Source: Candidatus Hodarchaeota archaeon (GTDB lineage Archaea > Asgardarchaeota > Heimdallarchaeia > Hodarchaeales > Hodarchaeaceae). Taken from it: a stretch of DNA of 64,000 bases. How positions within the stretch are numbered: the first letter of the stretch is position 1; each line of letters opens with the position of its first letter. Below, one piece after another: positions 1 through 64,000 of the stretch. Under the pieces are notes generated by a model, which was given only the letters and a program-made list of their open reading frames with translations, made no database searches and was not told where the DNA came from. Made by a program: the position numbers and the translations under genes. The stretch lies in NCBI GenBank assembly GCA_016840035.1, contig JAEOTC010000031.1, positions 15,917 to 79,916 of the forward strand, written 5' to 3'.

Positions 1-1595
1 TTTTTATCTTTGGGAGTTAACCACAAACTGGCATCATTTGAATTTATTGAGGAATCAAAGTATTTATTCGATTTTCCAGGTTTTCCAAGATAAAAAAAGT
101 CATTTGCACCACTAGTGAATCCTCTACGAACTGATGTGAAATCTTTAAGATGTTTTAACTTGATTTTAGTGTTTTCCAAGAATTTCAAATAGAAATCAGG
201 AGCCTTTGCGAATATTCCCCACTTAGGTTCCAATAAAAGCTTGTCTTCCTGAATAGAAAAGAACACACCATCTTTTATCTTAGTAAGCGTCTTTTCAACT
301 CCCAGAGACGTAATGGTGGATAGATCCTCTTTGGAATTAACCCATAAAAACTTTATTTTGTGAGTAGAGGTATTTAGCGTTAAACGTTGTTCTTTACTCT
401 TAAACCTAAGAGAGACTATGGCAGTGTTCACATCAACCGAAGGAATCAGCTTTTTTAAGCGTGTAGATACAATTAGATCTATATAAAAATATTCTACAAG
501 AAATGTTTGGAGCATGGAACCATACTTAACATCCATCCATGAATTTGGGACTATAATTCCCATTGAATCTCCTGGATTTAGAAATTCTGAGAGATAGAGG
601 ATAAAATAGATGTACAAGCTAGATTGACCAGAAATCTGGAGAGACTTAAATCTCTGTTTAAAATCTGAAATAATTTTAGTAGACATAATCTTCTCACGAA
701 TGACTTTTTTCTCCTCAGTAGATATTAACTCCTGACGAGTATATGGAGGATTCATCAAAACAGAAATAGGAGTCTTCGCACGTTGATGTAAATTGTCTAA
801 GATCTCTTGACAAGTAAATAAATCTTTATTGTAAACACGAAAATTATTTGGTGTTTGATTAAATTTACTAAAAACTGTTAGGGCAGTTTCACAAACAAGT
901 GAAAGCACTGGATCCTTTTCTATAGCAATAATTGTCTTTGTAGAGGACCCGCTAGAAGAGAAGAGTAATTCCAAGGTACGAAGTAGCATAACACCTGTAC
1001 CAGCAGCAGGGTCGATAATGATATCAGAATCAGAGACTTTACATTGGTCAAAAATAAAATCCACAATTGGAAGTGGAGTAAAAACTTGCCCTTGGATTTG
1101 CATTTGGTCTTGTTCAATAATTCTATCAAAATAGTACGGTAATTTCATCTGAGTGTAGTAGTCAACATTCGAGCTGTTCTGTTGTATATATTTAAGACAT
1201 AATTTTGAAAGAAATTCATCCCTGCTGAAAAGATCAATGATTGATCTCAGAGGAAAAATTGGGGATTGGAATAATGGCAAATCATGGTTTTTTTCTAGAA
1301 TTCTCTCTAATATTCCAAAGATCTCACTGTCCCCAATTAAGTCTTCCTTTTCAATCGTTTTCAATCCTATGTTTAATAAATCATAAATTAGAACTGAAAT
1401 AAGAGTGGAAAGGGATTCCAAGTATTTTTCTTTGATATTCTTTTTATTAAAATTTGAATAAATTTGCAAAATATCATGTAGGGTCTGATTGGAGCTTGTA
1501 GATTTTATCAATTCGGTTATTATTTTAAGGATAGCAGGTGAAACTTGCTGTATAAAGTCAGAAAAGGGATCCTTTTCTCTAAAATTCAATTTCAA
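1..1595 (-). CDS. N6-adenine DNA methyltransferase (gamma-class, Eco57I/TaqI-like), 3' end runs off the window
   Basis: Absent from the ORF track. Hand translation from TTG at 1595 (GGTGA upstream) gives GQVFTP (motif X), IIDPAAGTG (motif I), LMNPPYTRQE (motif IV) and RRGFTSGANDFFYL, with the frame still open at the window edge. Confidence 0.88.
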   Translation of the reverse strand, partial: MKLNFREKDPFSDFIQQVSPAILKIITELIKSTSSNQTLHDILQIYSNFNKKNIKEKYLESLSTLISVLIYDLLNIGLKTIEKEDLIGDSEIFGILERILEKNHDLPLFQSPIFPLRSIIDLFSRDEFLSKLCLKYIQQNSSNVDYYTQMKLPYYFDRIIEQDQMQIQGQVFTPLPIVDFIFDQCKVSDSDIIIDPAAGTGVMLLRTLELLFSSSGSSTKTIIAIEKDPVLSLVCETALTVFSKFNQTPNNFRVYNKDLFTCQEILDNLHQRAKTPISVLMNPPYTRQELISTEEKKVIREKIMSTKIISDFKQRFKSLQISGQSSLYIYFILYLSEFLNPGDSMGIIVPNSWMDVKYGSMLQTFLVEYFYIDLIVSTRLKKLIPSVDVNTAIVSLRFKSKEQRLTLNTSTHKIKFLWVNSKEDLSTITSLGVEKTLTKIKDGVFFSIQEDKLLLEPKWGIFAKAPDFYLKFLENTKIKLKHLKDFTSVRRGFTSGANDFFYLGKPGKSNKYFDSSINSNDASLWLTPKDK

Positions 1596-1609
1596 ACCTT
1601 CACCTATAG

Positions 1610-2320
1610 TTATCTATTAAGAAATGTATCTAAGGGGATAATTTTCGGAACAACAAGACGATAGTATTGACAAATCACATTCATAGGACATAAATAGCAG
1701 TTTGGTTGTTTAGCAATACAGATTGTTGCTCCTAGATCCATTATTGCTTGATTTTTATTCCAGACATCTCCATTGCTAATAAATTCTTCAGCAAACAACC
1801 ATATTTTCTTTTCGAATCGTGAATTCTTTACTTCTTCCCAAAAACCAAAGATCCGGCTTAGCACCCTCTCAACATTAACGTCTACAATAGCAGCGTTCTT
1901 ATCATTCTTTTCAAAAGCAAAGCTCAAAATCGCTCCTGCGGTATATCGACCTACACCTTTCAACTCTAAGAGCTCATCAAGAGAGGAGGGAAATCTACCC
2001 TTCTTTTCGTCAATAATTTCTTTAGCGATCGCAAAAAGATATTCCCCTCTCCGGGTATATCCAAGTTTATCTGTAATAGATCGAACATGTTGAAGCGAAG
2101 CTCTTGAAAGAGCTTCTAGAGACGGAAACGTTTTCAAAAATTCCTTATATATAGGAATTACAATCTCTACATTTGTCTGTTGTAGCATTATCTCACTAAC
2201 AAGAATGTGATAGGGATCTCGTGTCTCTCTCCAAGGTAAATCCCGTCTGTTTTCTTCAAACCATTCCAGCAGAAGTTCGATAAATCTGTGTAACGTATTA
2301 AGTTGCGATTCATTAAGCAA
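1610..2320 (-). CDS. mutY: A/G-specific adenine glycosylase, MutY catalytic core (HhH-GPD, 4Fe-4S), without the C-terminal NUDIX-like domain
   Basis: RDLPWR, VSEIMLQQT, HhH LKGVGRYTA, VDVNVERV, and FCL motif CIAKQPNCYLCPMNVIC; only 236 aa. Confidence 0.85.
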   Translation of the reverse strand: MLNESQLNTLHRFIELLLEWFEENRRDLPWRETRDPYHILVSEIMLQQTNVEIVIPIYKEFLKTFPSLEALSRASLQHVRSITDKLGYTRRGEYLFAIAKEIIDEKKGRFPSSLDELLELKGVGRYTAGAILSFAFEKNDKNAAIVDVNVERVLSRIFGFWEEVKNSRFEKKIWLFAEEFISNGDVWNKNQAIMDLGATICIAKQPNCYLCPMNVICQYYRLVVPKIIPLDTFLNR

Positions 2321-2580
2321 GTAGTTTCACTCTAATCAAATACACTGTAGGTGCGATGTAGATTCTTAAAAGATGAACAGTGATATAATGTTTATATGAT
2401 TTACCTATTTTTTAATGGGAAAATCAGTATCCCTAGGAAAATTTTTCATTGAGGTACTAGGCGTAAAGTGTAGGAACTTTTTTCTAAGAATAAGGATTGA
2501 AGAGATTAAATACCGATAGACGAATCCTTAATAATCGAATGGCCTGTTTAGTGCTAAAAATAACGGGATGCTTGAAAAAA

Positions 2581-3381
2581 ATGAGCGAAAAAGATGAGTC
2601 AACAACTAAGAAACTTGGTCGTTTTTTTGGAAAGAAAGCTGTTGAAGCTGGTAATATAATTAACCGTGAGATGAGACGTGCGGGAAAAGTTGCTAGAGAA
2701 GAAATTTCTGATATTGATTTTGGAAATGTGGTAGTAAAACCATCTCAAAGACCAAAAAACGAATCCTACGTTAGATTTACACGTAGAGAGAGACCAACAA
2801 AAACTTATACACAAGCACATAGAACCGTTCAATTTTTCTCAAGGAATCCAGATAAAAAGGAAATGAATCCAGGGATAGATGGACTTGTCAGTTTTTCAAT
2901 TTTAATGACACCAATTGCCTTAATTATCGGATCATTAATTTTATTCACGGATTTGAATGAGTTTGTTGCTCTATTTCTTCTTTTTATGTATACCCTATTC
3001 ATTGCGATTCCAGGTGCATATCTAGGATTAGATTCCATTCTAGCAGGAGCCCGATCGGTTATTTTGGGAGGTGCATCCGTTTTCCGCGGTTTTCTTGAGT
3101 TTATTAAACTAATTTTCAAAGGAGTCATTGAATTAGGAATTTTAATGTTAAACAGTATGTTTGGATTCCTAAAAGGAGCTTTTGACACTGTAGCGGACTA
3201 TGTAGTATTCATTATTGTCTATGCTATCTTTGCTGGTGGAATTTGGGCTATTCTTTTGAGCTTACAGTTAGAACTTGAAACATTGGTGGTTCTTGGCCTT
3301 ATGGTCTTGATTCCAGCCTTACTACCCGCAAGTATTGCTCATCGCTATTGGTTAATTTGGCGCTTAGGAAGAAATTCTTAA
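2581..3381 (+). CDS. hypothetical membrane protein
   Basis: Basic hydrophilic N-terminal third followed by several hydrophobic segments. ATG 2581 preferred over the track's TTG 2497. Confidence 0.7.
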   Translation: MSEKDESTTKKLGRFFGKKAVEAGNIINREMRRAGKVAREEISDIDFGNVVVKPSQRPKNESYVRFTRRERPTKTYTQAHRTVQFFSRNPDKKEMNPGIDGLVSFSILMTPIALIIGSLILFTDLNEFVALFLLFMYTLFIAIPGAYLGLDSILAGARSVILGGASVFRGFLEFIKLIFKGVIELGILMLNSMFGFLKGAFDTVADYVVFIIVYAIFAGGIWAILLSLQLELETLVVLGLMVLIPALLPASIAHRYWLIWRLGRNS

Positions 3382-3429
3382 TTTAAAGGTGATCGGAGAT
3401 AATCACTACGATATCGGGGGTACACTTCA

Positions 3430-3897
3430 ATGGATAAGTTATTAGACGAAATAGATCGCACAATATTACGTACTCTCTATAAGGATGGACGAAAAAAGTA
3501 TCGTAAAATTGCAGAAAAGTTAAATGTATCCCCACAGACTATTTCTGATCGTGTCAGGAAACTCGAAGAAGAGAAGAAGATAATCCGGAAATTTACAATT
3601 GATATCGATCCAGAAACCCTTGGGTATGGCATCGAGTTTATTTGTGAACTAGATATTAATGCAAGTTCTATGGAACAGATTCTGAAAATACTTGAAGGAA
3701 TACCAGAAATTCATGAAATAAAGATTACAACGGGAATTCATGATATTTTATGCATTGGAAATGCAACCTCTATCGTGAACTTACATGATATCGTTGAAAA
3801 ACAGATTTCTACCATTGAAGGGGTAAATAAGACATACACATCCATTACACTAAGAAAAGTTAAAGAAAACCAATTCCAAGTTTTTGACATAGATTGA
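3430..3897 (+). CDS. Lrp/AsnC family transcriptional regulator
   Basis: LDEIDRTILRTLYKDGR...IAEKLNVSPQTISDRVRKLEE HTH plus a RAM domain (TGIHDIL). Confidence 0.93.
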   Translation: MDKLLDEIDRTILRTLYKDGRKKYRKIAEKLNVSPQTISDRVRKLEEEKKIIRKFTIDIDPETLGYGIEFICELDINASSMEQILKILEGIPEIHEIKITTGIHDILCIGNATSIVNLHDIVEKQISTIEGVNKTYTSITLRKVKENQFQVFDID

Positions 3898-4031
3898 TTT
3901 AGTTCAGTCATTTCTTACTTTTAATGGACAAACTCAATGGAGTTCGAGCTTCTAATATAGCTCTGATCAAAAGTTTTTTATTGAATTATGATTTTGTCCA
4001 TATAGAGATCTAAATTTTTGGTGAAAATAAA

Positions 4032-5231
4032 ATGCCAAGCTCAAAAGACTTTATTGAACTAGATGAACATTATGGTGCTCATAATTATCACCCCATACCT
4101 GTTGTAATTACCGAAGCCAAAGGGGTGTGGGTTTTTGATCCTGAAGGAAAAAAATATCTTGATTGTCTTTCAGCCTATTCTGCGGTTAATCAGGGGCATC
4201 TCCATCCGAAAATTGTTAAAGCTATTGAAGAACAGATGACTCGCGTTGCATTAACCTCTAGAGCCTTTCATAACGATCGTATGGGCCTTTTTCTGAAGCA
4301 TTTACTTGAAATATGCGGAGAAGGATTTGATATGGCCTTACCCATGAATACAGGAGCAGAAGCAGTTGAAACCGCGTTAAAAATGACACGTAAATGGGGT
4401 TATGATGTAAAGGGTATTGAAGAAGATAAAGCTGAAATTATCGTTTGTGAAAATAACTTCCATGGCCGAACTACAACTATAGTTGGCTTTTCTACAGATC
4501 CTGATGCAAACACAGGATTTGGTCCATTTACACCTGGATTCAAAATTATACCATATAATGATATAGAAGCACTAGAAAAAGCAATCACTCCAAATACTGT
4601 TGGATTTATGGTTGAACCGATTCAAGGAGAAGCAGGAGTAATCGTTCCCAAAGAAGGGTACTTACAGAAAGTTCGGGAAATTTGTACAAAAAATAATATT
4701 CTGATGATCTTAGATGAGATACAAACTGGTTTCTGTCGTACTGGAAAGATGTTTTGTCACCAGCATGAAGGTATAATCCCCGATGTAATGACTCTAGGTA
4801 AAGCATTGGGAGGAGGTTTACTTCCTGTTTCCGCAGTTGTCAGTAGAAAGGAAATTATGAAAGTTTTCACTCCTGGTTCACATGGTTCTACTTTCGGTGG
4901 CTTTCCATTAGCTTGCGCGGCAGGAGATGCAGCCCTTGATGTTCTTGTTGAAGAAAAACTTGATGAAAGGGCTAGAGACTTGGGAAACCTCTTCCTAAAT
5001 AAATTAAAAGAGATCGATCATCCACGTATTAAAGAAGTGCGAGGGAAAGGGCTTCTAACAGCAATTGAACTAAATGAAAAAGCAAGACCTTTTACACAAC
5101 AATTAATTGACAAAGGAATTTTAGCCAAGGAAACACATGATTATGCCATAAGATTTGCTCCACCTCTAGTAATCAAGGAAAAAGAAATTTTGTGGGCAGT
5201 GAATATTATTAAGGAAATTCTTGAAAGCTGA
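4032..5231 (+). CDS. rocD: ornithine--oxo-acid aminotransferase (class III PLP enzyme)
   Basis: GAHNYHPIP, DCLSAYSAVNQGH, NTGAEAVETALK, EPIQGEAG, DEIQTG, LGKALGGG, HGSTFGG. Confidence 0.95.
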   Translation: MPSSKDFIELDEHYGAHNYHPIPVVITEAKGVWVFDPEGKKYLDCLSAYSAVNQGHLHPKIVKAIEEQMTRVALTSRAFHNDRMGLFLKHLLEICGEGFDMALPMNTGAEAVETALKMTRKWGYDVKGIEEDKAEIIVCENNFHGRTTTIVGFSTDPDANTGFGPFTPGFKIIPYNDIEALEKAITPNTVGFMVEPIQGEAGVIVPKEGYLQKVREICTKNNILMILDEIQTGFCRTGKMFCHQHEGIIPDVMTLGKALGGGLLPVSAVVSRKEIMKVFTPGSHGSTFGGFPLACAAGDAALDVLVEEKLDERARDLGNLFLNKLKEIDHPRIKEVRGKGLLTAIELNEKARPFTQQLIDKGILAKETHDYAIRFAPPLVIKEKEILWAVNIIKEILES

Positions 5232-5322
5232 ATTACTTTGCTGGGGGGTTCTCACCTAAATCTTGAGCTTCGACGCAGTTCATTCTGCCTTTTTAATGGA
5301 ATTTAAGGCTAGGAAATGAAAA

Positions 5323-5745
5323 ATGATGAATTTAAAAGTCAAAAAGATTTCGAAAATGGCGAAAATTCCTTCAAAACATAATACAAATGATGCGGCATTT
5401 GATCTTTACGCAATTGAAGATTGTACGCTTCCTACAAATAGTACTGTTATTGTACACACTGGAATTTGCTTAGAAATTGAACCTGGGTTTTATGGAAAAA
5501 TTGAAAGCCGGAGCTCTCTTGCCAAAAAAGGGATTTTCTGCACTGCTGGAATTATTGATTCAGGCTATCGAGGAGAAGTAATGATTGTAATGAATAATCA
5601 TGGAAAAGAGCATCACTTCATCCAAAATGGACATCGTATTGCTCAATTGATCATTCACAAAGTAGAGGAGGTTCGAATCATTGAATCTGAAACTCTTGAT
5701 AATCAATCAGACAGAGGTGGAGGGTTTGGAAGTAGTGGGGAATAA
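5323..5745 (+). CDS. dut: trimeric dUTP diphosphatase
   Basis: AAFDL, SRSSLA, GIIDSGYRGE, RIAQL and RGGGFGSSG motifs I-V. Confidence 0.95.
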   Translation: MMNLKVKKISKMAKIPSKHNTNDAAFDLYAIEDCTLPTNSTVIVHTGICLEIEPGFYGKIESRSSLAKKGIFCTAGIIDSGYRGEVMIVMNNHGKEHHFIQNGHRIAQLIIHKVEEVRIIESETLDNQSDRGGGFGSSGE

Positions 5746-5774
5746 CTAAAAAGCTCTGTACTAACTTCCCATTA

Positions 5775-6065
5775 TTAAACGGAAACGATACGAAATTTCT
5801 GAGGATTTATTCGCTCAGAGTGGCATTCAGGACATTTATGAGGATCGCTAATCCGTCCTCTGCCAGGAAACACATAATTACAAGCTATGCATGATGCTGG
5901 ATTCACTTCAATTCTCTTATTGTCGTATTTAATTGTTTTTCGAACAGAATCTAAATCCATAGCCACAGTTTTAACTGAAGCTTTAGTATGATCAGATAAT
6001 TCTAGTATAGTCATCTTCTCATTCTTTGATAATAATTCAACTATTAATTCTCTTCGTGTTTTCAT
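5775..6065 (-). CDS. archaeal HTH plus Zn-ribbon transcriptional regulator (COG3357-like)
   Basis: TRRELIVELL...HTH, then CIACNY...CPECHSERI; GGAG lies upstream of ATG 6065. Confidence 0.8.
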   Translation of the reverse strand: MKTRRELIVELLSKNEKMTILELSDHTKASVKTVAMDLDSVRKTIKYDNKRIEVNPASCIACNYVFPGRGRISDPHKCPECHSERINPQKFRIVSV

Positions 6066-6264
6066 TTTCAGTAACTCCACGCATTTTAAGTTGGATATTA
6101 CAGATATTATGAATATCCTATTTCGAAATAAGTCAAGTTCCGCAAGAATAATATTAATTTAATAATAATGCATAAGGAATATTATTGTGATTTAATTATC
6201 ACCAACATTAATTAAATAATCCTAGGAAGATGATTTGGAACTATATATCATAAGGTGAATTCTC

Positions 6265-7635
6265 ATGCTAGAATCGATAATTACGATAGGAGTCGTCCTC
6301 ATTATTGTTTATTTCATAGTGTATGCATTATATTCCCAGAATATTAAAGCGGAGAGTGATTTTGCAAAAGATGTCTATTTTTTTCTAATACGTAGATATC
6401 CCACAACGAAAATTATCGATCAAGGAGGATTATCTTCAGATCCTATAATAGAAGCTTCTAATGCCGGTCCATTTAAATCTCTTGAAATAAAAGTGATCAC
6501 AAACAAAACAGGGGGAACCACTGATCGCGATCTCATACTAAGAGGGGTTATTGATAAAACTAAATTTAGTCAGTCAAGCAATGAACGATTAAACCTGCTA
6601 ATATCACCTGAGATCACATGGAGTGATTCATCATCAAGGGTAAAACTCGGAGACTCCCGATTCGACCAGCGATTTAAAATTAGTGCTGATAACTCTATCT
6701 TTGTCCACGATTTATTTCGAGAAAAAGAGCTAAGAGAGATGCTAAGAAACAATTACGATTTAGAAGCATTCAGTTTATACTGGTATCAGGACGGTACAAC
6801 AGTTATTCAGGTTAGAATGGAATCAATGACATCGAACAGCTTCTTAAACGCTTATAACATGGTTTTAGCAACAGTGGGTATCCTAAATCAAAGAGGATAC
6901 TTAATTAAACCTGGTAAAATTCCTGAAGAACCCGGTACTCAATTGTGGTCAGCTAAAACACCTTCTATTCATGCAACAGATTATTCAGAAGAAAAATATG
7001 TCCAAAAGTACCAACCTGAGGATACAACTTACCAAGTACAGGAATTACCAAAAATTAAACTTCACCCCCAACGAGACCAACGCAGATTAGATGAGAAACA
7101 AGGGATAAAACATTACGAAGAAGTTGACAAGAAAATTGATAGAATAGCAAATTCTACAGAAGTAAAGACTATTTCTGAGGATTTAATTTCCTTATTTACC
7201 TCAATTCGTTATCAAGTTAAGAATATTACATATTCTGACCACTCAGTTCAGTTAGAAACTTTCTCATCCCAATTAGAGGTTGTAAATGTTACATTTCCCT
7301 CGGTAGATCAGATTCTACTCTCAGGTGTGTCTATTCAAATCCCTCAAAATGACTTTTCGCTCCATATAACCAATACTCATGAGTCTCGTTCACCATCTTG
7401 GGAAAATCCATGGAAGGAAATTGATATAAAAGGAAATGAGTTTATTGTTAAACAGCTTAAACATCGTACCGCAATAGCAAACCGAATAAAGGAACTAGGA
7501 ACGATGAAAATTGATATTACAGGATCTAAAAATGGTATTAAATACGATATTCTGGGATTAAAATCAAAAGAAGGAATTACCATTGGTTATTCTTTACTTC
7601 TAGATTTAGTATGGTTTTTTGAGATGATAGAATAA
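6265..7635 (+). CDS. hypothetical protein with N-terminal membrane anchor
   Basis: 456-aa ORF with one N-terminal hydrophobic helix, GGTGA RBS, and two globular-looking halves joined by a P/E/Q-rich linker. Confidence 0.75.
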   Translation: MLESIITIGVVLIIVYFIVYALYSQNIKAESDFAKDVYFFLIRRYPTTKIIDQGGLSSDPIIEASNAGPFKSLEIKVITNKTGGTTDRDLILRGVIDKTKFSQSSNERLNLLISPEITWSDSSSRVKLGDSRFDQRFKISADNSIFVHDLFREKELREMLRNNYDLEAFSLYWYQDGTTVIQVRMESMTSNSFLNAYNMVLATVGILNQRGYLIKPGKIPEEPGTQLWSAKTPSIHATDYSEEKYVQKYQPEDTTYQVQELPKIKLHPQRDQRRLDEKQGIKHYEEVDKKIDRIANSTEVKTISEDLISLFTSIRYQVKNITYSDHSVQLETFSSQLEVVNVTFPSVDQILLSGVSIQIPQNDFSLHITNTHESRSPSWENPWKEIDIKGNEFIVKQLKHRTAIANRIKELGTMKIDITGSKNGIKYDILGLKSKEGITIGYSLLLDLVWFFEMIE

Positions 7636-7703
7636 AATTATACAGAACCCGATTTCCACTTAGATAATATTTTTCAGTCGAAGAGCTAGCTTTTTGGTTT
7701 ACT

Positions 7704-9032
7704 ATGTATTCCGATGAAAAAACAGTCTCATCCTCTCTTGACTGGACAAAAACCTTCCTGATTGGCTTAGGGTTCTTTACCACAGGAATTTCGTGGGCAC
7801 TTTATAATAGCTATGTACCCTTATGGTTAAACGAGCTTATCCCTGATCGGTTTATCGTAGGTATCATTATGGGATTAGATAATCTAGCAATGATATTTAT
7901 GGAACCTGTAGTGGGATCAATTTCAGATAAAACACAAACAAGATGGGGGAGAAGAATTCCATTCTTGATGATTGGAATACCTGTTTCTGCAGGATTTTTC
8001 ATACTCCTACCGATGTTTCGCGGAACGCTTCTTATTTTAATGGCAGTGGTTTTTGGTTTCTTATTGATGATGGCTTTTTATCGGGCACCAGTGGTTGCAT
8101 TAATGCCTGATATTATCCCATCAAAAAATAGATCGAAAGCCAATGGAGTTATCAATCTGATGGGAGGCTTAGGTGCTGTATATGCTTTTCTTTTCGGATC
8201 TATGTTATATTCCATTGACCCCTTATTTGCTTTCGGGAGTACATCAATTATTATGATAGTTGCACTAGTCTTGCTATTTTTGTTCGTCAAAGAACCAATA
8301 GTCACAGATTCAGAAACTGTTATTCCCGAATCAACTAAAGAAGAAATTTCTGTACTTAGTAGCTTGAGAGAAGTCTTTACAGATAGTGACAAATCAGGTT
8401 TATTTGTCCTATTCGCAATTTTCTTCTGGTTTGTTGGTTATAATGCTCTTGAAACTTGGTTAACTTCTTGGGCCACATCCACATTACCACACGTTATGGA
8501 TATTGCTGCTCCTGCTACAGAAGAAGCAATAGACGATGCACAGGCAGCAGCAGGGTTTATATTAACAGTGTATGCTCTAGTGTTTGTTATCTTCGCTATA
8601 CCTGCTGGGATTATAGGTCAGCGAATCGGAAGAGCGAAAACAATCCGAATTGGTTTACCAATTGCAATCGTGTTCATCTTCATCGTATACTTGGTCGGTC
8701 AATTCAACATTTTATCAATGGGTAGTTCTGCCCAATACTATTCGATGATAATCATTCTGGGTTGTGCTGCTTTTGGATGGGCTTTAGTTAATATCAACTC
8801 AATAGTCATAGTTTGGGAAATAGCAACTGATGTCAAGTTAGGATCCTATACAGGATTATATTACCTATTTAGTAGCTCAGCGGCCGTACTGGGTCCAGGA
8901 GCTGTAGGATTAATTTTTGATGTGTTTTCTGAAGGTTCTTTTGAGTTATTATTCCCAGTTAGTATATTCTGTCTCTTGATAGCGTTTGTATTGATGTTTG
9001 GAGTAAAATCTGGAGAAACAAAAACTTCCTAG
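7704..9032 (+). CDS. MFS transporter (SLC45/maltose-sucrose-like)
   Basis: About 12 TM helices; GSISDKTQTRWGRRIPF motif A variant; GQRIGRAKT in the second half. Confidence 0.9.
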   Translation: MYSDEKTVSSSLDWTKTFLIGLGFFTTGISWALYNSYVPLWLNELIPDRFIVGIIMGLDNLAMIFMEPVVGSISDKTQTRWGRRIPFLMIGIPVSAGFFILLPMFRGTLLILMAVVFGFLLMMAFYRAPVVALMPDIIPSKNRSKANGVINLMGGLGAVYAFLFGSMLYSIDPLFAFGSTSIIMIVALVLLFLFVKEPIVTDSETVIPESTKEEISVLSSLREVFTDSDKSGLFVLFAIFFWFVGYNALETWLTSWATSTLPHVMDIAAPATEEAIDDAQAAAGFILTVYALVFVIFAIPAGIIGQRIGRAKTIRIGLPIAIVFIFIVYLVGQFNILSMGSSAQYYSMIIILGCAAFGWALVNINSIVIVWEIATDVKLGSYTGLYYLFSSSAAVLGPGAVGLIFDVFSEGSFELLFPVSIFCLLIAFVLMFGVKSGETKTS

Positions 9033-9052
9033 AGGGTTGTTAATCAACCCTC
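9032..9052. terminator. hairpin between convergent genes, putative bidirectional terminator
   Basis: GAGGGTTG-TTAAT-CAACCCTC, an 8-bp perfect stem between the MFS and OCD stop codons, followed by a pyrimidine tract. Confidence 0.5.
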
Positions 9053-9067
9053 ATATTTTCCTTCTAG

Positions 9068-10054
9068 TTAGATTTCTACGAGTGTACCGATATTATCAGC
9101 TTTAGCAGTATCATACACTAATTTCGCTGTAGCAGCATCTTGGATTGCCAATCCTACTGATTTAAATAGAGTAATTTCCTGATCACTTTCTCGTCCAGCC
9201 TTTTTACCAGTAATAATCTCACTAAGTTCTCCGTATATTTGTTCCTTGGTAAAAACTCCTTCAGTTATAGGGATAATAATATCTCCCGCCTCTGCAAGAC
9301 ATGCACTAACTTGATCGCATACCACTTTGGAACGTAGAACTGTATCGCTATCTAATTCGCGTGTACCGGGGTTATGAGATCCAATCCCAGAAATATGGGT
9401 ACCTGGTTGGATCCATTTACCATGAAAGATTGGAAGTGGTGACGTTGTTGCAGTTAGTACAATTTCGGAAGTTTTAATGACTTCTTCTGCTGATTCCGCA
9501 ACTTCTATTGGAATCTTCAGTTTTTCGGTCATACTCTTAGCAAATTTCTCTGCCACCTCCTTTCGGACATCAAACACCTTTCCAGATTTTAAAGAAGGAC
9601 GTGCAACACAGGCTGCCCAAAGTTGAGTCATTCCTTGAACACCTGTACCAAATAGACCGACTGTTTTTGCATCTTCTTTTGCTAAATATTCAATAGCACA
9701 ACCTGATACAGCTCCTGTTCGCATAGCTGTTAAATACCCTCCATCCATAATACAGATTACATCTCCTGTTTCAATATCTTGCAGTAACACCTTTCCCAAG
9801 GTAGTAGGGAGACCATAATCTTTAGGATTGTTTTTAAAAACAGTTACAACTTTAACTGCTAGGGATTTTGACTGTGGGAGAAAAGCAGGCATGTAAAGAC
9901 TAAGGCCCTTCTTATTCGAGATTACAATCCGTTGTGGAAGAATTGCAGTCCCATCTGAAAGCTGACTGAATGCAGTTTTCATAGCTTTAATCGTATCTTT
10001 CATATCTAAAACAGTTTCAACCTGTTTTCTATTCAGCAACAAGACATTACTCAT
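9068..10054 (-). CDS. ornithine cyclodeaminase/mu-crystallin family (alanine dehydrogenase-like)
   Basis: KVVTVF..NP, LTAMRTGA, GTGVQG Rossmann motif, FKSVGLAIQD. Confidence 0.93.
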   Translation of the reverse strand: MSNVLLLNRKQVETVLDMKDTIKAMKTAFSQLSDGTAILPQRIVISNKKGLSLYMPAFLPQSKSLAVKVVTVFKNNPKDYGLPTTLGKVLLQDIETGDVICIMDGGYLTAMRTGAVSGCAIEYLAKEDAKTVGLFGTGVQGMTQLWAACVARPSLKSGKVFDVRKEVAEKFAKSMTEKLKIPIEVAESAEEVIKTSEIVLTATTSPLPIFHGKWIQPGTHISGIGSHNPGTRELDSDTVLRSKVVCDQVSACLAEAGDIIIPITEGVFTKEQIYGELSEIITGKKAGRESDQEITLFKSVGLAIQDAATAKLVYDTAKADNIGTLVEI

Positions 10055-10336
10055 TTTCCTATCTCACTTTTTTTTTCCTTAGATGAATTTCAATTATCAA
10101 ATATGTATGCTTAAGCAGCCCCGTTTCTTAAGAAAATCTTTTCAAAGTTCCATTAGTCAAATCTAAAAATTCAAATACTGTCATTATATGTGCGTACATA
10201 CGTCGTCAAATTAGTAAGAAAACGCTTAAACGTTAAATCAACAATTCTGATTCACTGGATATTCGGAGAATATTACTAGAAAGACATAATAAGTTTTATT
10301 CTTCATTTTAACCATTGATAGTAGGAAGAGTGATCA

Positions 10337-10960
10337 GTGACCGTTTTAAAAATCGTACTTATTGGAGATGGAGGAGTAGGAAAGACAGCTATTCGTGAGC
10401 GGTACCTAGGGAAGGGATTTAAATCGCAATACCTCCTCACAATTGGTGCAGATTTTGCTATGAGAGACGACATAGTCAATGGAGTGGATATCCGATACCA
10501 AATCTGGGACTTGGCGGGGCAACAAAGATTTGATGCCGTTAGAGAGGTATACTACAAAGGTTGTGTCGGTGCTCTCCTTGTATATGATGTTACACGTCCT
10601 GATTCATATTTTAATACTCCTAAGTGGATTAATGAACTATGGGCAAACAATGGAAGAGGCCGTGTACCTATTGTCGTTGTTGCAAACAAAATTGACATGA
10701 GAGAATTATCTGATGATACAGTCTCTCCAGAACAGGGTCGTGTATTTACTAATCGATTATCCAATCTCACTAAAGCGGAGGGGTTCGAATGTCACTACAT
10801 AGAAACTTCAGCGAAAACAGGCATTAATATCCAGAATGCATTTGGCCTCCTTGGGACTAATGTCATGAGATTCGTGGAAAATCAGAGAAAAACTAGTCGT
10901 ACAACAAGTCGACTGAAAGCTACTCCCCAAAGAACAGTTCCTGAACAGAGACAAACCTAA
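10337..10960 (+). CDS. Rab-like small GTPase
   Basis: GDGGVGKT, TIGADF, WDLAGQQRF, YYKG, NKID, ETSAK; basic C-terminal tail, no CAAX. Confidence 0.93.
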   Translation: MTVLKIVLIGDGGVGKTAIRERYLGKGFKSQYLLTIGADFAMRDDIVNGVDIRYQIWDLAGQQRFDAVREVYYKGCVGALLVYDVTRPDSYFNTPKWINELWANNGRGRVPIVVVANKIDMRELSDDTVSPEQGRVFTNRLSNLTKAEGFECHYIETSAKTGINIQNAFGLLGTNVMRFVENQRKTSRTTSRLKATPQRTVPEQRQT

Positions 10961-10984
10961 GTCTCAAAATATCTTTTTCTTTTA

Positions 10985-11701
10985 TTAAAAAAGGGAGCGA
11001 AAGTAAACCAGTATATGCTTCATACCTATTTTCGATTCTCCGGCCGATCGAGTTTGAAATTCATAATAAAACTCTCCTATCCTAGTATCTTTAGGTAAGA
11101 CCTTTAAGACATCAAATAACAGTTTATAACCACGAGGGGAGACAGTTTTTGGGTGATCGCTTATGAGGGAACCCACATATTCAGTTTCTCCACCAAAAAA
11201 TCCACTCATTATATCCTTAGGCCTTTTTCTTCTTCGTAAGAACAAACTGATTTTTCCCAGAGTTGTTGCACCCCAAGAAATAACTTTTCGTTTAAAACTC
11301 CATCCCTCAACACTTGAACGAGTACCGATTACTAATTGATTACCTTCGCCAAAGAGTTTTATCCCTTCACCGATTTTCTCGGGAGGATGTTGAAAATCTG
11401 AGTCAATCACGAGAAAATAACGAGTTTCTGTAATCTCTAATGCATCAATTAAGGAAATAGTCAATCCTTTAACTTCTGCTTCCGAGCGATCAAGTAATCG
11501 AATTCGTTGATTTTCAGCATGAAACTTTGTTACAATCTCTCCTGTTTTATCCTTAGAGCCATCATCAGCTACTACTACTGATATATCGGGATATAAACTT
11601 GTTAATCTAGAAATCATGTTTTTAATGTTTTTTTCTTCGTTCAAAGTCGGAATAATAATCGTTGTCTCGCTTTCAGGATTCAGATCACTCACCTCGATCA
11701 C
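10985..11701 (-). CDS. GT2 glycosyltransferase, polyprenol/dolichol-phosphate mannosyltransferase-like
   Basis: IIIPTLNEEKNI, VADDGSKDKT, IDSDFQHPPE, DIMSGFF, FQTRSAGESKI. Confidence 0.9.
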   Translation of the reverse strand: MIEVSDLNPESETTIIIPTLNEEKNIKNMISRLTSLYPDISVVVADDGSKDKTGEIVTKFHAENQRIRLLDRSEAEVKGLTISLIDALEITETRYFLVIDSDFQHPPEKIGEGIKLFGEGNQLVIGTRSSVEGWSFKRKVISWGATTLGKISLFLRRRKRPKDIMSGFFGGETEYVGSLISDHPKTVSPRGYKLLFDVLKVLPKDTRIGEFYYEFQTRSAGESKIGMKHILVYFRSLF

Positions 11702-11799
11702 AAATTGATATCGAGCTTTTTGAGCTTTTTACTCTTCTTGAATATCGATTATTTTAAGAGTCTTCACAGATATGAATCTTACAAGTAAAATCTATACTT

Positions 11800-12234
11800 G
11801 TGATTCAAGTGAGCTTACGTGATCTACTCAACAAATTCGCTGTAGGATTTTCTGTTGCGGGGATATTTATTCAAACTCCGCAAGAACTATTCCCCATTGT
11901 TCAGGAAAACCCAAATTTTTACCTGGCGATCAAAAGAATTCCAATTCTTGAGGAGGGAACAATAGAGGTAAAAATAGGGGATAAAAAATATGGGCTCCTT
12001 GTAAATATATTAAATGAGCAGATGAAGATATTAATCGTCTCAAATATCAAAAATACACAAGAGATTGAATCACATTGGAAACGGTTTGCTCCAGTAATTC
12101 GTGAAAAAGTGCAAATTAACGATTTTATTCTACAAGAGAGTATTGAAACACGATTATTTAATCGTCTTGAAGATATAAGGATATCATTTGAAGATTCAAT
12201 ATTCAATTTTAAGGAGAAAACTAAAATTGGCTGA
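11800..12234 (+). CDS. hypothetical protein, possible Roadblock/longin-like fold
   Basis: 144 aa; helix, then strand VAGIFIQT, then three strands TIEVKI-KYGLLVNI-MKILIVS, then a helix. Stop overlaps the next gene. Confidence 0.6.
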   Translation: MIQVSLRDLLNKFAVGFSVAGIFIQTPQELFPIVQENPNFYLAIKRIPILEEGTIEVKIGDKKYGLLVNILNEQMKILIVSNIKNTQEIESHWKRFAPVIREKVQINDFILQESIETRLFNRLEDIRISFEDSIFNFKEKTKIG

Positions 12235-13450
12235 TCCACAACATTCAAATTCGAATCCTGAGTACATTGAATTAGCTCAAAGACTTTTAGAGCTTACCAC
12301 ATTTCTGCAAAAGAATTCAGAAGCAATTGAGGACTTAAAGAAAGAAATGGGAGAGATGAAATCAAAAACCCAAGATCTCGATCTGGAGCTTGGTAATAAA
12401 TTCAATGAGTTTAGAGATAGTCTTAATTCCGATATGAAACAGATAAATGATAAATTCGATTCACAAATTGCTGAGATTAAAGAAACTCTGGAAACACAAA
12501 AAGAACTTCTAGCTTCCGAGGTCAAAACGGTAACTGAAGTTATTGAAACCCAAGAAAACCATTTTAATGATAAGTTTTCCTCACAGAAACAGGTTGAGGA
12601 GAGATTACAGGCCTCCATCGATAATCATGAAGACAAGTTGGTAGAACTATCTGGTGGAATAAAAAACGGTATATCAGATATATCAGAACAGCTCAATGAA
12701 CGTGAAACAACTCTTAAGTCTTCTATATCTGCCTTAGGAGAGCTAGTTCGAACTCAGAACGAAACAACAACAAAAACCTCAGATAAGCTGGAAACAGATA
12801 TCTCCTCACTTAATGAACTGACTCAAGCTCATACAGAGGCGTTTAACAATGTTCGGCAAAGTCTCCTTTCTTTCAAAGATAAACTTCAAGAGATAATTAC
12901 TCTATCAAAGAAAGATCAGCAGTCCCATTTTGAAAACTTCTCACGAATGCTGGAAAGCTTTAATGAAAATATAAGAACAGAAATAACTCTTACGGCACAA
13001 AACCTTAAAGAATCCGATATTCAGATTCTCAATGAAGTAGCGGAACATTATACACGAAAAAAGGTTGGAGATGATCTTCAACAAGCTTTCACAAGCTTTA
13101 GTGACGAACTCCAACAACAAACTTCTCGTACACGGGAGGAGATTACTCAAAACCTTCAAAATTCACTAAATGAATATGAAACTATAGTAGAATCTCAATC
13201 ACAGAGTATTCAAACCTATAAGGAGGAGCTTGAACGAATCCAGAGCGAAATTCAGGCGATAATTGACCGAAAGGTGAATGAAAAATACGAGGCAGTCTTC
13301 TCACTGCTTTCAACGGTAGCATTACACGCTGAAGAACTTTCTATGCTCATAAAAACTGCAGAAATTCATTTACCAAAAGAAATTTCATCATCTGTTGAAA
13401 ATAAGGATACTCAAGGGACCAATACTGAAAATCAAGATGATGAGCATTGA
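12227..13450 (+). CDS. long coiled-coil protein
   Basis: About 400 aa of E/Q/K/L/S-rich helical sequence; AGGAG precedes TTG 12227. Confidence 0.8.
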   Translation: MADPQHSNSNPEYIELAQRLLELTTFLQKNSEAIEDLKKEMGEMKSKTQDLDLELGNKFNEFRDSLNSDMKQINDKFDSQIAEIKETLETQKELLASEVKTVTEVIETQENHFNDKFSSQKQVEERLQASIDNHEDKLVELSGGIKNGISDISEQLNERETTLKSSISALGELVRTQNETTTKTSDKLETDISSLNELTQAHTEAFNNVRQSLLSFKDKLQEIITLSKKDQQSHFENFSRMLESFNENIRTEITLTAQNLKESDIQILNEVAEHYTRKKVGDDLQQAFTSFSDELQQQTSRTREEITQNLQNSLNEYETIVESQSQSIQTYKEELERIQSEIQAIIDRKVNEKYEAVFSLLSTVALHAEELSMLIKTAEIHLPKEISSSVENKDTQGTNTENQDDEH

Positions 13451-13615
13451 ATTAGTCTTTTATTTCAAAAAACTCGAACTTAAATTAAATAATAATAGTA
13501 GAAGGCTAATTGATAAGCTTTAAATGAAATATTAGTAAACAAAATTATTGTAGAATAATAGTATAAAACTCATAATCAAATCAAAAAGAGTCTCTCTTCG
13601 GAATGGGAATTCTGG

Positions 13616-14140
13616 GTGTCACAGAACAAATCAGTAAAAGTGGTAATAGCAGGAGAAAAACGCGTAGGAAAATCCTCACTTGTACATCGTTTTATACATG
13701 AGAAATTCCCATTAAAAGATCTTTATTCCACCGTAGGATTTGATTTCACGGTGAAAAGTATTACATTTGAAGATGGAGAGATTATTGATGTCCTTCTTTT
13801 TGATTTCGGCGGAGAACCACGATTCCAGACGATATTTCCGCAGTATGCTTCTGATTGTGATGGGTTAATTTTAGCTTTTGATCCCTCCCGAGAACAGACA
13901 TTTACTGCACTTCATGAATGGATAAAGGTATATGGTAGAGAAAGCGAAAGCATCAATTTCTTAGTCTCGACGAAATCTGACCTTGGAGTTACAATTTCAC
14001 CCGTTGAAATAAACGAGTTTAGAAATCAATACAACATTGATGAATATTTTACAACGAGCGCCATCACAGGGAAAAACACCCAAGAACTCCTTCATAAGCT
14101 TGTATCACGAATTCTAGAACAGCAGAATGTAAAAGCATAA
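13616..14140 (+). CDS. Rab-like small GTPase
   Basis: GEKRVGKSS, STVGFDF, FDFGGEPRF, TKSD (G4 variant), TTSA. Confidence 0.9.
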   Translation: MSQNKSVKVVIAGEKRVGKSSLVHRFIHEKFPLKDLYSTVGFDFTVKSITFEDGEIIDVLLFDFGGEPRFQTIFPQYASDCDGLILAFDPSREQTFTALHEWIKVYGRESESINFLVSTKSDLGVTISPVEINEFRNQYNIDEYFTTSAITGKNTQELLHKLVSRILEQQNVKA

Positions 14141-14163
14141 TCATAATTCGGAATGATCAATCT

Positions 14164-14730
14164 ATGACTGATACTAAATTTCAGTTTACTCCCGATGTAT
14201 TGACAGTAAAAGTCGTTGTTGCTGGTCCTGGAGGTGTGGGAAAAACTACTCTCCTTAAACGTCTTGAAACCAATAATTATATTCCCGCTATTAGCACTGT
14301 GGGAGTGAACTTTCTTGTCTTAGACCACGAAATCGGTGAAACTATTTTAAGAATTGCATACTGGGATTATGCAGGGGAAAATCGGTTTAAATCACTTTTT
14401 CCCGGCTATTGTCAAGGATCATCGGGAGGAATACTAGCATTCGATACATCACGGATTCAAACTCTGTCAGAAATACCAGAATGGCTCAATATGATGAAGG
14501 AACATAATGATCCAAACCTTCCAATCATTTTACTTGGAAATAAGATAGACACAGTCGAGGAAAATAAGAGAAAATTGATTGCAGAGGCAGCTGCAAAATT
14601 TGTCAGAGATTATGGTTTATCTGGTTACTACTTCTGCTCTGCAAAATCTGGTGAGGGATTAAGTTCCCCATTTCAACATTTAGGGATCTTACTTGTGGAG
14701 AGAGAGAAAAGAGGAAGTATGAAGAAATAA
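14164..14730 (+). CDS. Rab-like small GTPase
   Basis: GPGGVGKTT, STVGVNF, WDYAGENRF, NKID, CSAK. Confidence 0.92.
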   Translation: MTDTKFQFTPDVLTVKVVVAGPGGVGKTTLLKRLETNNYIPAISTVGVNFLVLDHEIGETILRIAYWDYAGENRFKSLFPGYCQGSSGGILAFDTSRIQTLSEIPEWLNMMKEHNDPNLPIILLGNKIDTVEENKRKLIAEAAAKFVRDYGLSGYYFCSAKSGEGLSSPFQHLGILLVEREKRGSMKK

Positions 14731-15046
14731 GGATAGAGGTTTAATTTTTTATCAGACTAATACTAGTTCTGATCTGAAGATCTGTAAACTTATTTCCATT
14801 AGTATGAGTAACTTCTAGGGACACAAACCTATCGTTTTTGTTTTTATGAACATTTTCGAATTTCTTTCATTACAATCATTCTCCCTCCCACCATAGAACG
14901 AGGAATGGATTATTTGAATACCTTTTTAATAGACATTTCATCCAAAATCATTGAATAGAATGAAGTTTTATTAGGAAGGGCTTTAATTCAAGTAATCAAT
15001 CTGCTAATATTGCACTTCTTTTAATCTCTTAATAGGGGCCCGACAT

Positions 15047-18000
15047 TTGGTACATATCAAAGAAATTAGGATGACCGGTTGGAAATCATATGGACCCGGT
15101 ACTGTCCGAATGCCTCTTGCGAAGGGATTTACGGTTATTGTTGGGCCAAATGGGAGTGGAAAATCCAATTCTATTGATGCTGTTAACTTTTGTCTAGGTG
15201 CTCTCTCTAAAAAGAGTATGCGAGCAGATAAGATGGTAGGCCTCATCTATAACGGAATTGGAGGCAAAAGAAAGTCAGAAAAGGCATTTGTTGAAATTGT
15301 TTTTGATAATGCTGACTTTGCCATCCCTATAAGAGAAAAAGAAGTTATTGTAAGTCGAGAACTAAAAACCAATGGCTCAGGAACTTATAGACTGAATGGT
15401 AAAAGAACCACTCGGACTGATATTTTAGATAAACTTAGAATTGCAGGTATTGATGTCGTTAATAGTTATAATATTATTGCTCAAGGGCAAGTCGGCGAAA
15501 TTGTTGGAATGAATCCAAATGAGCGACGCCAAATGATGGAAAATCTTGCTGGCGTCGGCCAATTTGATACGAAGAAGCAATCTGCTCTATCAGAATTAGA
15601 AGAAGCAAATAAGAGAATGGATGAGCTTCAGCTCCTTGTAAATGAAGTCGCAAAGCGTGTGGAATCTCTTCGAAAGGAAAAACAAGATGCTGAAAGGTGG
15701 AGTCAACTAGACTCTGAAATTTTAAATCTTAAGGCCCTCCTAATTTCATATTCATTTCACACCAATAATCGGGCATTGGTAAAGTTTGATGAGGATATTG
15801 CATCAATCCGCAGTAATCAGGAACAATTTGTAACCGAGCGATCACAGATTGATACAAACGTAGAAGAAGTCACCGAGAAAATTCGGACCCTTGAAGATTC
15901 ATTAATTCGTGTTGAAACTTCACTAAAGGAGATCAGGACTTCCGCAGAAGAAAAGAATATTGAAAAAACAAAAGTTCAGGAAAAGGCTGAATATAATAAA
16001 AAGACAATTAAATCGAATGAGAAACGAATAAAGCAGTTAGAATCACGTTCTGAAGAAATTCAGAAGAAAATTGAAGATGATAGTAATACGAAAGAGGAAC
16101 TCTTACAGAAAAAAGACGAATTAGTCGAGCGGATAGAACAGATTCAAAATGATAGAACTTCTCTTGAAGAGGATCTTGAACTAAAAAATCAGGAATATGA
16201 CGAAATCAAGGGAGAATTTGAAGACGGAGAGAGACGTTTAAAGATTGAAAATGATAGATTAACAAAAACTCAGGTCTCCTTTGAAGTATCACAAAATATG
16301 GTTAATGCTTTTCAAAATAATGTTGATGAATATCAACGACGGCAATCAGAAGCAGAAGAACAGATTAAATCAGCTTCAGAAAGAGCTGAAGAACTTAAGA
16401 TTCAAATTGAAGAAGAAAATACTCAACAAACAGAAGCATCTGGGAAATTAGAGGAAATCGAAACTAAAAAATTGAATTTAGAAACTCAAATTGAGAATAT
16501 CGATGATCAGGTAAGAGAATTAAGTGACAAACAACTAGTTTTAAAGGCAAAAATTGAAACGATATCTTCCTTCGTTAAATCAGAAGCAGGAAAAGAGAAT
16601 CCAGCGGTATCCTATATTAATGGGAAGAAAAATGATGGCAATATTGCTGGAGTTCTTGGTGAATTCCAAAATTTGTCTGATGAAGGAATTACTCTTCCTC
16701 CAGAAGTTGGCCATCTGTCTGATGCAATAATAACTGATACCATTGAATCTAGTTTAAACTGTATAAATCTTTTAAAAGAACATTCAATAGGTGCTGCGAA
16801 TTTTATTCCTCTTGAAAAATTCAAACTTAAAAAAACTGATAATTTCTCAAATATAGTGAAGAAAGTTAGAGAACAGAATCAAGTCGTTACATCATTATCA
16901 GAAGCTGCTAATCTTTGGAAAAAACATAGTTCCACTTTATCAACCGCTGATGGTGACATTTTTTACTCGAACGGAATAATTTACGGAGGATTTCATCTAC
17001 TTTCTGCTCAAGCCTCCGTTGATTCGCTTGATTTAGAGATGGGCCAAATCACTTCTGAACTTGAGGAATATAAATCTAAGTTGAAAGAAGAAAAGGAAAA
17101 CCAGAAAAAACTTCTGGGAATAGAAAAAGTGATTATTTCCTCAATAGAGAAACTCGAAAAAAGTATTCAAGGAGCTACTGTTCAGCTAAATCAACAAGAA
17201 AGTGAAATTAAACTATATACCGAGAATCAACAGAGTATTGAGGGTGAACTTGATCCATTAAAGCAAAAGCTTGAAGAACGTTTATTGGAAAGGGATAAAC
17301 AAAAACAGGAAATGGATCACCACGAGCAGAATCTTGAAGTTATCGGGGAAGAAGTAAGAAGTATTGAAGAGAGACTAGAAGCTGCAGATACAAGACCGTT
17401 ATTAGAGAAAATGAATCAAATAGAACAAAAGTTAGGAAAAAGTCAAGGTCAGTTAAGTGGTATCGATTCAAGAATCGAAAGTCTCGAAACACAGAAAGAA
17501 GAAAGATCTGGGCGTTTAACTGAGACAAAAACTGAAGTTAACACAATCAAGGTTGAAACAGCTAATTTAGAAGGAGAAATTCAAGTCCTGCATGAACAAG
17601 TTGATCAGTTTAATTCCGATTTAGAAAAGATTCTAGAAAATGAAGAATCTCTCTCGACAGAGATAAAGGATTATAAATCCGATCTATCAACTCAAAAGAA
17701 ATACCAAGGACAATTAATCAAGGATAAGGAACGATTAAATGAAAAAATCTCGAAAGATGAGGAGAAAGTAACTGAAATCAAATTACAACGGGAACGAATA
17801 GCTGTAGAAACAGAAAAATTACAGAGTGAGGCATTGGATTCACAGATAGAAATTATGCCAGAAGATGCAGAAGAAATACAAAAAGTAAACGAGCAAAAAA
17901 TTAATTCTGAAATAAATCGAAAATCAGATGAAAAGAAACGGCTAGAACCTGTAAATATGCGTGCTTTGAAGGAATTCCAATCAGAAAATTCAAGATACAT

Positions 18001-18634
18001 AGAATTACTTGATCGACGTGACATATTAATTGAAGAACGTCAGGTTATTCTTGATTTTATCGAGGAGATTGAAACAGAGAAGTACTCCGTTTTCATGAAA
18101 GTTTTTAAATCTGTTAACAAGCATTTCGGTCAAATTTTCAATGAGCTCTCGGGTGGAGATGCAAGACTCATACTTGAAAAAGATCCTAAGAAAGGAGAAG
18201 ATATTTTTGAAGGGGGTCTTTTTATTGAAGCTCATCCCGCAGGAAAAAAGATTGCATCTTTAGAAAGTATGTCAGGTGGAGAAAAAGCTCTCACTGCATT
18301 AGCGTTTATTTTTGCCGTTCAAACAGTTGATGCTCAACCATTCTACATTTTAGACGAAATTGATGCAGCTCTTGACCCGATGAATGTACGAAGAGTAGCG
18401 AAACTATTATATCGAATGTCTAGGAGTGTTGGTAGAGGAGGAGAGGAAGAAGAGGGGAAAAAATTACGGAAAAGTGCAGCTCCAGCGGCTCAATTCCTTG
18501 TCATCAGCCACAGGGATATTTTAATGGCATGGGCTGACAGATTATATGGGTGTACAAACGTTAAAGGCCTAAGTTCTGTTTTCTCAATTCAAATGAGTGA
18601 AGATCAACAATTAGAAAGAGATCAAGCATTTTAA
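15047..18634 (+). CDS. smc: chromosome segregation protein SMC
   Basis: Walker A GPNGSGKSN, Q-loop IIAQGQV, two long coiled coils, hinge with GDIFYSNGIIYGG (Gx6Gx3GG), signature MSGGEK, Walker B/D-loop FYILDEIDAALD, QFLVISHR. Confidence 0.96.
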   Translation: MVHIKEIRMTGWKSYGPGTVRMPLAKGFTVIVGPNGSGKSNSIDAVNFCLGALSKKSMRADKMVGLIYNGIGGKRKSEKAFVEIVFDNADFAIPIREKEVIVSRELKTNGSGTYRLNGKRTTRTDILDKLRIAGIDVVNSYNIIAQGQVGEIVGMNPNERRQMMENLAGVGQFDTKKQSALSELEEANKRMDELQLLVNEVAKRVESLRKEKQDAERWSQLDSEILNLKALLISYSFHTNNRALVKFDEDIASIRSNQEQFVTERSQIDTNVEEVTEKIRTLEDSLIRVETSLKEIRTSAEEKNIEKTKVQEKAEYNKKTIKSNEKRIKQLESRSEEIQKKIEDDSNTKEELLQKKDELVERIEQIQNDRTSLEEDLELKNQEYDEIKGEFEDGERRLKIENDRLTKTQVSFEVSQNMVNAFQNNVDEYQRRQSEAEEQIKSASERAEELKIQIEEENTQQTEASGKLEEIETKKLNLETQIENIDDQVRELSDKQLVLKAKIETISSFVKSEAGKENPAVSYINGKKNDGNIAGVLGEFQNLSDEGITLPPEVGHLSDAIITDTIESSLNCINLLKEHSIGAANFIPLEKFKLKKTDNFSNIVKKVREQNQVVTSLSEAANLWKKHSSTLSTADGDIFYSNGIIYGGFHLLSAQASVDSLDLEMGQITSELEEYKSKLKEEKENQKKLLGIEKVIISSIEKLEKSIQGATVQLNQQESEIKLYTENQQSIEGELDPLKQKLEERLLERDKQKQEMDHHEQNLEVIGEEVRSIEERLEAADTRPLLEKMNQIEQKLGKSQGQLSGIDSRIESLETQKEERSGRLTETKTEVNTIKVETANLEGEIQVLHEQVDQFNSDLEKILENEESLSTEIKDYKSDLSTQKKYQGQLIKDKERLNEKISKDEEKVTEIKLQRERIAVETEKLQSEALDSQIEIMPEDAEEIQKVNEQKINSEINRKSDEKKRLEPVNMRALKEFQSENSRYIELLDRRDILIEERQVILDFIEEIETEKYSVFMKVFKSVNKHFGQIFNELSGGDARLILEKDPKKGEDIFEGGLFIEAHPAGKKIASLESMSGGEKALTALAFIFAVQTVDAQPFYILDEIDAALDPMNVRRVAKLLYRMSRSVGRGGEEEEGKKLRKSAAPAAQFLVISHRDILMAWADRLYGCTNVKGLSSVFSIQMSEDQQLERDQAF

Positions 18635-18645
18635 GCTGATTAACT

Positions 18646-19506
18646 ATGTCTGAACCTGAAAATATCCAAGAGGAAGATTCATCAGAAACTGACGATGAAT
18701 ATATCAGGTTATTCAGTCATCGTGAGCAATTTTTTCTGGAAGAACCTTATGTTTATTTAATCAATCCAGATCTTTTCCCGGAAAGAGTCGCATACGTTAA
18801 AGATTTTAAACTAAAAGAGGTATTACCTGATTTCCATAGAAAATTACTTGATCAGGGATTAGATTTCCGCATTTTAGGACAAGCAATTTACTCTGCAGCC
18901 AGAATTCATAAAAAGAAGGTCAGTCTAGCAATTCAGTATGAGAAAAAACAAGAAGAAAAAATTTCTATTAGAACAAAACGAAGAGCCTTTCAATTCAAGA
19001 TTCCTTTACCATATTATATTACTCGAGAACTACTTTCGCTTGCGGAAAGTGCAAATCCAGATGAATTTTATGCAGAACTCCTTCTAGGGCTTCAAGAAGA
19101 AGATGAAAAACTTAAAATTGAAAAAATAAAGGAAGAAAAGAGGAAACAAAAGGGAACGGGAGAGGAAAAACGAAAAAGACGAAAACTAGAAATTTCTGAC
19201 TTCGAAAACTTTGATTACGAACTAGACCTAGATCGTGTAGCGATTGAGGATATTGTGAATAGAACCTTCGAAATAATAAAAGCACTTGCTAAGCAAGATA
19301 AAAACAGTGAAGCTGAATTTACTAAAGTAGTTAGAGGGATGGAAACTAAAGAAGGATCCGATGAACAAAAACGTCTTACCAGAGCAAGAGTATTGATTTC
19401 ATTACTTTATCTATTCCGTGATGAGTCAATCACAGCTGAACAAGAATTAAATCCACCCTATGAGATATATATCAAGGTTATCGGAGAAAGAAAAATGAAA
19501 GCGTAA
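18646..19506 (+). CDS. scpA: divergent kleisin (ScpA-like)
   Basis: Starts 11 nt after smc. N-terminal LDFRILGQAIYSAARIHKKKV helix and C-terminal winged helix RARVLISLLYL...AEQELNPPYEIYI match kleisin termini. Confidence 0.78.
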   Translation: MSEPENIQEEDSSETDDEYIRLFSHREQFFLEEPYVYLINPDLFPERVAYVKDFKLKEVLPDFHRKLLDQGLDFRILGQAIYSAARIHKKKVSLAIQYEKKQEEKISIRTKRRAFQFKIPLPYYITRELLSLAESANPDEFYAELLLGLQEEDEKLKIEKIKEEKRKQKGTGEEKRKRRKLEISDFENFDYELDLDRVAIEDIVNRTFEIIKALAKQDKNSEAEFTKVVRGMETKEGSDEQKRLTRARVLISLLYLFRDESITAEQELNPPYEIYIKVIGERKMKA

Positions 19507-19510
19507 GGGT

Positions 19511-21910
19511 TTACACCCCTACTTCTGCACGAGTAATTTCTGTTGACCTAGCAAGGAAATAATCGCCTAAAACGATTTTCCCCATCAAAACAATAAATGA
19601 ATCTGCTAGACTAGCAATACCTATTGTTTCACCAGTATCTTCCTTAATTCCAATTATTACTTCTTCAGCATCGCGATCAGCAGCTAAATATCCTTCTATT
19701 CCCTCAAATTTATGAGAATCGATCTGACGAATCCGAACATTAGGTTTCTGTAGAAGTTTCTTCAGCAAGTCTAGATGCTTTTCTTTGTCTATCATTGTAA
19801 CCAAATTTACTCGTTGATGGTTCTTTGTGGCTAGAATTAGGTCAACTGGGATATCTTCAATGAAAGGAATCAATAAGGTTATTCCACCTTTCAAACGGTC
19901 AAACATACCTGCGATATACGTTAAATTAGCTTCCTTCGAGATAATAGGAGCAGTTTGAACTTCTGGATGCTTAGTAGCTGTTACCAATGAAGCAAGTTTT
20001 TCTAAAGAGAATAAATAGTTTTTCAATGCCTCTTCATTCTTCTTCGAGACTTCCTGGAACTTGGTAGTATAGTCTCCTAATTCTCTCTCGAGAGTCTCCA
20101 TTTCGGTATGAATCCCGCTTGAAATTACTTCATTAACCTCTCCCAACTTTTGTACTGTTGAATTTGACATAGAACTTATAGTGGCAGTGGTTTTTTCTTG
20201 TAATCCGCGAGTTTTTGAAATCAATCCTTCTGATGCCTTATTAACTGTGTCTATAAGCGAAGTACCATATTTCTCGTCGTAAGACTGCACTAGAGTCTTC
20301 ATTTCGGAAACTGATTGTTGAATGCTTTGTTTTAACTCATTCATTTCATTTTGAATATGTGATGATAGTTCCTGATTTTTTGCTGTAACCTCATCCCTAA
20401 AGGAATCAATAGTTGCAGTATATTGAGAAAGAGATTGATTCTGACTAGTTGAAAAATCAGTTTTGAATCGATTTAATTCATCTTTGAGTGCAGATTCATG
20501 AGGTTTCATCGTAGTTGTAAACTCTGATACTTGTTTTTGAATTTCTTTTCTCAAAGATTCAATAGTTTCTTTCACATTGTTCAGAGAGGACTCCTTAAGT
20601 GTATTAATTTGAGAATTCGAATCTGTTTCAAACTGAACATAGTGAGATTCAATATCGGTAACAGCTTTCTCATACGTGGTATTTGCATTCGTAACCAAGT
20701 CAGTTAAAGTGCCTGTTGTATCATCAATTACTTTTTGGAAGTCATTTTCCACCTGTTGCTTCAATGAGTCCGAGTAAGAACCCATAGAACTTTCCACTTG
20801 TGATTTTGCAGAGTTTATCTTTTCGTTGAGAGAATCATGAATGTTCTGAATCATCTCAGATATTTGATTTTGCGCAGTACTCAAGATTTCATTAACAGAT
20901 TCCTTAATATTTTGCGCATTATCTGTAGTTTTACTCGTGAACTGGTCACGTGAACTTTGGAAAACATTAATTGCAGCATCTTTCTTTATCTCAAGATTTT
21001 GTTTGAAATTTTCCTGATAAGCGCCCAATGAATCCTTCACAAGCTGCTTACCCTGAGAACTCGTACTACTTACTGCATTTGATATTTCAGAAGAAGTGTC
21101 TGTCACAAAAGTAGTTAGAGTCTCCTCTTGAGAATTTATTGAAGAAATTACGGTTTCACCAGAAGTTTTCATGGTCGATTGAACCACTTCAAAACCCTGA
21201 CTTAATTTTGTACCCGTTTCTGTGGATAACTGTTCAAAGGACTCCACAAGACCTGTATTTCTCTCAGTTTCTCCAGATTTTAGTGAATCCAATCCTTCTA
21301 AGTACTTAGCTTCTAGATCTTTACTAGATTCACCGTATTTATTCTGAAATTCGTCTGCTTTCTGTTCAAACGTTGTACCCATACCAGATAATAGTTCTTC
21401 ATGCTCTGATTGTTTCTGTTTAATAGCCTCTTCAATTTTTTTCTTGCTTTCCTCATTTGCTTGCTCAGTTTCAAGAACTGCTTTAGCAGTATGTTCCTCA
21501 ATATCAGTTTGTGATTGAGTTTCGAACTGATCCACAGCGGTTTGCCCACTAGTGATACTCTCTTTCATACGTTGAGATTCATCACCCATTGTAGCAAGAA
21601 TAGTTTCCAATTTTTTAGCAACTTCTTCCCCTAATTGTGAAGCAAGAGCTTTAAGTTCAGCGATTGTTGCTTCTCCAGCACTTTTCAAATCTTTAAACGG
21701 TAAGATCGCGTGATATCTTGTAGCAATACCAGGGATATCAAAAGCATAATTTTTGTTCTTTAATCCCTCCATTGCATTCTTTATTTCCGCTGAAGAGAAC
21801 TCAGTACTCTTAATCAGTTCACCTAAACTAAGTGGACCATTTGCTAATAAGATTATATAGAGTTTACTTTCCTGATCGTTTAAATCTAATGATTTGAGTC
21901 CCAGACTCAT
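19511..21910 (-). CDS. TrmB-like winged-helix protein with a very long helical/coiled-coil insert and a C-terminal alpha/beta domain
   Basis: N-terminal LDLNDQESKLYIILLANGPLSLGEL...RYHAILP is a TrmB-type wHTH; about 570 aa of amphipathic helix follow, then a ~145-aa alpha/beta domain resembling the TrmB effector-binding core. Confidence 0.75.
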   Translation of the reverse strand: MSLGLKSLDLNDQESKLYIILLANGPLSLGELIKSTEFSSAEIKNAMEGLKNKNYAFDIPGIATRYHAILPFKDLKSAGEATIAELKALASQLGEEVAKKLETILATMGDESQRMKESITSGQTAVDQFETQSQTDIEEHTAKAVLETEQANEESKKKIEEAIKQKQSEHEELLSGMGTTFEQKADEFQNKYGESSKDLEAKYLEGLDSLKSGETERNTGLVESFEQLSTETGTKLSQGFEVVQSTMKTSGETVISSINSQEETLTTFVTDTSSEISNAVSSTSSQGKQLVKDSLGAYQENFKQNLEIKKDAAINVFQSSRDQFTSKTTDNAQNIKESVNEILSTAQNQISEMIQNIHDSLNEKINSAKSQVESSMGSYSDSLKQQVENDFQKVIDDTTGTLTDLVTNANTTYEKAVTDIESHYVQFETDSNSQINTLKESSLNNVKETIESLRKEIQKQVSEFTTTMKPHESALKDELNRFKTDFSTSQNQSLSQYTATIDSFRDEVTAKNQELSSHIQNEMNELKQSIQQSVSEMKTLVQSYDEKYGTSLIDTVNKASEGLISKTRGLQEKTTATISSMSNSTVQKLGEVNEVISSGIHTEMETLERELGDYTTKFQEVSKKNEEALKNYLFSLEKLASLVTATKHPEVQTAPIISKEANLTYIAGMFDRLKGGITLLIPFIEDIPVDLILATKNHQRVNLVTMIDKEKHLDLLKKLLQKPNVRIRQIDSHKFEGIEGYLAADRDAEEVIIGIKEDTGETIGIASLADSFIVLMGKIVLGDYFLARSTEITRAEVGV

Positions 21911-22349
21911 ATAATCACCTGTTTAACATTTTTATTTCTCATTTGTGGATTGATAATTACTCCTAGAATCTGATAAACATCAAATTTTGTCACAGATGAA
22001 TAATTCTTCCCTGTTTCAAAAAGTGAAATCCTCAAATGAGGTAGTCGCTTAAAATTAACACTAAACAGATGTTATAAAGATACGCTTTCTAAGATAGAAG
22101 CAAAAAAAGACCATTATTTTGTATTAAAATATGTTCATAAACGTGAGAAGGCATTAACAGTCTAGAAATCTGCGTAAAATTTGCTGTTTCGACGTTAGGT
22201 TGTAATTTAACTGAATCTTAAATAATAATAATCAGCATTTCAAGAATTCAAGTTATTGCGTTAGTGTACCAAATAAATTTGATACTGTATCTATTGAAAA
22301 ATTATTATAAGTCTTGAAAACCACTTACAGTTTAGGGTAATCTGGTGGT

Positions 22350-22919
22350 ATGTACGTGGATTTAAAATCATTGAATGAAATGGATATCCTTGAAGCAGCA
22401 TTGTTTATTATTGATCGACCAGTTACCTATCAAGAACTGTCAGAAATTATTCAAAAAGATGAGAATGAAATAGAACGCTATATCGAAGAAATTAGAGACA
22501 TACATTTGGACAAAAATACTGCTTATCACATTGTGAATGTGGAGGATAAAGTTGTACAGCTAAAAATCAGAGATGAAGTTGCAGCTCACCTACATTGGCC
22601 ATTCATTAAGCGTAGTGATGTCCCAAGGCATCTTTTGAAGATTTTAAGTCTAATAGCGTTTAAGGAATATGTTCTCAATGAAATAGTAAGTCCAAGTAAA
22701 CTCATTCGGATTTTTGGAAAAGCAGTTTCACAGGATCTTGACGAATTACAAACCATGTCACTAATTAATGTAACGCCTAAAGGGAATAAGCGGGAAATAA
22801 CTGTTACTGAAGACTTCTTAAACCTTTTTAAGTTACCTCATGAACCTGACAAAGTCAAAATCGCAATCCAGAGAGGTCTTAAGGATTACGCTATGAGTCA
22901 ACTTCAAATGACCGACTAA
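22350..22919 (+). CDS. scpB: ScpB (kite) paralogue 1
   Basis: ILEAALFIIDRPV, LKILSLIAFKE, VTEDFLNLFKL: tandem winged-helix ScpB signatures. Confidence 0.85.
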   Translation: MYVDLKSLNEMDILEAALFIIDRPVTYQELSEIIQKDENEIERYIEEIRDIHLDKNTAYHIVNVEDKVVQLKIRDEVAAHLHWPFIKRSDVPRHLLKILSLIAFKEYVLNEIVSPSKLIRIFGKAVSQDLDELQTMSLINVTPKGNKREITVTEDFLNLFKLPHEPDKVKIAIQRGLKDYAMSQLQMTD

Positions 22920-22942
22920 GTACCCCAAATTGAGGAGAAAAT

Positions 22943-24103
22943 ATGTTTCGCTTATTTCGCAGAAGGAAGAAAGAGGATACGAAAGAACCTGTAGAAGAGA
23001 AGGTTCCAACGGAGACTGTAGTCGAGGAAAAATCAGTAATTCCTGAAGTCCCAAGCATTGAAGAGAAAGTAGAAGAAGAGCAAGTTTTTGAAACAAAAGA
23101 AACCCCTTTTGAAGATAAGTTCGCCCAATTAACGCATATTCTTCCCGAAACCCTCTTAGAAGAAGAACCAACCACACCTGAACAAAAAATTCTACCTTTT
23201 ATTCAAAATGTAATCGAACAAGGCTCTTCCTTTGCCGATTTCATGTCTCCTCAGATTATAAGCAAAGAATCAGAAGGAGAACTAAAATTAAGGGAGGAAG
23301 AATACGTTATCACAAGGAAAGAACTCCCCCCAGCTTCTCTTGAAGAACGAATTGATGGAGCTCTGTTTTCGGTCGGAAGACCGATTCATGCAGATGAGTT
23401 AATCGAAAGTTTTGAAGAAGACTCACCAACAGTCAAACGCGCAATAAGAAAGTTGAGTAGGAAAAGACAACGTACCAGTGCAATAGTAGTTGAAGAAATC
23501 TCCAAGGATAGGTGGGTAATGCAACTCAACCCAATATTCCATGAATTTTTCCAACCTTTGCTACCCGATCAATTTCTGTTGCCTGATGAAAGGAGAGTAT
23601 TAACAGAGATCGCCTATCGTCAACCAATTTCCTTAGCGTTGGTTAAGAAAATGGTCGTTGGAATGGGCCCTCTTAAGATTAATGAAATCTGTAAGAAGTT
23701 GGAAGAACAAAGTTTCATTGTATCGGAGCAAAGAGCAAGATCCTTGATTTTCACCACGACACCTAAATTTGCTAGTTCATTTGGGTTTGACAATGAAAGC
23801 CGTAGATTAAAATTACAGATGCTTTGGAGATTGAAACGGTTGATGGGTGACTTTGAAGCAGAAGAGGAGGAAGAGGGTGAGGAAGAATTACTCGAGACTC
23901 AAGCAACTACAGAAACTCAACCTGAATCCGACACAATCAAACCTCCCACGGATGGGGAACCTCATGAGCCAGAATTAGAGGAAGAACAACCTCAGGTCGT
24001 AGAAGAAGAACCCCTTACTGATAGTGTGGATGCAAATAGTACAGATCGGATGATAAAAGAAGTCTCAGAAATAAAGGCAGATATTCTTTCAGAAGAAGAG
24101 TGA
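22943..24103 (+). CDS. scpB: ScpB (kite) paralogue 2 with acidic N- and C-terminal extensions
   Basis: Core RIDGALFSVGRPI, VLTEIAYRQPIS, FTTTPKFASSFG, flanked by about 130 aa and 85 aa of E/P/T-rich sequence. Confidence 0.82.
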   Translation: MFRLFRRRKKEDTKEPVEEKVPTETVVEEKSVIPEVPSIEEKVEEEQVFETKETPFEDKFAQLTHILPETLLEEEPTTPEQKILPFIQNVIEQGSSFADFMSPQIISKESEGELKLREEEYVITRKELPPASLEERIDGALFSVGRPIHADELIESFEEDSPTVKRAIRKLSRKRQRTSAIVVEEISKDRWVMQLNPIFHEFFQPLLPDQFLLPDERRVLTEIAYRQPISLALVKKMVVGMGPLKINEICKKLEEQSFIVSEQRARSLIFTTTPKFASSFGFDNESRRLKLQMLWRLKRLMGDFEAEEEEEGEEELLETQATTETQPESDTIKPPTDGEPHEPELEEEQPQVVEEEPLTDSVDANSTDRMIKEVSEIKADILSEEE

Positions 24104-24108
24104 CACAC

Positions 24109-24633
24109 TCACATATCGATTTTGTCAATATTATCTTTTACTAGCTTAGTGTATATCTCAGTAATGATATCCCCTCCTATTTTTGCAGAACATTCATAAA
24201 AGGGGATACTAAATGATTTGGCTAAGGCAGTACCTTCTTCAGTAGTAACTTGTCTTTCATCTTCCAGATCAATTTTATTTCCAATAATCGCAATCGATTT
24301 TTCCTCTCCCTGAACACTACGATAATCATTTATCCAGTATTCCAACGAATCAAAGGTTTCCTTTCGAGTAATATCATAAACAATCAGACAACCGACTGAC
24401 CCTTCATAATAAAATTTGCGGAGTTTACCAAAATACTCCTGACCTGCGGTATCATGTAAAATGAGCTTAACTTCTTGTGTGTTGATTGTTATTACTTTAG
24501 TAGTAATATCAACTCCAATCGTTGGCATATAATTCGTAGAGAAAGCCCCTTCAGCATACCGTCTAATAAGTGATGTTTTACCTACTTGGTAAGACCCCGA
24601 AGAACAAATTTTCAGAACATATCTATCCTTCAT
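24109..24633 (-). CDS. Rab-like small GTPase
   Basis: GSYQVGKTS, YMPTIGVD, DTAGQEYF, YYEG, NKID, ECSAK. Confidence 0.93.
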   Translation of the reverse strand: MKDRYVLKICSSGSYQVGKTSLIRRYAEGAFSTNYMPTIGVDITTKVITINTQEVKLILHDTAGQEYFGKLRKFYYEGSVGCLIVYDITRKETFDSLEYWINDYRSVQGEEKSIAIIGNKIDLEDERQVTTEEGTALAKSFSIPFYECSAKIGGDIITEIYTKLVKDNIDKIDM

Positions 24634-24930
24634 TGAATTAATTCCCCTAATTTCTCGGTTGAATACTAGTTTCTCAATTGAATTGACTAAGAAGTTACAT
24701 CTATTTACTTACATTATTGATTGAAAAACTTCAGAATTTAACTCTATGGATATTAAGATTTGATTCTTTATATACACTCGTTTTGACCTAAATGATAGAT
24801 CAATTAGTGAGAGGGATGTTTACCATTGTTAAGCAATATATCTAATAAGATTCCTTGGGAACTTTTATTTGCCTAGTAAGGTTATTAGAGCGGTTTTATG
24901 GGCTCTTAATAACTAGGAGATGTACTTGTT

Positions 24931-25509
24931 TTGACAGATAATATAATAGATATCCGATTACACGGTAGAGGTGGACAAGGTGTCATGACTAGTAGTTACT
25001 TGATAGCAGAGGCTGCACTACTAGAAGATAAGCATGTTCACGCCTTTCCAACTTTTGGTCCGGAGCGCAGTGGCGCACCTATTGCTGCATTTGCACGAAT
25101 TTCGGACGAAAAGTTTTACATGAAGACAGAAGTCTATGAACCAGACGTAGTCGTCGTTCAAGACCCCTCACTCCTCAGTCAAATTGATGTGACGGCAGGA
25201 TTACAAGAAGGGGGGTTAGTTTTAATTAACACAAATAATCCCAATAAAGAGGATGTACAGGCTGTAAAACAAAAACGACCCGATGCAAAGTTCGCTACTG
25301 TTGATGCATCAAAAATTGCAGCAGAAGAAATTGGTTTATCTGTTACCAATACCGCAATCCTTGGTGCTCTATGTAAAGTAACTGATAATAAAATCATAAA
25401 GCTGAATGTTCTTGAAAAAGCAATAAAAAATCGTTTTAAAGGGAAAGGAGCAATTGCTGAAAAGAATATCAAAGCTATAAACCGTTCTTATGCGGAGGTT
25501 ATGATGTAA
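24931..25509 (+). CDS. porG: pyruvate/2-oxoacid:ferredoxin oxidoreductase gamma subunit
   Basis: RLHGRGGQG, FPTFGPERSGAP, NTAILGA. Confidence 0.92.
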   Translation: MTDNIIDIRLHGRGGQGVMTSSYLIAEAALLEDKHVHAFPTFGPERSGAPIAAFARISDEKFYMKTEVYEPDVVVVQDPSLLSQIDVTAGLQEGGLVLINTNNPNKEDVQAVKQKRPDAKFATVDASKIAAEEIGLSVTNTAILGALCKVTDNKIIKLNVLEKAIKNRFKGKGAIAEKNIKAINRSYAEVMM

Positions 25510-25862
25510 TGCCAGACGTATTACCTACTGATGTAAATGATGATGAATTTAAGAAATGGGTAGCAGAAAAATGGGGATACAAGAAGCTGCCAATGGCTGG
25601 CTCTACTCCGGCTGGTACAGCAAAATTCTTTCGAACAGGAGATTGGGCCGCAAAACAACCAAGATTAATCGTAGAAAATTGCACAAGCTGTTTTAAATGC
25701 TACTTCTACTGTCCTGATAGCGCAATCACAATGGTTGAAGGTGAAGATGGAAAAGCTCATCCTGAATTCGATATGTATTACTGTAAAGGATGTGGTGTTT
25801 GTGCACATGAATGTCCAGGAAGGAAAGGAGAAAAAGCAATCGTTATGGAGGATTTAAAATGA
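25509..25862 (+). CDS. porD: pyruvate/2-oxoacid:ferredoxin oxidoreductase delta subunit (2x[4Fe-4S])
   Basis: RTGDW, CTSCFKCYFYCPD, YCKGCGVCAHECP; TAATG coupling with porG. Confidence 0.92.
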   Translation: MPDVLPTDVNDDEFKKWVAEKWGYKKLPMAGSTPAGTAKFFRTGDWAAKQPRLIVENCTSCFKCYFYCPDSAITMVEGEDGKAHPEFDMYYCKGCGVCAHECPGRKGEKAIVMEDLK

Positions 25863-27034
25863 GTAAAATTGCAGTAACAGGCGATGATGCAATCGCTCAA
25901 GCAGCTAAATTGGTCAATCCTGATGTGGTAGCCGCCTACCCGATTACTCCCCAAACAATTATTGTCGAACGATTTTCTGACTTCGTCGCTGATGGAGAAG
26001 TAGACACAGAATTTGTGTGTGTTGAATCTGAGCATTCAGCCATGTCTGCTTGTATCGGCGCGAGTACAGCAGGTGGTAGAGTATTCACTTCTTCCGCAAG
26101 CGCAGGTCTAATGTTGATGTATGAGATCATACAGATCGCTTCTTCATCTCGTACTCCAATTGTCTGTGCAGTTGCAAACAGAGCAATTTCTGGTCCCATT
26201 AACATTCACGGAGAACAGACCGATCAACTTCTGTTTAGAGACAGTGGATGGATTAGCCAATTTGCTGAAACAAACCAAGAAGCTTACGATCAAACAATTA
26301 TGGCCTTCAAAATCGGTGAACACCCAGAAGTTCTCCTTCCCGTTGCTGTAGGAATTGATGGATTCATTCTTTCCCACGCAATTGAAGGGATTGAACCCGT
26401 AACGAAAGATTCAGTTTATAATTTCCTTGGAGGAGAAAGAAAATCCACTCTTCGCTTGGATCCCGACAATCCAGTGAGTATAGGATTATTACATCTTCAG
26501 GATTATTATATGGAAGCACGAGCTCAAGTCCGAGATGCCCAGCAGCGCTCAAAGCAAGTCATTATTGATACATTTAACGAATGGAAAAACCTCACTGGCC
26601 GTCAATACAACCCAGTTGAAAGTTACAAAATGGATGATGCAGAATATGCATTCGTTACAATGGGAAGTGGAGCTGGAAATGCTCGAACTGCCATTGACGA
26701 GTTACGTGCCAAAGGTGAAAAGGTTGGACTCATCAAAGTAAGAGTATACCGACCTTGGTTTGGAGAAGAATTTTCAAATTTGACCAAAAACGTGAAAGGT
26801 GTAATTACAGTTGAACGGGCACATTCATTCGGTAGCCCTGGAGGTATTTTAGGACAAGATGTCAAATCTACCTTATTTGATGCGAAACAAACCCCCTATG
26901 TCGCAGAATATTGTTATGGTCTAGGTGGTCGTGACTGTTTAGTCAAAGAATGGGTAGAAATTTACAATCGGTCAAAACAGAGTTTCAGCGAAGGTAAGAG
27001 CCTTCCATATTTCTGGTGGGGTGTTCGAGAATAG
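25859..27034 (+). CDS. porA: pyruvate/2-oxoacid:ferredoxin oxidoreductase alpha subunit
   Basis: AAYPITPQT, VESEHSAMS, DGFILSH, GLGGRD; GGAGG precedes ATG 25859, ATGA overlap with porD. Confidence 0.93.
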   Translation: MSKIAVTGDDAIAQAAKLVNPDVVAAYPITPQTIIVERFSDFVADGEVDTEFVCVESEHSAMSACIGASTAGGRVFTSSASAGLMLMYEIIQIASSSRTPIVCAVANRAISGPINIHGEQTDQLLFRDSGWISQFAETNQEAYDQTIMAFKIGEHPEVLLPVAVGIDGFILSHAIEGIEPVTKDSVYNFLGGERKSTLRLDPDNPVSIGLLHLQDYYMEARAQVRDAQQRSKQVIIDTFNEWKNLTGRQYNPVESYKMDDAEYAFVTMGSGAGNARTAIDELRAKGEKVGLIKVRVYRPWFGEEFSNLTKNVKGVITVERAHSFGSPGGILGQDVKSTLFDAKQTPYVAEYCYGLGGRDCLVKEWVEIYNRSKQSFSEGKSLPYFWWGVRE

Positions 27035-27045
27035 GAGGAATAATC

Positions 27046-27993
27046 ATGCCTACACTAAAAGATTATGCAAAAAAAGAAGTTACGTTTTCTGGTGGACATC
27101 GATTATGTGCTGGTTGTGCAGCTGGATCCATGGCACGACAGGTTACCATGGCATTTGACAAACCAACAGTAATTTGTAATGCCACTGGTTGCTTGGAAGT
27201 AGCAAGCACAATTTATCCGTTTACCGCATGGGAAGTCCCCTGGTTACATGTTGCATTTGAAAACACATCTGCTGTCGCTAGTGGTGTTGAAGCAGCATAT
27301 AAAGCAATGCGTCGCAAACATATGATTAAAGATGAGCATATTGATATCATCGCCTTTGGTGGTGATGGTGGGACTTTTGATATAGGACTACAATCACTTT
27401 CTGGTGCATTGGAAAGAGGACATGACTTTCTCTACATCTGTTATGACAATGGAGCCTATATGAATACTGGTATTCAACGATCAGGTGGTACTCCCTTCAC
27501 TGCAAGCACAACCACTTCCCCTGCAGGTACCGTTGTACCAGGTAAAGGTCAATTCAAAAAACCTCTTATGGACATTGTGGTTGCTCATAGAATTCCCTTT
27601 GTAGCAACAGCTGTTCCTGCAGAACCGAAAGATTTGATTGAAAAGGTCAGACAGGGATTAGATGTCGAAGGCCCGGCATTTATTCATGTAGATGCCTCGT
27701 GCACACGTGGACAACGATTTGATCCATCTCTTTCCATCGAAATCACTCGATTAGCGGTCCAGACATGTATTCATCCTCTGTATCGTGTAGTAAATGGAGA
27801 ATACACAATGGATCGGCCTAGTCTTCGTATTGCAAATGATCCAAGTAAGAAAAAATCTATTGAGGAATATCTTAAGTCTCAAGGAAGATTTAGACATCTG
27901 TATAAACCTGAAAGACAAGATGATCTTATTAGGATGTTTCAAGAGGACATTGACAAGCGATGGGAAGAAATTAGAACCAAATGTGGGGTATAA
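27046..27993 (+). CDS. porB: pyruvate/2-oxoacid:ferredoxin oxidoreductase beta subunit (TPP-binding)
   Basis: GHRLCAGC, TGCLEV, GGDGGTFDIG, DNGAYMNTGIQRS; GGAGG precedes ATG 27046. Confidence 0.93.
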   Translation: MPTLKDYAKKEVTFSGGHRLCAGCAAGSMARQVTMAFDKPTVICNATGCLEVASTIYPFTAWEVPWLHVAFENTSAVASGVEAAYKAMRRKHMIKDEHIDIIAFGGDGGTFDIGLQSLSGALERGHDFLYICYDNGAYMNTGIQRSGGTPFTASTTTSPAGTVVPGKGQFKKPLMDIVVAHRIPFVATAVPAEPKDLIEKVRQGLDVEGPAFIHVDASCTRGQRFDPSLSIEITRLAVQTCIHPLYRVVNGEYTMDRPSLRIANDPSKKKSIEEYLKSQGRFRHLYKPERQDDLIRMFQEDIDKRWEEIRTKCGV

Positions 27994-28107
27994 AATCTCC
28001 CATCAATTTTTCTTTTTTCTACTATCTCCATCTGAGTATAAGTTTTTAACCCCAAAGTGATTATTATATTCGAATTATCCAGAATTCGCTAAAATTGAGG
28101 GTTTCAA

Positions 28108-28278
28108 ATGGAAACTGATGGTATTTCAGTTCAACAAACTACTACAGGACTTAAACTAGTTTTAGAAGGAGATCTCTATAAATCAATTGCTGCAAAATGG
28201 GAAGAAGGGCAACTTCGTCCTTTTTACACACTTTTAAAAGATTTTATTAAAGCACTTGAAGAATCATATGATGAATAA
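28108..28278 (+). CDS. small hypothetical protein (56 aa), below the ORF-track cutoff
   Basis: GAGG RBS then METDGISVQQTTTGLKLVLEGDLYKSIAAKWEEGQLRPFYTLLKDFIKALEESYDE; stop lies 3 nt from the convergent neighbour's stop. Confidence 0.6.
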   Translation: METDGISVQQTTTGLKLVLEGDLYKSIAAKWEEGQLRPFYTLLKDFIKALEESYDE

Positions 28279-28281
28279 ATC

Positions 28282-28608
28282 TTACCACTCATATGGTGAA
28301 GTTCCATCAATGAGTTTTCCTTCAAAGAGAACTAGTATTTCATAGATTTCATTGCAGGCTTCTTGGATCTCCGATGTCAACTCCTGAGAGGTCTGCAGAT
28401 TTACAAATAAATTATCATTTTGCCAATCGATACGTAATTTTATCCCTTGACTTTGATAGACGATGTGAAATGTCGGTACTTTTTCAGAATACTGATATTT
28501 TATTTCATTTTCCCGTAGTATACTCTTTAAATCTTCTTTAAAATTGTTCCATTCATTCCTATCATCAAATTTTAAAGTAAAAAAATGTGGCTTTACTTGC
28601 TCATTCAA
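28282..28608 (-). CDS. hypothetical protein (~108 aa)
   Basis: GAGGAG upstream of TTG 28608, overlapping the hydrolase stop; the track's start at 28677 lies inside the upstream gene. Confidence 0.65.
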   Translation of the reverse strand: MNEQVKPHFFTLKFDDRNEWNNFKEDLKSILRENEIKYQYSEKVPTFHIVYQSQGIKLRIDWQNDNLFVNLQTSQELTSEIQEACNEIYEILVLFEGKLIDGTSPYEW

Positions 28609-29965
28609 TGTGTATTCGACTCCTCTTTGTATAGATGAACTTAGCAATTTCCTGTCCCACCTGAGTAGGAGATTCAATGGGAAACATGTGCCCTCCAGGT
28701 AAAGTTTTATGGTGAAGAAATTCTTTGGGTAGGAGTTTTACCATTTCCTCTCTCAATTCAATGGGGATGAGCTGATCATCTTTTCCCCATAGACATAGGA
28801 TAGGCTTCTGAATAGTCTCTAAAGTTGATATATAATCGTATTTTGGTAAAAAATCCCGAAATATATTCGCGTACACCTTGTCAGGAATGAGAAATGCCTC
28901 CTTTATGAACGCTTGGTGGATATCAGAGGAACATGCCTTTGAAAACAAAACTCCGGGTGCCATCTTCTTTACTTGTCCTTTAAATGGACCCCAGAGCTTA
29001 GTAGGAGGGAGTGCTTTTACCCCATTTCTGAAAGTATTTGGTGCACGATGAAGTCCTGATAGAATCACATACTTTTCGATATTGGTATATTCTTCTTTCA
29101 TAAATTCTTCAAAAACAATTGCTGACAAAAGCGAGTGAGCTCCTAAAACTACTTTTTTGTTCTGCGTGAGGAACTCAAGAAGGTGTTTCAAGTCAACAAT
29201 ATAATCTTTCTTTTTAAATTCAGTATCTTGACTAATTGGAGAAGAAAATCCTCTTATGCCGTAGATAATTACATTAAAATTATTCTTTGTGAGGGATTTG
29301 TTTAGAGGAAGAAAATCTTCCAATTTCCCTCCCAATGGTGACAGTATGATTAAAGAAGTATCGAACCTGTTGGTTGATTGAAAATATCGAATCGTCCTAC
29401 CGTATAGTGATACTTCCTGAACCTCATAACTTTCAGGAGGATCAAGAGATGAGAGAATTTTTGTTCCAAATGATTTGGGTTTGCTTGTAAAAAGACGAAG
29501 CTGAGATGTTACATCATCAAATAGATGTTGTAATTGTTCAACTGGCTTCATTAACAGAGTTGAGAGGGCTGTAAGTATATCAGGATCCTGCGATTCTTTC
29601 TTTTCTTTTAGTTTTTGTTTATTTTCCTCTTGGAACTTTAGAACATCACTTGAAATGTTTTCGATTTCTGCCAAATTAAAAGAAAAAAGAGGTTTCATTA
29701 CATTGGGACTAGTACCGAACGTAAATTCAAGATATTCGTGTTTTTTCAACTTTTTCCTTTTTTCAACATTTCTAATACTCTGTAAATATTGAATTGGGTA
29801 ATGTACAAGAACGAAGGGGGCATCTTCAGCTTCTTTTGTCTGTACAGCAAACTCGAGTCTATTTTCCTCTTTGTTTATTCTTAAAATACCGTGTCGTTTA
29901 TTCTGAAGACGAGAGTCTCCCTCATGATATGTGGCAAACCACTCATTCTTGTAAGATTTATTCAT
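28601..29965 (-). CDS. alpha/beta-hydrolase-fold protein with an extra N-terminal domain
   Basis: YGIRGFS, nucleophile-elbow-like GAHSLL, LCLWGKDDQLIP, GGHMFPIE in the C-terminal ~270 aa. Confidence 0.8.
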   Translation of the reverse strand: MNKSYKNEWFATYHEGDSRLQNKRHGILRINKEENRLEFAVQTKEAEDAPFVLVHYPIQYLQSIRNVEKRKKLKKHEYLEFTFGTSPNVMKPLFSFNLAEIENISSDVLKFQEENKQKLKEKKESQDPDILTALSTLLMKPVEQLQHLFDDVTSQLRLFTSKPKSFGTKILSSLDPPESYEVQEVSLYGRTIRYFQSTNRFDTSLIILSPLGGKLEDFLPLNKSLTKNNFNVIIYGIRGFSSPISQDTEFKKKDYIVDLKHLLEFLTQNKKVVLGAHSLLSAIVFEEFMKEEYTNIEKYVILSGLHRAPNTFRNGVKALPPTKLWGPFKGQVKKMAPGVLFSKACSSDIHQAFIKEAFLIPDKVYANIFRDFLPKYDYISTLETIQKPILCLWGKDDQLIPIELREEMVKLLPKEFLHHKTLPGGHMFPIESPTQVGQEIAKFIYTKRSRIHIE

Positions 29966-29984
29966 ATGTCTAATTCCTTGTTGA

Positions 29985-30326
29985 TCAAAGTAGAGGTATA
30001 ATACAGAGAAAAATTAGATCACTATTTCCTGTGTTTTCGTAGCCATGAGCTTCATTTGGAGGAACATAAAGTGTATCATTCGCTTTAATATCCTGCTTAA
30101 AACCTGAATCATCAATAACGGATCCTTTTCCTGAAAGAACAAAAATCTCGTGCTCCTCTTTGTGATTATGAATCCCAATTTTACCTCCTGGTTGGACAAT
30201 AAATCGTCGTAATGCAAAATTGGGCACACCATCATCCTTACCCCACAGCCATTGAATAGATGTTCCAATTGAATTATAGATTGTTATATTTTGTGATTCA
30301 ATATCGGTACTATCTTTAATCTTCAT
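29985..30326 (-). CDS. cupin domain protein
   Basis: PGGKIGIHNHKEEHEIFVLSGKG and VPPNEAHGYEN cupin motifs 1 and 2. Confidence 0.92.
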   Translation of the reverse strand: MKIKDSTDIESQNITIYNSIGTSIQWLWGKDDGVPNFALRRFIVQPGGKIGIHNHKEEHEIFVLSGKGSVIDDSGFKQDIKANDTLYVPPNEAHGYENTGNSDLIFLCIIPLL

Positions 30327-30666
30327 ATCAGCGCCTATCCATAATTCTCCTTGCTTGTAGTATTTGTAAAATTTTACACTCCATTCAACAAAGGTTTGAT
30401 GAGGATTTCAAAATTATTAGCTCATTCTTTTTCTACTTTAATAGATTCTTATGTAATTCTAGTCATTGTTTCGGATACTGTTCTTTCTTGATATATTTAA
30501 AGCTTCTTTGCTTGTGTTTTTTGATATCTCTTGTACCTGTTTATGATTCATCTCCCGAAAGAACTTTATTCGGCATAAAAAAAAGGATTCGTATTCAGGC
30601 ACAGTAGGTCTTTAAATTCAATCCTACTGTATAGTCTTTAAGATCGTTTAAATTATAATATTCGGA

Positions 30667-33255
30667 ATGAAAATTATGCAACCCTGGTTTAAAGTTGTTA
30701 AACCAAATTCTTTCATTGAATCTCTTGGTAGACAAGAGGATCTACTAGTTGCTGATTTGGGTGATGTTATAGCTGGAACAGCTCATCCAATCTATCTTGA
30801 GCCTGAGCTCTTCGCAAATTCTACTTACTTTACAAGTGGATTGATTACCTTTCTTGACTCTATTCTTGCTAAAATATCAACAGGTGAAGGCAATAGCATA
30901 ATTCGATTACAAACGCGATTCGGTGGAGGAAAAACTCATAGCTTAATTGCGGCTCATCATCTATTGAATGACCAATCCATTTTTAGGAAACACATATCTC
31001 CTATCACTTTAGAGCATGAACCGCGTATTGCTAGAATTATAGGAACCCATCTCAATCCCATAGAAGGTCGTAGAGTAAAGGATATTCAGATCTACACTCC
31101 CTGGGGAGAACTTGCATACCAATTAGGAGGATCTGAATCTTACGCGAAAGTCCTAGAAAATGACCAAAGCCGTATCTCACCGGGAAAGACCGTACTATTA
31201 ACACTTTTTTCAGCAAACAACCCTACTGTGATATTATTGGACGAAATCACGGAGTTTATCGCAAAAGCGAGGGGAGTAAAAGTCAATGATTCAAATTTGG
31301 GTCTTCAAACACTCATATTCTTACAAGAATTAACTGAATGCATTCGATCGTTAAATAAATCAATTTTAGTAATAACTCTACCTGAAAGAGAGTATGAAAT
31401 TACTGAGGGGAATGATAAACCCGTTCTCATTGAAATTGATCATATATTAGGGCGAATTGATTCACTAATCGTTCCTTCGGAGCGATCTGATTTATATCAA
31501 ATAATCAGGAAGAAATTAATCAAAGAAATCATCGATAGTGAGGCATTAATACAAATTGTTGATAGTTATACTGAATTCTATTATCAGAACAGGAAGGAAT
31601 TTCCAACTTTCTCTGTAGAAAAATCATATCGATCTCAGTTAAGAGACGCATACCCCTTCCATCCTGCAACAATTGATTTATTATTTGATAAATGGAATAA
31701 ACTACCTACATTTCAGGGTACACGGACAATCTTACATGTGTTAGCAAGAACCTTGTTCGAGCTGGATCATGCAAATAATAATTTGTTATTGATTAAGCCT
31801 ACAGATTTTCTTCTTCTAGAAAATTCATGGAAAGTCCTTTTTTATCGTCATCTTCCAATTAAATTAACAGAAGTTCTAAAACATGAGATAAACATATTTG
31901 AAACCTTCATTCGTTTGGAACACAAGCCTAAAAACTGGTTAGATCTAGGTAAAATGATTATATTTTCAATTTTCTTGAATTCAGTCCCCTCATTGGATGA
32001 TCGCGGGATTTCTTTGCAAGAAATATGCCTAGCCACCTGGGGGCCTGATAAAGAATTGGTACTTATCTTGGAAATATTTAGTTCATTATTACAAAACCAG
32101 GAATACCTTCACCAAAGGGATAATAAAAATTACATATCAGAAGATACGAATTTTAATCATAAAGTTACAAATCTGAAAAATAAAGTTGAATCTGATGCCT
32201 TAATAGAAATCAAAAACACCTTGAATTCACAGAAGAGAAATCAATCTATCGAGGTTTATGTGTGGCCAAAATCGTCAGATGAAATCCGTGACAGTCCGAA
32301 TTTGAAGCTCATTCTATTATCACCAGCTCTCCAAGATATGGATTTAAAGACCTGGGTCAAGTTGAAAGGAGACAAATTTCGTAAATATCAAAATACGATG
32401 CTATTCAGCAGACTTCATTCCCATAATTTCCATCAACTAAAGGAACTTACTCAGAAGAAAATTGCTATTAAGCGAATAAAAGACGAATCCAAAATTGAGG
32501 ATTTAGACAAGAAAAGTAAACTGAAACTAAACTCAAGAAAGGTTGAATTAGAAAATGGAATAGAGTATTTTCAAAATCGAATTTACTTGGAATTCTCTGA
32601 TGGTAATCATAATTATTTTCTTCATCCTCCGAAACATTCTAACACGTCGATTACAAGATGGATGATTCAACAACTAATTGAAAACGAAGTAATTGTCAAT
32701 AAAATTCATCCACTTTATATCAAAGACAACTTTCTTAAGAAAGATGGAAAAATTAATACACACAGTATTCTAAATCAATTCTTGAAAAATATAGATTTTC
32801 CTAAACTATTGAATAGGAATATCTTACAAGATTCTCTATCCAAAGGAATAAAGGAGAACATATTCAAGTTTGAAGTTATATCAGATACAAAATCTGATTC
32901 AAGTTCACCTCAAGAAACTCCAATGGACTATGTTATCTCATTCACAAGAAATGAAATAATAAGAGCGCCAAATCAACATCTTCAATCGTCTGTTGAGACA
33001 GACATAAAAAAAGACGAAAAAAGTCAACAGATAGACAAGAACCGTATAACTTTAAGTTTTCAATCTCTAGACTCAAAAAAAATCCAACAAATTAAGAAAG
33101 GAATAGTCGAACCTTTAGAAACAGAGGAAGGGGATTTTAAGATTGATATAACTTTTAGAATATCCAATCCAGAGAATCTGAAGAATAAATTGACCCTACA
33201 CCTGATTAAAGAAACAGTCAATCAACTCGAAGGAGAAATTACGGAGGAAGAATAA
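30667..33255 (+). CDS. DUF499 family AAA+ ATPase
   Basis: PWFKVVKP, LQTRFGGGKTHSL (Walker A), TPWGELAYQLGG, ILLDEI (Walker B), AYPFHP, FQGTRTIL. Confidence 0.85.
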   Translation: MKIMQPWFKVVKPNSFIESLGRQEDLLVADLGDVIAGTAHPIYLEPELFANSTYFTSGLITFLDSILAKISTGEGNSIIRLQTRFGGGKTHSLIAAHHLLNDQSIFRKHISPITLEHEPRIARIIGTHLNPIEGRRVKDIQIYTPWGELAYQLGGSESYAKVLENDQSRISPGKTVLLTLFSANNPTVILLDEITEFIAKARGVKVNDSNLGLQTLIFLQELTECIRSLNKSILVITLPEREYEITEGNDKPVLIEIDHILGRIDSLIVPSERSDLYQIIRKKLIKEIIDSEALIQIVDSYTEFYYQNRKEFPTFSVEKSYRSQLRDAYPFHPATIDLLFDKWNKLPTFQGTRTILHVLARTLFELDHANNNLLLIKPTDFLLLENSWKVLFYRHLPIKLTEVLKHEINIFETFIRLEHKPKNWLDLGKMIIFSIFLNSVPSLDDRGISLQEICLATWGPDKELVLILEIFSSLLQNQEYLHQRDNKNYISEDTNFNHKVTNLKNKVESDALIEIKNTLNSQKRNQSIEVYVWPKSSDEIRDSPNLKLILLSPALQDMDLKTWVKLKGDKFRKYQNTMLFSRLHSHNFHQLKELTQKKIAIKRIKDESKIEDLDKKSKLKLNSRKVELENGIEYFQNRIYLEFSDGNHNYFLHPPKHSNTSITRWMIQQLIENEVIVNKIHPLYIKDNFLKKDGKINTHSILNQFLKNIDFPKLLNRNILQDSLSKGIKENIFKFEVISDTKSDSSSPQETPMDYVISFTRNEIIRAPNQHLQSSVETDIKKDEKSQQIDKNRITLSFQSLDSKKIQQIKKGIVEPLETEEGDFKIDITFRISNPENLKNKLTLHLIKETVNQLEGEITEEE

Positions 33256-33278
33256 GTTAAAATTAATTCATCGGGCTC

Positions 33279-35111
33279 TTACTTTTCTTTTTTAGAATTA
33301 GAATTAAAATGAAGAAAAATCTTCTCCCCAGTCGAACGGTTGATAGTTTCAACTTGACAGAGCTCTTCAACGCTCGCACTTTTAATTCTCTCAATACTCC
33401 CAAAATGAGATAACAAATTCTTTCTTCTTTTTGCACCTACTCCAGGAATATTATCCAGTTCAGATTTCTGTTGTAAAACACGCCGTTTTTTATGATAAGA
33501 AACCGCAAAACGGTGTGCTTCATCTCGGGTTTGCTTCAATAATCTCAACGCAAGACTATCGATTGGAAACAAAACAGGTTTTCTTTTTTGAGGTAGGAAT
33601 ACTTCTTCCTCCCTTTTTGCTAATCCGATAACTGGAATTGTTAACTTAAAGGACTTTAATATTTGTCCGATCGCGTTTACCTGTGGTTTTCCCCCATCTA
33701 CAACAATTAAATCAGGTAAATCTTTTGCAAACGTTTTATCCTTGTGTTTCAATCTACGATTTAATACCTCTCGCATCATTGCAACATCATTTGGTTCAGG
33801 AGGCAAAGTTTTTATTTTAAACTTTCGATACTGAGATTTATGCGGCACTCCCTCATAGAAAACGACCATTGATCCCACAGGTAACTGACCTTGTAGATTA
33901 GAAATATCGTATGTCTCAATTCTTGTGGGTAGATCCTTTAAGTCGAGTCGAGTTTTTAGCTCTTTTAAGGCATTTTTCTTGATTTCTAACTTGGTTTTCG
34001 CTTTTCGTACCTGTTCACCAAGCTGAAACCGTTTTTTCAATACTATTGGTTTAAACATTTTACGTTCTTGAATTTCAGGAATGTTGTGAAGTTGTATGGT
34101 TATACCTTGTCTTTTAGACAACCATATTTCAAGAGTTTCTTGTTCATCACTGATATCTACAGATGATTCGATAATTGGTGGAATAAAATCGGAGTCAAGA
34201 TAGAAATTCTTGATGTAGCTTTTTACTATCTCAGCTTCTGAAAGAGAACTCAACTGACCCCAATTACGTTCATCTATATTAATTATTTCGTTGTCTTGAA
34301 TCCAAAAGTTGAGTAAAAGATAGTGATCATCCTCAGAGATGAGGATTACTACATCTTTAGCCCTCGGAATTGCCAAGGTCTTCTGGGAAGCAATTGTCCT
34401 TTCAATTTGAGAAATTCTGTCGCGAATTTTGGCTGCACCTTCAAAATTCAGCTTTTCGGATAGAGAATTCATCTCATTATATAATATCTCTAATAGATCC
34501 TCTCTTTTGCCTTGAAGAAATAGAACTAGTTCGTTAACTATCTGCTGATAATCATCAAGAGAGATATTTCCAACACATGGAGCACTACACCTCTTAATTG
34601 AATAATCTAGACAGGCTTTTTTCGTTCTAAAACAGTAAGTTTTATTAGCAACAGGGAAAATACGACGAAGGACTCTTACAGAAGATCTCAATGCTGTAAC
34701 ATCTTTTTTCCTTCCAAAAAACCAATCATATGAATTTAAAGGACTACGTACAATAAAAAGGCGACTAAATTTCTCATTTTCTGAAGGAATCGTGATTTGT
34801 ACCAGAGGATAATCTTTATCATCTTTCCAGTCAATATTATAACGCGGGTGATAAATTCGAATTAGATCCCGCTCACGAATAAATGCTGCTTCGCTTGATT
34901 CATGGATCTCATAGTCAAATGATTTGATATTGGCAACAAGCTCACGAGTTTTTCTATCTGGAATATCACGTCTAAAATAGGAGCTAACTCGCTTTTTCAA
35001 ATCCTTAGCTGCTCCTACATAAATTACTTTACCTGAATCATCTAGCATGAGATAAACCCCGGGAAGATGGGGCAACTTTGCTAAATCAGATTGTAAAGTT
35101 GAACTTTCCAC
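33279..35111 (-). CDS. uvrC: excinuclease ABC subunit C
   Basis: GIY-YIG (PGVYLM...IYVGAAKDLKKRVSSYF), RIETYDISNL, VDGGKPQ, RDEAHRFA, C-terminal HhH. Confidence 0.95.
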   Translation of the reverse strand: MESSTLQSDLAKLPHLPGVYLMLDDSGKVIYVGAAKDLKKRVSSYFRRDIPDRKTRELVANIKSFDYEIHESSEAAFIRERDLIRIYHPRYNIDWKDDKDYPLVQITIPSENEKFSRLFIVRSPLNSYDWFFGRKKDVTALRSSVRVLRRIFPVANKTYCFRTKKACLDYSIKRCSAPCVGNISLDDYQQIVNELVLFLQGKREDLLEILYNEMNSLSEKLNFEGAAKIRDRISQIERTIASQKTLAIPRAKDVVILISEDDHYLLLNFWIQDNEIINIDERNWGQLSSLSEAEIVKSYIKNFYLDSDFIPPIIESSVDISDEQETLEIWLSKRQGITIQLHNIPEIQERKMFKPIVLKKRFQLGEQVRKAKTKLEIKKNALKELKTRLDLKDLPTRIETYDISNLQGQLPVGSMVVFYEGVPHKSQYRKFKIKTLPPEPNDVAMMREVLNRRLKHKDKTFAKDLPDLIVVDGGKPQVNAIGQILKSFKLTIPVIGLAKREEEVFLPQKRKPVLFPIDSLALRLLKQTRDEAHRFAVSYHKKRRVLQQKSELDNIPGVGAKRRKNLLSHFGSIERIKSASVEELCQVETINRSTGEKIFLHFNSNSKKEK

Positions 35112-35275
35112 TCATATCAAATCCAATTAGATGTTTTTAGGGTGCATCCTTAGAATTTATTGGTTTTTGCTTAAGTGTGTGAAATGATATAAAATATAAG
35201 AGGCAAACCCTCATTTCAATAAATGTCTCCTCCCCCTCAAGTTAAGCTTAAAACACTCTCTAACAACAAGAAATA

Positions 35276-36115
35276 ATGGGGATTACACCTGTGGTTAAGG
35301 AAAAAAGATATTTTTTTATGTGTCCTCCTTTTGAGATCGTAGGACGGAAAAAGCAATTAGTTGTGGGTCGACGTGGCCAATTTGAGATTTCACAGAATTT
35401 AGTCCAATACAAACTTGGGAACTCTGTGACGAACTTCCTAATCTTACATCCTTCAGAAGGACTTGGCGAATTTACCGAACTCCCACCTGATTCTAATTTT
35501 GATAGTTATCACCTTTTCAGACAAATCTGTCAAGGAAGATCAGAAATTAACCTTCTACCTAGTAGTTCAAATCAGGAACAAACCAAAACCGCCCTTGATT
35601 TCATTTATGGAAATACACTTCCATTTACAGATAACGAAATGGGACCAGGATTTTACAATCTACATTCAATTCCTCCAAATGTATATGAAGAATTTTATAG
35701 GTTAGCAGAGCAACAAGAAGACTCAATTACCACGACAGTGGCAACCTTCAATAAAAATGTGTTCATTCCATTTAAACAAAAAGTTATTGGGACTTATCAC
35801 ACAGATGGAGAGGCGGATGAAGAGAAATCAAAGTCTGCACTTGATGTAATTAATAGAGATTTCCCAGGATTTCTGAATCTACATCAAGACCTTCAAACTA
35901 TTTTATTCAATCAAGCCGATCTTATATCTGAATATCGAAATATATCTTTCAGCATAATTAGTCCACTACTTAGAAAATTTCGTATGTTAAGCTTATTGCA
36001 AGCCGCTTTAATAACCGAAAAGAAGAAAAAGGGATTAGAAATGAGGTTTAAACCTAGAACCTACACTGTAAAAGAAGTTGTGGATTCTATATCCCCTTCG
36101 ATTGTACCTAGATAG
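35276..36115 (+). CDS. hypothetical protein
   Basis: 279-aa ORF filling the gap, no recognisable motif. Confidence 0.7.
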   Translation: MGITPVVKEKRYFFMCPPFEIVGRKKQLVVGRRGQFEISQNLVQYKLGNSVTNFLILHPSEGLGEFTELPPDSNFDSYHLFRQICQGRSEINLLPSSSNQEQTKTALDFIYGNTLPFTDNEMGPGFYNLHSIPPNVYEEFYRLAEQQEDSITTTVATFNKNVFIPFKQKVIGTYHTDGEADEEKSKSALDVINRDFPGFLNLHQDLQTILFNQADLISEYRNISFSIISPLLRKFRMLSLLQAALITEKKKKGLEMRFKPRTYTVKEVVDSISPSIVPR

Positions 36116-36129
36116 AAGTTTGGTAACCT

Positions 36130-36804
36130 TTAAGACTCAAAAAGATAGACCTTTAGAATCTCGAAAAGTTTGTTGATTTCGCTATAAGGGCTATAGAGTG
36201 CAGAAATGTAAGAAATACCAAATTTTGATCTAGGAAATGTTTCTTTAAAGATATCCATTATTGAAGCAAATTGGGAAAGAAACTCTACGGCTTGATCTTT
36301 GATTTCTGGTGAAATGTGAAAATCTTTTGCGCTATAAGACGTTGAAACACAGGTGTCACATTTATTGACTACAAAATGAAAAATGTACTTCTTCGTCTTA
36401 GCCTTCTCATCAGCTCGTTCAGGATTCAGATCTAGTGAGTCTAAAAAATAGTTATAGGCATCTTCCATTGCTATGCGTGTGATTTCAATTGACTGTTGGG
36501 GATCAAGAAGGAAAAGCATTCCATCGGTATTAAATGCTCTTAAAACCTCTCTCCATTGTCTTCTGTATTTTATTTCCCCTGGATTATCAATAGCAAGAAT
36601 TTGATATTTTCGATAGGCTTCAGGATGATACCAAGGATATGAATCTGAACTTTGAAGTCTAATTTTCTTTTGTTCGATATTTATTTGATAGCTTTTCTTG
36701 CTTTTTATTGTTCTGACATCAGTTCCCTTCATCCGGTCAATTAACGTTGTTTTACCGACACCAGTATTTCCAAGAATTGAAATTCGGATTTTTCTATCAA
36801 ACAC
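36130..36804 (-). CDS. divergent small GTPase (Ras/Arf superfamily)
   Basis: GNTGVGKTT, DNPGE (G3), NKCD (G4), ISAL (G5), with insertions. Confidence 0.82.
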   Translation of the reverse strand: MFDRKIRISILGNTGVGKTTLIDRMKGTDVRTIKSKKSYQINIEQKKIRLQSSDSYPWYHPEAYRKYQILAIDNPGEIKYRRQWREVLRAFNTDGMLFLLDPQQSIEITRIAMEDAYNYFLDSLDLNPERADEKAKTKKYIFHFVVNKCDTCVSTSYSAKDFHISPEIKDQAVEFLSQFASIMDIFKETFPRSKFGISYISALYSPYSEINKLFEILKVYLFES

Positions 36805-36900
36805 AATGGATCCTCTGAGTTTTTAACATATTAATTTGATTAGTCTCTATTTCTTGAGCTTGACTCCCTCTATAAAAAGCTGATTTTATTACCAGCATCA

Positions 36901-36941
36901 AAATTTATAAGACACTAACCAGAATTTACAGCTTGGAGTGA
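36901..36941 (+). promoter_or_regulatory. putative TATA box and Shine-Dalgarno sequence for uvrB
   Basis: TTTATAA at 36904-36910 after an A-run; GGAGTG at 36935-36940, 7 nt before CTG 36948. Confidence 0.5.
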
Positions 36942-36947
36942 ATCCTA

Positions 36948-38957
36948 CTGTCAAAATTTAACTTAGTTTCGGAGTTCAAGCCACGAGGCGATCAAACTCA
37001 AGCAATCCAGTTACTAGTTGATGGAATTAAAACGGGGAAAAATTTTCAAACGTTATTAGGTGTAACAGGATCAGGAAAAACTTTCACAGTAGCTAACGTA
37101 ATTGAGAAGATAAATCGTCCAACTCTTGTGATTTCTCATAACAAGACCCTTGCGGCCCAACTTTATCAGGAATTCAAGGAATACTTTCCAGAAAACGCTG
37201 TTGAATATTTTGTTTCCTTTTATGATTATTATCAACCCGAAGCATATCTACCCACTCCTGATCGCTACATAGAAAAAGATTTTGACATAAATGAAGAAAT
37301 AGACAAAATGCGAGCTTCAACAACCAGAAGTTTATTAGAACGGGATGATGTAGTTGTTGTAGCCTCTGTCTCCTGTATCTATGGCCTTGGCAAACCAGAG
37401 CATTACAAAAATATGAGCTTCTTTGTACAGAAAGGCATGGAGATTACAAAAGAAAAGATTTTATCCCATCTGATTGACATTTTATATGAACGAAATGAGG
37501 TAGCTCTCACTAGAGGGAAAATTAGGTCAAGGGGGGATATAATTGATGTTTGGCCAGTATACGATGACACTGCGGTTCGAATCGAATTGTTTGGGGATGA
37601 GGTTGAACGTATTTCCATAATTCACCCAGTTTCAGGTAAACGCATCTCAGAATTAGACCGTACATATATTTTTCCTGCTAAACACTATGTAAGACCAAGG
37701 GAAGAGCTACAGGCAGTCCTTGGTGATATTCGAAAGGAATTAAAAGAGCGGTTATCGGAGTTAACTAATCAAAAGAAGTTAGTTGAAGCTCAACGACTAC
37801 AACAACGAACTCAGTATGATTTAGAACTAATCGATCAAATCGGGTATGCCCCGGGAATGGAAAATTACTCTAGATATTTTGATGGCCGAAAACCGGGAGA
37901 ACCTCCTTCTACATTGTTTAATTTCTTCCCCTCTGATTACCTTCTAATTATTGATGAATCACATATGACAATTCCTCAGGTCGGAGGAATGCGAGAGGGT
38001 GACTACTCAAGAAAGAAGAATCTTATCGATTATGGATTTCGCTTACCTTCAGCATTTGATCATAGACCCCTCGCGTTCTCTGAGTTTGAAGAAGAAATGG
38101 GAAAAACAATATTTCTGAGCGCAACTCCTGGTCCCTATGAAATGCATTTAACTGGAAAAACTAATGTCGTTGAACAAATAATCCGACCTACTGGCCTCGT
38201 AGATCCTGAAATCATTGTTCGTTTGAATTTACCAAATCATATTGATGACCTCGTTAATGAAATTCAAAAAACAACAGAAAAAGGGGAAAGGACTCTTGTG
38301 ACGACCTTAACCAAGCGAATGGCAGAGAATCTGGCTGATTATTTTGATGAAATAGGTATTCGGTCACGATATTTGCACTCTGAAATTAAAACGTTAGAAC
38401 GAACCGATATTCTGCGATCACTCAGGCTAGGTGACTTTGATGTCCTTGTAGGTATCAATTTGTTGCGAGAAGGACTTGACCTCCCTGAGGTATCATTAGT
38501 TGCAATTCTCGATGCTGATAAACAAGGTTTTTTGCGAAACGAACGAGCTTTGATTCAAACAATAGGCCGAGCCTCCAGAAACGTGAATGGAAGAGTAATA
38601 TTCTATGCAGATGCAATTTCTGATTCTATGGAAGCTGCAATTAGAGAAACAAAGCGCAGACGACGGATCCAACTTCGATTCAATGAAAAAGCGGGATTAA
38701 CACCTAAAACTATCATCAAAGAGGTTCGTTCTCCATTGATTGAATTAGAAACGAGTTTTTCTAATATCAAGAAGGAAAAGATTGCTAAAGAAGACCTACC
38801 TGAATATCTTGATGCATTAAAAGAGGAGATGCAGCTTGCAGCAAAAAATCTCGAATTTGAAAAAGCAGCAGAGATTCGTGATATGATACTCGTTATGCAA
38901 GATCCTAAAGCAAAAACAATCCCCAAGCTAATAGAAAGGAAGAAAAAGAAAAAATAG
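36948..38957 (+). CDS. uvrB: excinuclease ABC subunit B
   Basis: Extending the track ORF 60 codons upstream gives SKFNLVSEFKPRGDQ...LLGVTGSGKTFT (Walker A); also YDYYQPEAY, DESH, GINLLREGLD, GRASRN and a C-terminal UVR domain. Confidence 0.95.
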   Translation: MSKFNLVSEFKPRGDQTQAIQLLVDGIKTGKNFQTLLGVTGSGKTFTVANVIEKINRPTLVISHNKTLAAQLYQEFKEYFPENAVEYFVSFYDYYQPEAYLPTPDRYIEKDFDINEEIDKMRASTTRSLLERDDVVVVASVSCIYGLGKPEHYKNMSFFVQKGMEITKEKILSHLIDILYERNEVALTRGKIRSRGDIIDVWPVYDDTAVRIELFGDEVERISIIHPVSGKRISELDRTYIFPAKHYVRPREELQAVLGDIRKELKERLSELTNQKKLVEAQRLQQRTQYDLELIDQIGYAPGMENYSRYFDGRKPGEPPSTLFNFFPSDYLLIIDESHMTIPQVGGMREGDYSRKKNLIDYGFRLPSAFDHRPLAFSEFEEEMGKTIFLSATPGPYEMHLTGKTNVVEQIIRPTGLVDPEIIVRLNLPNHIDDLVNEIQKTTEKGERTLVTTLTKRMAENLADYFDEIGIRSRYLHSEIKTLERTDILRSLRLGDFDVLVGINLLREGLDLPEVSLVAILDADKQGFLRNERALIQTIGRASRNVNGRVIFYADAISDSMEAAIRETKRRRRIQLRFNEKAGLTPKTIIKEVRSPLIELETSFSNIKKEKIAKEDLPEYLDALKEEMQLAAKNLEFEKAAEIRDMILVMQDPKAKTIPKLIERKKKKK

Positions 38958-39144
38958 TTATCTTACATTTCTGAACCAGTGATATAAAGTATTATCTCTG
39001 TTTGTATTGATATTAAGAAAAAATGTTTCCATTATATTCAGGTAACTGCTCCTAGACTAACTTGATACAATGCAACTTAAGAATTAATTTAAATGAAAAC
39101 CATATGCTATTTCTTAACATTATTAGATGTAGAGATGTTAGGAA

Positions 39145-40554
39145 ATGGAAGAATCAATCGCTACTGATATTACAATAATTGGTGGTGGCCCTGCTGGCTA
39201 CGTTGCAGCCATTAGAGCCGCTCAACTTGGTGCAAAAGTTGTCTTAATAGAAAAAGGACATATTGGGGGCACCTGTCTCAATCGGGGGTGTATCCCTACT
39301 AAAGTCTTCGTGGAATCAGCAAAACATTGTAAATCCCTACGAGAAATGGCACGATTTGGGCTAAAATCAGAATATATAGGTGTCGACTTCCCTAGTATAA
39401 TAAAACGTAAAACCATGATTGTTAAGAGACTTGTTCGAGGAGTAAGTTATCTACTAAGAAAAAACAATATTCAGGTTTTACATGGAGAAGGTAGTTTTAT
39501 CGACGTACATACAATTTCAGTTTCCTCATTAGAGAAAAAATATGTAGTTACAACCAAAAAAACACTCATTGCAACAGGAAGTAAACCATTCTTTGTACCT
39601 ATACCTGGAATTGATGGAGCAAAGGTTTTAACTAGTAAAGAAATGCTTGAAATTGGTAATCTACCACAAAGTTTGATTGTAATTGGTGGAGGTGTAGTGG
39701 GTGGAGAATTCGCATGTGTGTTCAGATGCTTTGAAGAAACAGATGTGACTGTAGTTGAAATGCTCCCACGTTTACTCCCAATGGAAGATGCGGATTTAGG
39801 AGAGGAATTAGAAGCATCTTTTAAGAGAATAGGCATTGGAGTTCATACAAATTCGCGTGTGACTCGGATTTCTGATACTCCCGCTGGGAATAAACGAGTA
39901 ACATTTACCGATTCAGAGGGGAAAGAGGTCAACATTGAAGCTGAGTTTGTCCTCGTATCTATAGGGAGAACTCCCTGTTTAGATGGACTAAATCTCAGAG
40001 CTGCAGGGGTAAAATATGAACGAGGAGTATTTGTCAATAAAAAAATGGAGACCAATATTCCCGATATCTATGCTGCTGGCGATGTCGTGCAAGGTGTTCC
40101 CTCTCCAATGCTTGCATATACTGCATCTCATGAAGGGGAAGTAGCTGTTGAAAATGCACTCGGTCACGAAGTGGAAATGAGTTACCACGCTATTCCAAGT
40201 ACAATTTTTACAAATCCTGAAGTGTCTTCTGTTGGATTATCCGAGGAAAAAGCACGTGAACTTTATGGTGAAATTCTTGTAGGAAAATTCCCATTCCAAG
40301 GTAATGGCCGGGCTATTATTGCAGGCCATAATAGGGGATTTGTGAAAGTAATACTAGATGCAAAGACCACTGAAATAGTGGGAGTACATATAATCGGACC
40401 TTTTGCGACTGAAATAATATCTGAAGGAGCTTTAGCAGTTGCAAATCGAATGAAAGCTGAAGATATTATAAAAGTAGAACACGCTCATCCTGTGGTTTAT
40501 GAAGCAATAAAAGAAGCAGTTTTAGTTGCGCTTGGTCGTCCTATTCACGCGTGA
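39145..40554 (+). CDS. lpdA: dihydrolipoamide dehydrogenase
   Basis: GGGPAG, GGTCLNRGCIPTK redox disulfide, GGGVVG, IYAAGD, HAHPVVYE His/Glu dyad. Confidence 0.93.
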   Translation: MEESIATDITIIGGGPAGYVAAIRAAQLGAKVVLIEKGHIGGTCLNRGCIPTKVFVESAKHCKSLREMARFGLKSEYIGVDFPSIIKRKTMIVKRLVRGVSYLLRKNNIQVLHGEGSFIDVHTISVSSLEKKYVVTTKKTLIATGSKPFFVPIPGIDGAKVLTSKEMLEIGNLPQSLIVIGGGVVGGEFACVFRCFEETDVTVVEMLPRLLPMEDADLGEELEASFKRIGIGVHTNSRVTRISDTPAGNKRVTFTDSEGKEVNIEAEFVLVSIGRTPCLDGLNLRAAGVKYERGVFVNKKMETNIPDIYAAGDVVQGVPSPMLAYTASHEGEVAVENALGHEVEMSYHAIPSTIFTNPEVSSVGLSEEKARELYGEILVGKFPFQGNGRAIIAGHNRGFVKVILDAKTTEIVGVHIIGPFATEIISEGALAVANRMKAEDIIKVEHAHPVVYEAIKEAVLVALGRPIHA

Positions 40555-40809
40555 ATTCAGAAAGGACAATATCCTAATCCGGATCTTTGAAACTAGTACA
40601 TATATACAAAAAATGAACCTCCGATTTGGTGTATTGGTCAAATTTCCCGTCCCAGTTTCCTATACAACCCTAATTTCGATTACTTCAAACATTAGATATA
40701 AAAATTGAATTTATTTCCATTCCCATGTCGTCCTACTAAATTCCTTTTTAGCTAGGAAATATCCTTGATTTTTAAATTAGAAATATATGAGTACAAGCTG
40801 GGCCTCACA

Positions 40810-42129
40810 ATGGAAGATCAAACAGTGCAACTTATCGGACTTTTAATCTTCATAGTCACTTATATTCTAATTTCAACCGAAAAACTTCATCGACCTATTT
40901 CCGCACTACTAGGTGCTAGTGCGCTGTCCATTTTACTTATTGTTTCAGAGTGGAAACCTGAAGGTTATGAGCATTCTGTTGAGTTTCACGATATCGTATC
41001 CAAGGTTGAATGGAATACGATAATATTTATCACAGCAATGATGATTATCACAATTATCTCAAGTAAATCTGGTTTATTTCAATATGTCTCGATATTAATT
41101 GTTAGGTTTACAAAAGGGAATCCTAGAACCCTCCTCCTCTCTTTGTCACTTTTGACGTTTGTTATAAGCTTTGTTTTTGATGTAATCACAACTATGTTGA
41201 TAATTGCACCCCTAACAGTCGAGATCTATAAAATCTTGGAATTTGATTTCAGGCCTACACTTATCATCGAAGCAATCACAGCAAATTTTGCCTCGATTTC
41301 ATCTCTCGTTGGTAGTATACCAAACATCGTACTTGCTGAAAAAAGCGGTGCTAGCTTCCTCGATTTTGTTTTGATAATGGGTCCATTAAGTATTATTCTA
41401 TTTATTACCGCCATTCCTGTTTACTATCTGTTTGCCCGTAGTTCCTTTGTAGATCCTCCTAAAATCCTAGTGGAGGATATATTTCTTCTCGATCCAAGCA
41501 TTTTGGTTGAGGATCGAAGAACATTCTATGTAGTAATAATCGGTCTAATTATCCTTGTATTCGGTTTTATATTCGGAAGCGTGATTAACTTAAAAGCTGC
41601 AGAAATCGCACTTCTTATTGCCGCTAGTTTATTACTCTTTTCAGGGATGCACCCAAAGGAAGTATTTGAGGATGTTGAATGGATCTCAATTTATTTCATC
41701 ATGGGCCTATTTATTCTTGTAGGATCGATAGATATACTTGGTCTCTTGGATACTTTAGGAGAAATCCTAACTCCATTTCTAGAACTTCCCTTGATTGTAT
41801 CATTACCCTTCATCTCATTCGGTATCGGAATAATCTCTGCAGTTGTAGATAATATCCCGATTTCGGCTGCCCTTGCTCCTGTATTTTCCCGACTTGAGGC
41901 TGAGGGAATAGTTGGTCCAATCCAATGGTGGGCTTTGGTGATTGCAGTCAATCTTGGTGGGTATATCTTACCAATTGGAAGTCCTGCTAATATTTTAGCT
42001 ATCAATCTATCAAATCGAGAGGGATCTCCAATTTCATTCATGTTATTTCTTAAGATTGGTGGTCTTCTAGGCCTAATACACCTGCTTATCGGAACAATTT
42101 GGTTACTTTTATTATCTCCGGTTTTGTAA
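40810..42129 (+). CDS. ArsB/NhaD (SLC13/P-protein-like) ion transporter
   Basis: Many TM helices; SLVGSIPNIV, SAVVDNIP, NLGGYILPIGSPAN; ATG 40810 preferred. Confidence 0.88.
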   Translation: MEDQTVQLIGLLIFIVTYILISTEKLHRPISALLGASALSILLIVSEWKPEGYEHSVEFHDIVSKVEWNTIIFITAMMIITIISSKSGLFQYVSILIVRFTKGNPRTLLLSLSLLTFVISFVFDVITTMLIIAPLTVEIYKILEFDFRPTLIIEAITANFASISSLVGSIPNIVLAEKSGASFLDFVLIMGPLSIILFITAIPVYYLFARSSFVDPPKILVEDIFLLDPSILVEDRRTFYVVIIGLIILVFGFIFGSVINLKAAEIALLIAASLLLFSGMHPKEVFEDVEWISIYFIMGLFILVGSIDILGLLDTLGEILTPFLELPLIVSLPFISFGIGIISAVVDNIPISAALAPVFSRLEAEGIVGPIQWWALVIAVNLGGYILPIGSPANILAINLSNREGSPISFMLFLKIGGLLGLIHLLIGTIWLLLLSPVL

Positions 42130-42248
42130 GTTTACTTACGGGCATCACTTCTACTTTACTTTTACAAACAGATAATGTAGTCTCTTCTTCGAATTTTTTA
42201 GAACATTAGAGGGCACTCAAAATCTCGATTCTTGCCCGAAGAGGAGAA

Positions 42249-42300
42249 TATATAAAGTCAATAGTAAGTTTCTTACATATTAGTGTAAGTATGTAACTAT
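42249..42300 (+). promoter_or_regulatory. TATA box with nested inverted repeats, putative operator
   Basis: TATATAAA at 42249, CTTACA-N6-TGTAAG at 42272-42289 and TTACATA...TATGTAA at 42273-42296, just upstream of an ArsR-type gene. Confidence 0.5.
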
Positions 42301-42334
42301 CATACACAAACAACCTCATCTGGAGGATTCAAAA

Positions 42335-43081
42335 ATGGAAGATGAATTTAAGAAAGAAGAAAATGATGACAGTCCTTCCAAAGGTGAATTTGGAGAATTT
42401 AGTGAAATAAAAAATCTTTTTCGAGATTTAAAAGACGAAATTCGTGAAGAATTCCAAGATATCCGTGATGAACTTGAACAAGTAAAGGATTCAGAACCAA
42501 GATCAAGTAGGAAGGCCCGTCGAAGAGGACGATCGCGAAGTAGATCACGTTCTGACGAAGATTGGAAAGATTGGGGCGAAAATATTGGCACTTCCTTGGA
42601 ACGCTATATTGGAAGTATCTTAGAATCGGTTTGGGACTCTGTGGATCAGTCAGTTGGTTCTTTATTCCATTCTTCATCAGGTTCTAAAAGACGAGGACGA
42701 AAGCAAGAGAGAACAGAGCACTACCCCTCGATTCCAGAAAAGGAGTTAGAAGAATTTTATCAACGAGGGGCCGAATTATTAAGCGCATTATCTGATCAAA
42801 AACGATTACAAATGTTAAAAGAGCTGGAACAGGAACCTTTACGTCAATCTGACTTATCTGAAAAAACAAATATTCGAGGAGGAAATTTTAAGCACCATAT
42901 TACTATCCTAAAAGATGAGGGTTTGGTTCATCAAGAAGGTGTAAGAGAAAGGTACATGCTAACCTTTGCAGGTCGTGAGGCGTTAAAGTTAGCAGAATTT
43001 CTTTATCATAGAGCAAAAAAACCAGTTGGTGTACCAATTCAAATAGATGAAGATGAATCTGACAAATACGAGGAGGAGTAG
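42335..43081 (+). CDS. ArsR-family winged-helix regulator with a long N-terminal extension
   Basis: ALSDQKRLQMLKEL...SDLSEKTNIRGGNFKHHITILKDEGLV...YMLTFAGRE; GGAGG RBS. Confidence 0.85.
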   Translation: MEDEFKKEENDDSPSKGEFGEFSEIKNLFRDLKDEIREEFQDIRDELEQVKDSEPRSSRKARRRGRSRSRSRSDEDWKDWGENIGTSLERYIGSILESVWDSVDQSVGSLFHSSSGSKRRGRKQERTEHYPSIPEKELEEFYQRGAELLSALSDQKRLQMLKELEQEPLRQSDLSEKTNIRGGNFKHHITILKDEGLVHQEGVRERYMLTFAGREALKLAEFLYHRAKKPVGVPIQIDEDESDKYEEE

Positions 43082-43085
43082 TATA

Positions 43086-43754
43086 TTGATAGAACTTGGA
43101 TTAGGTGATCAAGTTTATTCATGGCAAGGAGATCATTCATTCCTCAATGAGAAATACTTCCAAATTAATGTAAATGGAAAATTAAATCTACTGGAACTAA
43201 GAGGAACGAGTAAAATACATGGAGTTGTTCTTGTTGGCAAAATAAGCATTATAGTGGATTCAGTAATATATACACAGTCTCATGGTGCAATTGGTGAAAC
43301 TACTGAATTTGTAGGCTCTAGTTTGGCCATCCTTGGGATGAATATCAATTCAATTCAACAATCACTTAAGGAAGAAATCGATCCAAATCACTCTGAGTCT
43401 ATAAAAACAGAAGCAGACCAATTAATTACCAAATTACGAGATAGTTTAACCAACAAAGTAACCAATGTACAATTTGAGGAAGATTCTGATGGAAGCTATG
43501 TTATTTTTGGTAAAAGCGACCTATTCTTAGTTGGATCATCCAATGAGCTTGTGGTGGTACATAAAAAGAAGATTTCAGTACGGAATGGAGAAACTTCTCT
43601 TGTTCAGGTTGATCCTAAAGAAGGAATTATAATTGCAAATGATGATGAATGTATACAAATCGGTTCAAAGGGTAAGGGTTCCGATCTTTCGATCCTAGGA
43701 AGTTTAGGAATAAATTTTGCTTCAAAAATATTAGATTCAATCATATGGGATTAA
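43086..43754 (+). CDS. hypothetical protein (beta-rich)
   Basis: GGAGGAG precedes TTG 43086, just after the regulator's stop. Confidence 0.68.
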   Translation: MIELGLGDQVYSWQGDHSFLNEKYFQINVNGKLNLLELRGTSKIHGVVLVGKISIIVDSVIYTQSHGAIGETTEFVGSSLAILGMNINSIQQSLKEEIDPNHSESIKTEADQLITKLRDSLTNKVTNVQFEEDSDGSYVIFGKSDLFLVGSSNELVVVHKKKISVRNGETSLVQVDPKEGIIIANDDECIQIGSKGKGSDLSILGSLGINFASKILDSIIWD

Positions 43755-43911
43755 TTATCTAATCCAGCTTCATATATTTTCATTTTCACTCCCCTCTCTC
43801 TGTGAAATCTATTTAACCATTCACTAATTCTATTGCTTTGGTAGAAACATTCGTTTTTCTCCTATTTTTTTTGTGAATGAAACCAAGAACAAAGTTTAAT
43901 TTACCTATAAA

Positions 43912-45126
43912 ATGCTGACAAATACCTTGTCATACAACCAATTCATGAATCCAGTAGTGTTAGCAACTCCCATATCAGGTATTCGACTTGTAAATTCATG
44001 GGAATCAAAGATATCTTTGAAAAACCAAATATTCCTTAATATAGGTCAACCTGATCTACCTACACCCGATTATATTAAAGAAGCAGTAGTACAAGCACTT
44101 GAAAAAGACAAAACCAGATATACGAATATTTTGGGGGAAAAATATCTACGTGAGGCTATTGTTGAATTCCAGAAAGAATCTCATAACCTTAGTTATTCAT
44201 CAAATGAAGTTTTAGTCACGGCTGGAGGGCAGAGTGCGATTTTTGCAGTCTTGAACTCCATTTTGTCCCCAAAAGACAATATTGTTATTCCATTCCCTAG
44301 TTATCCACCTTACCTCAACGTAGTTAAGTATTGTAGATCGAAAATTATTCCATTAGAGACAAAAGGAGAAGAGGATTTCGATATAAATATTGAAAAACTG
44401 GAGGTAATCCTCAAATCCAATCCAGTAAAGGTTTTTTTGTTAATCAGTCCAAGTAATCCGACTGGTACCGTCATCCCCTTAAGGACTTTAGAAAAGATTG
44501 TTGATTTATCCATTAAATACAACTTCTTAATTATCTCTGACGAAATATACAGCGATATAATATTTGATAAACTTCCTTATACTTCTATAGCTTCCTTTCC
44601 AGAAGCTCGGGAAAGAACCATCATAATACAAAGTTTCAGCAAGATGCTATCCATGTGTGGGTTTCGGATTGGTTATATTTTAGCTCCTACACCAATAATT
44701 GACCAAGTTAAGGTAATTCATCATACCATGACTATTTGTGCAAATAATCTTGCTCAATACGCAGCGTATAAAGCGTTAGAAGATAAAAAACAGCTAAAAA
44801 ACTCAATATTACATTTAGTTCACACTTATCAAGATCGTCGCAATTTGTGTATGGGAATTCTCAAAGAATCCGCCTCTTTTTCTGTTTCCAAACCTCGTGG
44901 GGCATTTTACCTCTTTCCCAAGGCCGATAGTATCAATATGATTGAATTTTGCCAATGGTTGAAATATAACTATGGAGTTACTACAGTTCCAGGTTCTTAT
45001 TTTTCATTGGAACAGATTAAAGAACATCACCAGTACTTAAGGATTTGTTACACAGCCGAAAAAGAAAAATTAATGCTAGGTATGAATAAAATAGTTTCAG
45101 CGATTGAAGCATTTAAGAAAAAGTAG
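43912..45126 (+). CDS. class I/II PLP-dependent aminotransferase (aspartate aminotransferase-like)
   Basis: IGQPD, SPSNPTG, SDEIY, QSFSKMLSMCGFRIG, GAFYLF. The start may be ATG 43945. Confidence 0.92.
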   Translation: MLTNTLSYNQFMNPVVLATPISGIRLVNSWESKISLKNQIFLNIGQPDLPTPDYIKEAVVQALEKDKTRYTNILGEKYLREAIVEFQKESHNLSYSSNEVLVTAGGQSAIFAVLNSILSPKDNIVIPFPSYPPYLNVVKYCRSKIIPLETKGEEDFDINIEKLEVILKSNPVKVFLLISPSNPTGTVIPLRTLEKIVDLSIKYNFLIISDEIYSDIIFDKLPYTSIASFPEARERTIIIQSFSKMLSMCGFRIGYILAPTPIIDQVKVIHHTMTICANNLAQYAAYKALEDKKQLKNSILHLVHTYQDRRNLCMGILKESASFSVSKPRGAFYLFPKADSINMIEFCQWLKYNYGVTTVPGSYFSLEQIKEHHQYLRICYTAEKEKLMLGMNKIVSAIEAFKKK

Positions 45127-45452
45127 TTAATTGGGAATAAGAATTGAGTGACAGAAAAACATGTTCTAAATGTCAAGAGCCATTATATGCAAGCTATAAG
45201 AACAAGTATTATTGCATCAAACATCTAAAAGAATTCCTTTTGGAGGAGAAAACCTCTTCACACCTCCCCAAGAAACAGGAGTCAATTTAATCTCTTTAAT
45301 ATTGATCAGAGATTATATTCTCAGCCTCTGAGGGAAAGTTACCCTCACTTAAATTTCGATAATAAGAAAAGTTTCTTAAAAACCCAAAGATGAGATGTTA
45401 AATGAACTCTAAATCAAAGAGTAAGTTCTCCTTCTCAAAGTAAAAGGTATGA

Positions 45453-46019
45453 GTGGTTCTTATCTTGTCCGCACCAAACGATATTCTATTTGAAATCCCT
45501 CATTATAGTCAATACAAAATTGTTGTCGCTGGCGACGCATTAGTCGGAAAAACACAACTTGTTTCCGTCTTTACTAAACGTGATTTTGAACATAAACCCA
45601 CTGCTGGAGCTGATATCTCTTTTATTAAGCTTACAAGTCCAAGTGAAGGAAAAAGTACTACTACAGCTATTTTTTGGGATCTCTCTGGACAACCTGCCTT
45701 CCACAAAGTTCGCCCGATTTTCTATGAAGGAGCTCATGCTGTAATCTACGTTTTTGACATTACCAGGGAAAGCACGGTACTTTCTCTTCCCAGTTGGTTT
45801 AAAGAAGTAAAAAAAGTACTTCCAGATAGTCCAGCTGTGTTGATTGGTAATAAAGTAGATTTAGAAGGCGATCGACAAGTTAGTGACGATATTGGACAAA
45901 GATTCGCTGATAAGATGCATGCTCAGTACTTCCCTACATCTGCAATCCAGAATAAAGGTGTGGTTGTAGCTTTTGCATCCGCTATTAGACGTGCTGTTTC
46001 ATATCGAGATCTAAGTTAA
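45453..46019 (+). CDS. Rab-like small GTPase
   Basis: GDALVGKT, PTAGADI, WDLSGQ, FYEGA, NKVD, TSA. Confidence 0.92.
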   Translation: MVLILSAPNDILFEIPHYSQYKIVVAGDALVGKTQLVSVFTKRDFEHKPTAGADISFIKLTSPSEGKSTTTAIFWDLSGQPAFHKVRPIFYEGAHAVIYVFDITRESTVLSLPSWFKEVKKVLPDSPAVLIGNKVDLEGDRQVSDDIGQRFADKMHAQYFPTSAIQNKGVVVAFASAIRRAVSYRDLS

Positions 46020-46030
46020 TGGTGATAATC

Positions 46031-46699
46031 TTAATTTAATTGCTTTATCAATTCAGCAATCCGAGAATTAATATTCTTTAGCCTATTTGAACTTAATAGA
46101 TCAATATAGGAGATATGGTTTTTATCCTCATTCGTGTAATACTTCCAATTGGCTGCATACGGGTCACAAATGAATCCTTTTTTCGCCAATTTTTTTGTTA
46201 ATTGGCTAATAGTCCTTATCAGTTGAAGATCATCCTGTATTGTATCACCCTGAACTTCTTCAACGATTAGAGTAGGAAATTCTCTCTCGAAAGCTTCAAT
46301 TTTGGCAATTCCAATTACTTTTGGGGTGATAAACCGATACTTCGGTATTTCAGGCTCTAAATTGATTTTTTTGAGAGTAGATAAAAAATCATTGATACAA
46401 AAATAATGAATAAGTAATTGTGTGAGATGGCGAGAATAGTAAGGTTTGTACATCAATCTACCAACTTGTTCAGACGGAAAACTCCACCCAAAAAGAACGC
46501 TGGAACCTCCTGGATAAAATCGTGTCCCAATTAGTTTTTTCCCGAGTTTTTCTTTAATTATTTCGATTTTCTCGGGATTAAGAAATTGACCACGTGAGAA
46601 CTGAACAACACTCTCAACTAATTCAAGGTTTTTTTGGAGTGCATAGTAGGAATAGTTATTCTTAAATTCAGGAAGGATGCTAAATGTTGGGGGACACAT
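46031..46699 (-). CDS. atypical protein-kinase-like protein (RIO/Bud32/Kdo-kinase-like fold)
   Basis: In kinase order: Gly loop PGGSSVLF, beta3 Lys LMYKPY, TPKVIG, hinge LIVEEVQG, catalytic loop CDPYAAN (DxxxxN), metal-binding YIDL. Confidence 0.68.
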   Translation of the reverse strand: MCPPTFSILPEFKNNYSYYALQKNLELVESVVQFSRGQFLNPEKIEIIKEKLGKKLIGTRFYPGGSSVLFGWSFPSEQVGRLMYKPYYSRHLTQLLIHYFCINDFLSTLKKINLEPEIPKYRFITPKVIGIAKIEAFEREFPTLIVEEVQGDTIQDDLQLIRTISQLTKKLAKKGFICDPYAANWKYYTNEDKNHISYIDLLSSNRLKNINSRIAELIKQLN

Positions 46700-46711
46700 A
46701 TACTCTTTGAC

Positions 46712-48121
46712 CTATACCCAATCTGCCGAGTCTATTTTTGTTGGAAGATATGTACCAGTCATATATCGCCAGTTCTTACTTGCTAGCGCTTGAATTTCTG
46801 CTTTTTGTTTTGTATTCTTCATGATGAGAATTTGCTTTTCCCATTCAGGTCTGGATTTAACAAAATCCTCTTTCAATAAATCATCAGCACGCTTAATGTC
46901 ATTATCTGTCATTTTAATAAGTACGGATTTTGGAATTTGATATTCTTCAATATCAGAAGGTAATAAGCCTAACCACCGAATATCAGGAACCGCTAGCTCC
47001 ACACTCTCAAAGCTTAATGCTTTACTTCCAATGGAATATACCCTTAAGATATCTAGTCCGTATGGATCAGCATCTAAGAATCCTAAAATTGGAATTTTCA
47101 ACTCTTGGTACATTTTCTTAATAAATAGTCTAGTGGCCATATCAGGTTGTCCAGAGGCGGTAATTAGAATACAAGGTACGTAATTAAAGAATTTATCTTC
47201 TGCTAAATCTTGGAAAACTGCATCCTTCTCAATTACGAGAATAAATTCCGCATCGCTTTCAAAATTATCTACTTGATCTAGCATTGGTGTAATCGCGTGG
47301 CCACCTAATCCCTTTGTACAATCGATTTGATCCCCACCTTCTCTGAATGTCAATCTACCAATGACTTTTCCTTTAGCTGTTGCAATGACATTTAATGAAT
47401 TTCTGGACACACGTAATAATGCTCCAAGATCCTCAATTAATCCGTCTGAAACTCTTTGATTTCCAAATAGGTTCACATCACGATAAAATAGATGCCTTTT
47501 TGTGGCGTGTTTATCTGTTGCAAGAATCTCAGTTACATATCTCATTAATCCAGTTAGTTGAACCACACTTTGAACACTACTCAGATGACGAAATTGTCTA
47601 TCAACAACATTACTTCCCAGTAGCACCATTCGTGAATTATTATCATATCCAACATTCTCAGAACTTCGAGATGGAATCCTAAATGCGGCGTTCTTAGGAT
47701 CTTCAGCTATTTCATCCAAAAATTCCAATGCTACTCTATTTAGACGGGATCTTGCTTCTTCTGCTGGAACATTATCTACTTTTAGGATGGAAACAGGTAA
47801 GTCCACTTCGGAATCGGTAACATCTTCCCTAATTTTTCTAAGTCCCGTTAAGTTAATTTTTCGACGAATCTGTAAAACTACGTCTCCTTCTTCCGTCATA
47901 TCCCACAATTTAGAAATGTTCTGTTTCGTTAGGACTTCAAAGGTTTTTGACTTCTTCAAACCGTAAAAAATCTGTAATTTTTCAGATTTAAGGCCAAGAG
48001 TACTCTTAATAAGCCCAATAATTCCTTGAATTGTATCTTTTTGTTCCATCTCAACTTTTATTACTTTATTTGTAAAAGAATAGTCTTCTAAAACAATATT
48101 ATATTTACGTTTCTCGGACAT
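46712..48121 (-). CDS. top6A: DNA topoisomerase VI subunit A (Spo11 family) with N-terminal extension
   Basis: ATKRHLFY catalytic Tyr motif, Toprim VIEKDAVF, GQPDMATR, DADPYG, KAEIQAL; 469 aa. Confidence 0.93.
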   Translation of the reverse strand: MSEKRKYNIVLEDYSFTNKVIKVEMEQKDTIQGIIGLIKSTLGLKSEKLQIFYGLKKSKTFEVLTKQNISKLWDMTEEGDVVLQIRRKINLTGLRKIREDVTDSEVDLPVSILKVDNVPAEEARSRLNRVALEFLDEIAEDPKNAAFRIPSRSSENVGYDNNSRMVLLGSNVVDRQFRHLSSVQSVVQLTGLMRYVTEILATDKHATKRHLFYRDVNLFGNQRVSDGLIEDLGALLRVSRNSLNVIATAKGKVIGRLTFREGGDQIDCTKGLGGHAITPMLDQVDNFESDAEFILVIEKDAVFQDLAEDKFFNYVPCILITASGQPDMATRLFIKKMYQELKIPILGFLDADPYGLDILRVYSIGSKALSFESVELAVPDIRWLGLLPSDIEEYQIPKSVLIKMTDNDIKRADDLLKEDFVKSRPEWEKQILIMKNTKQKAEIQALASKNWRYMTGTYLPTKIDSADWV

Positions 48122-48122
48122 T

Positions 48123-51100
48123 TCAATTTCCTCCCATGTAAGAGTCTAATTGACCCAGAACATCTGTTTTTCTACGTAAACGTATATTTGATCGTATTTT
48201 TTTGATTTTCGCGGCCGATAATCCATGTGTTTTCTTCAAATCATCATCAGGCCAGTAAATAAAATCAATTATCCTCGTTACCCCTTTCTTTACTAATTCT
48301 TGAGCCGATGGTATTGGAAGCTCTGCTAATTTTACAACAGGTGTTTCTAGGTCAGAGATACAGGCATTCAATAATTTCCCTGGTACTAACTCATTAGGTA
48401 TTAACTCCGCATACCTTTTGCCATAGAAATACAAATCCTCAATATTTGTAATTCCAAACTCACCTAATGGTTCGTAGTATTGCTCAGAGAGGCGGATAAA
48501 ATTCTGGATTGGTGTTCCGAGATTCTTCTTACGTTTCAGGTCTGTCAGATTAACCTTTCTATATTTAGAAATTTCGTATCTCTTAACTTCAAGAATTTCT
48601 GCTAATTCATCCTTATTCCAGAATAAAAACTCTATGATCGAAGTCAACCCCACATTAAATAGGAGTGGGATCTTTTCAGGAAAAGTTTCCTTTACAAGGG
48701 GTAATACCGCTACAGGTTTTTCTAATACACGTTTGACTCCATCGATTGCTGGTATAAGGGATTTTGGGCATCTTTCTAAATCTAGTCTAAAGTACAGATC
48801 AATAACGTTATCAACGCCAAGTTCCTGGATTTTTGAGAGTTGATTGGGAGTGAAAGCTCGCAGAGATGATAGTTTTACCCTGAACTCTGACTCTGTTTTT
48901 TTGTGTGTTAAAATATCTACTAAATTTACCGAGTTCCTGGCAAAATTATATGTTTCCTCGGATAATAAATTAGTTGGTCCTTCTAATTGAGAAAATTCAG
49001 TCTGAATTAGATTATAAACTGATGTAATACCGTTGAACGCAAGTGGAACTACATTAGAGGAGGGTACAAGTGAGTAGTAAGCAAGTGATGAGTTCAAGGC
49101 ATCTCGTAGACCATTTAATCTAGATTTAAATTGGTCAGATGCATCGATTGTTTCGATCTCTATGAAGAGAAGATCTTCTAAAGTATTAACATTATGAGAC
49201 GACAATTCATCAAAATCAATAAACCCAGCCTCAACGACACTAGATATAGATATTTCAGTGTCAAATGTACTTCCTGTGGCCTTAAAATCAAAGCTTTGCT
49301 TAAGCTTATTCACCTCTTCAGTCTTCATCCGTAAAATAGTTGATATTCCATCATTAGGCCCAGAAAACCAAGTGGAGAGAGTATTAATCCCCGAATTTGA
49401 CAATTTTCTTAACTCTGCAACTTGAAAATCTTCTGAAAGTCTGTTTATTGGACTATCAAAAATTTGGAGAAATTCGGTTACTCCTTCTAGTTGGGTAACA
49501 ATTGAACTAAACATAATTAATGATTGTAGTGAAGTAATATTCTTGTCAGAAAGACTTTCGATTGTTTTAGAGGGTAATTGATCCGAGAATTTTGTTAAAG
49601 GTATTGCTTCTTCCTCTAGCTTCTTCATTAGTGTAGCAAATGTAATATCGTTGAGAACAGAGCGTATTTTTGGGAAGGATGCCGAAACAAGTGATGCCAA
49701 ATCTCGATGGGTTAATTTAATGAAGTCACCTACATGGAGCACAGATTTTTCCTTAAGCGGGAAGAACCATTCTACTGGAAGTGAGGGAATAAAACTGATA
49801 GGTATTGATAATAGTTGTTTTAGCTCCTCAAAATTTAAGGTGTCTAACTCCGAGTAAAAAGTTTCAGGAGACTGGTCTAATATCGTAGTCAACTTTTCTA
49901 TGCCAGTGGAATAAGCATCTCTTATTGTATCTATTTTCTTTTGTTTTAATAGTTTTACACGTTCATTATTTGCCCCCAGAACTAGGTATAGGGGAACAGA
50001 TAAGATTGTAAATAGTTCACTCCACAGATCAGATGTAATTCGGATTATTTTCTCTTTTTGTTTTTTCAAGAATAATGTCTCATCAATGCTGGCTAGTAAG
50101 TCATATATGGTTCTTAATTTCTTATCCTTGATTTTGGTTAAATAATCAGATGGAAATTTTATTTTATCCACAGAAAGTCCTTTTAATAAACTTATTATCT
50201 CATTGATTCGAATAGATTCCTGAATTTTCTTTATTCTATCAATTTCAACCCCAGTTTTCTGATTCAAATCCTCCCATGAATCTATCATCAAATCAAAAAT
50301 TGTAAATATGTTCTTTTTATGAAATGCGTTAACTTCAGATGAATTAATGATTGTACTTGTCTCAATAGGCATTTCAAGTACTAATCGAGCATCGAGTATG
50401 GTTTGCCATTCCAGATCACTATCCTCTATCGTCTTAGGAGTAGCTGTATAATAGAGGTCAGCCAAACTTTCGATTCCATATCGGGCAAATTTCCTAACGG
50501 TGTTTTTATCGAATAATGAGATTTTAGTTAAGGGGATCATCTTTTCCTCCTTAATTGTCTTGATATTTGTAAAGTTCAAATCTTGTTTCATTGTTTTCAG
50601 TACTTCTGAATCTATCTCAATTATATTAGTAAGTTGTTCATCTGAAGTGGTTAAAAAGTCGTAAATTGAGATAATATTCTCTTCAGCCAAAGAACGGTTT
50701 TGTTTTCTAGATAGACCTTCGATAATAGAAGCAGAGGTCTCTGTAGACTCCCTCAATTTTAGGAGATTGACTTTCTTCCGAAGATTCTCGACATTCTCTG
50801 GAGGTGTATCCAAAACATTTGACAGTTCGTTTGGCGATGATATCAAAAAGCGTAGAATTGTGTCAAGTCTATAATTAACAAGTTTATCCACATATTTCTG
50901 GGGAATAATACCGTTGAGATAAGTGATAGGGAGATCAAGTGATTCAACACTTTTCTTGACATAGGGAAAATCTAAATCATCTTCCTCATCTAACATATCC
51001 TCATTTGCACTAAAGTACAGATCCTCTACAGTTTCGATACCATAATTAGTTAACGTCGAAATTGTCTTACGATTGTAACCAGCAACTTGTTCTAAGGGCA

Positions 51101-54100
51101 TACCATGCTCTTTGATTGCAACAGCTTGTTTGAGTTCATCTATTTGTTTAAGTGTAACTTTTAGAATGGTTTTTAGCTCATTCGGAGGCCAGTAAATTAG
51201 TTTAATGATCTGATCAATTCCATTATTAGCTAAACCCTCCAAACCATCATGAGAAACCCGTATTTGCGATTTATCAGAACTACCCTGTAATTGAATCATA
51301 GCAATTGGGGTTTCTAGTATTCTTTGATATCGTTCAATTTTTTTCCATTTAACACCCATTACTCCGAATGTTTGCTTATCCGCACAAAAATAAACGCTTT
51401 CTACTGTGGAATATCCCCTAGATTTTAAAGTTTTCATTTCAGCAGCAGTAAATACCCCGAGGTCTATCAGAGCCATTCCTTCGGAAAATTTTGGTATGTT
51501 GTTGGTTAATTCTGATACGTAATCTGCATCCCGGCCTAATATTCCAGCAATTTCATCTGGAGACCATGTGAGAAAATCAATGAATGACTTTATCCCACCA
51601 GCTCTCAAACTATTTACCCATCTTGGCCGAATATGCGATAAACGGGTTATAGGGGTATTAAAGAGCTCAGTTAGCCTATTAGTTTCTTTTTGGCTTAAGT
51701 TTAGATCTTTTATCTCTTCGTCCTCATAAGGAAGACTGTAATATAACTCTTGGACGCTCAGGCCTGATTCAAATAATCTAACCCATGATTTTTGTTCTAG
51801 ATTATTCTTTAGGATGGAAATCGGACGTTTCTTCATCTCGATTTGATTTTGTATTCCCTCGAAAGTAATTTTGCTTTTAATATCCTCAATAATTTTATAA
51901 GAAATCCCTGATTTTCTGTGTAAATCATAATCTGGCCAGATCAGGAAATTAATAACTTTAGATATTCCCAAATGATGCAGTAGCCTATAGTATTTACTGG
52001 GGATTGGTAAATAACATATAGGTTCATTTAATTGCCCTAACATCTCTTTAACTTTATCAGATAGGATTTTGGGCTTGATCTTGTCTTGTGAGACGACTGA
52101 AATCAACTCTTCAAGACACAAAATATCTAAAGACTCTAATTTACCGGCAATAGAATTATCTAGAAGACTAATTGGTGTTCCATAAGTTCGTTTTATTGTT
52201 TCTAATACTAGTGGGTCCATTCCTTCTATTTTTCGTAATTCCTCTGTCGAATGACTAATGAAGTCAAAAATTGTAGATATTCCATTTTGAATTAGAACTC
52301 GTTCTAACTCTAAATCGAGCCAATATGCTCTTTTAATAGGTACTGGATCAAACGCTGCATTAATCTCTTCAAGAATTTCATCTTGTTTAAGTAATATTAA
52401 AGAATCTATCAACCCTCGTACAATGAGTAGCTCCTTTTCATCAGTTAATAGAAAATCAATGAAACCTTGAACATTTAATCTTTCCAAATCAGATATCATT
52501 GATTTCTGAATTCCTGGGATTCTAAATAATGATGATTCATCATTATACGACTGTAGAATCTCCTTCAGTTTATTCTTAGACTGAACAATTAAATTATCTA
52601 TTAGCTCGTTCAATTCTGCAAGCTTTTCAGAGGGCGAATTCAGAAAATCCTTGATTTTCGAGATTTTTCTACCCCGCAATTTGGGTGTAACCTTGTAATC
52701 CATCCAGTCAAACGTCGAAGCACCTATCACCTTTTCTGGATCTATATATTCTCCTTTCACCCCCGCACGAATTTCTTCTTTTGCGTTTTCAATCAAACGA
52801 ATTGCTAATTTTGGCATGGAGGATAGTTTTTCAGGGAACGATACGAAGTAGCCTAAAATAGTACTGATTTTTGCACTTTTCAAAACCTTTTCTATATCGC
52901 TTGTTAACCAGGGGAGAAGATTCAAGGCGAAAGTATCTTCAGAAGCAAAATTGAGAAATTCATCAATTGCTTTAAGCTTTGTCTCGTAAATAAGCTTCTC
53001 AGGAAAATCGTCCACTTCACGAAGCTGTGATGTTGGTGTAGAGAAGAAATCAAATGTGTTTACTATCCATCGTTTATTAAAAGCCTTATGGATCGTGTTA
53101 CTCGTTCTATACTTCGAAAAATCTCGCTCAATTCCTTTAGAGAAGAATTCAAAATCCCGAATTATTGGAGAACGATATGTTTGTTCTTGTTTAGTTACAG
53201 TCTTTCTTACGATTGCATCTATCCTTTCCACTGACATCCCAGTGATAGCATTTAGTTCTGGGACAGGTGTTCGTAAAAAATGGTAGATTGTTTGGATGCC
53301 ATTTTCTACAAGTTTAAGGTGAATATCCATAGGAAGCCATTCACCAACTGTAGATATTTGAGGACTAGGAGGGTACGATCTTCTTACTAGTCGTGGGATG
53401 GCTGATGCAAGCGCTTTCTGTAATTTGGAAATCTCCTCTCCTGAAGATAACAAATAGGGAGAATTTTCGGTTGTTAAAATGTGTGATAAGTTTTGAATTA
53501 CCCTTGGGGCTGCGCTCTCAAATCGAGATTGTCTCTGTCTTTCCCTTCTTTCTCGTTCGGCTCTTCCAAGATGTTGACCTAATCCCCTTGCTAATTTTTT
53601 CAAGACACGGTTGATCTGATTACGAAGTTCATCAACATCTGCGATATACTCTTTGCTTGTCTCAGGAAAAGGAATTTTGGAGGAAACCACTGATACTACA
53701 ATTGCAATAGGTGCTTTGTTGATATTAATCTTATAATTCTTCCAGTTCATTTTCTGAACACATTTAGAGATAATATCATTTCCCGCACCAAACAGTAAGG
53801 GGATTCTATTGGCAAAACGGTAAATTTTTGGACTTGCACCCCTAGCTCCTTCCTCTTTTGTTAAATTCGGACCACCATAAGCTAAAGCTGCCTCTACAAT
53901 AAAAGGATGACCACTATAGGCAGAAATTTCACCAAAAGTAGCTTTTACAAATTGAGGGGATAATTCTTTACTGATCCCCTTTTCCAATAATTCATATCCA
54001 AGGGGAGATAATGAATCGCCACTAGGTCGTTTAAAAGAGAAATATTTCTTTTCTTTCTTCTTTGTTTTATCGCGTTCAGGGACTGTGAATCCTTCATGAA

Positions 54101-55079
54101 CGATTCTTCGAATTGCAGTGGCGCTAAGTTTCTTAGGGTCTGTTTGATGCTCAATCTTAACAAAATCTAAAAAATCACGAGCTGTCTTAGGGCCAATTCC
54201 TTGAAAATGATCTTGTAAGAAAATCTCCATTGTCTCACTGCTAGTGACACTTAATTCCCGTTTAAATTGCGTAATATCTGTTCCCCAAGGATGAACCTTC
54301 GCAATTTGAGGATAGTTTGGCATCTCCTCGACAACACGTTCCAATTCAATTGGAGATTCAGAATCAGGATACTGGATGTAAAAACTAGCATATGGAGTAA
54401 TCATTGCTAGTTGAGAGAAATAGTCGTAAATATAACGAGAAGCGAGATTCCAAGCTCCAGTGAAGGTGACAGATACTTCAGTACCAGATTCATCTATCGC
54501 TTCTGCGGTATTCTGCGGAATTTCACGTTGAGTGAGTATTATCGGCTCATTCTCGGCTAAGTTAATCATCAACTCATGATAACTTGTAAAATCTTCGTTT
54601 ATATATTTGGATTTAATGACTAGAGGTAAGTCCACTGATGACATCGCATTTAATAATACCATCTTCGCCCCTAGACCGAATCGTCCTCGTGATTGTCGAG
54701 CTCCATAATTACTGCCTGTTAGAACTCTACCAAAAAGAGGAGGTATAAATTCTGACTGGATTCCACTCCCATTATCCTTGACAGTTAATCTGAGGAAGTC
54801 TAGTTTTTCAGAGGACTCGAAAGAGCTTATATTGAGTAGCTTTGCGATTTCTTCTTTCTTTAATTTCTTAATTGTGACATGGAGTTCTGGTAAATGACCC
54901 ATCCTTTCTGCAGCATCTAGTCCATTTTCAACTAATTCACGAACACTTGTGAAGACTACCCTCATACTGTTATCGAAACCCGCGATTGCTTTGTTATCCT
55001 GGAAAAAGTCTGCTGCGGATCTTCTTACTACCTTTTCACTAGCAATTCCTTTCTTATTCGACTTTGAGGCAGGTACCAT
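48123..55079 (-). CDS. top6B: giant DNA topoisomerase VI subunit B with ~1750-aa C-terminal repeat region
   Basis: AGFDNSMR, GHKL ELVENGLDA, DNGSG, QSRGRFGLG, SGTEV; H2TH FQGIGPKTA; transducer GHPFIVEA, RFANRIPL, SKEYIA; single 2318-aa ORF. Confidence 0.93.
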   Translation of the reverse strand: MVPASKSNKKGIASEKVVRRSAADFFQDNKAIAGFDNSMRVVFTSVRELVENGLDAAERMGHLPELHVTIKKLKKEEIAKLLNISSFESSEKLDFLRLTVKDNGSGIQSEFIPPLFGRVLTGSNYGARQSRGRFGLGAKMVLLNAMSSVDLPLVIKSKYINEDFTSYHELMINLAENEPIILTQREIPQNTAEAIDESGTEVSVTFTGAWNLASRYIYDYFSQLAMITPYASFYIQYPDSESPIELERVVEEMPNYPQIAKVHPWGTDITQFKRELSVTSSETMEIFLQDHFQGIGPKTARDFLDFVKIEHQTDPKKLSATAIRRIVHEGFTVPERDKTKKKEKKYFSFKRPSGDSLSPLGYELLEKGISKELSPQFVKATFGEISAYSGHPFIVEAALAYGGPNLTKEEGARGASPKIYRFANRIPLLFGAGNDIISKCVQKMNWKNYKININKAPIAIVVSVVSSKIPFPETSKEYIADVDELRNQINRVLKKLARGLGQHLGRAERERRERQRQSRFESAAPRVIQNLSHILTTENSPYLLSSGEEISKLQKALASAIPRLVRRSYPPSPQISTVGEWLPMDIHLKLVENGIQTIYHFLRTPVPELNAITGMSVERIDAIVRKTVTKQEQTYRSPIIRDFEFFSKGIERDFSKYRTSNTIHKAFNKRWIVNTFDFFSTPTSQLREVDDFPEKLIYETKLKAIDEFLNFASEDTFALNLLPWLTSDIEKVLKSAKISTILGYFVSFPEKLSSMPKLAIRLIENAKEEIRAGVKGEYIDPEKVIGASTFDWMDYKVTPKLRGRKISKIKDFLNSPSEKLAELNELIDNLIVQSKNKLKEILQSYNDESSLFRIPGIQKSMISDLERLNVQGFIDFLLTDEKELLIVRGLIDSLILLKQDEILEEINAAFDPVPIKRAYWLDLELERVLIQNGISTIFDFISHSTEELRKIEGMDPLVLETIKRTYGTPISLLDNSIAGKLESLDILCLEELISVVSQDKIKPKILSDKVKEMLGQLNEPICYLPIPSKYYRLLHHLGISKVINFLIWPDYDLHRKSGISYKIIEDIKSKITFEGIQNQIEMKKRPISILKNNLEQKSWVRLFESGLSVQELYYSLPYEDEEIKDLNLSQKETNRLTELFNTPITRLSHIRPRWVNSLRAGGIKSFIDFLTWSPDEIAGILGRDADYVSELTNNIPKFSEGMALIDLGVFTAAEMKTLKSRGYSTVESVYFCADKQTFGVMGVKWKKIERYQRILETPIAMIQLQGSSDKSQIRVSHDGLEGLANNGIDQIIKLIYWPPNELKTILKVTLKQIDELKQAVAIKEHGMPLEQVAGYNRKTISTLTNYGIETVEDLYFSANEDMLDEEDDLDFPYVKKSVESLDLPITYLNGIIPQKYVDKLVNYRLDTILRFLISSPNELSNVLDTPPENVENLRKKVNLLKLRESTETSASIIEGLSRKQNRSLAEENIISIYDFLTTSDEQLTNIIEIDSEVLKTMKQDLNFTNIKTIKEEKMIPLTKISLFDKNTVRKFARYGIESLADLYYTATPKTIEDSDLEWQTILDARLVLEMPIETSTIINSSEVNAFHKKNIFTIFDLMIDSWEDLNQKTGVEIDRIKKIQESIRINEIISLLKGLSVDKIKFPSDYLTKIKDKKLRTIYDLLASIDETLFLKKQKEKIIRITSDLWSELFTILSVPLYLVLGANNERVKLLKQKKIDTIRDAYSTGIEKLTTILDQSPETFYSELDTLNFEELKQLLSIPISFIPSLPVEWFFPLKEKSVLHVGDFIKLTHRDLASLVSASFPKIRSVLNDITFATLMKKLEEEAIPLTKFSDQLPSKTIESLSDKNITSLQSLIMFSSIVTQLEGVTEFLQIFDSPINRLSEDFQVAELRKLSNSGINTLSTWFSGPNDGISTILRMKTEEVNKLKQSFDFKATGSTFDTEISISSVVEAGFIDFDELSSHNVNTLEDLLFIEIETIDASDQFKSRLNGLRDALNSSLAYYSLVPSSNVVPLAFNGITSVYNLIQTEFSQLEGPTNLLSEETYNFARNSVNLVDILTHKKTESEFRVKLSSLRAFTPNQLSKIQELGVDNVIDLYFRLDLERCPKSLIPAIDGVKRVLEKPVAVLPLVKETFPEKIPLLFNVGLTSIIEFLFWNKDELAEILEVKRYEISKYRKVNLTDLKRKKNLGTPIQNFIRLSEQYYEPLGEFGITNIEDLYFYGKRYAELIPNELVPGKLLNACISDLETPVVKLAELPIPSAQELVKKGVTRIIDFIYWPDDDLKKTHGLSAAKIKKIRSNIRLRRKTDVLGQLDSYMGGN
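48170..53365 (-). repeat. about 28 degenerate protein-level tandem repeats (~55-70 aa, HhH-like) within top6B
   Basis: Recurrent pattern xPI..L.........L...GI.TI.DFL......L..I.G.....I..I, e.g. TPVVKLAELPIPSAQELVKKGVTRIIDFIYWPDDDLKKTHGLSAAKIKKI and VPIKRAYWLDLELERVLIQNGISTIFDFISHSTEELRKIEGMDPLVLETI. Counted by eye. Confidence 0.85.
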
Positions 55080-57587
55080 TTAAGCATCTCCCTTGTTAGA
55101 ATTACCACTAGCTATTAACGCAACGGATGAAATTTTCACACCACTCTCCTTTTCCAAGCGCATTAAAGTGACTCCAGAGGTTGCACGGCCTATAGCACGT
55201 ATGTCTTTCATCTGCATCTGTATTAATTTCCCATCATTTGCCACCATTAATAGAAGATCGTCCTCTGTAACACTTTTAACTGCTATCACATCACCATTTC
55301 GTTCTGTTACTTTAATATTGATAACTCCTTTTCCATTACGTCGTGTTACACGATATTTATCAAAAGTAGAGCGTTTTCCATAACCATTTTCGCAAACAGT
55401 TAATAAAGTTCGATTTTCATCGACAATAGCTAAGTCTACAACAGAATCATCTGAATTCAGTCTAATTCCCATAACTCCCAAACTGCTTCTCCCGACTACA
55501 CGCACATCTGACTCTTTGAAACGAATGGCCTTTCCCTTCTTAGTAGCTAAAATGATTCCTCGATTTCCATCTGTGACCTTTGCACCAATTATGTTATCAT
55601 CTTCCCGTAGTTTTTGTGCAATAATCCCAGTAGAGCGAATATTTTCGTATTCTGAAAGAGAAGACTTTTTTATTAACCCATTTTTGGTCGCTAAAATCAG
55701 GTAATGGTCTGGAACGAATTTTTTAACACGAATCATCCCTACAATCTTATCACTCCTATCCATTCTAAGTAAATTAACAATATTAACCCCTTTTGTCACT
55801 CTTTGCCTAGAAATGGGAATTCCAAATCCACGAACACGATAAACACGCCCTTGCACAGTGAAAAATAAGATGGTGTCATGAGTTGAAGCAACAATCATTT
55901 CCTGTAGAAAATCATCCTTTCCGATTTCCATTGATTTGATTCCTTTTCCCCCACGGTGCTGTGAATTATACACATCAGTAGATATTGATTTAATATATCC
56001 ATTTGATGTTAATGTAATCACTATATCTTCTTCTGTGATGAAATCCTCTTCAGTCTTATCTGTCCAATTTTCATATCCATCAGAGTCATCTAAAACAATC
56101 ATTGTTCTTCTAGGATCACCATATTTCGATTTAATAGTATCAATTTCGGATACAATAATCCCCATGATCCGTTCTTCACTGGCTAATATATCTTCATAAT
56201 CCTTTATTGCTTGAAGAACTTCTTTATATTCTTGTAAAATTTTATCCCGATCAAATCGAGTTAAACTTCTGAGTGGTAACGCGAGAATATCCTTCGCTTG
56301 GATTTCAGACAAAGAAAACCTGTTTATCAAAGCGGATTGCGCTTCAGATGCGTTAGAAGATCCTCTGATGAGCTCCACTACATCATCAAGATTCTCAACA
56401 ACAATTTTTCTCCCCTCCAAAATATGTGCTCTCTCTCTGGCCTTCTTTAGATCGAACTCAGTTCTTCTCACAACAACTTCATGCCTATGATCAATGAATT
56501 GAGTAAGAAGCTGCTTCAAATTCAGATTTTTTGGTCTTATCTTGACCTCATCACCAACTTTGGCATCCACAAGAACCATATTCTTGATAGAATAAGAGGT
56601 CTGCATCGGTGTAAATTTAAATAAGCGATTTAACACTACTTCAACATTAGCAGATTGTTTTAGGTTGACAACAATACGTGTACCACGAATGATATTGGAT
56701 TCATTTTTCACGCTACCAATCTCTGGAAATTTTCCTGCTTCCTTCATCCGTTCAATTATATCGACTAAACCACGATGTTCTATCGTATCCTGCCGTTTTA
56801 CTAAATATGGAACCTCAGTAATAATAATGCGAGTTCGATTCTTCTTTTCCTCTATATCGTACTTTGCACGTAAGATTACATTACCAGTTCCAGTATGATA
56901 AGCCCGTTTGATCCCTCCAGTTCCAAAGATTACACCTCCAGTCGGAAAATCAGGACCTGGGATGTACTTCATTAACTCTGATATACTAATATCTGGGTCT
57001 TTTATAACAGCTTTCACTCCGTCTAAAACCTCACTTAGATTATGAGGAGGCATGGAGGTAGCCATTCCCACGGCAATTCCCATAACTCCGTTAATTAGAA
57101 GATTAGGAATTTTTGCTGGAAGCACTACTGGTTCCTTATCTAAACCATCAAAATTGTCAATTAGATCCACAGTATTCTTGTTGATGTCCATTAACAGTTC
57201 ATTTGCGATCTCCGCCATTCTTGCTTCCGTATATCGTTGTGCAGCTGCAGGTTGTCCGTCCATACTGCCAAAATTTCCTTGACCTTGGATCAACGGATAT
57301 CGGAGGGAAAATGGTTGTGCTAATCGTACTAATGCATCGTAAACGGCATTTCCTCCATGAGGATGATATTTTGCACTCGTTTCCCCGATCGTACGTGCAC
57401 ATTTTCTGGGTGGTCTATTATGAGTCAAACCCAAGTTGTGCATAGCCCACAAGATTCGCCTATGTACAGGTTTTAAACCATCTCTTACATGTGGAAGAGC
57501 TCTACTTGTAATTACAGACATCGAATACTCCAAATAGCTTTTGGACATAGTTTTTTCAATAGGAGTGATTCTAATATTACTACTCAT
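55080..57587 (-). CDS. gyrA: DNA gyrase subunit A
   Basis: RALPHVRDGLKPVHRR, AAQRYTEARM (catalytic Tyr), GIAVGMAT, GyrA-box QHRGGKG and C-terminal pinwheel blades; ATG 57587 preferred. Confidence 0.96.
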   Translation of the reverse strand: MSSNIRITPIEKTMSKSYLEYSMSVITSRALPHVRDGLKPVHRRILWAMHNLGLTHNRPPRKCARTIGETSAKYHPHGGNAVYDALVRLAQPFSLRYPLIQGQGNFGSMDGQPAAAQRYTEARMAEIANELLMDINKNTVDLIDNFDGLDKEPVVLPAKIPNLLINGVMGIAVGMATSMPPHNLSEVLDGVKAVIKDPDISISELMKYIPGPDFPTGGVIFGTGGIKRAYHTGTGNVILRAKYDIEEKKNRTRIIITEVPYLVKRQDTIEHRGLVDIIERMKEAGKFPEIGSVKNESNIIRGTRIVVNLKQSANVEVVLNRLFKFTPMQTSYSIKNMVLVDAKVGDEVKIRPKNLNLKQLLTQFIDHRHEVVVRRTEFDLKKARERAHILEGRKIVVENLDDVVELIRGSSNASEAQSALINRFSLSEIQAKDILALPLRSLTRFDRDKILQEYKEVLQAIKDYEDILASEERIMGIIVSEIDTIKSKYGDPRRTMIVLDDSDGYENWTDKTEEDFITEEDIVITLTSNGYIKSISTDVYNSQHRGGKGIKSMEIGKDDFLQEMIVASTHDTILFFTVQGRVYRVRGFGIPISRQRVTKGVNIVNLLRMDRSDKIVGMIRVKKFVPDHYLILATKNGLIKKSSLSEYENIRSTGIIAQKLREDDNIIGAKVTDGNRGIILATKKGKAIRFKESDVRVVGRSSLGVMGIRLNSDDSVVDLAIVDENRTLLTVCENGYGKRSTFDKYRVTRRNGKGVINIKVTERNGDVIAVKSVTEDDLLLMVANDGKLIQMQMKDIRAIGRATSGVTLMRLEKESGVKISSVALIASGNSNKGDA

Positions 57588-57609
57588 CTTTAATACGTCC
57601 CTCAAGTCA

Positions 57610-59631
57610 TTAGATATCTAAATTTTGCACTTCCAACGCGTGAGTCTCGATGAACTCTCGCCTAGGGGCAACTTCCTCTCCCATCAACGTAACGAACATT
57701 CGTTCTGCATCAATAAGATTTTTTCTTGTAACCTGGAGAAGGGTTCGTTTTTCAGGATCCATTACAGTTTCTCGTAGCTGAATGGGATTCATTTCACCAA
57801 GACCCTTGAATCGACTGATCTCAGGTCTACCACCCCAAGTTTGAATAATCTCGTCTCGTTCTTGTTCGGAAAGTACATAAATTTCCTTATTCCCTTTTTT
57901 AACTCGGAATAATGGCGGTTGAGCGATGTAGAGATAACCTTCATCAATTAATTCGGGCATATATCTGAAGAAAAAAGTTAATAGTAAGCAGACGATATGA
58001 TGACCATCGATATCGGCATCCATGAGTAACACAATCTTATGATAACGAACTTTCTCTATTTTGAAATGTTCCTTATAACTCGCTCCAATAGCGCGAATAA
58101 TTTCAAGAATTTCCTTGTTTTTCATTGCCTTTTCTAATCGGGCTTTTTCAACGTTAATGACTTTTCCCCGAAGGGGTAAAATCGCTTGAAACTCTGAAAA
58201 ACGTCCTTCTATTGCACTACCCCCTGCAGAATCACCTTCGACAAGGAATAACTCGCGTTTAGCTGGATCTGAAACAGCGCAATCCACTAATTTTCCTGAT
58301 CCTTTTCCTTGTGTTTTTCTGACAGCTTCTCGAATTTGTCGAAACCTCATTCGAAGAGTTGCAGCAGCTTCACACTTTTCAATAATACTCCTGGAACTAT
58401 CAGGATGTTCATCAAGAAACTTAAGCACATTTTCATATACACAACTCTCTACAACCCCTTTCACTTCGCTATTGCCTAATTTACTTTTTGTTTGGCCTTC
58501 AAATTGAGGATTCATTATTTTTAATGAGACTACGGCAACCAGTCCTTCACGTACATCATTTCCAGTGAATATTGACCTTTTTTCCTTTAATCCCTTCTTT
58601 AGATGAGAATTTTTAATGAGTTGCTCATTCTTCAATACATATGCATTTAATGCTCTTGTAAGGCCTGATTTGAATCCAGATAAGTGTGTTCCCCCATGCC
58701 TTGTATTTATATTATTAGTAAAAGTGTTAATTAAATCTCTCTCTGATCGATCATAAGCTAGGGCAACTTCTACTTGCATTTTCTCAATATTTTCGTCAAA
58801 ATAAGGCATATCATCGTGAACACGATTAGTTACGAGTTGATCAACATAAGCCTTAATTCCCCCATCAAAATGGAAAATCCATTCATTTACTGGCAAATCT
58901 TCGTCAGTAACCTCATCATCAACTTCTACATCAGGACTTTCATCTTGAACAGATTCAGTTTGTGGTTCGGAATCTGAAGGTTTATGCTTTCTTTCATCAA
59001 TTAGTGTTATTGTAAGCCCTTTATTCAAAAAGGCTAATTCACGTAGACGATTACGAATCGTAACAACTTCAATTTGCGTTACTTCGAAGATCTCAGGGTC
59101 TGGAATGAAGGTTATATGAGTACCACTCTCGTAATCCCATTCCTCCTCAATAGTAATGACACCATGAGAAATTGTTTCACCTCTCACGTACTCTTGCATC
59201 TGAACTAAGTTGTCTCTTTTAACTTTTACCTGCATCCAACTAGATAATGCATTCACAACAGCTATCCCAACTCCATGGAGTCCACCACTAACCTTGTAAG
59301 ACTCATGATCAAATTTCCCCCCTGAATGCAGTCGTGTGGTAACAAGTTCCAGAGAAGAAATATTATAATCGGGGTGAATTTCAGTAGGTATTCCCCTACC
59401 ATTATCTTGAATAGTAATTGATTCTTGTCCATGCTCTGTCTGACTTAGTATCACTTTAATACTATCACAAAACCCAGCCATTGCTTCATCGACTGAATTA
59501 TCGACAATTTCCCAAACCAAGTGATGAAGCCCATTTTCATCAATACTTCCAATATACATAGCAGGTCGGCGACGAACCGCTTCAAGACCTTCTAGAACCT
59601 GTATACTACTTGCACCATATTCACTTGACAA
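57610..59631 (-). CDS. gyrB: DNA gyrase subunit B
   Basis: LEGLEAVRRRPAMYIG, EIVDNSVDE, GGLHGVG, VEGDSAGG, PLRGK, DADIDG, FKGLGEM, terminal NLDI. Confidence 0.96.
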   Translation of the reverse strand: MSSEYGASSIQVLEGLEAVRRRPAMYIGSIDENGLHHLVWEIVDNSVDEAMAGFCDSIKVILSQTEHGQESITIQDNGRGIPTEIHPDYNISSLELVTTRLHSGGKFDHESYKVSGGLHGVGIAVVNALSSWMQVKVKRDNLVQMQEYVRGETISHGVITIEEEWDYESGTHITFIPDPEIFEVTQIEVVTIRNRLRELAFLNKGLTITLIDERKHKPSDSEPQTESVQDESPDVEVDDEVTDEDLPVNEWIFHFDGGIKAYVDQLVTNRVHDDMPYFDENIEKMQVEVALAYDRSERDLINTFTNNINTRHGGTHLSGFKSGLTRALNAYVLKNEQLIKNSHLKKGLKEKRSIFTGNDVREGLVAVVSLKIMNPQFEGQTKSKLGNSEVKGVVESCVYENVLKFLDEHPDSSRSIIEKCEAAATLRMRFRQIREAVRKTQGKGSGKLVDCAVSDPAKRELFLVEGDSAGGSAIEGRFSEFQAILPLRGKVINVEKARLEKAMKNKEILEIIRAIGASYKEHFKIEKVRYHKIVLLMDADIDGHHIVCLLLTFFFRYMPELIDEGYLYIAQPPLFRVKKGNKEIYVLSEQERDEIIQTWGGRPEISRFKGLGEMNPIQLRETVMDPEKRTLLQVTRKNLIDAERMFVTLMGEEVAPRREFIETHALEVQNLDI

Positions 59632-59882
59632 AATTTAACACCGATGGTCCCGAAAAATGAAAATAAACACAAATTCAACATGTGTTTTTTTTGAAATGAG
59701 TAAAAATTACATTTAACTCAGTTATTCGGTGAAGAACTCCCTATTTAAATCTTCTTATAACAATTCATCCATTTTTTTGGCTAATTACTTGCGTCTAATT
59801 CAACCAAAACTGATTTTATTTATTTTATTACGAATAAATGGAAACTGTTCAATCAAAAATCTCATAAACGAAAAAAAAACTA

Positions 59883-60620
59883 CTATTGACCTAGAAATAA
59901 CCTAGCACATAAAGATTCATCGAGATCAGCTGCTTTCAAGGCATCACAAGTCTTTTCGATTTCATATTTTACTCTGAAATTTTGTACTTTTAATTGGGTC
60001 TCAGAGACTTTTACGATACTATAACTAGCATCAGGATTTTCATCTCTGGGTTGTCCAACACTCCCCGGATTAACCACATAACGGTTATTGTGTTCATATT
60101 GAAACGCCCAATGTGAATGTCCTATGGCGATAAAATTCCAAACATCAAGCCATCCATCTAATCTAACCTTTTGTTCATCTAATGGTTCATTATTCCAGTA
60201 AGGAAATAAAAAATACTCCCATTTTTTGTCTGGAGTTCCATGTACAAATAAAAACTCATTTTCATTAAAATAGAGAACCTTTTTTGTTCTCAATCTTTTA
60301 AGAAATCGAAACTGTTCCTCGTTACCTTCCTTCAGTAAAACGTTTCGAGTCCACTTCAGCGATCGTACTGCTGTTTTATTAAACCATTTTATTCGTTTTT
60401 CAAAGTTGACGGCAGTGATTGCAGAATCGTGGTTTCCTTGGATTACAATATCGCATCGATTTTTAACTTTATTAATACATTCTATCGGATTCGCATAATA
60501 CCCCACAATGTCTCCCAAGCATACAACGTGATCCATTGTTCCACGTTTTCGAAGATCTTTAAAAACAGAGTTTAACGCTTCTAAATTACCATGAATATCA
60601 GAAATTATAGCGATTTTCAA
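59883..60620 (-). CDS. metallophosphoesterase (calcineurin-like)
   Basis: SDIHGN, GDIVGY, GNHD, VHG, GHSH, NPGSVGQPRD. Confidence 0.92.
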   Translation of the reverse strand: MKIAIISDIHGNLEALNSVFKDLRKRGTMDHVVCLGDIVGYYANPIECINKVKNRCDIVIQGNHDSAITAVNFEKRIKWFNKTAVRSLKWTRNVLLKEGNEEQFRFLKRLRTKKVLYFNENEFLFVHGTPDKKWEYFLFPYWNNEPLDEQKVRLDGWLDVWNFIAIGHSHWAFQYEHNNRYVVNPGSVGQPRDENPDASYSIVKVSETQLKVQNFRVKYEIEKTCDALKAADLDESLCARLFLGQ

Positions 60621-60650
60621 TTTAAAGAACCTAGATAATCAAAATCTAGT

Positions 60651-61061
60651 TTAACTACTACGGTTACGCAGTGATTGAACTAATTCCTCTTTTTGAGATT
60701 CAAGCGTGGTTATCTTTTCCTCTTGTTCTTTAAGTTTTTCTGAAAGTTGTTTCTTATCTAAGGCTAAAAGATCAACTTCTCGTTGTAACGATACAACGCG
60801 ATTTTCGGATGTCTGTCTCTGGGATTCAAATTCGGTTTTCTGATCACCTAGCTTTTTCTGAAGTTCAGAAAGTTGATTCCCCAGATCATCATATTTTCTT
60901 TGAATCTCGTCAACTTGTTGTTTGAAAGTGGCTCTTTCTGTGATAAGCTTATCCAGTTGATTAATTAAAGGTTCTACCTTTTTAAAAGCCTCTTGTACAT
61001 TGGTTTTTATTGCATTAAGTTCTGAGTTCATATCATCGAATGTATTTGACATTTCTACCAC
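60651..61061 (-). CDS. short coiled-coil protein
   Basis: 136 aa of continuous heptad-like E/Q/K/L-rich sequence. Confidence 0.75.
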   Translation of the reverse strand: MVEMSNTFDDMNSELNAIKTNVQEAFKKVEPLINQLDKLITERATFKQQVDEIQRKYDDLGNQLSELQKKLGDQKTEFESQRQTSENRVVSLQREVDLLALDKKQLSEKLKEQEEKITTLESQKEELVQSLRNRSS

Positions 61062-61399
61062 TTTCAGTCTAAAATAAATTAAATTATTTGATACTGATTT
61101 TCAGTACTTTTCAGTTTTTCCTTTCATCTAGAATAGGATAGAAGTAGCGTTTTGAGAATAGTTATGATTAGTGAAAGTGATAACTCATAAGTATTCAAGA
61201 CTCATTTTGATATATTTTACAGTGGTACAAATGGTTGTTCAATGTTCCATTGATATTGAGCTAACAATTTTAACCTCTTATGACGACGAATCTATTGCTC
61301 GAATCGGATGTAATACCTGATTCATAATCGTATTAGAGTGGTTTATTCCATATAAAATGGATTAGAATATAATTAATCTACACGAAAAGTAGTGAAGAT

Positions 61400-61588
61400 G
61401 TGAAATTTGTGAAATTAATAAGCTTTAAAGCTCCTAAATCATTTCTAGAAGATTTAGATGAATTAGTTAGAGGGGGAGTTTATAGCTCCCGATCTGAGGC
61501 AATACGTACAGCCATTCGTGACCTTCTTAAGCACGAACTCGAATGGAAAGATGGAAAACCACCCTCATCTTTAAAATCCGATGAATAA
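61400..61588 (+). CDS. ribbon-helix-helix (CopG/CdrS-like) regulator
   Basis: LISFKAPKSFLEDLDELVRGGVYSSRSEAIRTAIRDLL. Confidence 0.88.
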   Translation: MKFVKLISFKAPKSFLEDLDELVRGGVYSSRSEAIRTAIRDLLKHELEWKDGKPPSSLKSDE

Positions 61589-62834
61589 TCCGACATTAGG
61601 TGAAACTATGACAACTACACAAGCTGATACAGAATCTCCACCAATTCCAGTGAAAAAAAGAAAATTAGGTGATAATCTTCGGCAAGCAAAATTTAATTTG
61701 ACAGCCGTTCGTGCGGATTTGAAATACCTCAGACGAGTTGTCTATCGAGAAATCAAATATTTCATCCCAATGACTGATTTAATCATTCTTCTCTCAATAG
61801 TACTTATCATCGTAGTCGTATTGGTTCTCATTCTTCTTTTCGTTTGGCCTATAATACTGCTTATTATCGATAGCTCTACAGATGTACCTAAATATCAGAA
61901 ATGGATGATTGAATCTTTAACTAGTCCAGAGGTTATTCGTTGGGCTGCCTCAATAATCGGGATTGTAACGATATTAATAAGGATGATGATAAAATCTCCG
62001 ATAAACAAATACCGTGGTAAGGTCAATGCTCGTAAAGATGTTACCTATATATTTGGTAGTTCGAAGCCCGCCGAACAGTTTCTCTTTGAGATGGTCCACA
62101 GATATGGATATGAAGAACGTGTCTCGTTAATTGCCGATTCCGACTTGTTATGGATCAGGAAATTAAAAGCATTTATCGATGTTTATGTTGTAGAAGACAT
62201 GAAGGAATTCGAAAAACCAAATTTATACGAAATTCTTGGTTTTAAGAATGCCACACGTATAATGATACTGACAGAAAGTATTGAATTAAATCAAAATATA
62301 CTAACGAACATTCGACAAGTCAGACCAGATGTTGAGATAATATTATTATCTCAATATGCGCCAAATTTTGTATTTAGTGACTTAGTAAAAGATGAAAGCT
62401 TATTCTTGATTGAAGATCTAGATGTTACTGTACAGGGCCTCGTATTATCTTTGAGTCTAAATTTTGACTTTCCTCAAACTGCTGAAATAGATATACCTAG
62501 AACTTACATTGGGAAAACTGGAGACACTATGAGTTTTGATATTCCAAAAATGGAAGTTATACTGATTCGTAGAGGAGATGAACTACTTTCCTCAAACGAA
62601 ATAATGCTCTCTGGTGATAGAATTATTGTGTATTACTATAGTAATTTCGATATGAAACGTACAAATCGAATCGTAACAGAACTACCTTACAAAAAGAAGA
62701 AAGGAAAAAAGAAAAAAGTTGACGCTGTGAAAGAAGCTGAAGTAATTAGAATTCAAGATGGCTTTAAGGAAGATAACCAGTTAATAGAAAACGAATCAGA
62801 TCAAAAGCAGATTTTTGGCCAGGAGGAATCATAA
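61581..62834 (+). CDS. two-TM membrane protein with a degenerate RCK (TrkA-N/TrkA-C)-like domain
   Basis: Two hydrophobic helices, then YIFGSSKPAEQF, NLYEILGFKNATRIMIL, and TrkA-C-like VILIRRGDELL...LSGDRIIVY. Confidence 0.68.
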   Translation: MNNPTLGETMTTTQADTESPPIPVKKRKLGDNLRQAKFNLTAVRADLKYLRRVVYREIKYFIPMTDLIILLSIVLIIVVVLVLILLFVWPIILLIIDSSTDVPKYQKWMIESLTSPEVIRWAASIIGIVTILIRMMIKSPINKYRGKVNARKDVTYIFGSSKPAEQFLFEMVHRYGYEERVSLIADSDLLWIRKLKAFIDVYVVEDMKEFEKPNLYEILGFKNATRIMILTESIELNQNILTNIRQVRPDVEIILLSQYAPNFVFSDLVKDESLFLIEDLDVTVQGLVLSLSLNFDFPQTAEIDIPRTYIGKTGDTMSFDIPKMEVILIRRGDELLSSNEIMLSGDRIIVYYYSNFDMKRTNRIVTELPYKKKKGKKKKVDAVKEAEVIRIQDGFKEDNQLIENESDQKQIFGQEES

Positions 62835-63544
62835 TGGGTTTTTTCAAGAAAAGGAGAGTCCGTAAATTTGCTGAGAAAGCTATTGAACAACAAAGTGATT
62901 TTTATGTCTTTGGAAGTAATGATTTCACTGAAGCCTTTATCGATCAATTAATTCAGCTTGGTGCCGAAAATAAAGTTTCATTAATATCTGATATCAAATT
63001 AAACTGGATAGAAGAAGTGAAAACGCGTATAAACGTACTTTACGAAGAGACAAAAGTAGAATACTCGAAAAGAAATCTCTACGAAACTCTTGGTTTTCAT
63101 AATGCTAAAAAAGTCATCATTCTACACGAAGATCCTGAGATTATCCAAAATATAATGTCTTATGTTACAGGAAGTGAGTTTCAAGTCATACTATTGGCTC
63201 AATTTGCTCCACCATTCGTTAAATACTTATCGGGTCAAAAACCTGGACAAATCGTCATTGTAAACAACATCTTTCAAATAATTGATGAATTGTATGCAAG
63301 AATGGACTTACCATTGAGTAGACCTCCAGTTATAGCCATCCCAGTCCCTCCAAAGTTGGTCAACTCATCACTACTAGATGTGAAAATTCCCAAAGTTCTT
63401 ATCCTTAGAATTTTAAGGGAAGATTACAAGAAGAAACTTTTACCAATTGAAATCTCCCCTAAAAATACAGATAAACTCCTACTTTATTTGGAGGATTCTC
63501 AGGAATCATTGAAAAATCTAGTTGATTTTTTAGCAAAAAATTAG
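62834..63544 (+). CDS. soluble RCK-like protein, paralogue of the upstream gene's cytoplasmic domain
   Basis: YVFGSNDFTEAF, VSLISD, NLYETLGFHNAKKVIIL and ILLAQFAPPFV align with the upstream protein; TAATG coupling. Confidence 0.7.
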   Translation: MGFFKKRRVRKFAEKAIEQQSDFYVFGSNDFTEAFIDQLIQLGAENKVSLISDIKLNWIEEVKTRINVLYEETKVEYSKRNLYETLGFHNAKKVIILHEDPEIIQNIMSYVTGSEFQVILLAQFAPPFVKYLSGQKPGQIVIVNNIFQIIDELYARMDLPLSRPPVIAIPVPPKLVNSSLLDVKIPKVLILRILREDYKKKLLPIEISPKNTDKLLLYLEDSQESLKNLVDFLAKN

Positions 63545-63547
63545 GAA

Positions 63548-64000
63548 TTAGGACTTAGAAGTAGCCTGATATATTATTAGTTGTTCTCCTTCTATTTTTT
63601 TCCTTTCAATTTCAATGATATCTAATTCTGTATGATTTTTTAGCTTAGAATTTTCATTCAAGGACGATGATAGAAAAAATGCATATTTAAACTGATATCT
63701 AGTGAGGTCACTAAGAAAATCTAGGATGGTACTAATTCCACCTGGACCGCCAGCCCAAGAACGTACGATTGGGGGATATCGCCTTTCATACTCTTCCTGA
63801 GAAGTTCTTACATATGGTGGATTAAAGTAAATAATGTCAGGAGAAAATTGTTGTGGATTAAAACAGTTAAGATATTGTGTACAGCATATATAGTATTCAT
63901 TTGCAGGAATCCATTCTTGAATATTTTTCATACTTAATGAAACGGCTATCGGGGATATATCTGTTCCAAAATATTGATAATAAGAAAACTTAAGGCTTAA
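63548..64000 (-). CDS. HemK2/PrmC-like SAM-dependent methyltransferase, 5' end outside the window
   Basis: Frame is open to 64000 and gives FGTDISPIAV, then IYFNPPYV and WAGGPGG. Confidence 0.85.
   Translation of the reverse strand, partial: LSLKFSYYQYFGTDISPIAVSLSMKNIQEWIPANEYYICCTQYLNCFNPQQFSPDIIYFNPPYVRTSQEEYERRYPPIVRSWAGGPGGISTILDFLSDLTRYQFKYAFFLSSSLNENSKLKNHTELDIIEIERKKIEGEQLIIYQATSKS

Follow-up and report, generated by a model that had tools for sequence, protein, structure and literature searches.

A TrmB-family protein with a long hendecad stalk, encoded between scpA and scpB in a Hodarchaeales archaeon

The window analyzed here is a 64,000-nt stretch of Candidatus Hodarchaeota archaeon DNA, and at 19511-21910 on the minus strand it carries an ORF with an ATG start that encodes a TrmB-family rod protein of 799 aa (plus stop), given the working name ROD799. 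The genes on both sides are read from the plus strand. Upstream in window coordinates, smc (15047-18634) encodes a protein of 1195 aa with heptad-type arms and an SMC_N match of 143 bits, and it is followed by a divergent scpA (kleisin) candidate of 286 aa (18646-19506). A profile search of the 286-aa product gave no Pfam match; the candidate was named ScpA because of its position and its weak profile matches (E about 0.5) to the C-terminal winged-helix domains of ScpA (5xg3_C and 4i99_C), and it sits between smc and scpB1 in sister family f2. As this ORF ends at 19506, the stop codons of scpA and ROD799 are 4 nt apart. On the other side lie scpB1 (22350-22919; 189 aa, PF04079 at 60.7 bits) and scpB2 (22943-24103; 386 aa, extended at both termini by acidic segments, PF04079 at 62.1 bits), and the scpB1 start at 22350 leaves a divergent intergenic region of 439 nt (21911-22349). 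The opposite strand and both distances agree exactly with the preliminary description of this DNA, and the ORF and its architecture as first observed are confirmed. Ras-family GTPase genes flank the ROD799 locus, and in two species such genes also lie beside its paralogue, ROD764. The window as a whole gave no hits in Rfam and tRNA scans.

The two ends of ROD799 are domains of the TrmB family. Residues 1-71 (21698-21910, minus strand) are a TrmB-type winged helix-turn-helix (wHTH): Pfam TrmB (PF01978) matches residues 5-69 with 34.5 bits, which passes the gathering cut-off of 25.6; the only sequence match of the N-terminus in the PDB is TrmBL2 (E 0.003); and structure comparison gives a wHTH fold match with Z 10-11 and an rmsd of 1.5-2.5 Å. 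At the other end, residues 645-799 (19514-19978, minus strand) are a PLD-like domain of the TrmB/TrmBL2 type. By superposing residues 648-795 on residues 105-244 of TrmB (3qph_A), a Z score of 15.2 and an rmsd of 3.1 Å over 134 aligned residues were obtained; similarly, superposition on residues 123-264 of TrmBL2 (5bpd_C) gave a Z score of 14.2 and an rmsd of 2.6 Å over 130 residues. The last ~150 aa, an alpha/beta domain in the preliminary description, are thus identified, and the PLD-like domain stands after a linker helix, as in TrmB and TrmBL2. The anatomy proposed at the outset (wHTH, very long 11-residue-periodic helix, alpha/beta domain) and the TrmB-family membership both hold; among proteins of solved structure, TrmBL2 is the nearest relative. 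Neither the catalytic motif HxK(x)4D nor HxK occurs in residues 645-799, and 0 of 34 sequences of the genus carry HxK(x)4D; an active enzyme of the phospholipase D superfamily is therefore rejected.

Known members of the TrmB family are regulators and chromatin proteins with a length of 250-350 residues, and comparison with the two best-characterized types shows where ROD799 departs from them. With TrmB, the sugar-sensing regulator of Pyrococcus furiosus (3qph, 2f5t), it shares the PF01978 wHTH and the PLD-like N-subdomain of the effector domain (Z 15.2). However, residue 799 of ROD799 aligns with residue 244 of TrmB, so the C-terminal sugar-binding barrel (about 245-338 in TrmB) is absent, and the stalk constitutes a giant insertion. 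The protein is therefore not TrmB sensu stricto; PF11495 likewise gave no match in the Pfam search. With TrmBL2, the chromatin protein and global repressor of Thermococcales (5box, 5bpd, 5bqt), the order of wHTH, linker helix and PLD-like domain is shared, and both proteins lack the sugar-binding barrel. TrmBL2, on the other hand, has 264 aa and a linker helix of ~55 residues, whereas the linker of ROD799 is a hendecad stalk of ~570 residues. The TrmBL2 equivalog model NF041141 (NCBIfam) reaches 14 bits against a cut-off of 530, over the wHTH only, and this assignment was also rejected.

The DNA-contact surface also differs. In the recognition helix, APRTYDVLRSL of TrmBL2 aligns with SAEIKNAMEGL of ROD799, and both arginine positions carry glutamate. 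This implies that DNA binding by the wHTH, which is assumed, may be weak or lost. The recognition helix is non-basic in this genus, the net charge of the wHTH is -1 in ROD799 and -2.7 on average in the genus, and the whole protein has a pI of 4.8 and a net charge of -38. Winged helices act as protein-binding modules in kleisins, kites and ESCRT-II. ROD799 could, although this is unlikely, serve as a scaffold or cytoskeletal protein without binding DNA; its acidic wHTH would then bind protein and its stalk would space a cytoplasmic assembly, possibly one linked to small GTPases. The non-basic helix, the negative wHTH, the low pI of the whole protein and the Ras-family GTPase genes beside the ROD799 locus and beside ROD764 in two species fit such a role. 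On the other hand, K16 and, in the wing, R65 are invariant, the wHTH retains its TrmB signature, K/R residues are retained in the recognition helix of the f7 homologues, and acidity is common to all neighboring proteins, including SMC (pI 5.05). Asgard genomes abound in small GTPase genes, so their adjacency to ROD799 may be due to chance.

Between the end domains runs a stalk of ~570 aa that contains a single proline, P470. Its hydrophobicity power at a period of 3.675 is 489 (residues 76-640), compared to a maximum of 68 in 500 shuffles, and the hendecad (11/3) phase is continuous over about 51 hendecads, in line with the 11-residue-like periodicity suspected earlier. A period of 3.62-3.68 is likewise found in 12 family members, while the arms of the neighboring SMC protein peak at 3.5. 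The helix presents a narrow core stripe of L/I/V/F (within about +/-50 degrees) that is flanked by K/R, with D/E on the back. Amphipathic helical repeats of 11 residues are also found in apolipoproteins A-I, A-IV and E, in perilipin-4 and in the type I antifreeze protein 'Maxi' (4ke2), and Maxi is an antiparallel hairpin of such repeats, like the predicted ROD799 stalk; this likeness is one of periodicity and composition, and neither common descent nor lipid or ice binding is implied. The N-arm (residues 72-355; 20846-21697, minus strand) contains a conserved irregular zone at ~214-251 (E214, R217, G239, G251), and the C-arm (residues 356-644; 19979-20845, minus strand) contains another at ~464-497 (F464, P470, F482, F497), which mirrors the first about residue 356. 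BLASTP of one arm against the other gave weak matches only (best E 2e-4), at several different offsets, which suggests repeat-like composition rather than a clean duplication, and internal duplication of the arms was rejected for want of a single offset. Weak NCBIfam matches to ZorA (27 bits against a cut-off of 190) are taken to reflect coiled-coil composition rather than a defense system.

It is most likely, and indeed fairly probable, that the stalk folds back at residues about 354-363 (20822-20851, minus strand) to form an intramolecular antiparallel coiled coil. In the full-length single-chain AF2 model, the helix breaks at 222-227, 354-357 and 486-489, symmetrically about residue 356, and residues 70-640 align with a chemoreceptor hairpin in structure comparison. 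A separate AF2 model of residues 225-487 (pLDDT 89.2) consists of two helices joined at 354-357, and its best structural matches are all antiparallel hairpins, namely the Smc arm 5xg2_A (237/237 aligned), chemoreceptors and 4ke2, an antifreeze protein built of 11-residue repeats (rmsd of 1.9 Å over 196 residues). Run on a single chain, AF2 is known to predict folded-back forms even for coiled coils that are parallel homodimers, so both models are biased towards the hairpin. The same turn is marked by the alignment: indels within the rod among the 34 genus sequences are located solely at about residue 363, with 7 additional residues after position 363 in the two most divergent members, and the f7 homologues carry 15 additional residues at about the same position. 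The smoothed conservation profile is mirror symmetric with its best center at 356.5 (r 0.72). This signal is mostly of low frequency and is lost after detrending over 55-77 residues, when the center moves to 408 with a z of about 2.3, so the fine-scale mirror signal is not significant; a replicate in a second genus, g9 (Neff 6.4), was not significant either. The highest-scoring MI-APC anti-diagonals are centered at 350, 355.5 and 361; as the best z of about 3 equals the chance expectation for the maximum of about 440 tests, only their clustering is suggestive. Finally, a fold test of one arm against the other returned an ipSAE of 0.38 against 0.00 for the best control, with contact agreement between runs of at least 67% and partner pLDDT of at least 72. 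Of solved complexes, 58 of 80 attain the mark for this verdict of 'weak support', as do 2 of 110 mismatched pairs; scores of 0.60 or below were seen in 7 of those 80 complexes and in both mismatches.

The preliminary description had pictured a rod-like factor. The corresponding rival topology is a homodimer whose parallel helices form a coiled coil of ~85 nm, which would carry both wHTH domains at one tip and both PLD-like domains at the opposite tip. TrmB and TrmBL2 do dimerize through the helix that follows the wHTH, as established by structures 3qph and 5box, the hendecad phase runs through the proposed apex without a break, residues 354-363 contain no Gly or Pro, and the bias of single-chain AF2 applies here as well. 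Set against these points, the AF2 helix breaks, the chemoreceptor and Smc-arm matches, the indel site at ~363, the mirrored conservation, the anti-diagonals and the arm-against-arm fold test make the parallel rod distinctly unlikely, and a folded-back hairpin of ~42 nm is the more likely form.

If the hairpin is correct, the outline of ROD799 resembles that of SMC, Rad50 and MukB, in which terminal domains form a head on a long antiparallel coiled coil with a mid-arm irregular zone, and the stalk model finds some of its best structural matches in fragments of Smc arms. However, ROD799 has no ATPase head, hinge domain or sequence relationship to these proteins, and its hendecad period is 3.67 rather than the heptad 3.5. 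An SMC-like protein was rejected, as an ABC-type ATPase head is lacking and the ends are a wHTH and a PLD-like domain; the Pfam search gave no SMC_N or AAA match. A kleisin or kite subunit of SMC-ScpAB was rejected as well, because the Pfam search gave no ScpA or ScpB family match, linkage is limited to one genus, and the rod protein occurs in lineages without a ScpB or SMC match.

The distribution of the family bears directly on this point. Relatives of ROD799 are present in 110 of the 161 Asgard genomes sampled, with lengths from about 750 to about 2100 aa that are constant within a genus. In the ROD799 genus, the length is 799 aa in 34 sequences without rod indels, down to 36% identity, the site at about residue 363 excepted; in a second genus, it is 747 aa in 21 genomes, down to 51% identity; and in a third genus, it is 1794-1796 aa. 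Nine Asgard families have the rod protein and no ScpB match, and families f3, f5 and f6 have it and no SMC match. Within the ROD799 genus, every genome in which scpA and scpB1 were assembled on a single contig has the rod gene between them. In sister family f2, the smc-scpA-scpB1-scpB2 operon is contiguous and the rod homologue is on another contig; in f7 and in other Asgard classes, the rod gene is on other contigs or 29-350 kb from scpB, and orthologues elsewhere have unrelated neighbor genes. Adjacency to the SMC/ScpAB cluster is confined to one Hodarchaeales genus. The rod family is ancient and spread across Asgard archaea, and its position at the smc locus is a secondary insertion in that genus; cooperation with SMC would therefore be at most a lineage-specific or general-chromatin relationship.

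The preliminary description had regarded ROD799 as a possible SMC accessory, and synteny across Asgard genomes leaves that reading weak, since the closest homologues outside the genus are unlinked to smc or scpB. In Thermococcus kodakarensis, TrmBL2 stalls Smc-ScpAB and forms a domain boundary (PMC11840125), so a link to SMC is still worth testing. ROD799 might, at a low probability, be an SMC-linked factor in this genus, acting as a TrmBL2-like roadblock, positioning factor or loader with a stalk on the scale of SMC arms. Such a role is consistent with the TrmBL2-like head, with the place of the gene in all genus genomes where scpA and scpB1 share a contig, with the scpA, ROD, scpB1-scpB2 block that stays intact in species L043 and L044 despite relocation of smc, and with a stalk of ~42 nm compared to SMC arms of ~49 nm, as estimated from residue counts. 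On the other hand, the whole 20-kb neighborhood is syntenic within the genus, so adjacency to scpA and scpB carries little weight; the uninterrupted operon in f2, the lack of adjacency in f7 and every other Asgard class listed, and the persistence of the rod family where ScpB or SMC matches are missing also speak against it; and, since its gene is read from the other strand, ROD799 is not transcribed together with the smc/scp operon. In its most specific form, which is quite improbable, the protein would be an Asgard counterpart of the TrmBL2 roadblock, whose DNA-bound head and ~42-nm acidic stalk would stall, position or gate loop-extruding Smc-ScpAB. In this reading, the stalk would fit the dimensions of the SMC arm or lumen, and ScpB1 and ScpB2 would form a heterodimeric kite. 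If true, the archaeal lineage that stands closest to eukaryotes would possess a boundary element comparable to CTCF. Even if it applies to the Hodarchaeales genus, this role cannot be the only one of the rod family.

It is very unlikely that ROD799 is a TrmB-type local transcription factor of itself and the divergent scpB1-scpB2 pair, with the stalk as an accessory. The 439-nt divergent promoter region is a typical regulator-target layout, and it contains a 21-nt imperfect palindrome, TTATAAAGATACGCTTTCTAA (22072-22092), common only to the four closest species. However, no palindrome or 10-mer is conserved in more distant species of the genus beyond shuffled controls, and an operator in 21911-22349 was rejected, as palindromes differ by species and the sharing of 10-mers with nine more distant species reaches a maximum of 6, barely above the 4 of shuffled sequences. 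The intergenic region ranges in length from 154 to 511 nt, with two ORFs inserted there in one species; moreover, orthologues elsewhere have unrelated neighbors, and the sugar-binding subdomain is missing. Least probable is that ROD799 binds lipids or membranes as an amphipathic repeat protein akin to apolipoproteins or perilipins, perhaps as a DNA-membrane tether. Pfam Apolipoprotein (PF01442) scores 77.8 bits over three stretches, the family profile matches insect perilipin-4, and basic residues at the polar/non-polar interface with acidic ones on the back recall class A helices. However, 77.8 bits does not reach the gathering cut-off of 90, the narrow hydrophobic stripe (about 100 degrees) is like a coiled-coil core in its L/I/V/F content, the net charge is -38, the models show a confident helix-helix hairpin, and the protein lacks a transmembrane segment, with a maximum 19-residue hydropathy mean of 1.91, located in the PLD-like domain.

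Based on the results presented above, the best explanation of the whole, offered tentatively, is that ROD799 is a stalked protein of the TrmB family with a structural role, as a nucleoid-associated protein or a scaffold, and not a conventional sugar-sensing regulator. The short helix that links the wHTH and the PLD-like domain of TrmB and TrmBL2 would have been expanded to a stalk of ~570 residues, and this continuous hendecad helix would fold back at ~354-363 into a two-helix antiparallel coiled coil with ~284 residues per arm, about 42 nm long, with a conserved irregular 'joint' roughly midway along it. Because the fold-back would return the chain to the base of the stalk, the wHTH and the PLD-like domain would join there as a TrmBL2-like head. 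In this working model, the head, probably dimeric as in TrmB and TrmBL2, would sit on DNA or on a partner, and the strongly acidic stalk (-38), which ends in a moderately conserved tip, would extend outwards from the head and act as a rigid spacer, a barrier or an arm for bridging. Of the preliminary interpretation as a whole, the anatomy and the TrmB family thus remain, the SMC accessory is improbable, and the rod is more likely a folded-back hairpin.

A literature search found no description of a TrmBL2-headed long-stalk protein family. A TrmBL2-like head on a long, genus-fixed coiled-coil stalk, found across Asgard archaea, is a previously undescribed architecture, and it may be likened to an SMC or Rad50 arm minus the ATPase. 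Asgard chromatin and chromosome mechanics are relevant to the origins of eukaryotes. Given this relevance and the action of TrmBL2 as an SMC roadblock (PMC11840125), the rod family is a testable candidate for a structural nucleoid organizer in uncultured Asgard archaea.

The gene of the rod protein (ROD799; window 19511-21910, minus strand) starts with ATG and runs for 799 open codons. Its stop codon lies 4 nt from that of an upstream plus-strand ORF of 286 aa (18646-19506), and a 439-nt intergenic gap separates it from scpB1 (plus strand, start 22350, 189 aa), followed by scpB2 (plus strand, end 24103, 386 aa); both intervals are exactly those of the preliminary description. Pfam places the latter two products in the ScpB family and a neighbouring 1195-aa protein in the SMC family. 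The 286-aa protein has zero Pfam matches, the ScpA family included. When its profile (six sequences) was compared with the PDB, the top two matches were to ScpA of B. subtilis and of P. furiosus, in both cases to the C-terminal winged-helix domain; these matches are weak (E about 0.5) yet fall in the expected region of the protein. In the sister family of the class Heimdallarchaeia (f2 of f1-f7), its counterpart sits between smc and scpB1. The protein is 73-93% identical within the genus and carries a basic KRKRRK patch, and we accept it as a putative divergent ScpA and kleisin candidate.

The two ends of ROD799 resemble those of TrmBL2. Residues 5-69 match the Pfam TrmB winged helix (34.5 bits; cut-off 25.6), and in a PDB sequence search residues 1-110 matched TrmBL2 only (E 0.003). 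In the full-length AF2 model (pLDDT 70.6), residues 1-70 form a wHTH and residues 653-799 an alpha/beta domain. Foldseek ranked TrmBL2 top, then TrmB and PLD-fold proteins; VIA-align superposed the C-terminal domain on TrmB residues 105-244 (Z 15.2, rmsd 3.1 Å, 134 residues) and TrmBL2 residues 123-264 (Z 14.2, rmsd 2.6 Å, 130 residues). Since ROD799 stops where the sugar-binding barrel of TrmB would start, it has the same set of domains as TrmBL2. The HxK(x)4D motif is absent from ROD799. In the recognition helix, APRTYDVLRSL of TrmBL2 corresponds to SAEIKNAMEGL, both Arg being replaced by Glu, and the wHTH is acidic (average net charge -2.7 in the genus); R65 in the wing and K16 do not vary in the genus. 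For these reasons DNA binding by the predicted wHTH is graded no higher than plausible.

The stalk between these domains (residues 76-640) is rich in S/E/T/K/Q, with one Pro and neither Cys nor Trp; its net charge is -38, and the pI of the whole protein is 4.8. A single peak, very sharp, stands out in its hydrophobicity spectrum at 3.675 residues; the power there is 489, against a mean of 34 and a maximum of 68 in 500 shuffles. Sliding windows revealed a smooth phase drift with zero jumps, so that about 51 hendecads share one register. The anatomy proposed earlier (wHTH, very long 11-residue-periodic helix, alpha/beta domain) is therefore upheld by the Pfam score, the periodicity and the structural matches at Z 14-15. 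The period peak lies at 3.62-3.68 in 12 of 12 family members examined (741-1478 aa) and at 3.5, the classical heptad period, in the adjacent SMC arms. In 11-residue rows, hydrophobic residues occupy positions 4, 7/8 and 11; on the helical wheel, 67% of I/L/V/M/F/Y/W deviate by no more than 50 degrees to either side from the hydrophobic moment, the flanks being enriched in K/R and the back in D/E. This narrow, strongly hydrophobic stripe looks like a coiled-coil core. Pfam Apolipoprotein A1/A4/E matches the middle of ROD799 below threshold (77.8 bits; cut-off 90); a face that binds lipid would be broader than this stripe.

The AF2 model divides the stalk into long helices (72-221, 228-353, 358-485 and 490-644) with breaks symmetric around residue 356, and its residues 70-640 superpose on a chemoreceptor hairpin. 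Modelled alone (18 sequences), fragment 225-487 formed two helices joined at 354-357 (pLDDT 89.2). Its top structural matches, used to read topology and not homology, are antiparallel two-helix coiled coils; it aligns with a Pyrococcus Smc arm fragment over 237 of 237 residues, and also matches chemoreceptors and the 11-residue-repeat antifreeze 'Maxi' (rmsd 1.9 Å over 196 residues). Single-chain AF2 is biased toward hairpins; four further signals are independent of it. Firstly, the only rod indel among 34 distinct genus sequences (36-100% identity) is +7 residues after 363, in the two most divergent, and f7 homologues carry +15 residues at the same position. Secondly, the conservation profile (11-residue smoothing) has its best mirror symmetry at 356.5 (r 0.72; mean -0.02, sd 0.27 over all centres tested), a signal that is largely low-frequency and whose replicate in a second genus was not significant. 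Thirdly, the highest MI-APC anti-diagonals are centred at 350, 355.5 and 361, half a hendecad apart, and no comparable cluster was seen among parallel diagonals. Finally, the conserved irregular residues E214, R217, G239 and G251 of the N-arm mirror F464, P470, F482 and F497 of the C-arm. Neither Gly nor Pro was found at the predicted apex. When arms 72-355 and 356-644 were folded together, the ipSAE was 0.38 (best control 0.00; contact agreement at least 67% between runs, partner pLDDT at least 72), which is rated 'weak support'. Of 80 solved complexes, 58 attain this mark, as do 2 of 110 mismatched pairs; seven of those 80 complexes and both mismatches lie at 0.60 or below. Taking the AF2 models, the AF2-independent signals and the arm-arm test together, we consider it quite likely that the stalk is an antiparallel hairpin. 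Folding back would give a stalk of ~42 nm (about 284 x 0.148 nm) and would bring the wHTH and PLD-like domain together, as in TrmBL2.

Close homologues form 24 clusters, nearly all exactly 799 aa, under the record names Candidatus Hodarchaeota, Heimdallarchaeota B3_Heim and Hodarchaeum mangrovi. Relatives occur in 82 of 83 genomes of the class and in 110 of 161 genomes (44 of 52 genera) of the Asgard sample, with open frames of about 750 to 2092 aa, each with wHTH, rod and PLD-like end. The members of the second genus are 747 aa (21 genomes, two with 744 aa; to 51% identity) with zero rod indels; the indels of the 744-aa pair lie in the C-domain. A third genus has 1794-1796 aa. In contrast, within the source genus SMC (1191-1202 aa) and ScpB2 (374-430 aa) are length-variable; SMC is better conserved in sequence than ROD799, yet its length varies. 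The source genome encodes two further, more divergent paralogues (764 and 1393 aa), and all out-group members tested are nearest to the 799-aa protein. The rod protein is a real, conserved TrmB/TrmBL2-family variant with an SMC-arm-like stalk, without description in the literature searched.

Several other features of the neighbourhood were recorded. The region immediately upstream of smc (12188-14730) encodes two Ras-family GTPases and a coiled-coil protein of 420 aa, which has a period of 3.585 and an apolipoprotein match below threshold; scpB2 is directly followed by a third gene for a Ras-like GTPase (24109-24633), and the 764-aa paralogue adjoins a Ras-like GTPase gene in two species (L060:7415-7972; L067:6018-6569). 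A four-gene 2-oxoacid:ferredoxin oxidoreductase cluster (24931-27993; POR gamma, ferredoxin-like delta, alpha, beta) keeps its order throughout the genus. An imperfect palindrome, TTATAAAGATACGCTTTCTAA (22072-22092), is common to the four closest species, and a perfect one, GATAC-T-GTATC (22281-22291), lies ~60 nt 5' of the scpB1 start; both lack genus-wide conservation.

ScpB is doubled to a conserved pair in f1 and f2 (window 22350-24103; L063, L064): ScpB1 is about 189 aa long, and ScpB2, which bears acidic extensions, about 310-430 aa. Each copy is divergent, scoring 58-91 bits; a single ScpB of 100-130 bits is the usual state elsewhere among Asgard genomes. The pairing suggests a kite that is heterodimeric, speculatively recalling eukaryotic Nse1/Nse3. 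In the genome bin of the window, an 8.6-kb contig (G000:C70, L062:1627-8304) carries a second operon of smc (1472 aa), scpA-like (375 aa) and scpB (374 aa) genes; at 114-116 bits, its ScpB is comparable to the one canonical copy in other Asgard archaea, against 60-64 bits for the window's pair. Because no other genome of the genus has this operon, either the contig is a contaminant or the operon is an additional SMC system. Some bins, G030 and G051 among them, hold surplus SMC, ScpB or rod-protein fragments typical of another lineage (in G030, of f4, for instance, part of a ROD799 that is 63% identical and an SMC that is 72% identical) and are probably mixed.

Within the genus, the order scpA, ROD799 (opposite strand), scpB1, scpB2 is kept wherever the genes are assembled together, as is the entire 20-kb neighbourhood. 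In two divergent species smc is relocated and the scpA-ROD799-scpB block retained, with two ORFs between ROD799 and scpB1 in one of them. Across the Asgard genomes sampled, the linkage proved restricted to this one genus. In f2, smc-scpA-scpB1-scpB2 is contiguous on a single strand, and the rod homologues (811 and 817 aa) lie on other contigs among unrelated neighbours; the f7 homologue adjoins an ABC ATPase and a PspC-domain gene, with SMC and ScpB on other contigs. In other Asgard classes, members are off the scpB contig or 29-350 kb from scpB. SMC and ScpB were found in every genome of f1, f2 and f7. With the window's SMC as query (E <= 1e-20), SMC matched in 0 of 16 genomes of f3, f5 and f6 and, as fragments only, in 4 of 31 of f4; with the queries used, ScpB gave no match in f3, f5 and f6 or in the majority of f4 genomes, and the f3-f6 genomes without matches include some 92-95% complete. 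The idea of an SMC accessory is consequently unsupported as a general property, given the intact f2 operon with the rod homologue elsewhere and the absence of ScpB matches in nine families with the rod protein. From the lack of linkage outside the genus and the persistence in families without ScpB or SMC matches, the ancestral function is judged to be independent of Smc-ScpAB, and the linkage to be a genus-level insertion. The SMC idea nevertheless stays alive, since Smc-ScpAB is stalled by TrmBL2 in T. kodakarensis, where TrmBL2 also gives rise to the dif boundary (PMC11840125).

Follow-up and report, generated by a model that had tools for sequence, protein, structure and literature searches.

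A conserved co-directional gyrB-gyrA-top6B-top6A cluster, a putative operon for gyrase and topoisomerase VI, in Hodarchaeales

In the window (the whole stretch of 64,000 nucleotides analyzed here, from a Hodarchaeales archaeon), five genes lie in a row on the minus strand in the order gyrB, gyrA, top6B, top6A and a 222-aa open reading frame (ORF5). The ORF layout and the junction sequences gave gaps of 22, 0, 1 and 12 nt, numbers identical to those of an earlier reading made without database searches (the sequence-only reading), which had described five co-oriented genes with minimal gaps. All four topoisomerase subunits were confirmed by Pfam searches and have intact catalytic motifs. The features, in the direction of transcription, are as follows.

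59632..59768, minus strand: putative promoter and 5' leader, with a TATA-like box TTTAAATA at 59742-59749, upstream of gyrB
57610..59631, minus strand: gyrB, 673 aa; Pfam HATPase_c, DNA_gyraseB (2.3e-49), Toprim and DNA_gyraseB_C
55080..57587, minus strand: gyrA, 835 aa from the ATG at 57587; Pfam DNA_topoisoIV (3.7e-147) and six DNA_gyraseA_C blades
48123..55079, minus strand: top6B, 2318 aa; Pfam Topo-VIb_trans (1e-50) and HATPase_c
48201..53333, minus strand: helix-hairpin-helix (HhH) repeat array of Top6B, residues 583-2293; about 24 units at a spacing of ~60-65 residues
46712..48121, minus strand: top6A, 469 aa; Pfam TP6A_N and TOP6A-Spo11_Toprim (2.4e-63)
47822..48121, minus strand: beta-grasp (ubiquitin-like or PB1-like) domain of Top6A, residues 1 to about 100, from a predicted structure
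46031..46699, minus strand: ORF5, 222 aa; predicted minimal protein-kinase-like fold, restricted to the order

The gyrB gene ends in TAA, 22 nt before the gyrA ATG at 57587. The gyrA TAA (55080-55082) is flush against the top6B ATG (55079), so that the junction reads TAAATG. The top6B TGA (48123-48125) is followed by a single A and then by the top6A ATG (48121), and the top6A TAG (46712-46714) by 12 nt and the ORF5 ATG (46699). The genome, which is AT-rich (about 36% GC), contained a single gyrB, a single top6B and one topo IA; topo IB was not found in it. Gyrase and Topo VI are the sole two type II topoisomerases of this archaeon.

A beta-pinwheel C-terminal domain with a GyrA box, whose consensus is Q(R/K)RGG(R/K)G, tells the GyrA of gyrase from Topo IV. 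In GyrA we located the catalytic-tyrosine motif AQRYTEA (ORF residues 122-128) and a GyrA-box-like QHRGGKG (residues 549-555), which deviates from this consensus at one position. The gyrA start ATGAGTAG (ATG at 57587) was kept in relatives, and the TTG start of gyrB was conserved with its context in 12 of 12 genomes compared. GyrB showed the motifs EIVDNSVDE (41-49), DNGRGIP, GGLHGVG, QTKSKLG, EGDSAGG (465-471) and DADIDGHH (538-545). With the GHKL ATPase, transducer and Toprim domains of GyrB and the catalytic tyrosine and C-terminal domain of GyrA, the pair appears to encode a genuine DNA gyrase (type IIA, GyrA2GyrB2). The gyrBA operon known from archaea and from many bacteria (PMC9348778) likewise has gyrB ahead of gyrA, a short gap between them, and a GyrA with a GyrA box and a six-blade C-terminal domain; here, in contrast, both Topo VI genes are added downstream without intergenic space.

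The first ~540 residues of Top6B form its GHKL ATPase and transducer core, in which the motifs ELVENGLDA, DNGSGI and GRFGLGAK were located; a long C-terminal tail follows. The open frame measured 2311-2338 aa in 13 independent assemblies, one of them a closed 4.9-Mb genome. Whole-protein Pfam scores for RAD51D_N (9e-22) and HHH_5 (3.6e-13) and an iterated HMM self-search, which returned 24 HhH units, characterize the tail, which matched no PDB chain by sequence. Whereas known archaeal Top6B proteins carry a short helix or an Ig-like C-terminal domain of about 100 aa, the protein described here has a tail of ~1750 aa with about 24 HhH units (compared with 2ZBK and 2Q2E). This tail probably serves as a long DNA tether. 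Topoisomerase V of Methanopyrus kandleri, with its tandem (HhH)2 domains, is another topoisomerase whose C-terminus bears a long series of HhH DNA-binding modules, but the catalytic cores are unrelated, being type IC there and type IIB here.

In Top6A, an N-terminal extension of ~100 aa precedes the 5Y-CAP and Toprim core. A phmmer search against the PDB aligned the protein with S. shibatae Top6A (2zbk, 1e-60) from residue 114 onward, and in this alignment Tyr213 of the FYRD motif fell on the catalytic tyrosine of 2zbk; IEKDAV and DADPYG were also located. Together with the Bergerat-fold ATPase and transducer of Top6B, the tyrosine and the acidic Toprim residues of Top6A suggest a genuine topoisomerase VI (type IIB, A2B2). 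The core domains, the catalytic motifs and the top6B-top6A adjacency are common to the archaeal enzymes of known structure (S. shibatae 2ZBK, M. mazei 2Q2E and M. jannaschii Top6A 1D3Y), but the N-terminal domain is an addition relative to known archaeal Top6A. AlphaFold2 modeled this domain with a mean pLDDT of 77, its Foldseek matches in the PDB were all beta-grasp folds (PB1, the USP15 UBL and ubiquitin; target-normalized TM-score of at most 0.78), and residues 15-71 gave weak phmmer matches to polyubiquitin. The N-terminus is thus predicted to adopt a beta-grasp fold and is probably a docking module. A conjugable ubiquitin with a free C-terminal Gly-Gly was ruled out, since the domain has no GG motif at its end and is fused in frame, continuing into the Top6A core.

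The extra domains that the sequence-only reading had noted on both Topo VI subunits are therefore real, the HhH units by HMM and the beta-grasp domain by Foldseek. Their proposed tie to gyrase adjacency did not hold: both are present where gyrase lies 75 kb (G055) or 440 kb (G015) away. The same HhH units were detected in Top6B of G307, G015, G055 and G082, among which G307, a lineage without gyrase, also has the giant HhH-tailed protein, and the Top6A extension was alignable in G015 and G055. The two domains are older, class-wide features that are independent of the operon, occurring where gyrase is distant or absent.

ORF5 had no Pfam match at E≤1, and a profile search against the PDB gave nothing significant. 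Its AlphaFold2 model (mean pLDDT 88.7) matched Cdc7, Rio2 and CK2 in Foldseek with a probability of 1.0 and PRPK, Rio, APH and OspG in VIA with moderate Z scores of 7-8.7; the matches listed by both programs were nearly all protein-kinase-like (Cdc7, Rio1/2, PRPK/Bud32, APH(3') and OspG). The invariant residues G64, G65, S67, K85, D179, N184 and D200 follow an order that fits kinase catalytic residues. ORF5 is thus predicted to have a bilobal kinase-like fold, resembling Bud32/PRPK, RIO1/RIO2, OspG and APH(3') in fold and size and in the order of the Gly-rich loop, Lys, D-x4-N and Asp. In contrast to these proteins, it lacks a family match at the sequence level (Pfam and PDB profiles), and no conserved alpha-C glutamate was seen. 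Membership in a described sequence family was rejected, there being no such profile match and all relatives (63 of 63) being annotated as hypothetical or unnamed; most of the named ones came from Hodarchaeales-type MAGs.

ORF5 followed top6A in the window and at all 13 genus loci that were fetched, and was found in none of 59 genomes from other families of the class. Its sequence diverges rapidly (41-83% identity), and the genome contains paralogues of it at other sites. In two genus loci (L006 and L009) it lies 89-202 nt beyond top6A and has a TTTTATAA element of its own, and in some species it is apparently under its own promoter. The kinase that had been named as fifth member of the unit thus stands as a predicted fold, but not as a firm member, since it is restricted to the order and its spacing to top6A varies. 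ORF5 is a lineage-specific, kinase-like, loosely coupled neighbor and no fixed part of the unit, although it may be co-transcribed with the operon in this species.

The order gyrB-gyrA-top6B-top6A recurred in 13 further genomes of the genus (L002-L014), with identities to the window of 71-92% for GyrA and 58-86% for Top6B and with gaps of -4 to 18 nt between gyrA and top6B and -4 to 21 nt between top6B and top6A. It was found in part in a second genus of the order (G079), where gyrB-gyrA-top6B are arranged with a gap of 18 nt; the gyrB of this genome carries an intein. The arrangement is therefore not a matter of chance. However, the flanks were equally syntenic across the genus (a metallophosphoesterase gene and a coiled-coil gene upstream, a Ras-like GTPase gene downstream), so that conservation at the genus level is by itself no proof of selection on the linkage.

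Adjacency was absent from all other gyrase-bearing Asgard lineages tested. In one genome of the sister family (G078), 3.4 kb upstream of top6B was free of gyrase genes, and gyrA was on another contig. The gyrase and Topo VI loci were 440 kb apart in G015 and G016, 75 kb in G055, 29 kb in G056 and 0.16-3.2 Mb in five closed genomes of f19-f21, and among ~90 genomes of one family (f20) they were never on the same contig. Because G078 and other Heimdallarchaeia keep separate loci, the linkage is dispensable.

The box TTTAAATA was the sole sense-strand match to TTTAWATA within 46031-59900 (13.9 kb searched); real archaeal promoters often depart from this sequence. The putative leader of ~110 nt is conserved and contains two inverted repeats, in which no covariation was detected, and a GGTG Shine-Dalgarno (SD)-like motif 8 nt before the TTG start. 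Across five genomes, the proximal half of the 251-nt intergenic region upstream of gyrB was ~90% identical, whereas the distal half had diverged. The 60 nt ahead of top6B and of top6A showed no TATA-like element, and nearly all genomes had GGAGG, GGGAG or GGTGG 5-10 nt upstream of the start codons of top6B, top6A and gyrA.

The genes thus share one strand, have minimal or overlapping gaps, and are conserved in the window, the 13 genus loci and the second-genus locus, as in a single operon. We consider it likely (probability of roughly 0.7) that gyrB-gyrA-top6B-top6A form a conserved co-directional operon, in which both type II topoisomerases would be under one putative promoter upstream of gyrB. 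Of the "super-operon" originally described, the four topoisomerase genes hold up, being tightly packed, conserved and co-oriented with the hallmarks of co-transcription, but the loosely coupled fifth gene does not. A single polycistronic mRNA of ~13 kb would start at this promoter, and internal translation would be coupled or SD-led. The levels of gyrase, which supercoils negatively, and of Topo VI, which decatenates and relaxes, would then change in parallel, with DNA relaxation as the probable trigger; such co-regulation has been proposed for the divergent clusters of haloarchaea and Methanosarcinales.

Slow change of gene order could also hold together gyrBA and top6BA pairs that were juxtaposed neutrally and still have separate transcripts, owing to a promoter concealed within the last part of gyrA. 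The conserved neighborhood on both sides and the missing adjacency in G078 and other gyrase-bearing Asgard lineages are consistent with such an origin, and the coding regions of so AT-rich a genome could conceal weak TATA-like elements. Against this, gaps of 0-18 nt or 4-nt overlaps were kept while Top6B falls to 58% identity, every internal start has an SD-like motif typical of internal operon genes, no consensus sense-strand TATA occurs inside the cluster, and the arrangement is also present in the second genus with its intein-bearing gyrB. We regard neutral juxtaposition as unlikely.

It is far less probable that gyrase and Topo VI constitute an integrated topology machine, whether physically or functionally, in which the Top6B tail, the beta-grasp domain and a kinase encoded by ORF5 would act as specific adaptors and regulators. 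The TAAATG junction, with its presumed tight translational coupling, the position of ORF5 after top6A in the window and the 13 fetched genus loci, and the predicted kinase-like fold of ORF5 with conserved catalytic-type residues would fit it, but the tail and the beta-grasp domain are unchanged in kind where gyrase is distant (G015 and G055) or absent (G307), and ORF5 is missing from the other families, has paralogues and, in L006 and L009, stands apart with its own element. It is equally doubtful that the fusion of the two operons stems from true functional coupling, with gyrase and an HhH-tethered Topo VI as one regulated module, in which the beta-grasp domain and ORF5 would provide docking and control and the conserved, structured gyrB leader a supercoiling-sensing switch. 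For an "integrated topology-control system" beyond co-expression, as had been suggested, we obtained no support.

The assumption that archaea do not generally link their gyrase and Topo VI genes is not supported: Berthon et al. (2008, PMC2643942) reported contiguity of these genes in all haloarchaea and in Methanosarcinales and proposed co-regulation. The contiguity was restated by Forterre and Gadelle (2009, PMC2647321) and by Villain et al. (2022, PMC9348778); the latter describe divergent promoters for these clusters and cite novobiocin induction of both enzymes in Halobacterium. The Hodarchaeales operon resembles these clusters in having the same four contiguous genes in a gyrase-bearing archaeon, and the proposed rationale, co-regulation after acquisition of a bacterial gyrase, is applicable here too. 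It differs in that the published pairs are described as divergent, whereas all four genes here are co-directional with gaps of 0-22 nt, in an Asgard host. Given this orientation and the separate loci of the intervening Heimdallarchaeia, common descent with the euryarchaeal cluster is improbable. Because related Heimdallarchaeia keep the pairs apart, the linkage probably arose by rearrangement within the order, independently of the euryarchaeal one. What the putative Hodarchaeales operon adds is a novel layout; the linkage itself was known from other archaea, and the system is not of a new kind.

These findings bear on the way in which archaea that took up a bacterial gyrase accommodate it alongside their ancestral Topo VI. 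The case made for co-regulation in the literature is based on the contiguity of these genes in two groups of euryarchaea, and a second, apparently independent and tighter linkage (co-directional, with near-zero gaps) strengthens it by convergence, in an Asgard order often placed closest to eukaryotes. All type II topoisomerase activity of the cell should depend on one promoter, which makes this operon a clean test case. Proximity to gyrase does not account for the giant HhH tail and the ubiquitin-like domain of Topo VI, and the giant Top6B in a gyrase-less Asgard lineage qualifies the published claim that restricts C-terminal extensions of Top6B to archaea encoding gyrase.

Five open reading frames follow one another on the minus strand between positions 46031 and 59631. 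The first four gave complete Pfam domain sets with strong scores and encode GyrB, GyrA, Top6B and Top6A; the fifth, ORF5, encodes 222 aa. We found the ATP-binding and Toprim motifs in GyrB, the motif AQRYTEA, a GyrA-box-like QHRGGKG and a six-bladed C-terminal domain in GyrA, and the Bergerat-fold motifs in Top6B. In Top6A, Tyr213 falls at the catalytic Tyr position in an alignment with S. shibatae 2zbk, and IEKDAV and DADPYG were also found. The gap was 22 nt from gyrB to the conserved ATG of gyrA, 1 nt between top6B and top6A, and 12 nt between top6A and ORF5, whereas the TAA of gyrA directly adjoined the ATG of top6B (0 nt). The five-gene layout and junction distances given by an earlier, sequence-only reading of this DNA were all reproduced exactly from the junction sequences. 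Upstream, a 251-nt AT-rich spacer separates the cluster from a metallophosphoesterase gene; downstream, the cluster ends at a convergent Ras-like GTPase gene. The flanking genes are as follows.

45453-46019, plus strand: Ras/Roc-family small GTPase gene, convergent on ORF5 with stop codons 11 nt apart; same position kept across the genus
59883-60620, minus strand: calcineurin-like metallophosphoesterase gene, just upstream of the cluster; kept across the genus
60651-61061, minus strand: small coiled-coil protein gene, upstream of the cluster on the same strand; kept across the genus

A metallophosphoesterase gene also lay upstream of gyrB in G079, the genome from the second genus of the order.

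To follow the cluster beyond the window, we retrieved 13 loci belonging to other species of the window's genus and mapped their genes. The order gyrB-gyrA-top6B-top6A-ORF5 was retained in the same orientation in all 13 (L014 is partial, beginning inside gyrA at a contig end), with GyrA as little as 71% and Top6B as little as 58% identical to the window's proteins. The distance from gyrA to top6B was -4 to 18 nt and that from top6B to top6A was -4 to 21 nt, without exception in these loci. In G079 an intein-containing gyrB was followed by gyrA and top6B with an 18-nt gap, and the contig then ended. GGAGG, GGGAG or GGTGG was located 5-10 nt ahead of each internal start in nearly all genomes, and gyrB begins at a conserved TTG with GGTG upstream. 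Together with the conserved sequence ahead of gyrB described next, these features are consistent with, without proving, transcription from a single promoter into one long mRNA whose internal genes are translated by Shine-Dalgarno-led or coupled initiation.

In the spacer ahead of gyrB, the promoter-proximal half showed about 90% identity among five genomes, and the distal half had drifted. The conserved half holds TTTAAATA at 59742-59749, the only sense-strand match to the archaeal TATA consensus TTTAWATA in 46031-59900. This consensus was under-represented in the whole window (9 matches versus 19 expected from shuffles); few of the 9 matches had the spacing to a start codon that is typical of a promoter, and they did not validate the strict motif as the general promoter signal of the genome. 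In the leader (59632-59721, minus strand), the inverted repeats TGAGT-N15-ACTCA and ACACA-N9-TGTGT were kept in the five genomes and may serve as operators or form hairpins in the RNA; RNAalifold detected no compensatory changes in them among these genomes.

The reading we favour, with a probability of about 0.7, is a true operon of four genes through which gyrase and Topo VI are co-regulated, a co-directional, probably independent variant of the euryarchaeal linkage. The main rival is neutral adjacency, with separate transcription of the gyrase and Topo VI pairs. The flanking genes were as syntenic across the genus as the cluster itself, and conservation within the genus is therefore weaker evidence than it appears; set against this are the short junctions and the single TATA-like match ahead of gyrB, and we regard neutral adjacency as unlikely.

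For the wider distribution, 400 genomes of the phylum were searched for the Top6B transducer and GyrA, and then the class, five closed genomes and one large family. Roughly half of the 400 genomes (208) had gyrase, and gyrA/top6B adjacency outside the window's genus and G079 was found in none of those searched. The two genes were 440 kb apart in the closed genomes G015 and G016, 75 kb in G055, 29 kb in G056, and 0.16-3.2 Mb in closed genomes of families f19-f21. Among about 90 genomes of family f20 having both coordinates listed, none carried gyrA and top6B on a shared contig. In G078, a genome of the sister family, the 3.4 kb upstream of top6B was free of gyrase. Synteny was thus conserved throughout the genus and in part in G079, but not in the other gyrase-bearing Asgard lineages tested, indicating that the fusion of the two pairs was an order-level event that is not universal even in the order.

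Contiguity of gyrase and Topo VI genes has been reported in haloarchaea and Methanosarcinales, where co-regulation was proposed (Berthon et al. 2008, PMC2643942), and the same linkage was restated by Forterre and Gadelle 2009 (PMC2647321) and Villain et al. 2022 (PMC9348778). The premise that the two enzymes are not generally one coupled unit in archaea, from which the sequence-only reading started, is therefore too strong. The Hodarchaeales cluster differs from the published linkage in its co-directional, gap-free layout and in lineage, and no mention of the arrangement in Hodarchaeales was found in the searched literature.

Top6B is 2318 aa long. Beyond the transducer, an iterated HMM placed 24 helix-hairpin-helix (HhH)-like units in residues 583-2293, and the HHH_5 and RAD51D_N scores summed by Pfam are consistent with such an array; no match of the tail to PDB sequences was obtained with phmmer. 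Approximately the first 100 residues of Top6A are predicted to form a beta-grasp domain. The N-terminus showed faint sequence similarity to ubiquitin, and residues 1-185 had no Pfam match. In other families of the class, Top6B open frames were about 2200-4300 aa. G015 and G055, the two loci studied more closely, combine a long Top6B with a Top6A that has the same N-terminal extension, and gyrase was far off in both. In family f28, gyrA was found in none of five genomes, two of them 100% complete, and a giant Top6B was nevertheless encoded in G307.

L030:3938-10816: Top6B of G307 (f28, 100% complete, gyrase-less), 2293 aa, at least 14 homologous HhH units

The Top6A of G307 is 473 aa. A restriction of the long tail and ubiquitin-like fusion to loci with adjacent gyrase is contradicted by the distant gyrase of G015 and G055 and by the gyrase-less G307. 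A tail that tracks the mere presence of gyrase is likewise ruled out by f28. This result is at odds with, and qualifies, the published rule that archaea lacking gyrase have no C-terminal extension on Top6B (PMC9348778). The giant HhH-tailed Top6B, the most striking object of the interval, is a trait of the class as a whole and a matter apart from the operon. In another gyrase-less family, f7 (e.g. L032, G082), two Top6B copies of about 500 and 1110 aa were observed; the longer had only 3 HhH units, and its paired Top6A (402 aa) had a much shorter N-terminal region than that of the window.

ORF5 matched no Pfam family, and its profile gave only chance-level matches to PDB sequences. Structure matches of its predicted model (pLDDT 88.7) were almost all protein-kinase-like (Cdc7, Rio1/2, PRPK/Bud32, APH(3') and OspG), with moderate scores (Z up to 8.7). 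Invariant residues occurred in kinase order (Gly-rich loop, beta-3 Lys, D-x4-N catalytic loop and metal-binding Asp); no conserved alpha-C Glu was found among the homologues. Homologues were confined to the family of the window and the sister family, were all unnamed or 'hypothetical', and diverged fast (41-83% identity). Two paralogues elsewhere in the window's assembly (G000) place it in a small lineage-specific family.

G000:C168:3288-3944, plus strand: distant ORF5 paralogue, 25-26% identity
G000:C268:1925-2482, minus strand: distant ORF5 paralogue, 25-26% identity

The top6A-ORF5 gap ranged from 6 to 225 nt, and the long-gap loci L006 and L009 had a TTTTATAA element about 30 nt ahead of the ORF5 ATG, which suggests a putative promoter of its own. 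No ORF5 lay beside top6A in G015 or G055, and within the class the gene was missing from all families other than the window's and its sister, which weakens its case as a member of a Topo VI module. Of the proposed fifth-gene "kinase" in the operon, the predicted kinase-like fold and the position after top6A across the genus stood, but the gap varies, the gene is lineage-restricted and it matches no described sequence family; we take ORF5 to be a kinase-like neighbour whose relevance is uncertain. The strong form of the sequence-only reading, an integrated gyrase-Topo VI machine suggested by the close spacing and extra Topo VI domains, obtained no positive support, and we consider it very improbable.

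The window's assembly (87% complete) has one gyrB, one top6B and one topo IA gene, and topo IB was not detected in it. With gyrB and top6B both single, the cluster accounts for all the type II topoisomerase activity detected there. A second gyrA was present outside the window on the 3.8-kb contig C17 of this assembly (L027:1-3778), with an insertion of about 450 aa near the catalytic region, probably an intein. It was 41-62% identical to GyrA of the genus, and no second gyrB was found in the assembly; C17 is probably a stray, mis-binned contig from another Heimdallarchaeon. The window's own gyrase genes were intein-free. Inteins were apparent in gyrase subunits of several related Heimdallarchaeia, with Pfam matches split at profile positions 41 and 93, including the following.

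L015:764-4477: gyrB of G079, 1237 aa, apparent intein
L020:6283-10092: gyrA of G015, 1269 aa, apparent intein

The class search likewise pointed to inteins, with numerous gyrA open frames 1270-1726 aa in length.

Follow-up and report, generated by a model that had tools for sequence, protein, structure and literature searches.

Topoisomerase VI of a Candidatus Hodarchaeota archaeon is predicted to carry a ubiquitin-like β-grasp domain (UBL) at the N terminus of its DNA-cleaving subunit, Top6A, in a group of archaea in which the partner subunit, Top6B, has become giant. We assign a probability of about 55% to the reading that we favour, in which the UBL is a fixed module with structural and protein-contact roles in a remodelled holoenzyme of topoisomerase VI, rather than a handle for the proteasome or Cdc48. 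Spo11 descends from Top6A, and among known archaea the Heimdallarchaeia and Hodarchaeales are most closely related to eukaryotes. The lineage nearest to eukaryotes seems to have rebuilt its sole topoisomerase VI by placing a ubiquitin fold on the cleaving subunit and a helix-hairpin-helix (HhH) tail on the ATPase subunit, an architecture that is unreported for a type IIB topoisomerase.

The window analysed here is a 64,000-nucleotide stretch of a Candidatus Hodarchaeota archaeon contig, and all of the features located in this paragraph are on its reverse strand. An intact Top6A open reading frame (ORF) of 469 amino acids occupies positions 46712–48121. The UBL corresponds to residues 1–88 (47858–48121), as delimited by AF2 models, Foldseek, VIA-align, a family profile and Pfam; these are exactly the coordinates given in the original prediction, and the peptide strings quoted there are all present (YNIVLED at residues 7–13, NKVIKV...IFYG at 18–54 and VVLQIRR at 81–87). 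Next come a conserved linker containing V89 and L91 and a helix of residues 92–103 that appears in both AF2 models (47813–47857), a hinge with the motif DLPVSILKVD, conserved in orthologues (residues 104–118; 47768–47812), and the canonical Top6A core (residues 119–469 plus the stop codon; 46712–47767), which was assigned using Pfam and the alignment to 2zbk_A. A GGAGG ribosome-binding site, read from the sequence (48130–48134), lies 8 nt 5′ of the Top6A ATG and within the final codons of top6B, the stop codon of which is 1 nt from the top6A start codon. The Top6B partner (2,318 amino acids; 48123–55079) was delimited by Pfam and an HhH-repeat HMM. It combines an ordinary GHKL–transducer core of around 520 amino acids (Topo-VIb_trans, 1e-50) with a tail of around 1,750 amino acids of HhH-like repeats, to which RAD51D_N and HHH_5 align as summed matches and in which an iterated HMM identifies 15 repeats.

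Apart from the UBL, the protein is an ordinary Top6A of the Asgard/eukaryote type. Its core consists of a strap helix (residues 120–140), a 5Y-CAP domain with the catalytic Tyr213 and a Toprim domain that contains E298 and D350/D352, and it matches TP6A_N (PF04406, 8e-18) and TOP6A-Spo11_Toprim (PF21180, 2e-63). In the alignment to S. shibatae Top6A (2zbk_A, E = 1e-60), Y213 is opposite Y106, and 69 orthologues show little or no variation at Y213, E298, D350 and D352. By these conserved residues, the protein is a topoisomerase VI subunit A of the Spo11 type that is predicted to be catalytically intact. It is the single Top6A of an assembly that is 87% complete. As the original prediction had noted, it is approximately 100 amino acids longer than the solved Top6As, with 2zbk_A aligning from residue 114 and 2q2e_A from residue 123. 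The additional segment is coding, on the basis of the spacing of the GGAGG site, the invariant motif EDYSFTNKV located 5′ of the first internal Met of the ORF, and the ratio of nonsynonymous to synonymous substitutions (dN/dS).

On the evidence of predicted models rather than solved structures, residues 1–88 form a true ubiquitin-family β-grasp domain. DSSP assignments of the AF2 models place strands at residues 6–13, 19–26, 49–55, 62–63 and 81–87, and helices at 31–42 and 69–76. This β-β-α-β-β-α-β topology bears out the fold that had been anticipated. The domain was modelled with a pLDDT of 74–88 from an alignment of 15 sequences and with a pLDDT of 85–92 in the full-length Top6A model (69 sequences, pTM 0.83); residues 101–110 have a pLDDT of 56, so that a hinge remains between the UBL side and the core. 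The best 50 Foldseek matches are all PB1, UBL, UBX, ubiquitin or SUMO domains (TM up to 0.78), the FAF1 UBX domain among them. Separately from Foldseek, VIA-align paired the domain with the PB1 domains of NBR1 (Z 11.3, rmsd 2.2, 81 aligned residues) and Par6 (Z 11.1), the UBLs of TBCE (Z 10.1) and SMCHD1 (6mw7_A, Z 8.8), the ULD of SATB1 (Z 8.2), and the ELMO RBD and RalGDS RA domains (Z 8.6–8.8).

Kinship with ubiquitin emerges from the family rather than from the single sequence. The nearly ungapped alignment to ubiquitin offered originally is correct in its register, which HMMER reproduces (query 15–71 with ubiquitin 7–63). The UBL of the window matches mono-ubiquitin in phmmer at E = 0.3–0.8 (around 12–13 bits), which alone is not beyond chance. 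The small E-values obtained with polyubiquitin sum nine copies of one weak match and were therefore not used as evidence. Among the Pfam ubiquitin families, the only match of this Top6A is PF14836, which at 13.3 bits (E = 0.078) is under the gathering threshold of 24. By contrast, a profile of 43 orthologous N termini matches mono-ubiquitin over residues 7–74 with E-values of 3e-6 to 7e-5, and it is this family profile that makes the homology significant. PF00240 is matched individually by 15 of the 43 orthologues (best 2e-7) and PF11976 by 9; PF00240 is already present as a precomputed annotation on orthologues P0069 and P0070. In a search of representative sequences, polyubiquitins prevail among the best 150 of 1,019 matches. 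The orthologous group of UBLs is thus assigned, by significant sequence homology, to the ubiquitin family. That its closest sequence relatives are ubiquitin itself is also compatible with a mimic of ubiquitin that is presented to ubiquitin receptors.

The domain was expected to be integral and to lack a di-Gly, and its final strand indeed continues as RRKINLTG into Top6A. With no C-terminal Gly-Gly, be it free or capped by a short tail that could be cleaved off, the UBL is not conjugatable. A ubiquitin system is encoded elsewhere in the genome, as a free 80-amino-acid ubiquitin (G000 C184) that ends in TGG followed by a further 3 residues, together with at least 4 E2 genes. The UBL aligns to this ubiquitin in hhalign at E = 5e-5 with around 10% identity and has no match to it in BLASTP, and we rejected the idea that it is a recent duplicate.

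The manner in which the UBL is built into Top6A points to a structural part. Positions V89, L91, I94 and L97 are hydrophobic in 88–100% of 69 orthologues, and the conserved hydrophobic V89 and L91 that join the UBL to the helix suggest a fixed attachment. In the same 69 orthologues, all five positions of strand β3 (49–53) are hydrophobic, suggesting a buried face; F52 is hydrophobic in 99% and does not vary among 16 sequences drawn from five families. Farther along, P109 is the same in every orthologue and V115 in 99% of them, and the motif at residues 104–118 reads FPYGVLxV in other families. Helices equivalent to 92–103 also precede a DLPxG motif in the UBL-less Top6A of families f7 and f14. 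As judged from three unsaturated orthologue pairs, purifying selection acts on the UBL (dN/dS 0.14–0.32) as well as on the core (0.02–0.03), and dN in the UBL exceeds that in the catalytic core by a factor of 4–7. The charge of the domain was considered as a hint of DNA binding and dropped: the pI spans 5.3–10.4 (median 9.45, net charge +5), with acidic UBLs in some families. Given this variation between families, the charge points clearly neither to DNA nor to any fixed partner.

Strong UBL matches were confined to six Heimdallarchaeia families (f1–f6) and one Borrarchaeum family (f20), and the domain did not turn up in the other 23 Asgard families that were searched, including f7, f11 (0 of 76), f14 and f17. 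Exactly the UBL families have a Top6B of 2,250–4,305 amino acids, of which 1,700–3,800 are the extra residues of the HhH-repeat tail; elsewhere Top6B is under about 1,350 amino acids. Co-occurrence with long-tailed Top6B had been set as a check on the original prediction, and it holds across the families surveyed. In the tree, the UBL-bearing Top6As share one side of a branch supported at 100/99, and the UBL arose once; owing to this single gain, the co-occurrence counts as one event and not as independent replication. The genes are also linked: top6B immediately precedes top6A in each of the 17 loci examined. The first approximately 1,100 residues of the Top6B tail are collinear and homologous across f20, f3, f4 and f6, and the tail of f7 Top6B is unrelated to them.

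Several apparent exceptions to this distribution were rejected. Top6B ORFs of 1,323–1,359 amino acids in f2, which could pass for intermediate lengths, are interrupted by contig ends, and the f29 Top6B (1,353 amino acids) has an insertion before the transducer and no tail, alongside a Top6A without a UBL. Short UBL matches of 93–219 amino acids, which might have been stand-alone or split genes, end mid-sequence, continue into Top6A or run into unrelated residues, and seem to be genes whose calls were truncated or disrupted. No Top6B–Top6A fusion frames were seen in 65 genomes. A clade-wide link to the Ras-like GTPase and the 222-amino-acid ‘kinase’ ORF was likewise discarded: these genes follow top6A within the genus only and do not lie downstream of it in the f3, f4, f6, f20 and f7 loci.

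Under the favoured reading, the four-residue conserved linker attaches the UBL to the N-terminal helix that is common to Asgard and eukaryotic Top6A, from which we infer that the domain sits on the outer edge of the A subunit, beside the A–B junction. This junction is where the HhH-repeat tail of Top6B would leave the enzyme core. There the UBL could contact the Top6B tail, or it could brace the A subunit or the A–B junction, in a manner akin to the N-terminal UBL of SMCHD1, which braces its GHKL module. Both this position and the identity of the binding partner are inferred. A complex prediction of the UBL with Top6B residues 517–1400, which cover about half of the tail, gave a score of 0.00 against a mark of 0.32, which speaks neither for nor against a contact.

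Alternatively, the UBL could act as a ubiquitin mimic that brings a ubiquitin receptor—Cdc48/VAT, a proteasome cap, a UIM/UBA protein or an ESCRT component—to topoisomerase VI, possibly for the extraction or degradation of Top6A that is covalently trapped on DNA, much as trapped Top2 is processed in eukaryotes. Ubiquitin proper is the nearest sequence relative of the domain, the genome has both free ubiquitin and several E2s, and F52 is a conserved aromatic residue at the position that HMMER and hhalign pair with ubiquitin Ile44. The Cdc48-binding UN_NPL4 family is weakly matched by 8 of 43 orthologues, although the best match (E = 0.0024) is below threshold, and there is no FPR-type UBX loop in residues 55–61. 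A domain that evolves 4–7 times faster than the core, with 12–20% identity between families, would fit poorly with a highly conserved receptor, and its resemblance to the ubiquitin of its own genome is low. It also tracks the giant Top6B, whereas the other Asgard lineages searched have small free ubiquitin-like ORFs and no UBL. A free-swinging degradation handle in particular is at odds with the V89/L91 linker, the hydrophobic β3 and the fast evolution. We consider mimicry unlikely in general, and we are slightly more doubtful of its specific form, in which the UBL links the sole topoisomerase VI of these eukaryote-related archaea with a machine that acts as a ubiquitin receptor, for instance Cdc48/VAT or the proteasome. 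If this form were nevertheless correct, the removal of trapped type II topoisomerase–DNA adducts guided by a ubiquitin fold would be older than eukaryotes, and the UBL together with the giant HhH tail would mark a chromosome-scale topoisomerase VI machine specific to the Heimdall group.

Pairing of one UBL with another, as in PB1 domains, SATB1 and SMCHD1, might instead reinforce the A–A dimer or join holoenzymes on DNA in concert with the HhH tails. PB1 domains (Z 9.7–11.3), including those of the filament-forming NBR1 and p62, give the best structural matches, and the SATB1 ULD and SMCHD1 UBL were matched as well. PB1 domains are recognized by an acidic OPCA motif after β3 (type A) or a conserved lysine in β1 (type B). 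Across 69 orthologues, however, the acidic motif is absent, positions 56–60 being Lys-rich (48–75% Lys/Arg), and β1 has no conserved lysine (Lys or Arg in at most 28% at positions 5–8); Pfam PB1 finds matches in just 4 of the 43 orthologues, none of them stronger than E = 0.013. Self-association of this kind is improbable in our estimation.

Very little credence is due to a Ras-binding (RA/RBD-like) domain that takes a signal from an adjacent small GTPase. A Ras-family GTPase is encoded beside the operon (45453–46019), the ELMO RBD and RalGDS RA folds were matched, and RA_2 was matched by one orthologue at 2e-4; yet the GTPase is next to top6A only within the genus, and, with the wealth of small GTPases in Asgard genomes, such an adjacency is expected by chance. 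Finally, a mis-called start or a decaying leftover with no function, for which the weak single-sequence Pfam score could be cited, is already contradicted by the comparative data, with UBL–Top6A ORFs of 460–506 amino acids conserved in 65 genomes, a dN/dS well below 1, invariant residues before any internal Met, a correctly spaced GGAGG and a fold that is predicted with high confidence.

The UBL is an early case of a ubiquitin-fold domain that forms an integral part of a DNA enzyme, and it offers a testable handle on the positioning or regulation of topoisomerase VI in these organisms. Phylogenies of topoisomerase VI that trim the N terminus overlook it, and we found no description of a UBL on Top6A in the full-text literature searched. 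In RefSeq, the ‘ubiquitin-like protein’ WP_287583880.1 of Candidatus Borrarchaeum sp. (463 amino acids) is in the 90%-identity cluster of the UBL–Top6A orthologue P0069. An automatic pipeline had thus already detected the domain, under a name that omits the Top6A function.

Compared with archaeal Top6A (S. shibatae 2zbk_A, 389 amino acids; Methanosarcina mazei 2q2e_A, 369 amino acids, and 9o0g_A; Methanocaldococcus jannaschii 1d3y_A), residues 114–469 align over their full length (E = 1e-60 to 3e-33), and the strap helix, the 5Y-CAP domain with its catalytic Tyr, the Toprim domain and the top6B neighbour are shared; the difference is the approximately 105 extra N-terminal residues, which comprise the UBL and one helix. 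The Top6B described here is around 3–4 times as large as that of UBL-less Asgard families (about 490–750 amino acids). An extra N-terminal helix is common to Asgard and eukaryotic Top6A/Spo11 (Brinkmeier et al. 2022, PMC9665070; Feng et al. 2025, PMC12680538), and helix 92–103 with its DLPxG motif corresponds to it. Unlike the proteins described in those two studies, neither of which mentions a UBL, the Top6A of the window has this domain four residues before the helix. Compared with ubiquitin, including the free ubiquitin of the same genome, the UBL lacks the Gly-Gly, has a longer second helix and is fused to an enzyme. The PB1 domains of NBR1 (2g4s), Par6 (1wmh) and p67phox (1oey) are its best structural matches and share a full second helix between β4 and β5, but they differ in having the OPCA motif or the β1 lysine, and the sequence profiles of the UBL point to ubiquitin. 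In SMCHD1, the UBL is required for dimerization of the GHKL module (PMC6620310). There it is on the ATPase chain, whereas here it is on the DNA-cleaving chain, and there is no evidence of common descent; the two nonetheless resemble each other (6mw7, Z 8.8, rmsd 1.9, 18% identity) as integral, non-conjugated N-terminal UBLs on a subunit of a GHKL-type DNA machine.

The top6A gene (46712-48121, minus strand; 469 aa) is the fourth in a co-oriented minus-strand run (46031-59631) comprising gyrB (57610-59631), gyrA (55080-57605), top6B (48123-55079; 2318 aa), top6A and a 222-aa ORF without a Pfam match (46031-46699). Gaps within this run are 0-22 nt, so two type II topoisomerases appear to be housed in one operon. 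The top6B stop codon and the top6A ATG are 1 nt apart, and GGAGG lies 8 nt upstream of this ATG, within the final top6B codons. The 222-aa ORF and a Ras-family GTPase gene (45453-46019, plus strand) are likewise located after top6A in three further genomes of this genus (46-83% and 77-94% identity, respectively) and are missing from that position in five other families. In Pfam, Top6A residues 186-245 match TP6A_N and residues 293-463 the Top6A/Spo11 Toprim domain. Alignment with the solved Sulfolobus shibatae Top6A (389 aa) starts at residue 114 and runs through the C terminus (E = 1e-60), pairing Y213 with the catalytic Tyr106 of that enzyme; about 105 N-terminal residues therefore lack a counterpart in solved Top6As. 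Within this extension, the original prediction of a ubiquitin/PB1-like domain agrees with our boundaries for the ubiquitin-like domain (UBL; 47858-48121, minus strand; residues 1-88), and every string that it quoted is present.

AlphaFold2 modelling of residues 1-125 (15 sequences) predicts strands at 6-13, 20-26, 49-55 and 81-87 and helices at 31-42 and 66-78, with a pLDDT of 74-88 in the core of the model. The full-length model (69 sequences) has a mean pLDDT of 85.9 and a pTM of 0.83, with 85-92 in the UBL. The best 50 Foldseek matches in the PDB are beta-grasp domains only (TM up to 0.78), including p67phox PB1, NBR1 PB1, USP15 UBL, FAF1 UBX, ubiquitin and SUMO. VIA-align, run independently of Foldseek on 48,161 representative chains, returned NBR1 PB1 (Z 11.3, rmsd 2.2, 81 aligned), Par6 PB1 (Z 11.1), TBCE UBL (Z 10.1) and SMCHD1 UBL (Z 8.8). 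The predicted domain is nearest to PB1 in modelled shape, because of its full second helix, and nearest to ubiquitin in sequence comparisons.

Taken alone, the likeness of the sequence in the window to ubiquitin is not beyond chance: its only Pfam match is Ubiquitin_3 (E = 0.078), and phmmer against mono-ubiquitin gives E = 0.3-0.8. Very low E-values against polyubiquitins were rejected as evidence, as they are nine summed copies of one 5-bit match. The likeness becomes significant through orthologues. We listed the 120 closest Top6A homologues (core identity 53-97%; 460-523 aa except for truncated gene calls), and a profile of the N termini of 43 of these matches mono-ubiquitin over nearly its full chain (E = 3e-6 to 7e-5). 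Individually, 15 of the 43 match PF00240 (best 2e-7) and 9 match Rad60-SLD, with weak matches to UN_NPL4 (8) and PB1 (4). Polyubiquitins make up most of the best 150 of the 1,019 matches to the profile among 1.8 billion representatives. The register originally proposed recurs in phmmer except for a one-residue shift at its IFYG/IFAG end; HMMER and hhalign pair F52 with ubiquitin Ile44, whereas the original register implies Phe45.

Across 301 genomes of the phylum, strong UBL matches (E < 1e-14), in open frames spanning about 460-506 aa, occur in 19 out of 20 genomes of the same genus, in five more families from its class and in 3 out of 5 genomes of family f20, the only UBL-positive family placed outside the class. 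Strong matches were absent from f7 (same class, 0/11), f11 (0/76) and f17 (0/19), and in f14 the profile matched only small free ubiquitin-like ORFs, weakly. Family f20 apparently includes Candidatus Borrarchaeum; other named orthologues are from Hodarchaeales, Kariarchaeaceae, Heimdallarchaeaceae and Heimdallarchaeota LC_2. In a maximum-likelihood tree of Top6A cores, all 16 UBL-bearing sequences fall on one side of a branch (support 100/99) with f20 basal, which is consistent with a single gain. Top6As without the UBL (f7, f11 and f14) align from query residue 94-106 and retain a helix and DLPxG motif equivalent to query 92-111. This is the extra N-terminal helix that Brinkmeier et al. (PMC9665070), who modelled it against the Toprim domain, describe in both Asgard and eukaryotic Top6A; the UBL was therefore added in front of it. 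The genome of the window has one Top6A only. Several Top6A/Top6B pairs per genome have been reported (Feng 2025), and a second, divergent pair (about 30% identity; Top6B of about 500 aa) is present in three f7 genomes (G259, G123 and G235; for example, G259:C36:9034-10725) and one f11 genome (G005).

The Top6B in the window has a normal core, about 520 aa long, and a long tail in which at least 15 helix-hairpin-helix-like motifs were detected (residues 586-2293), spaced about 60-130 aa apart. Open frames carrying the transducer family are 2,311-2,346 aa in length in the same genus, 4,140-4,305 aa in f3, 2,258-4,244 aa in f4, f5 and f6, 2,286-2,297 aa in f20, about 1,110-1,155 aa in f7 and 490-750 aa in nearly all other families; in f2, contig ends truncate the frames at 1,323-1,359 aa. 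The first 1,100 or so tail residues are collinear with the f20, f3, f4 and f6 tails (27-35% identity), and the f7 tail is unrelated. top6A directly follows top6B in 17 out of 17 extracted loci. The suggested co-occurrence with long-tailed Top6B was borne out in the length survey and these loci, in that the UBL families are the giant-Top6B families; as both features come from one ancestor, this represents a single event and joint retention, not independent replication. A 1,353-aa Top6B from f29 (L037, G240:C93, 2-2140, plus strand) was rejected as long-tailed, its extra length being an insertion before the transducer. A Cys-rich CPYC...C..SSC stretch lies within that insertion, and the accompanying Top6A, at 410 aa, lacks the UBL and carries a Lys/Ser-rich tail at its N terminus instead.

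The motif EDYSFTNKV (residues 12-20), which is invariant or nearly so in 15 close orthologues, precedes the first internal Met, and this Met is not conserved. In pairs of loci with unsaturated synonymous sites, the dN/dS of the UBL is 0.32 (L017/L025), 0.14 (L019/L022) and 0.16 (L019/L024), compared with 0.02-0.03 for the core, and the UBL-to-core ratio of dN is 4-7. The UBL is thus under purifying selection, yet is evolving fast; between families, its identity falls to 12-20% while that of the core exceeds 45%.

All five beta-3 positions (49-53) are hydrophobic, which makes the strand apolar on both faces; at position 52, a hydrophobic residue occurs in 99% of 69 sequences, and F52 does not vary among 16 sequences drawn from five families. 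An apolar sheet face within a domain that evolves fast points to a buried interface co-evolving with the lineage. A short, conserved linker (V89, 100% hydrophobic; L91, 88%) connects the last strand to a helix in which I94 and L97 are also conserved, and segment 81-100 of the full-length model has a pLDDT of 85-92. From the places that the N-terminal helix and the strap occupy in Topo VI, we would expect the UBL on the periphery of subunit A, close to the A-B junction, the point of exit of the Top6B tail. The linker, sheet and predicted position lead us to favour, with a probability of roughly 55%, a fixed bracing or docking module of topoisomerase VI. We consider it unlikely that the UBL mimics ubiquitin as a handle for Cdc48 or the proteasome, as an apolar sheet face in so fast-evolving a domain speaks against transient contact with a conserved receptor. 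Self-association in the manner of PB1 or ULD domains seems similarly doubtful; for all its PB1-like shape, the UBL lacks PB1 signatures, with positions 56-60 Lys-rich rather than acidic and no conserved beta-1 Lys. That the UBL binds the Ras-family GTPase encoded nearby is very improbable, as synteny with that gene is limited to the genus, and a non-functional segment is just as improbable.

Neither full-text literature searches nor the main Topo VI and Asgard papers (Villain 2022, Brinkmeier 2022, Feng 2025, a review from 2024 on archaeal DNA topology and an article in NAR Genomics and Bioinformatics, also from 2024, on topo VI phylogenetic distribution, PMC11302465) yielded any reference to Top6A carrying a ubiquitin-like domain. 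Automatic annotation already flags it in some orthologues, through PF00240 precomputed for P0069 and P0070 and through a RefSeq name. The full-length orthologue WP_287583880.1 (P0271; Candidatus Borrarchaeum sp.) is named 'ubiquitin-like protein' by RefSeq and its cluster mates 'meiotic recombination protein SPO11' by JGI; neither name describes the fusion.

On contigs C184, C3 and C112 (loci L006-L009), the genome of the window encodes a free 80-aa ubiquitin, two or three further ubiquitin-like ORFs and, grouped with these, four or five genes for E2 (UQ_con). Whereas this free ubiquitin ends in TGG plus three residues, the UBL has no Gly-Gly because its last strand runs on as RRKINLTG. The fusion is a variant of a known enzyme rather than a new sort of system, and the bracing or docking proposed here would have a precedent in SMCHD1, in which the protein's own UBL is required for dimerisation of its GHKL module (PMC6620310).

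Follow-up and report, generated by a model that had tools for sequence, protein, structure and literature searches.

Known forms of topoisomerase VI (Topo VI) are compact. The canonical B subunit (Top6B), as in S. shibatae (2ZBK chain B, 530 aa) and M. mazei (2Q2E chain B, 621 aa), ends in one or two helices or in a single Ig-like domain of ~100 aa, and top6A is the next gene downstream. The Top6B that we describe here shares the whole of this core and the adjacent top6A, but it runs on for a further 1758 aa beyond the core, end peptide included, and its partner Top6A carries an added ubiquitin-like domain that sets it apart from canonical Top6A. The Heimdallarchaeia are the archaeal class nearest to eukaryotes, and throughout those sampled the B subunit reaches 4 to 8 times its normal size.

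To our knowledge, the sole other topoisomerase with a long C-terminal train of HhH-class domains is Topo V of Methanopyrus kandleri. This is a type IC enzyme with tandem (HhH)2 domains, some of which hold AP/dRP-lyase repair sites. The comparison is an analogy only. The Topo V core is unrelated, as the earlier sequence-only reading of this DNA had supposed: the core here is a type IIB Top6B without a type IC catalytic domain. The units also differ, being RAD51-N/alpha-CTD-like and ~62 aa long, in a tail of net acidic charge. Neither of our VIA searches lists Topo V among its best 50 matches, a result that still leaves room for similarity. For single units, the best family and fold match is the N-terminal domain of RAD51, RadA, Dmc1 and the RAD51 paralogues (PF21794 RAD51D_N, PF26169), but RAD51-type proteins carry one such domain on a RecA-type ATPase, whereas here a GHKL ATPase bears 28 of them in a row. 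Among PDB sequences, the unit profile matches NusA AR1/AR2 and the RNA polymerase alpha-CTD best. These are acidic, protein-docking domains of the HhH class that share a G-x-x-T-[VL]-E-[DE]-L signature with the 'DLYF'-type units here, yet they occur in one or two copies, serve in transcription and have no topoisomerase link.

Extended B subunits have been described. In archaea, the C-terminal domain seen in M. mazei Top6B accompanies gyrase, as do lineage-specific C-terminal extensions, and Topo VI of M. mazei acts preferentially as a decatenase (Villain et al. 2022, PMC9348778). Those extensions likewise follow the transducer and occur where gyrase is present, and in our case the gyrase genes belong to the very string that holds top6B; the notion that gyrase and Topo VI share out their tasks (PMC9348778) applies here too. 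However, they are single globular domains, and HhH arrays go unmentioned in PMC9348778, whereas we find an array of 28 units. A Top6B joined to an HhH array was not found described in the literature searched, in keeping with the earlier claim that this architecture is new.

The window, meaning the whole 64,000-nt stretch of DNA that was analysed, comes from an Asgard archaeon of the Hodarchaeales (Heimdallarchaeia). All features discussed below lie on its minus strand and are given in window positions. The gene string gyrB-gyrA-top6B-top6A-orf222 is tightly packed, with gaps of 4, 0, 1 and 12 nt. It is headed by gyrB (57610..59631), which has an AT-rich spacer of ~250 nt upstream, followed by gyrA (55080..57605; Pfam DNA_topoisoIV, 491 bits), whose product has six GyrA C-terminal blades by Pfam and whose stop adjoins the start of top6B. 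The top6B ORF (48123..55079, stop codon at 48123-48125) begins with ATG and encodes 2318 aa without interruption. Next, 1 nt past the top6B stop, starts top6A (46712..48121, 469 aa), and the string is closed by orf222 (46031..46699), which is without a family match in Pfam or NCBIfam. In a Pfam profile search of the 4.3-Mb genome, this top6B was the only Topo-VIb_trans match; the 2318-aa protein is the host's sole Top6B.

The first 560 aa (53400..55079) comprise the GHKL ATPase, H2TH and transducer domains. They match NCBIfam NF003218/PRK04184 with 434.6 bits over aa 12-541 (cut-off 274) and TIGR01052 with 347.3, slightly below its cut-off of 380.7; the transducer (aa 352-516, 53532..54026) matches Pfam PF09239 (Topo-VIb_trans) with 172 bits against a cut-off of 24. 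The core aligns with S. shibatae Top6B 2zbk_B over aa 13-552 (E 1.5e-80) and with M. mazei 2Q2E chain B (E 5.2e-65). In register with 2zbk_B are the N, G1 and G2 boxes (E-L-V-E-N-x-L-D-A, D-N-G-x-G-I and G-x-x-G-L-G) and, in the transducer, WKxY as W-K-N-Y and the switch lysine as S-K-E-x-I-A. Judged by its sequence, the Top6B core is complete across aa 12-552, with the ATPase and transducer motifs all there. ATP-dependent double-strand passage is a predicted activity of the A2B2 enzyme.

Behind the core lies the arm (aa 561-2299, 48183..53399), which consists of 28 HhH-type units of ~62 aa. An HMM trained on the protein itself recovers 24 of them. With a family-wide unit profile, 26 are detected in the tail, and the two unit-sized gaps that this profile leaves (aa 957-1025 and 1065-1148) account for the two units that we infer in addition. 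The earlier claim that this is a giant Top6B, its core intact and its HhH-like repeats numbering about 28, is borne out by the uninterrupted ORF, the 434.6-bit core match and the 26 + 2 units. The units are diverged from one another (13-35% identity). HhH-class domains of the RAD51-N/alpha-CTD type are described in Pfam by PF21794, PF14520, PF03118 and PF26169. RAD51D_N, at 77.4 bits, and HHH_5, at 50.2, both exceed their cut-offs over the whole protein as sums over many weak units, no single stretch clearing the cut-off. Precomputed domain matches assign PF26169 (HHH_XRCC3_RpoA) to relatives. Against PDB sequences, the unit profile has NusA AR1/AR2 (E 0.0056) and the RpoA alpha-CTD (E 0.0098) as its top matches; phmmer with the entire tail as query returned nothing from the PDB sequences at E ≤ 1.

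We modelled units 11-14 (aa 1196-1440, 50760..51494) with AlphaFold2 (pLDDT 81.4, pTM 0.58), which gave 4-5 helices per unit. Foldseek searches with this four-unit model gave no E-value of 0.1 or lower, the matches being single small domains, and VIA re-alignment was taken in their place. Among 48,161 chains, RAD51-family N-terminal domains rank first by VIA. The closest is that of RAD51D (9q2a_B, Z 8.7, rmsd 2.1 over 59 aa), and further matches are 9q25_D (Z 7.8), 3lda (Z 6.6) and 8gj9_B (Z 6.5); the N-terminal domains of RAD51D, RAD51C and Rad51 span whole units (Z 6.5-8.7, rmsd 2.0-2.5). HhH domains of Pol X and Y-family polymerases are also among the matches. In the model, the unit is a compact five-helix SAM-like/(HhH)2 fold, a statement at the level of the fold, Z values of 6-9 being middling for small helical domains. 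The resemblance to RAD51/RadA N-terminal domains, NusA acidic repeats and the RpoA CTD suspected from the letters alone is supported alike by Pfam, the profile search and the predicted fold, with Z up to 8.7 against the RAD51 family. The glycine-containing hairpins, whose role would be to contact DNA phosphates, are eroded: 13 of 24 units have the glycine of the first hairpin and 7 of 24 that of the second, and a hairpin of the G-h-[SDE] type is retained in units 1, 5, 6, 8, 10, 17 and 28. Non-sequence-specific DNA binding by the HhH units is a putative property.

The arm is old and has been kept. Twenty-six genus-level orthologues of 2296-2330 aa are collinear in 2348 columns. Unit number and order are fixed across them, tail identity is 52-83%, and the core-tail junction (~nt 53400) is identical in all of these independently assembled sequences, single-contig genomes included. 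Because the DNA of the array contains no repeats, we regard it as ancient rather than as a collapsed or expanded assembly. The one pair with usable values, synonymous sites being saturated in most pairs, gives a dN/dS of 0.077 in the tail and 0.038 in the core. Both the arm and the Top6A ubiquitin-like domain are under purifying selection. The architecture recurs in about 80 giant relatives drawn from many assemblies, and the giant ORF is confirmed as real and no artefact. Both tail-only matches that we examined as possible stand-alone tail proteins (P0100 and P0111) fill whole 3-kb contigs and are fragments.

When Top6B lengths were surveyed, as had been proposed alongside the fold comparison, the HhH-tailed proteins emerged as a clade with forms of 1118 aa and of 2190-4341 aa. 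A quick IQ-TREE analysis with SH-aLRT support places them in one clade of single origin, to which the 1118-aa form is sister. This form, seen in one family, has ~9 units, and the other Heimdallarchaeia families have 26 to ~60; units 11-14 have positional orthologues in distant giant forms. The short, ancestral-like tail is basic (+14, pI 9.3), and its matches to canonical HhH are stronger (HHH_5, 97 bits).

In the protein studied here the tail is net acidic (-29, pI 5.47) and the core basic (net +9, pI 9.1); the median tail charge of the giant forms (n=77) is -1.6 per 100 aa. A net acidic tail is unlike a classical non-specific DNA-binding array, an observation that speaks against a DNA tether. 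The charge of each unit is conserved, and acidic and basic units alternate: units 1-4 beside the core and 26 and 28 at the tip are basic, and units 5, 13 and 23 are acidic. Unit 13 (aa 1322-1381, 50937..51116), of the 'TVEDLYF' type, is both the most acidic and the most conserved unit of the arm, with a net charge of -9 here and -9.2 ± 0.9 over 26 orthologues and a mean column conservation of 0.87, which is the level of the core. Unit 28 (aa 2240-2299, 48183..48362), the last, has a G-L-S hairpin, a net charge of ~+4 and a mean column identity of 78%; together with the end peptide it carries +4.7 ± 1.3 across orthologues.

The partner Top6A matches Pfam TOP6A-Spo11_Toprim (213.6 bits) and TP6A_N (64.4 bits). 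Its residues R209, Y213, E298, D350 and D352 occupy invariant alignment columns, which we take to be the expected catalytic Tyr and Toprim acidic positions of Top6A. Its first 88 aa (47858..48121) form a ubiquitin/PB1-like beta-grasp domain, modelled by AlphaFold2 as beta-beta-alpha-beta-beta-alpha-beta (pLDDT 71.9). Foldseek matches this model to the PB1 domain 1oey_A (E 4.8e-4), and to PB1, USP15 UBL, SUMO and ubiquitin at probability 1.00 and TM 0.6-0.74. By sequence alone the window's own domain reaches E 0.13, and the orthologue in L003 clears the Pfam cut-offs for Rad60-SLD (29.8 vs 23.8) and ubiquitin. Every family with a giant Top6B has longer Top6A proteins (462-506 aa, with room for the ubiquitin-like domain), which the short-tail family lacks, and the Top6A partners of the giant forms examined carry the N-terminal ubiquitin/PB1-like domain.

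Genomes with an HhH-tailed Topo VI nearly always encode another type II topoisomerase as well, which is gyrase or a Topo VI of canonical form. GyrA is present in this genome and in 58 of the 60 other genomes of families f1-f6, and families f7 and f28 have a second, canonical Topo VI; these co-occurrences draw on few independent evolutionary events. A strict rule that a giant tail requires gyrase is ruled out by f28, in which two 100%-complete genomes have the giant form without GyrA, and the gyrase link is for this reason not obligatory.

We are highly confident that the gene encodes the B subunit of a predicted functional, specialised Topo VI, in which an intact core is joined, at the meeting point of transducer, A subunit and DNA gate, to an ancient array whose 28 RAD51-N-type units stand in fixed order, and that this subunit together with the ubiquitin-like Top6A should form an A2B2 enzyme bearing two arms of ~1750 residues. 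What the arms do is less certain. Our proposal, whose chances we put at or just under even, is that the arm acts as a multivalent tether and docking platform. Basic units 1-4, 26 and 28 and the RLRRK peptide at the end may keep the enzyme attached to duplex DNA or chromatin regardless of sequence, and the strongly conserved acidic units 5, 13 and 23 may be protein-docking or self-regulating modules of the NusA-AR kind. Tethering of this sort could concentrate Topo VI on the chromosome as a dedicated decatenase or crossing resolver, with the second type II topoisomerase, here the co-transcribed gyrase, governing overall supercoiling. Taken as a whole, a specialised Topo VI working by this arm mechanism could as easily prove wrong as right.

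The sequence-only reading had favoured a DNA-wrapping or processivity arm, or else a scaffold. A wrapping or processivity function is not established, and it is partly weakened by the charge of the tail (-29, pI 5.5, against a basic core) and further by the second-hairpin glycine being kept in only 7 of 24 units, by the most conserved unit being the most acidic (-9), and by protein-binding NusA acidic repeats being the top PDB profile matches. A mixed arm, with DNA-binding ends and a protein-docking middle, fits better. Several of these features would also suit an arm that serves chiefly to dock other proteins, in the manner of the NusA acidic repeats or the alpha-CTD, with DNA contacted by the core alone: the net acidic tail, the acidity of its most conserved unit, the degenerate HhH hairpins, the top profile matches to NusA AR1/AR2 (E 0.0056) and the RpoA alpha-CTD (E 0.0098), and the co-occurrence of the Top6A ubiquitin/PB1-like interaction domain with the giant arm. 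Candidate partners would be factors of the replisome, of segregation or of chromatin, gyrase itself, or the ubiquitin-like domain of Top6A. We consider a pure scaffold rather unlikely, given that the proximal and distal units are conservedly basic, that the short tail, ancestral-like in form, is basic and has HhH motifs closer to the canonical ones, and that lysine-rich basic ends in many relatives suggest contact with nucleic acid.

It is decidedly improbable that the arm is a spacer or self-regulator, whether by DNA-mimicking acidic units that turn back onto the basic core or onto basic units, or by a chain that sets the anchoring distance. The conserved alternation of acidic and basic units, the basic core (pI 9.1) and the four-unit pTM of 0.58, which suggests some defined packing between units, are compatible with such a role. 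However, a pure spacer would need neither a fixed unit order, nor positional orthology across families, nor core-like conservation of single units, and the fold-back is a conjecture. We give very little credence to an arm with an enzymatic activity of its own, comparable to the AP/dRP-lyase of Topo V, that would couple topology control to base-excision repair. The Topo V precedent for tandem HhH domains on a topoisomerase might point that way by analogy, as might the Pol X and Y-family polymerase domains among the fold matches, but no lyase-type motif was identified, and the units are closest to RAD51-family N-terminal domains, for which we know of no catalytic role; that Topo V is missing from the best 50 VIA matches listed decides neither way. 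An assembly chimera, a pseudogene or two genes fused by sequencing error is hardly credible when junction and architecture recur in 26 collinear orthologues and ~80 giant relatives, single-contig genomes among them, the tail is under purifying selection, the array DNA lacks repeats and the genome holds no other Top6B.

If the arm does tether the enzyme to chromatin or to partners, it would exemplify topoisomerase specialisation through added modular domains, offer a testable division of labour between gyrase and Topo VI, and bear on the growing complexity of chromosome-handling machinery around the emergence of eukaryotes. Individual HhH trains such as this one may find use as processivity or tethering tags. 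It is tempting to speculate further, though we think it unlikely, that Topo VI is here a chromosome-anchored machine, whose two arms of 28 to ~60 domains, with the A-subunit ubiquitin/PB1-like domain, bridge or scaffold DNA, capture crossings for decatenation and recruit partners. Such a machine would parallel, in a prokaryote, the C-terminal region by which eukaryotic topoisomerase II is tethered to chromatin and the scaffold role of that enzyme, and would have evolved beside a second type II enzyme that took control of supercoiling.

The arm ends in a short peptide (aa 2300-2318, 48126..48182) with a basic RLRRK stretch followed by D-V-L-G-Q-L-D-S-Y-M, which is kept in 26 of 26 genus-level orthologues. 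The PIP box Q-x-x-[LIVM]-x-x-[FYW]-[FYW] is absent at this C-terminus: L-G-Q-L-D-S-Y-M is without Gln at position 1, and its hydrophobic and aromatic PIP positions are filled. When the last 79 aa were co-folded with the host PCNA (alignments A5 + A4), the score was 0.16 against a mark of 0.32, which counts neither way. Similar ends (h-x-x-[YF]-[MF]) occur in 31 of 77 giant forms and canonical Q-K-S-L-x-x-[FY] ends in 4 of 77 relatives, and the arm tips of other families carry lysine-rich basic tracts or PIP-like peptides.

The top6B gene (48123-55079, minus strand) runs for 2318 codons from an ATG start with no interruption. It stands third in a compact gene string, gyrB (57610-59631), gyrA (55080-57605), top6B, top6A (46712-48121) and orf222 (46031-46699, minus strand), with intergenic gaps of 4, 0, 1 and 12 nt in turn and an AT-rich spacer of ~250 nt upstream of gyrB. 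The last gene, orf222, has no match in Pfam or NCBIfam. The operon end meets a convergent gene for a small GTPase (45453-46019, plus strand; TIGR00231 small_GTP, 71.5 bits). In the 4.3-Mb, 87%-complete genome, this Top6B is the single match to the Topo VI-B transducer family.

The sequence-only reading described an intact GHKL-H2TH-transducer core within one ORF, and profile searches agree: aa 12-541 match NCBIfam PRK04184 (434.6 bits against a cut-off of 274) and aa 352-516 the Pfam transducer family. With phmmer, aa 13-552 align with Sulfolobus shibatae Top6B (2zbk_B, E 1.5e-80), with WKxY, the switch-lysine motif and all three ATP-binding boxes (N, G1 and G2) in register. Compared with the S. 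shibatae protein, the GHKL domain carries a 16-residue insertion between the N and G1 boxes (aa 73-95, window ~54795-54863).

The same reading counted about 28 tandem HhH-like domains behind the core and likened them to Rad51-N, NusA-AR and RpoA-CTD; both points hold. In the tail (aa 561-2299), a self-trained HMM detects 24 units and a profile built from all the related giants detects 26, leaving two unit-sized gaps (aa 957-1025 and 1065-1148) that bring the count to 28 units of ~62 aa each. Identity between units is only 13-35%, and the tail-coding sequence contains no DNA repeats. The units come in two flavours, a common 'D-F-L ... E-L' type and a more conserved 'T-V-E-D-L-Y-F' type (units 11, 13, 16, 23, 25 and 27), and the second-hairpin glycine is kept in only 7 of 24. 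Pfam matches on the tail are RAD51D_N (77.4 bits) and HHH_5 (50.2 bits), both scores being sums over units, and RNA_pol_A_CTD, and relatives carry PF26169 HHH_XRCC3_RpoA. The best PDB sequence matches of the unit profile are the NusA acidic repeats, which bind protein, and the RpoA alpha-CTD.

AlphaFold2 modelled units 11-14, including one that had escaped the first HMM, with 4-5 helices per unit (41-row alignment, pLDDT 81.4, pTM 0.58). Foldseek E-values for this four-unit model were weak because each match is a single small domain. VIA alignment ranked RAD51-family N-terminal domains first, led by RAD51D (9q2a_B; Z 8.7, rmsd 2.1 over 59 residues) and followed by 9q25_D (7.8), yeast Rad51 (6.6) and RAD51C 8gj9_B (6.5). 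HhH-class domains of Y-family and X-family polymerases, NusA AR, RNAP alpha-CTD and UvrC came second, and then SAM domains; the order was the same among Foldseek's candidates and in an exhaustive search of 48,161 chains. For helical domains of this size such Z values are middling, and we therefore claim the fold class alone for the units, and no function.

Using the transducer profile, we surveyed open-frame lengths in 400 Asgard genomes. Top6B frames span 2312-2346 aa in this genus and 2194-4305 aa in further families of its class (a separate search reached 4341 aa), and about 500-680 aa in the other classes listed. Family f7 of the same class has two copies, of about 500 aa and 1108-1121 aa; family f28, of another class, pairs a giant Top6B of 2286-2297 aa with a canonical 557-aa copy. 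Two Loki-like families (f19 and f20; L064, L065) have ORFs of 902-969 aa in open frames of 1013-1156 aa; these are distinct from the HhH-tailed clade, and their core-homologous region is stretched over ~700 residues, suggestive of insertions.

A quick maximum-likelihood tree of the core groups all 22 giants with HhH tails in a single clade (SH-aLRT 98), with the 1118-aa f7 form as sister (support 100) and a tail-less 543-aa protein next out (support 99). The f28 giant is nested inside this Heimdallarchaeia clade, which suggests transfer or old paralogy. The f7 protein (L002, G082:C84:113000-124000, 3577-6933, minus strand) is an intermediate form: its 7-9 units are more canonical in sequence (HHH_5 97 bits, IMS_HHH), and its tail is basic (+14, pI 9.3). 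With a sister form of this kind, the arm likely began as a short basic HhH tail of DNA-binding type and later expanded to 26-~60 units.

A second type II topoisomerase usually accompanies the HhH-tailed enzyme. This genome encodes GyrA, and so do 58 of the 60 other f1-f6 genomes that are at least 80% complete (59 of 70 genomes in the whole search). GyrA turned up in none of nine f7 genomes and none of four f28 genomes, two of them 100% complete; both families have a second, canonical Topo VI pair in place of gyrase (Top6B ~505 aa in f7). In f28 it stands in tandem with the giant pair (L003, G307:C6:513000-529000; L066), in the order top6B (557 aa), top6A (387 aa), a HEAT-repeat protein gene (968 aa), giant top6B (2289 aa) and a top6A encoding an N-terminal ubiquitin-like domain (463 aa). 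HhH-tailed Topo VI therefore occurs beside another type II enzyme in nearly every genome searched, a co-occurrence that reflects few independent evolutionary events and is not a statistical proof. This genome also holds, outside the window, another open frame resembling GyrA, 1096 aa long (G000:C17:504-3173, minus strand). It matches the family in two pieces (profile positions 1-93 and 92-431), the pattern that a gyrA interrupted by an intein would give, and similar splits occur in several related genomes.

The core is basic (net +9, pI 9.1) and the tail net acidic (-29, pI 5.47); the median tail charge among 77 giant proteins is -1.6 per 100 residues. Per-unit charge is conserved across 26 genus-level orthologues, with means of -9.2 +/- 0.9 for unit 13, -7.3 for unit 23, -5.5 for unit 5, about +2 for units 1, 8 and 11, +2.7 for unit 26 and +4.7 for unit 28 with the end peptide. 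The most acidic unit, 13, equals the catalytic core in conservation (mean column conservation 0.87; 26 of 60 residues invariant). The C-terminal end in this genus is a conserved basic stretch with a short motif, R-L-R-R-K-x-D-V-h-G-x-L-D-S-Y-M, from which the PIP glutamine is absent. Canonical PIP-like Q-K-S-L-x-x-[FY] peptides end 4 of the 77 giant proteins, all in other clades, where the remaining arm ends include long basic tracts rich in lysine, serine and threonine. The PCNA of this genus (L007/L008, G000:C167:33731-34591) has an extremely acidic C-terminal tail of ~35 residues, Asp/Glu with Tyr/Trp, that is missing in PCNAs of the class's other families.

The sequence-only reading saw the tail as a DNA-wrapping or processivity arm. 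The basic proximal and distal units and the basic f7 tail speak for DNA contact; the net acidic charge, the core-like conservation of unit 13 and the few second-hairpin glycines partly weaken the wrapping reading. We favour a mixed tether-and-docking arm, at an even chance or slightly less. The arm would exit Top6B adjacent to the DNA gate, the basic units at either end and the tip could grip DNA or chromatin, and its conserved acidic units may dock proteins or regulate the enzyme; Topo VI would then be bound to the chromosome, oriented to decatenation and working alongside gyrase. This reading accords with published ideas on how Top6B is extended C-terminally in archaea that have gyrase, and with the preference of M. 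mazei Topo VI for decatenation (PMC9348778). A mainly protein-binding scaffold, to which the acidic units and the NusA likeness would be suited but the basic ends less so, is possible but rather unlikely. A spacer or DNA-mimic regulator seems improbable, and Topo V-like repair activity more improbable still.

That the giant ORF is an artefact is barely conceivable, and we regard its identity and architecture as secure with very little doubt. The 26 orthologues (2296-2330 aa) align collinearly in 2348 columns with unit number unchanged, with core identities of 77-96% and tail identities of 52-83%; in the single pair whose synonymous sites are not saturated, dN/dS is 0.038 for the core and 0.077 for the tail. 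Positional orthologues of units 11-14 occur in distant families with proteins up to 3900 aa, and a length-restricted search returned 82 long Top6B homologues (1274-4057 aa), most annotated as Top6B of Hodarchaeales, Heimdallarchaeota or Kariarchaeaceae. A search with the tail through 1.84 billion representative proteins gave only 38 matches, nearly all giant Top6Bs or pieces of them; the two tail-only matches checked each fill an entire 3-kb contig. The supposition that such a protein is undescribed is in line with a search of open-access papers and preprints: neither the HhH array on Top6B nor a ubiquitin/PB1-like domain on Top6A is mentioned in Villain 2022, Brinkmeier 2022, Allen 2024 or Garnier 2021, nor in a 2024 archaeal DNA topology review, a 2025 Asgard replisome study, or Hodarchaeales and Njordarchaeia papers.

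In the downstream Top6A, the positions where the catalytic Tyr and the acidic Toprim residues are expected fall in invariant alignment columns. In each of the three pairs with a giant Top6B examined, Top6A begins with ~85 extra residues, a segment absent from the Top6As paired with 500-aa or 1118-aa B subunits, including the 400-aa partner of the f7 intermediate. Top6A open frames measure 462-506 aa in every genome listed from f1-f6, which leaves room for a ubiquitin-like domain, and 376-413 aa in f7. The f28 orthologue exceeds the Pfam cut-offs for Rad60-SLD and ubiquitin. Here, AlphaFold2 predicts a beta-grasp topology for aa 1-130 (pLDDT 71.9), and the model matches PB1, USP-UBL, SUMO and ubiquitin structures (prob 1.00, TM 0.6-0.74), placing a predicted ubiquitin/PB1-like domain at aa 1-88 (47858-48121, minus strand).
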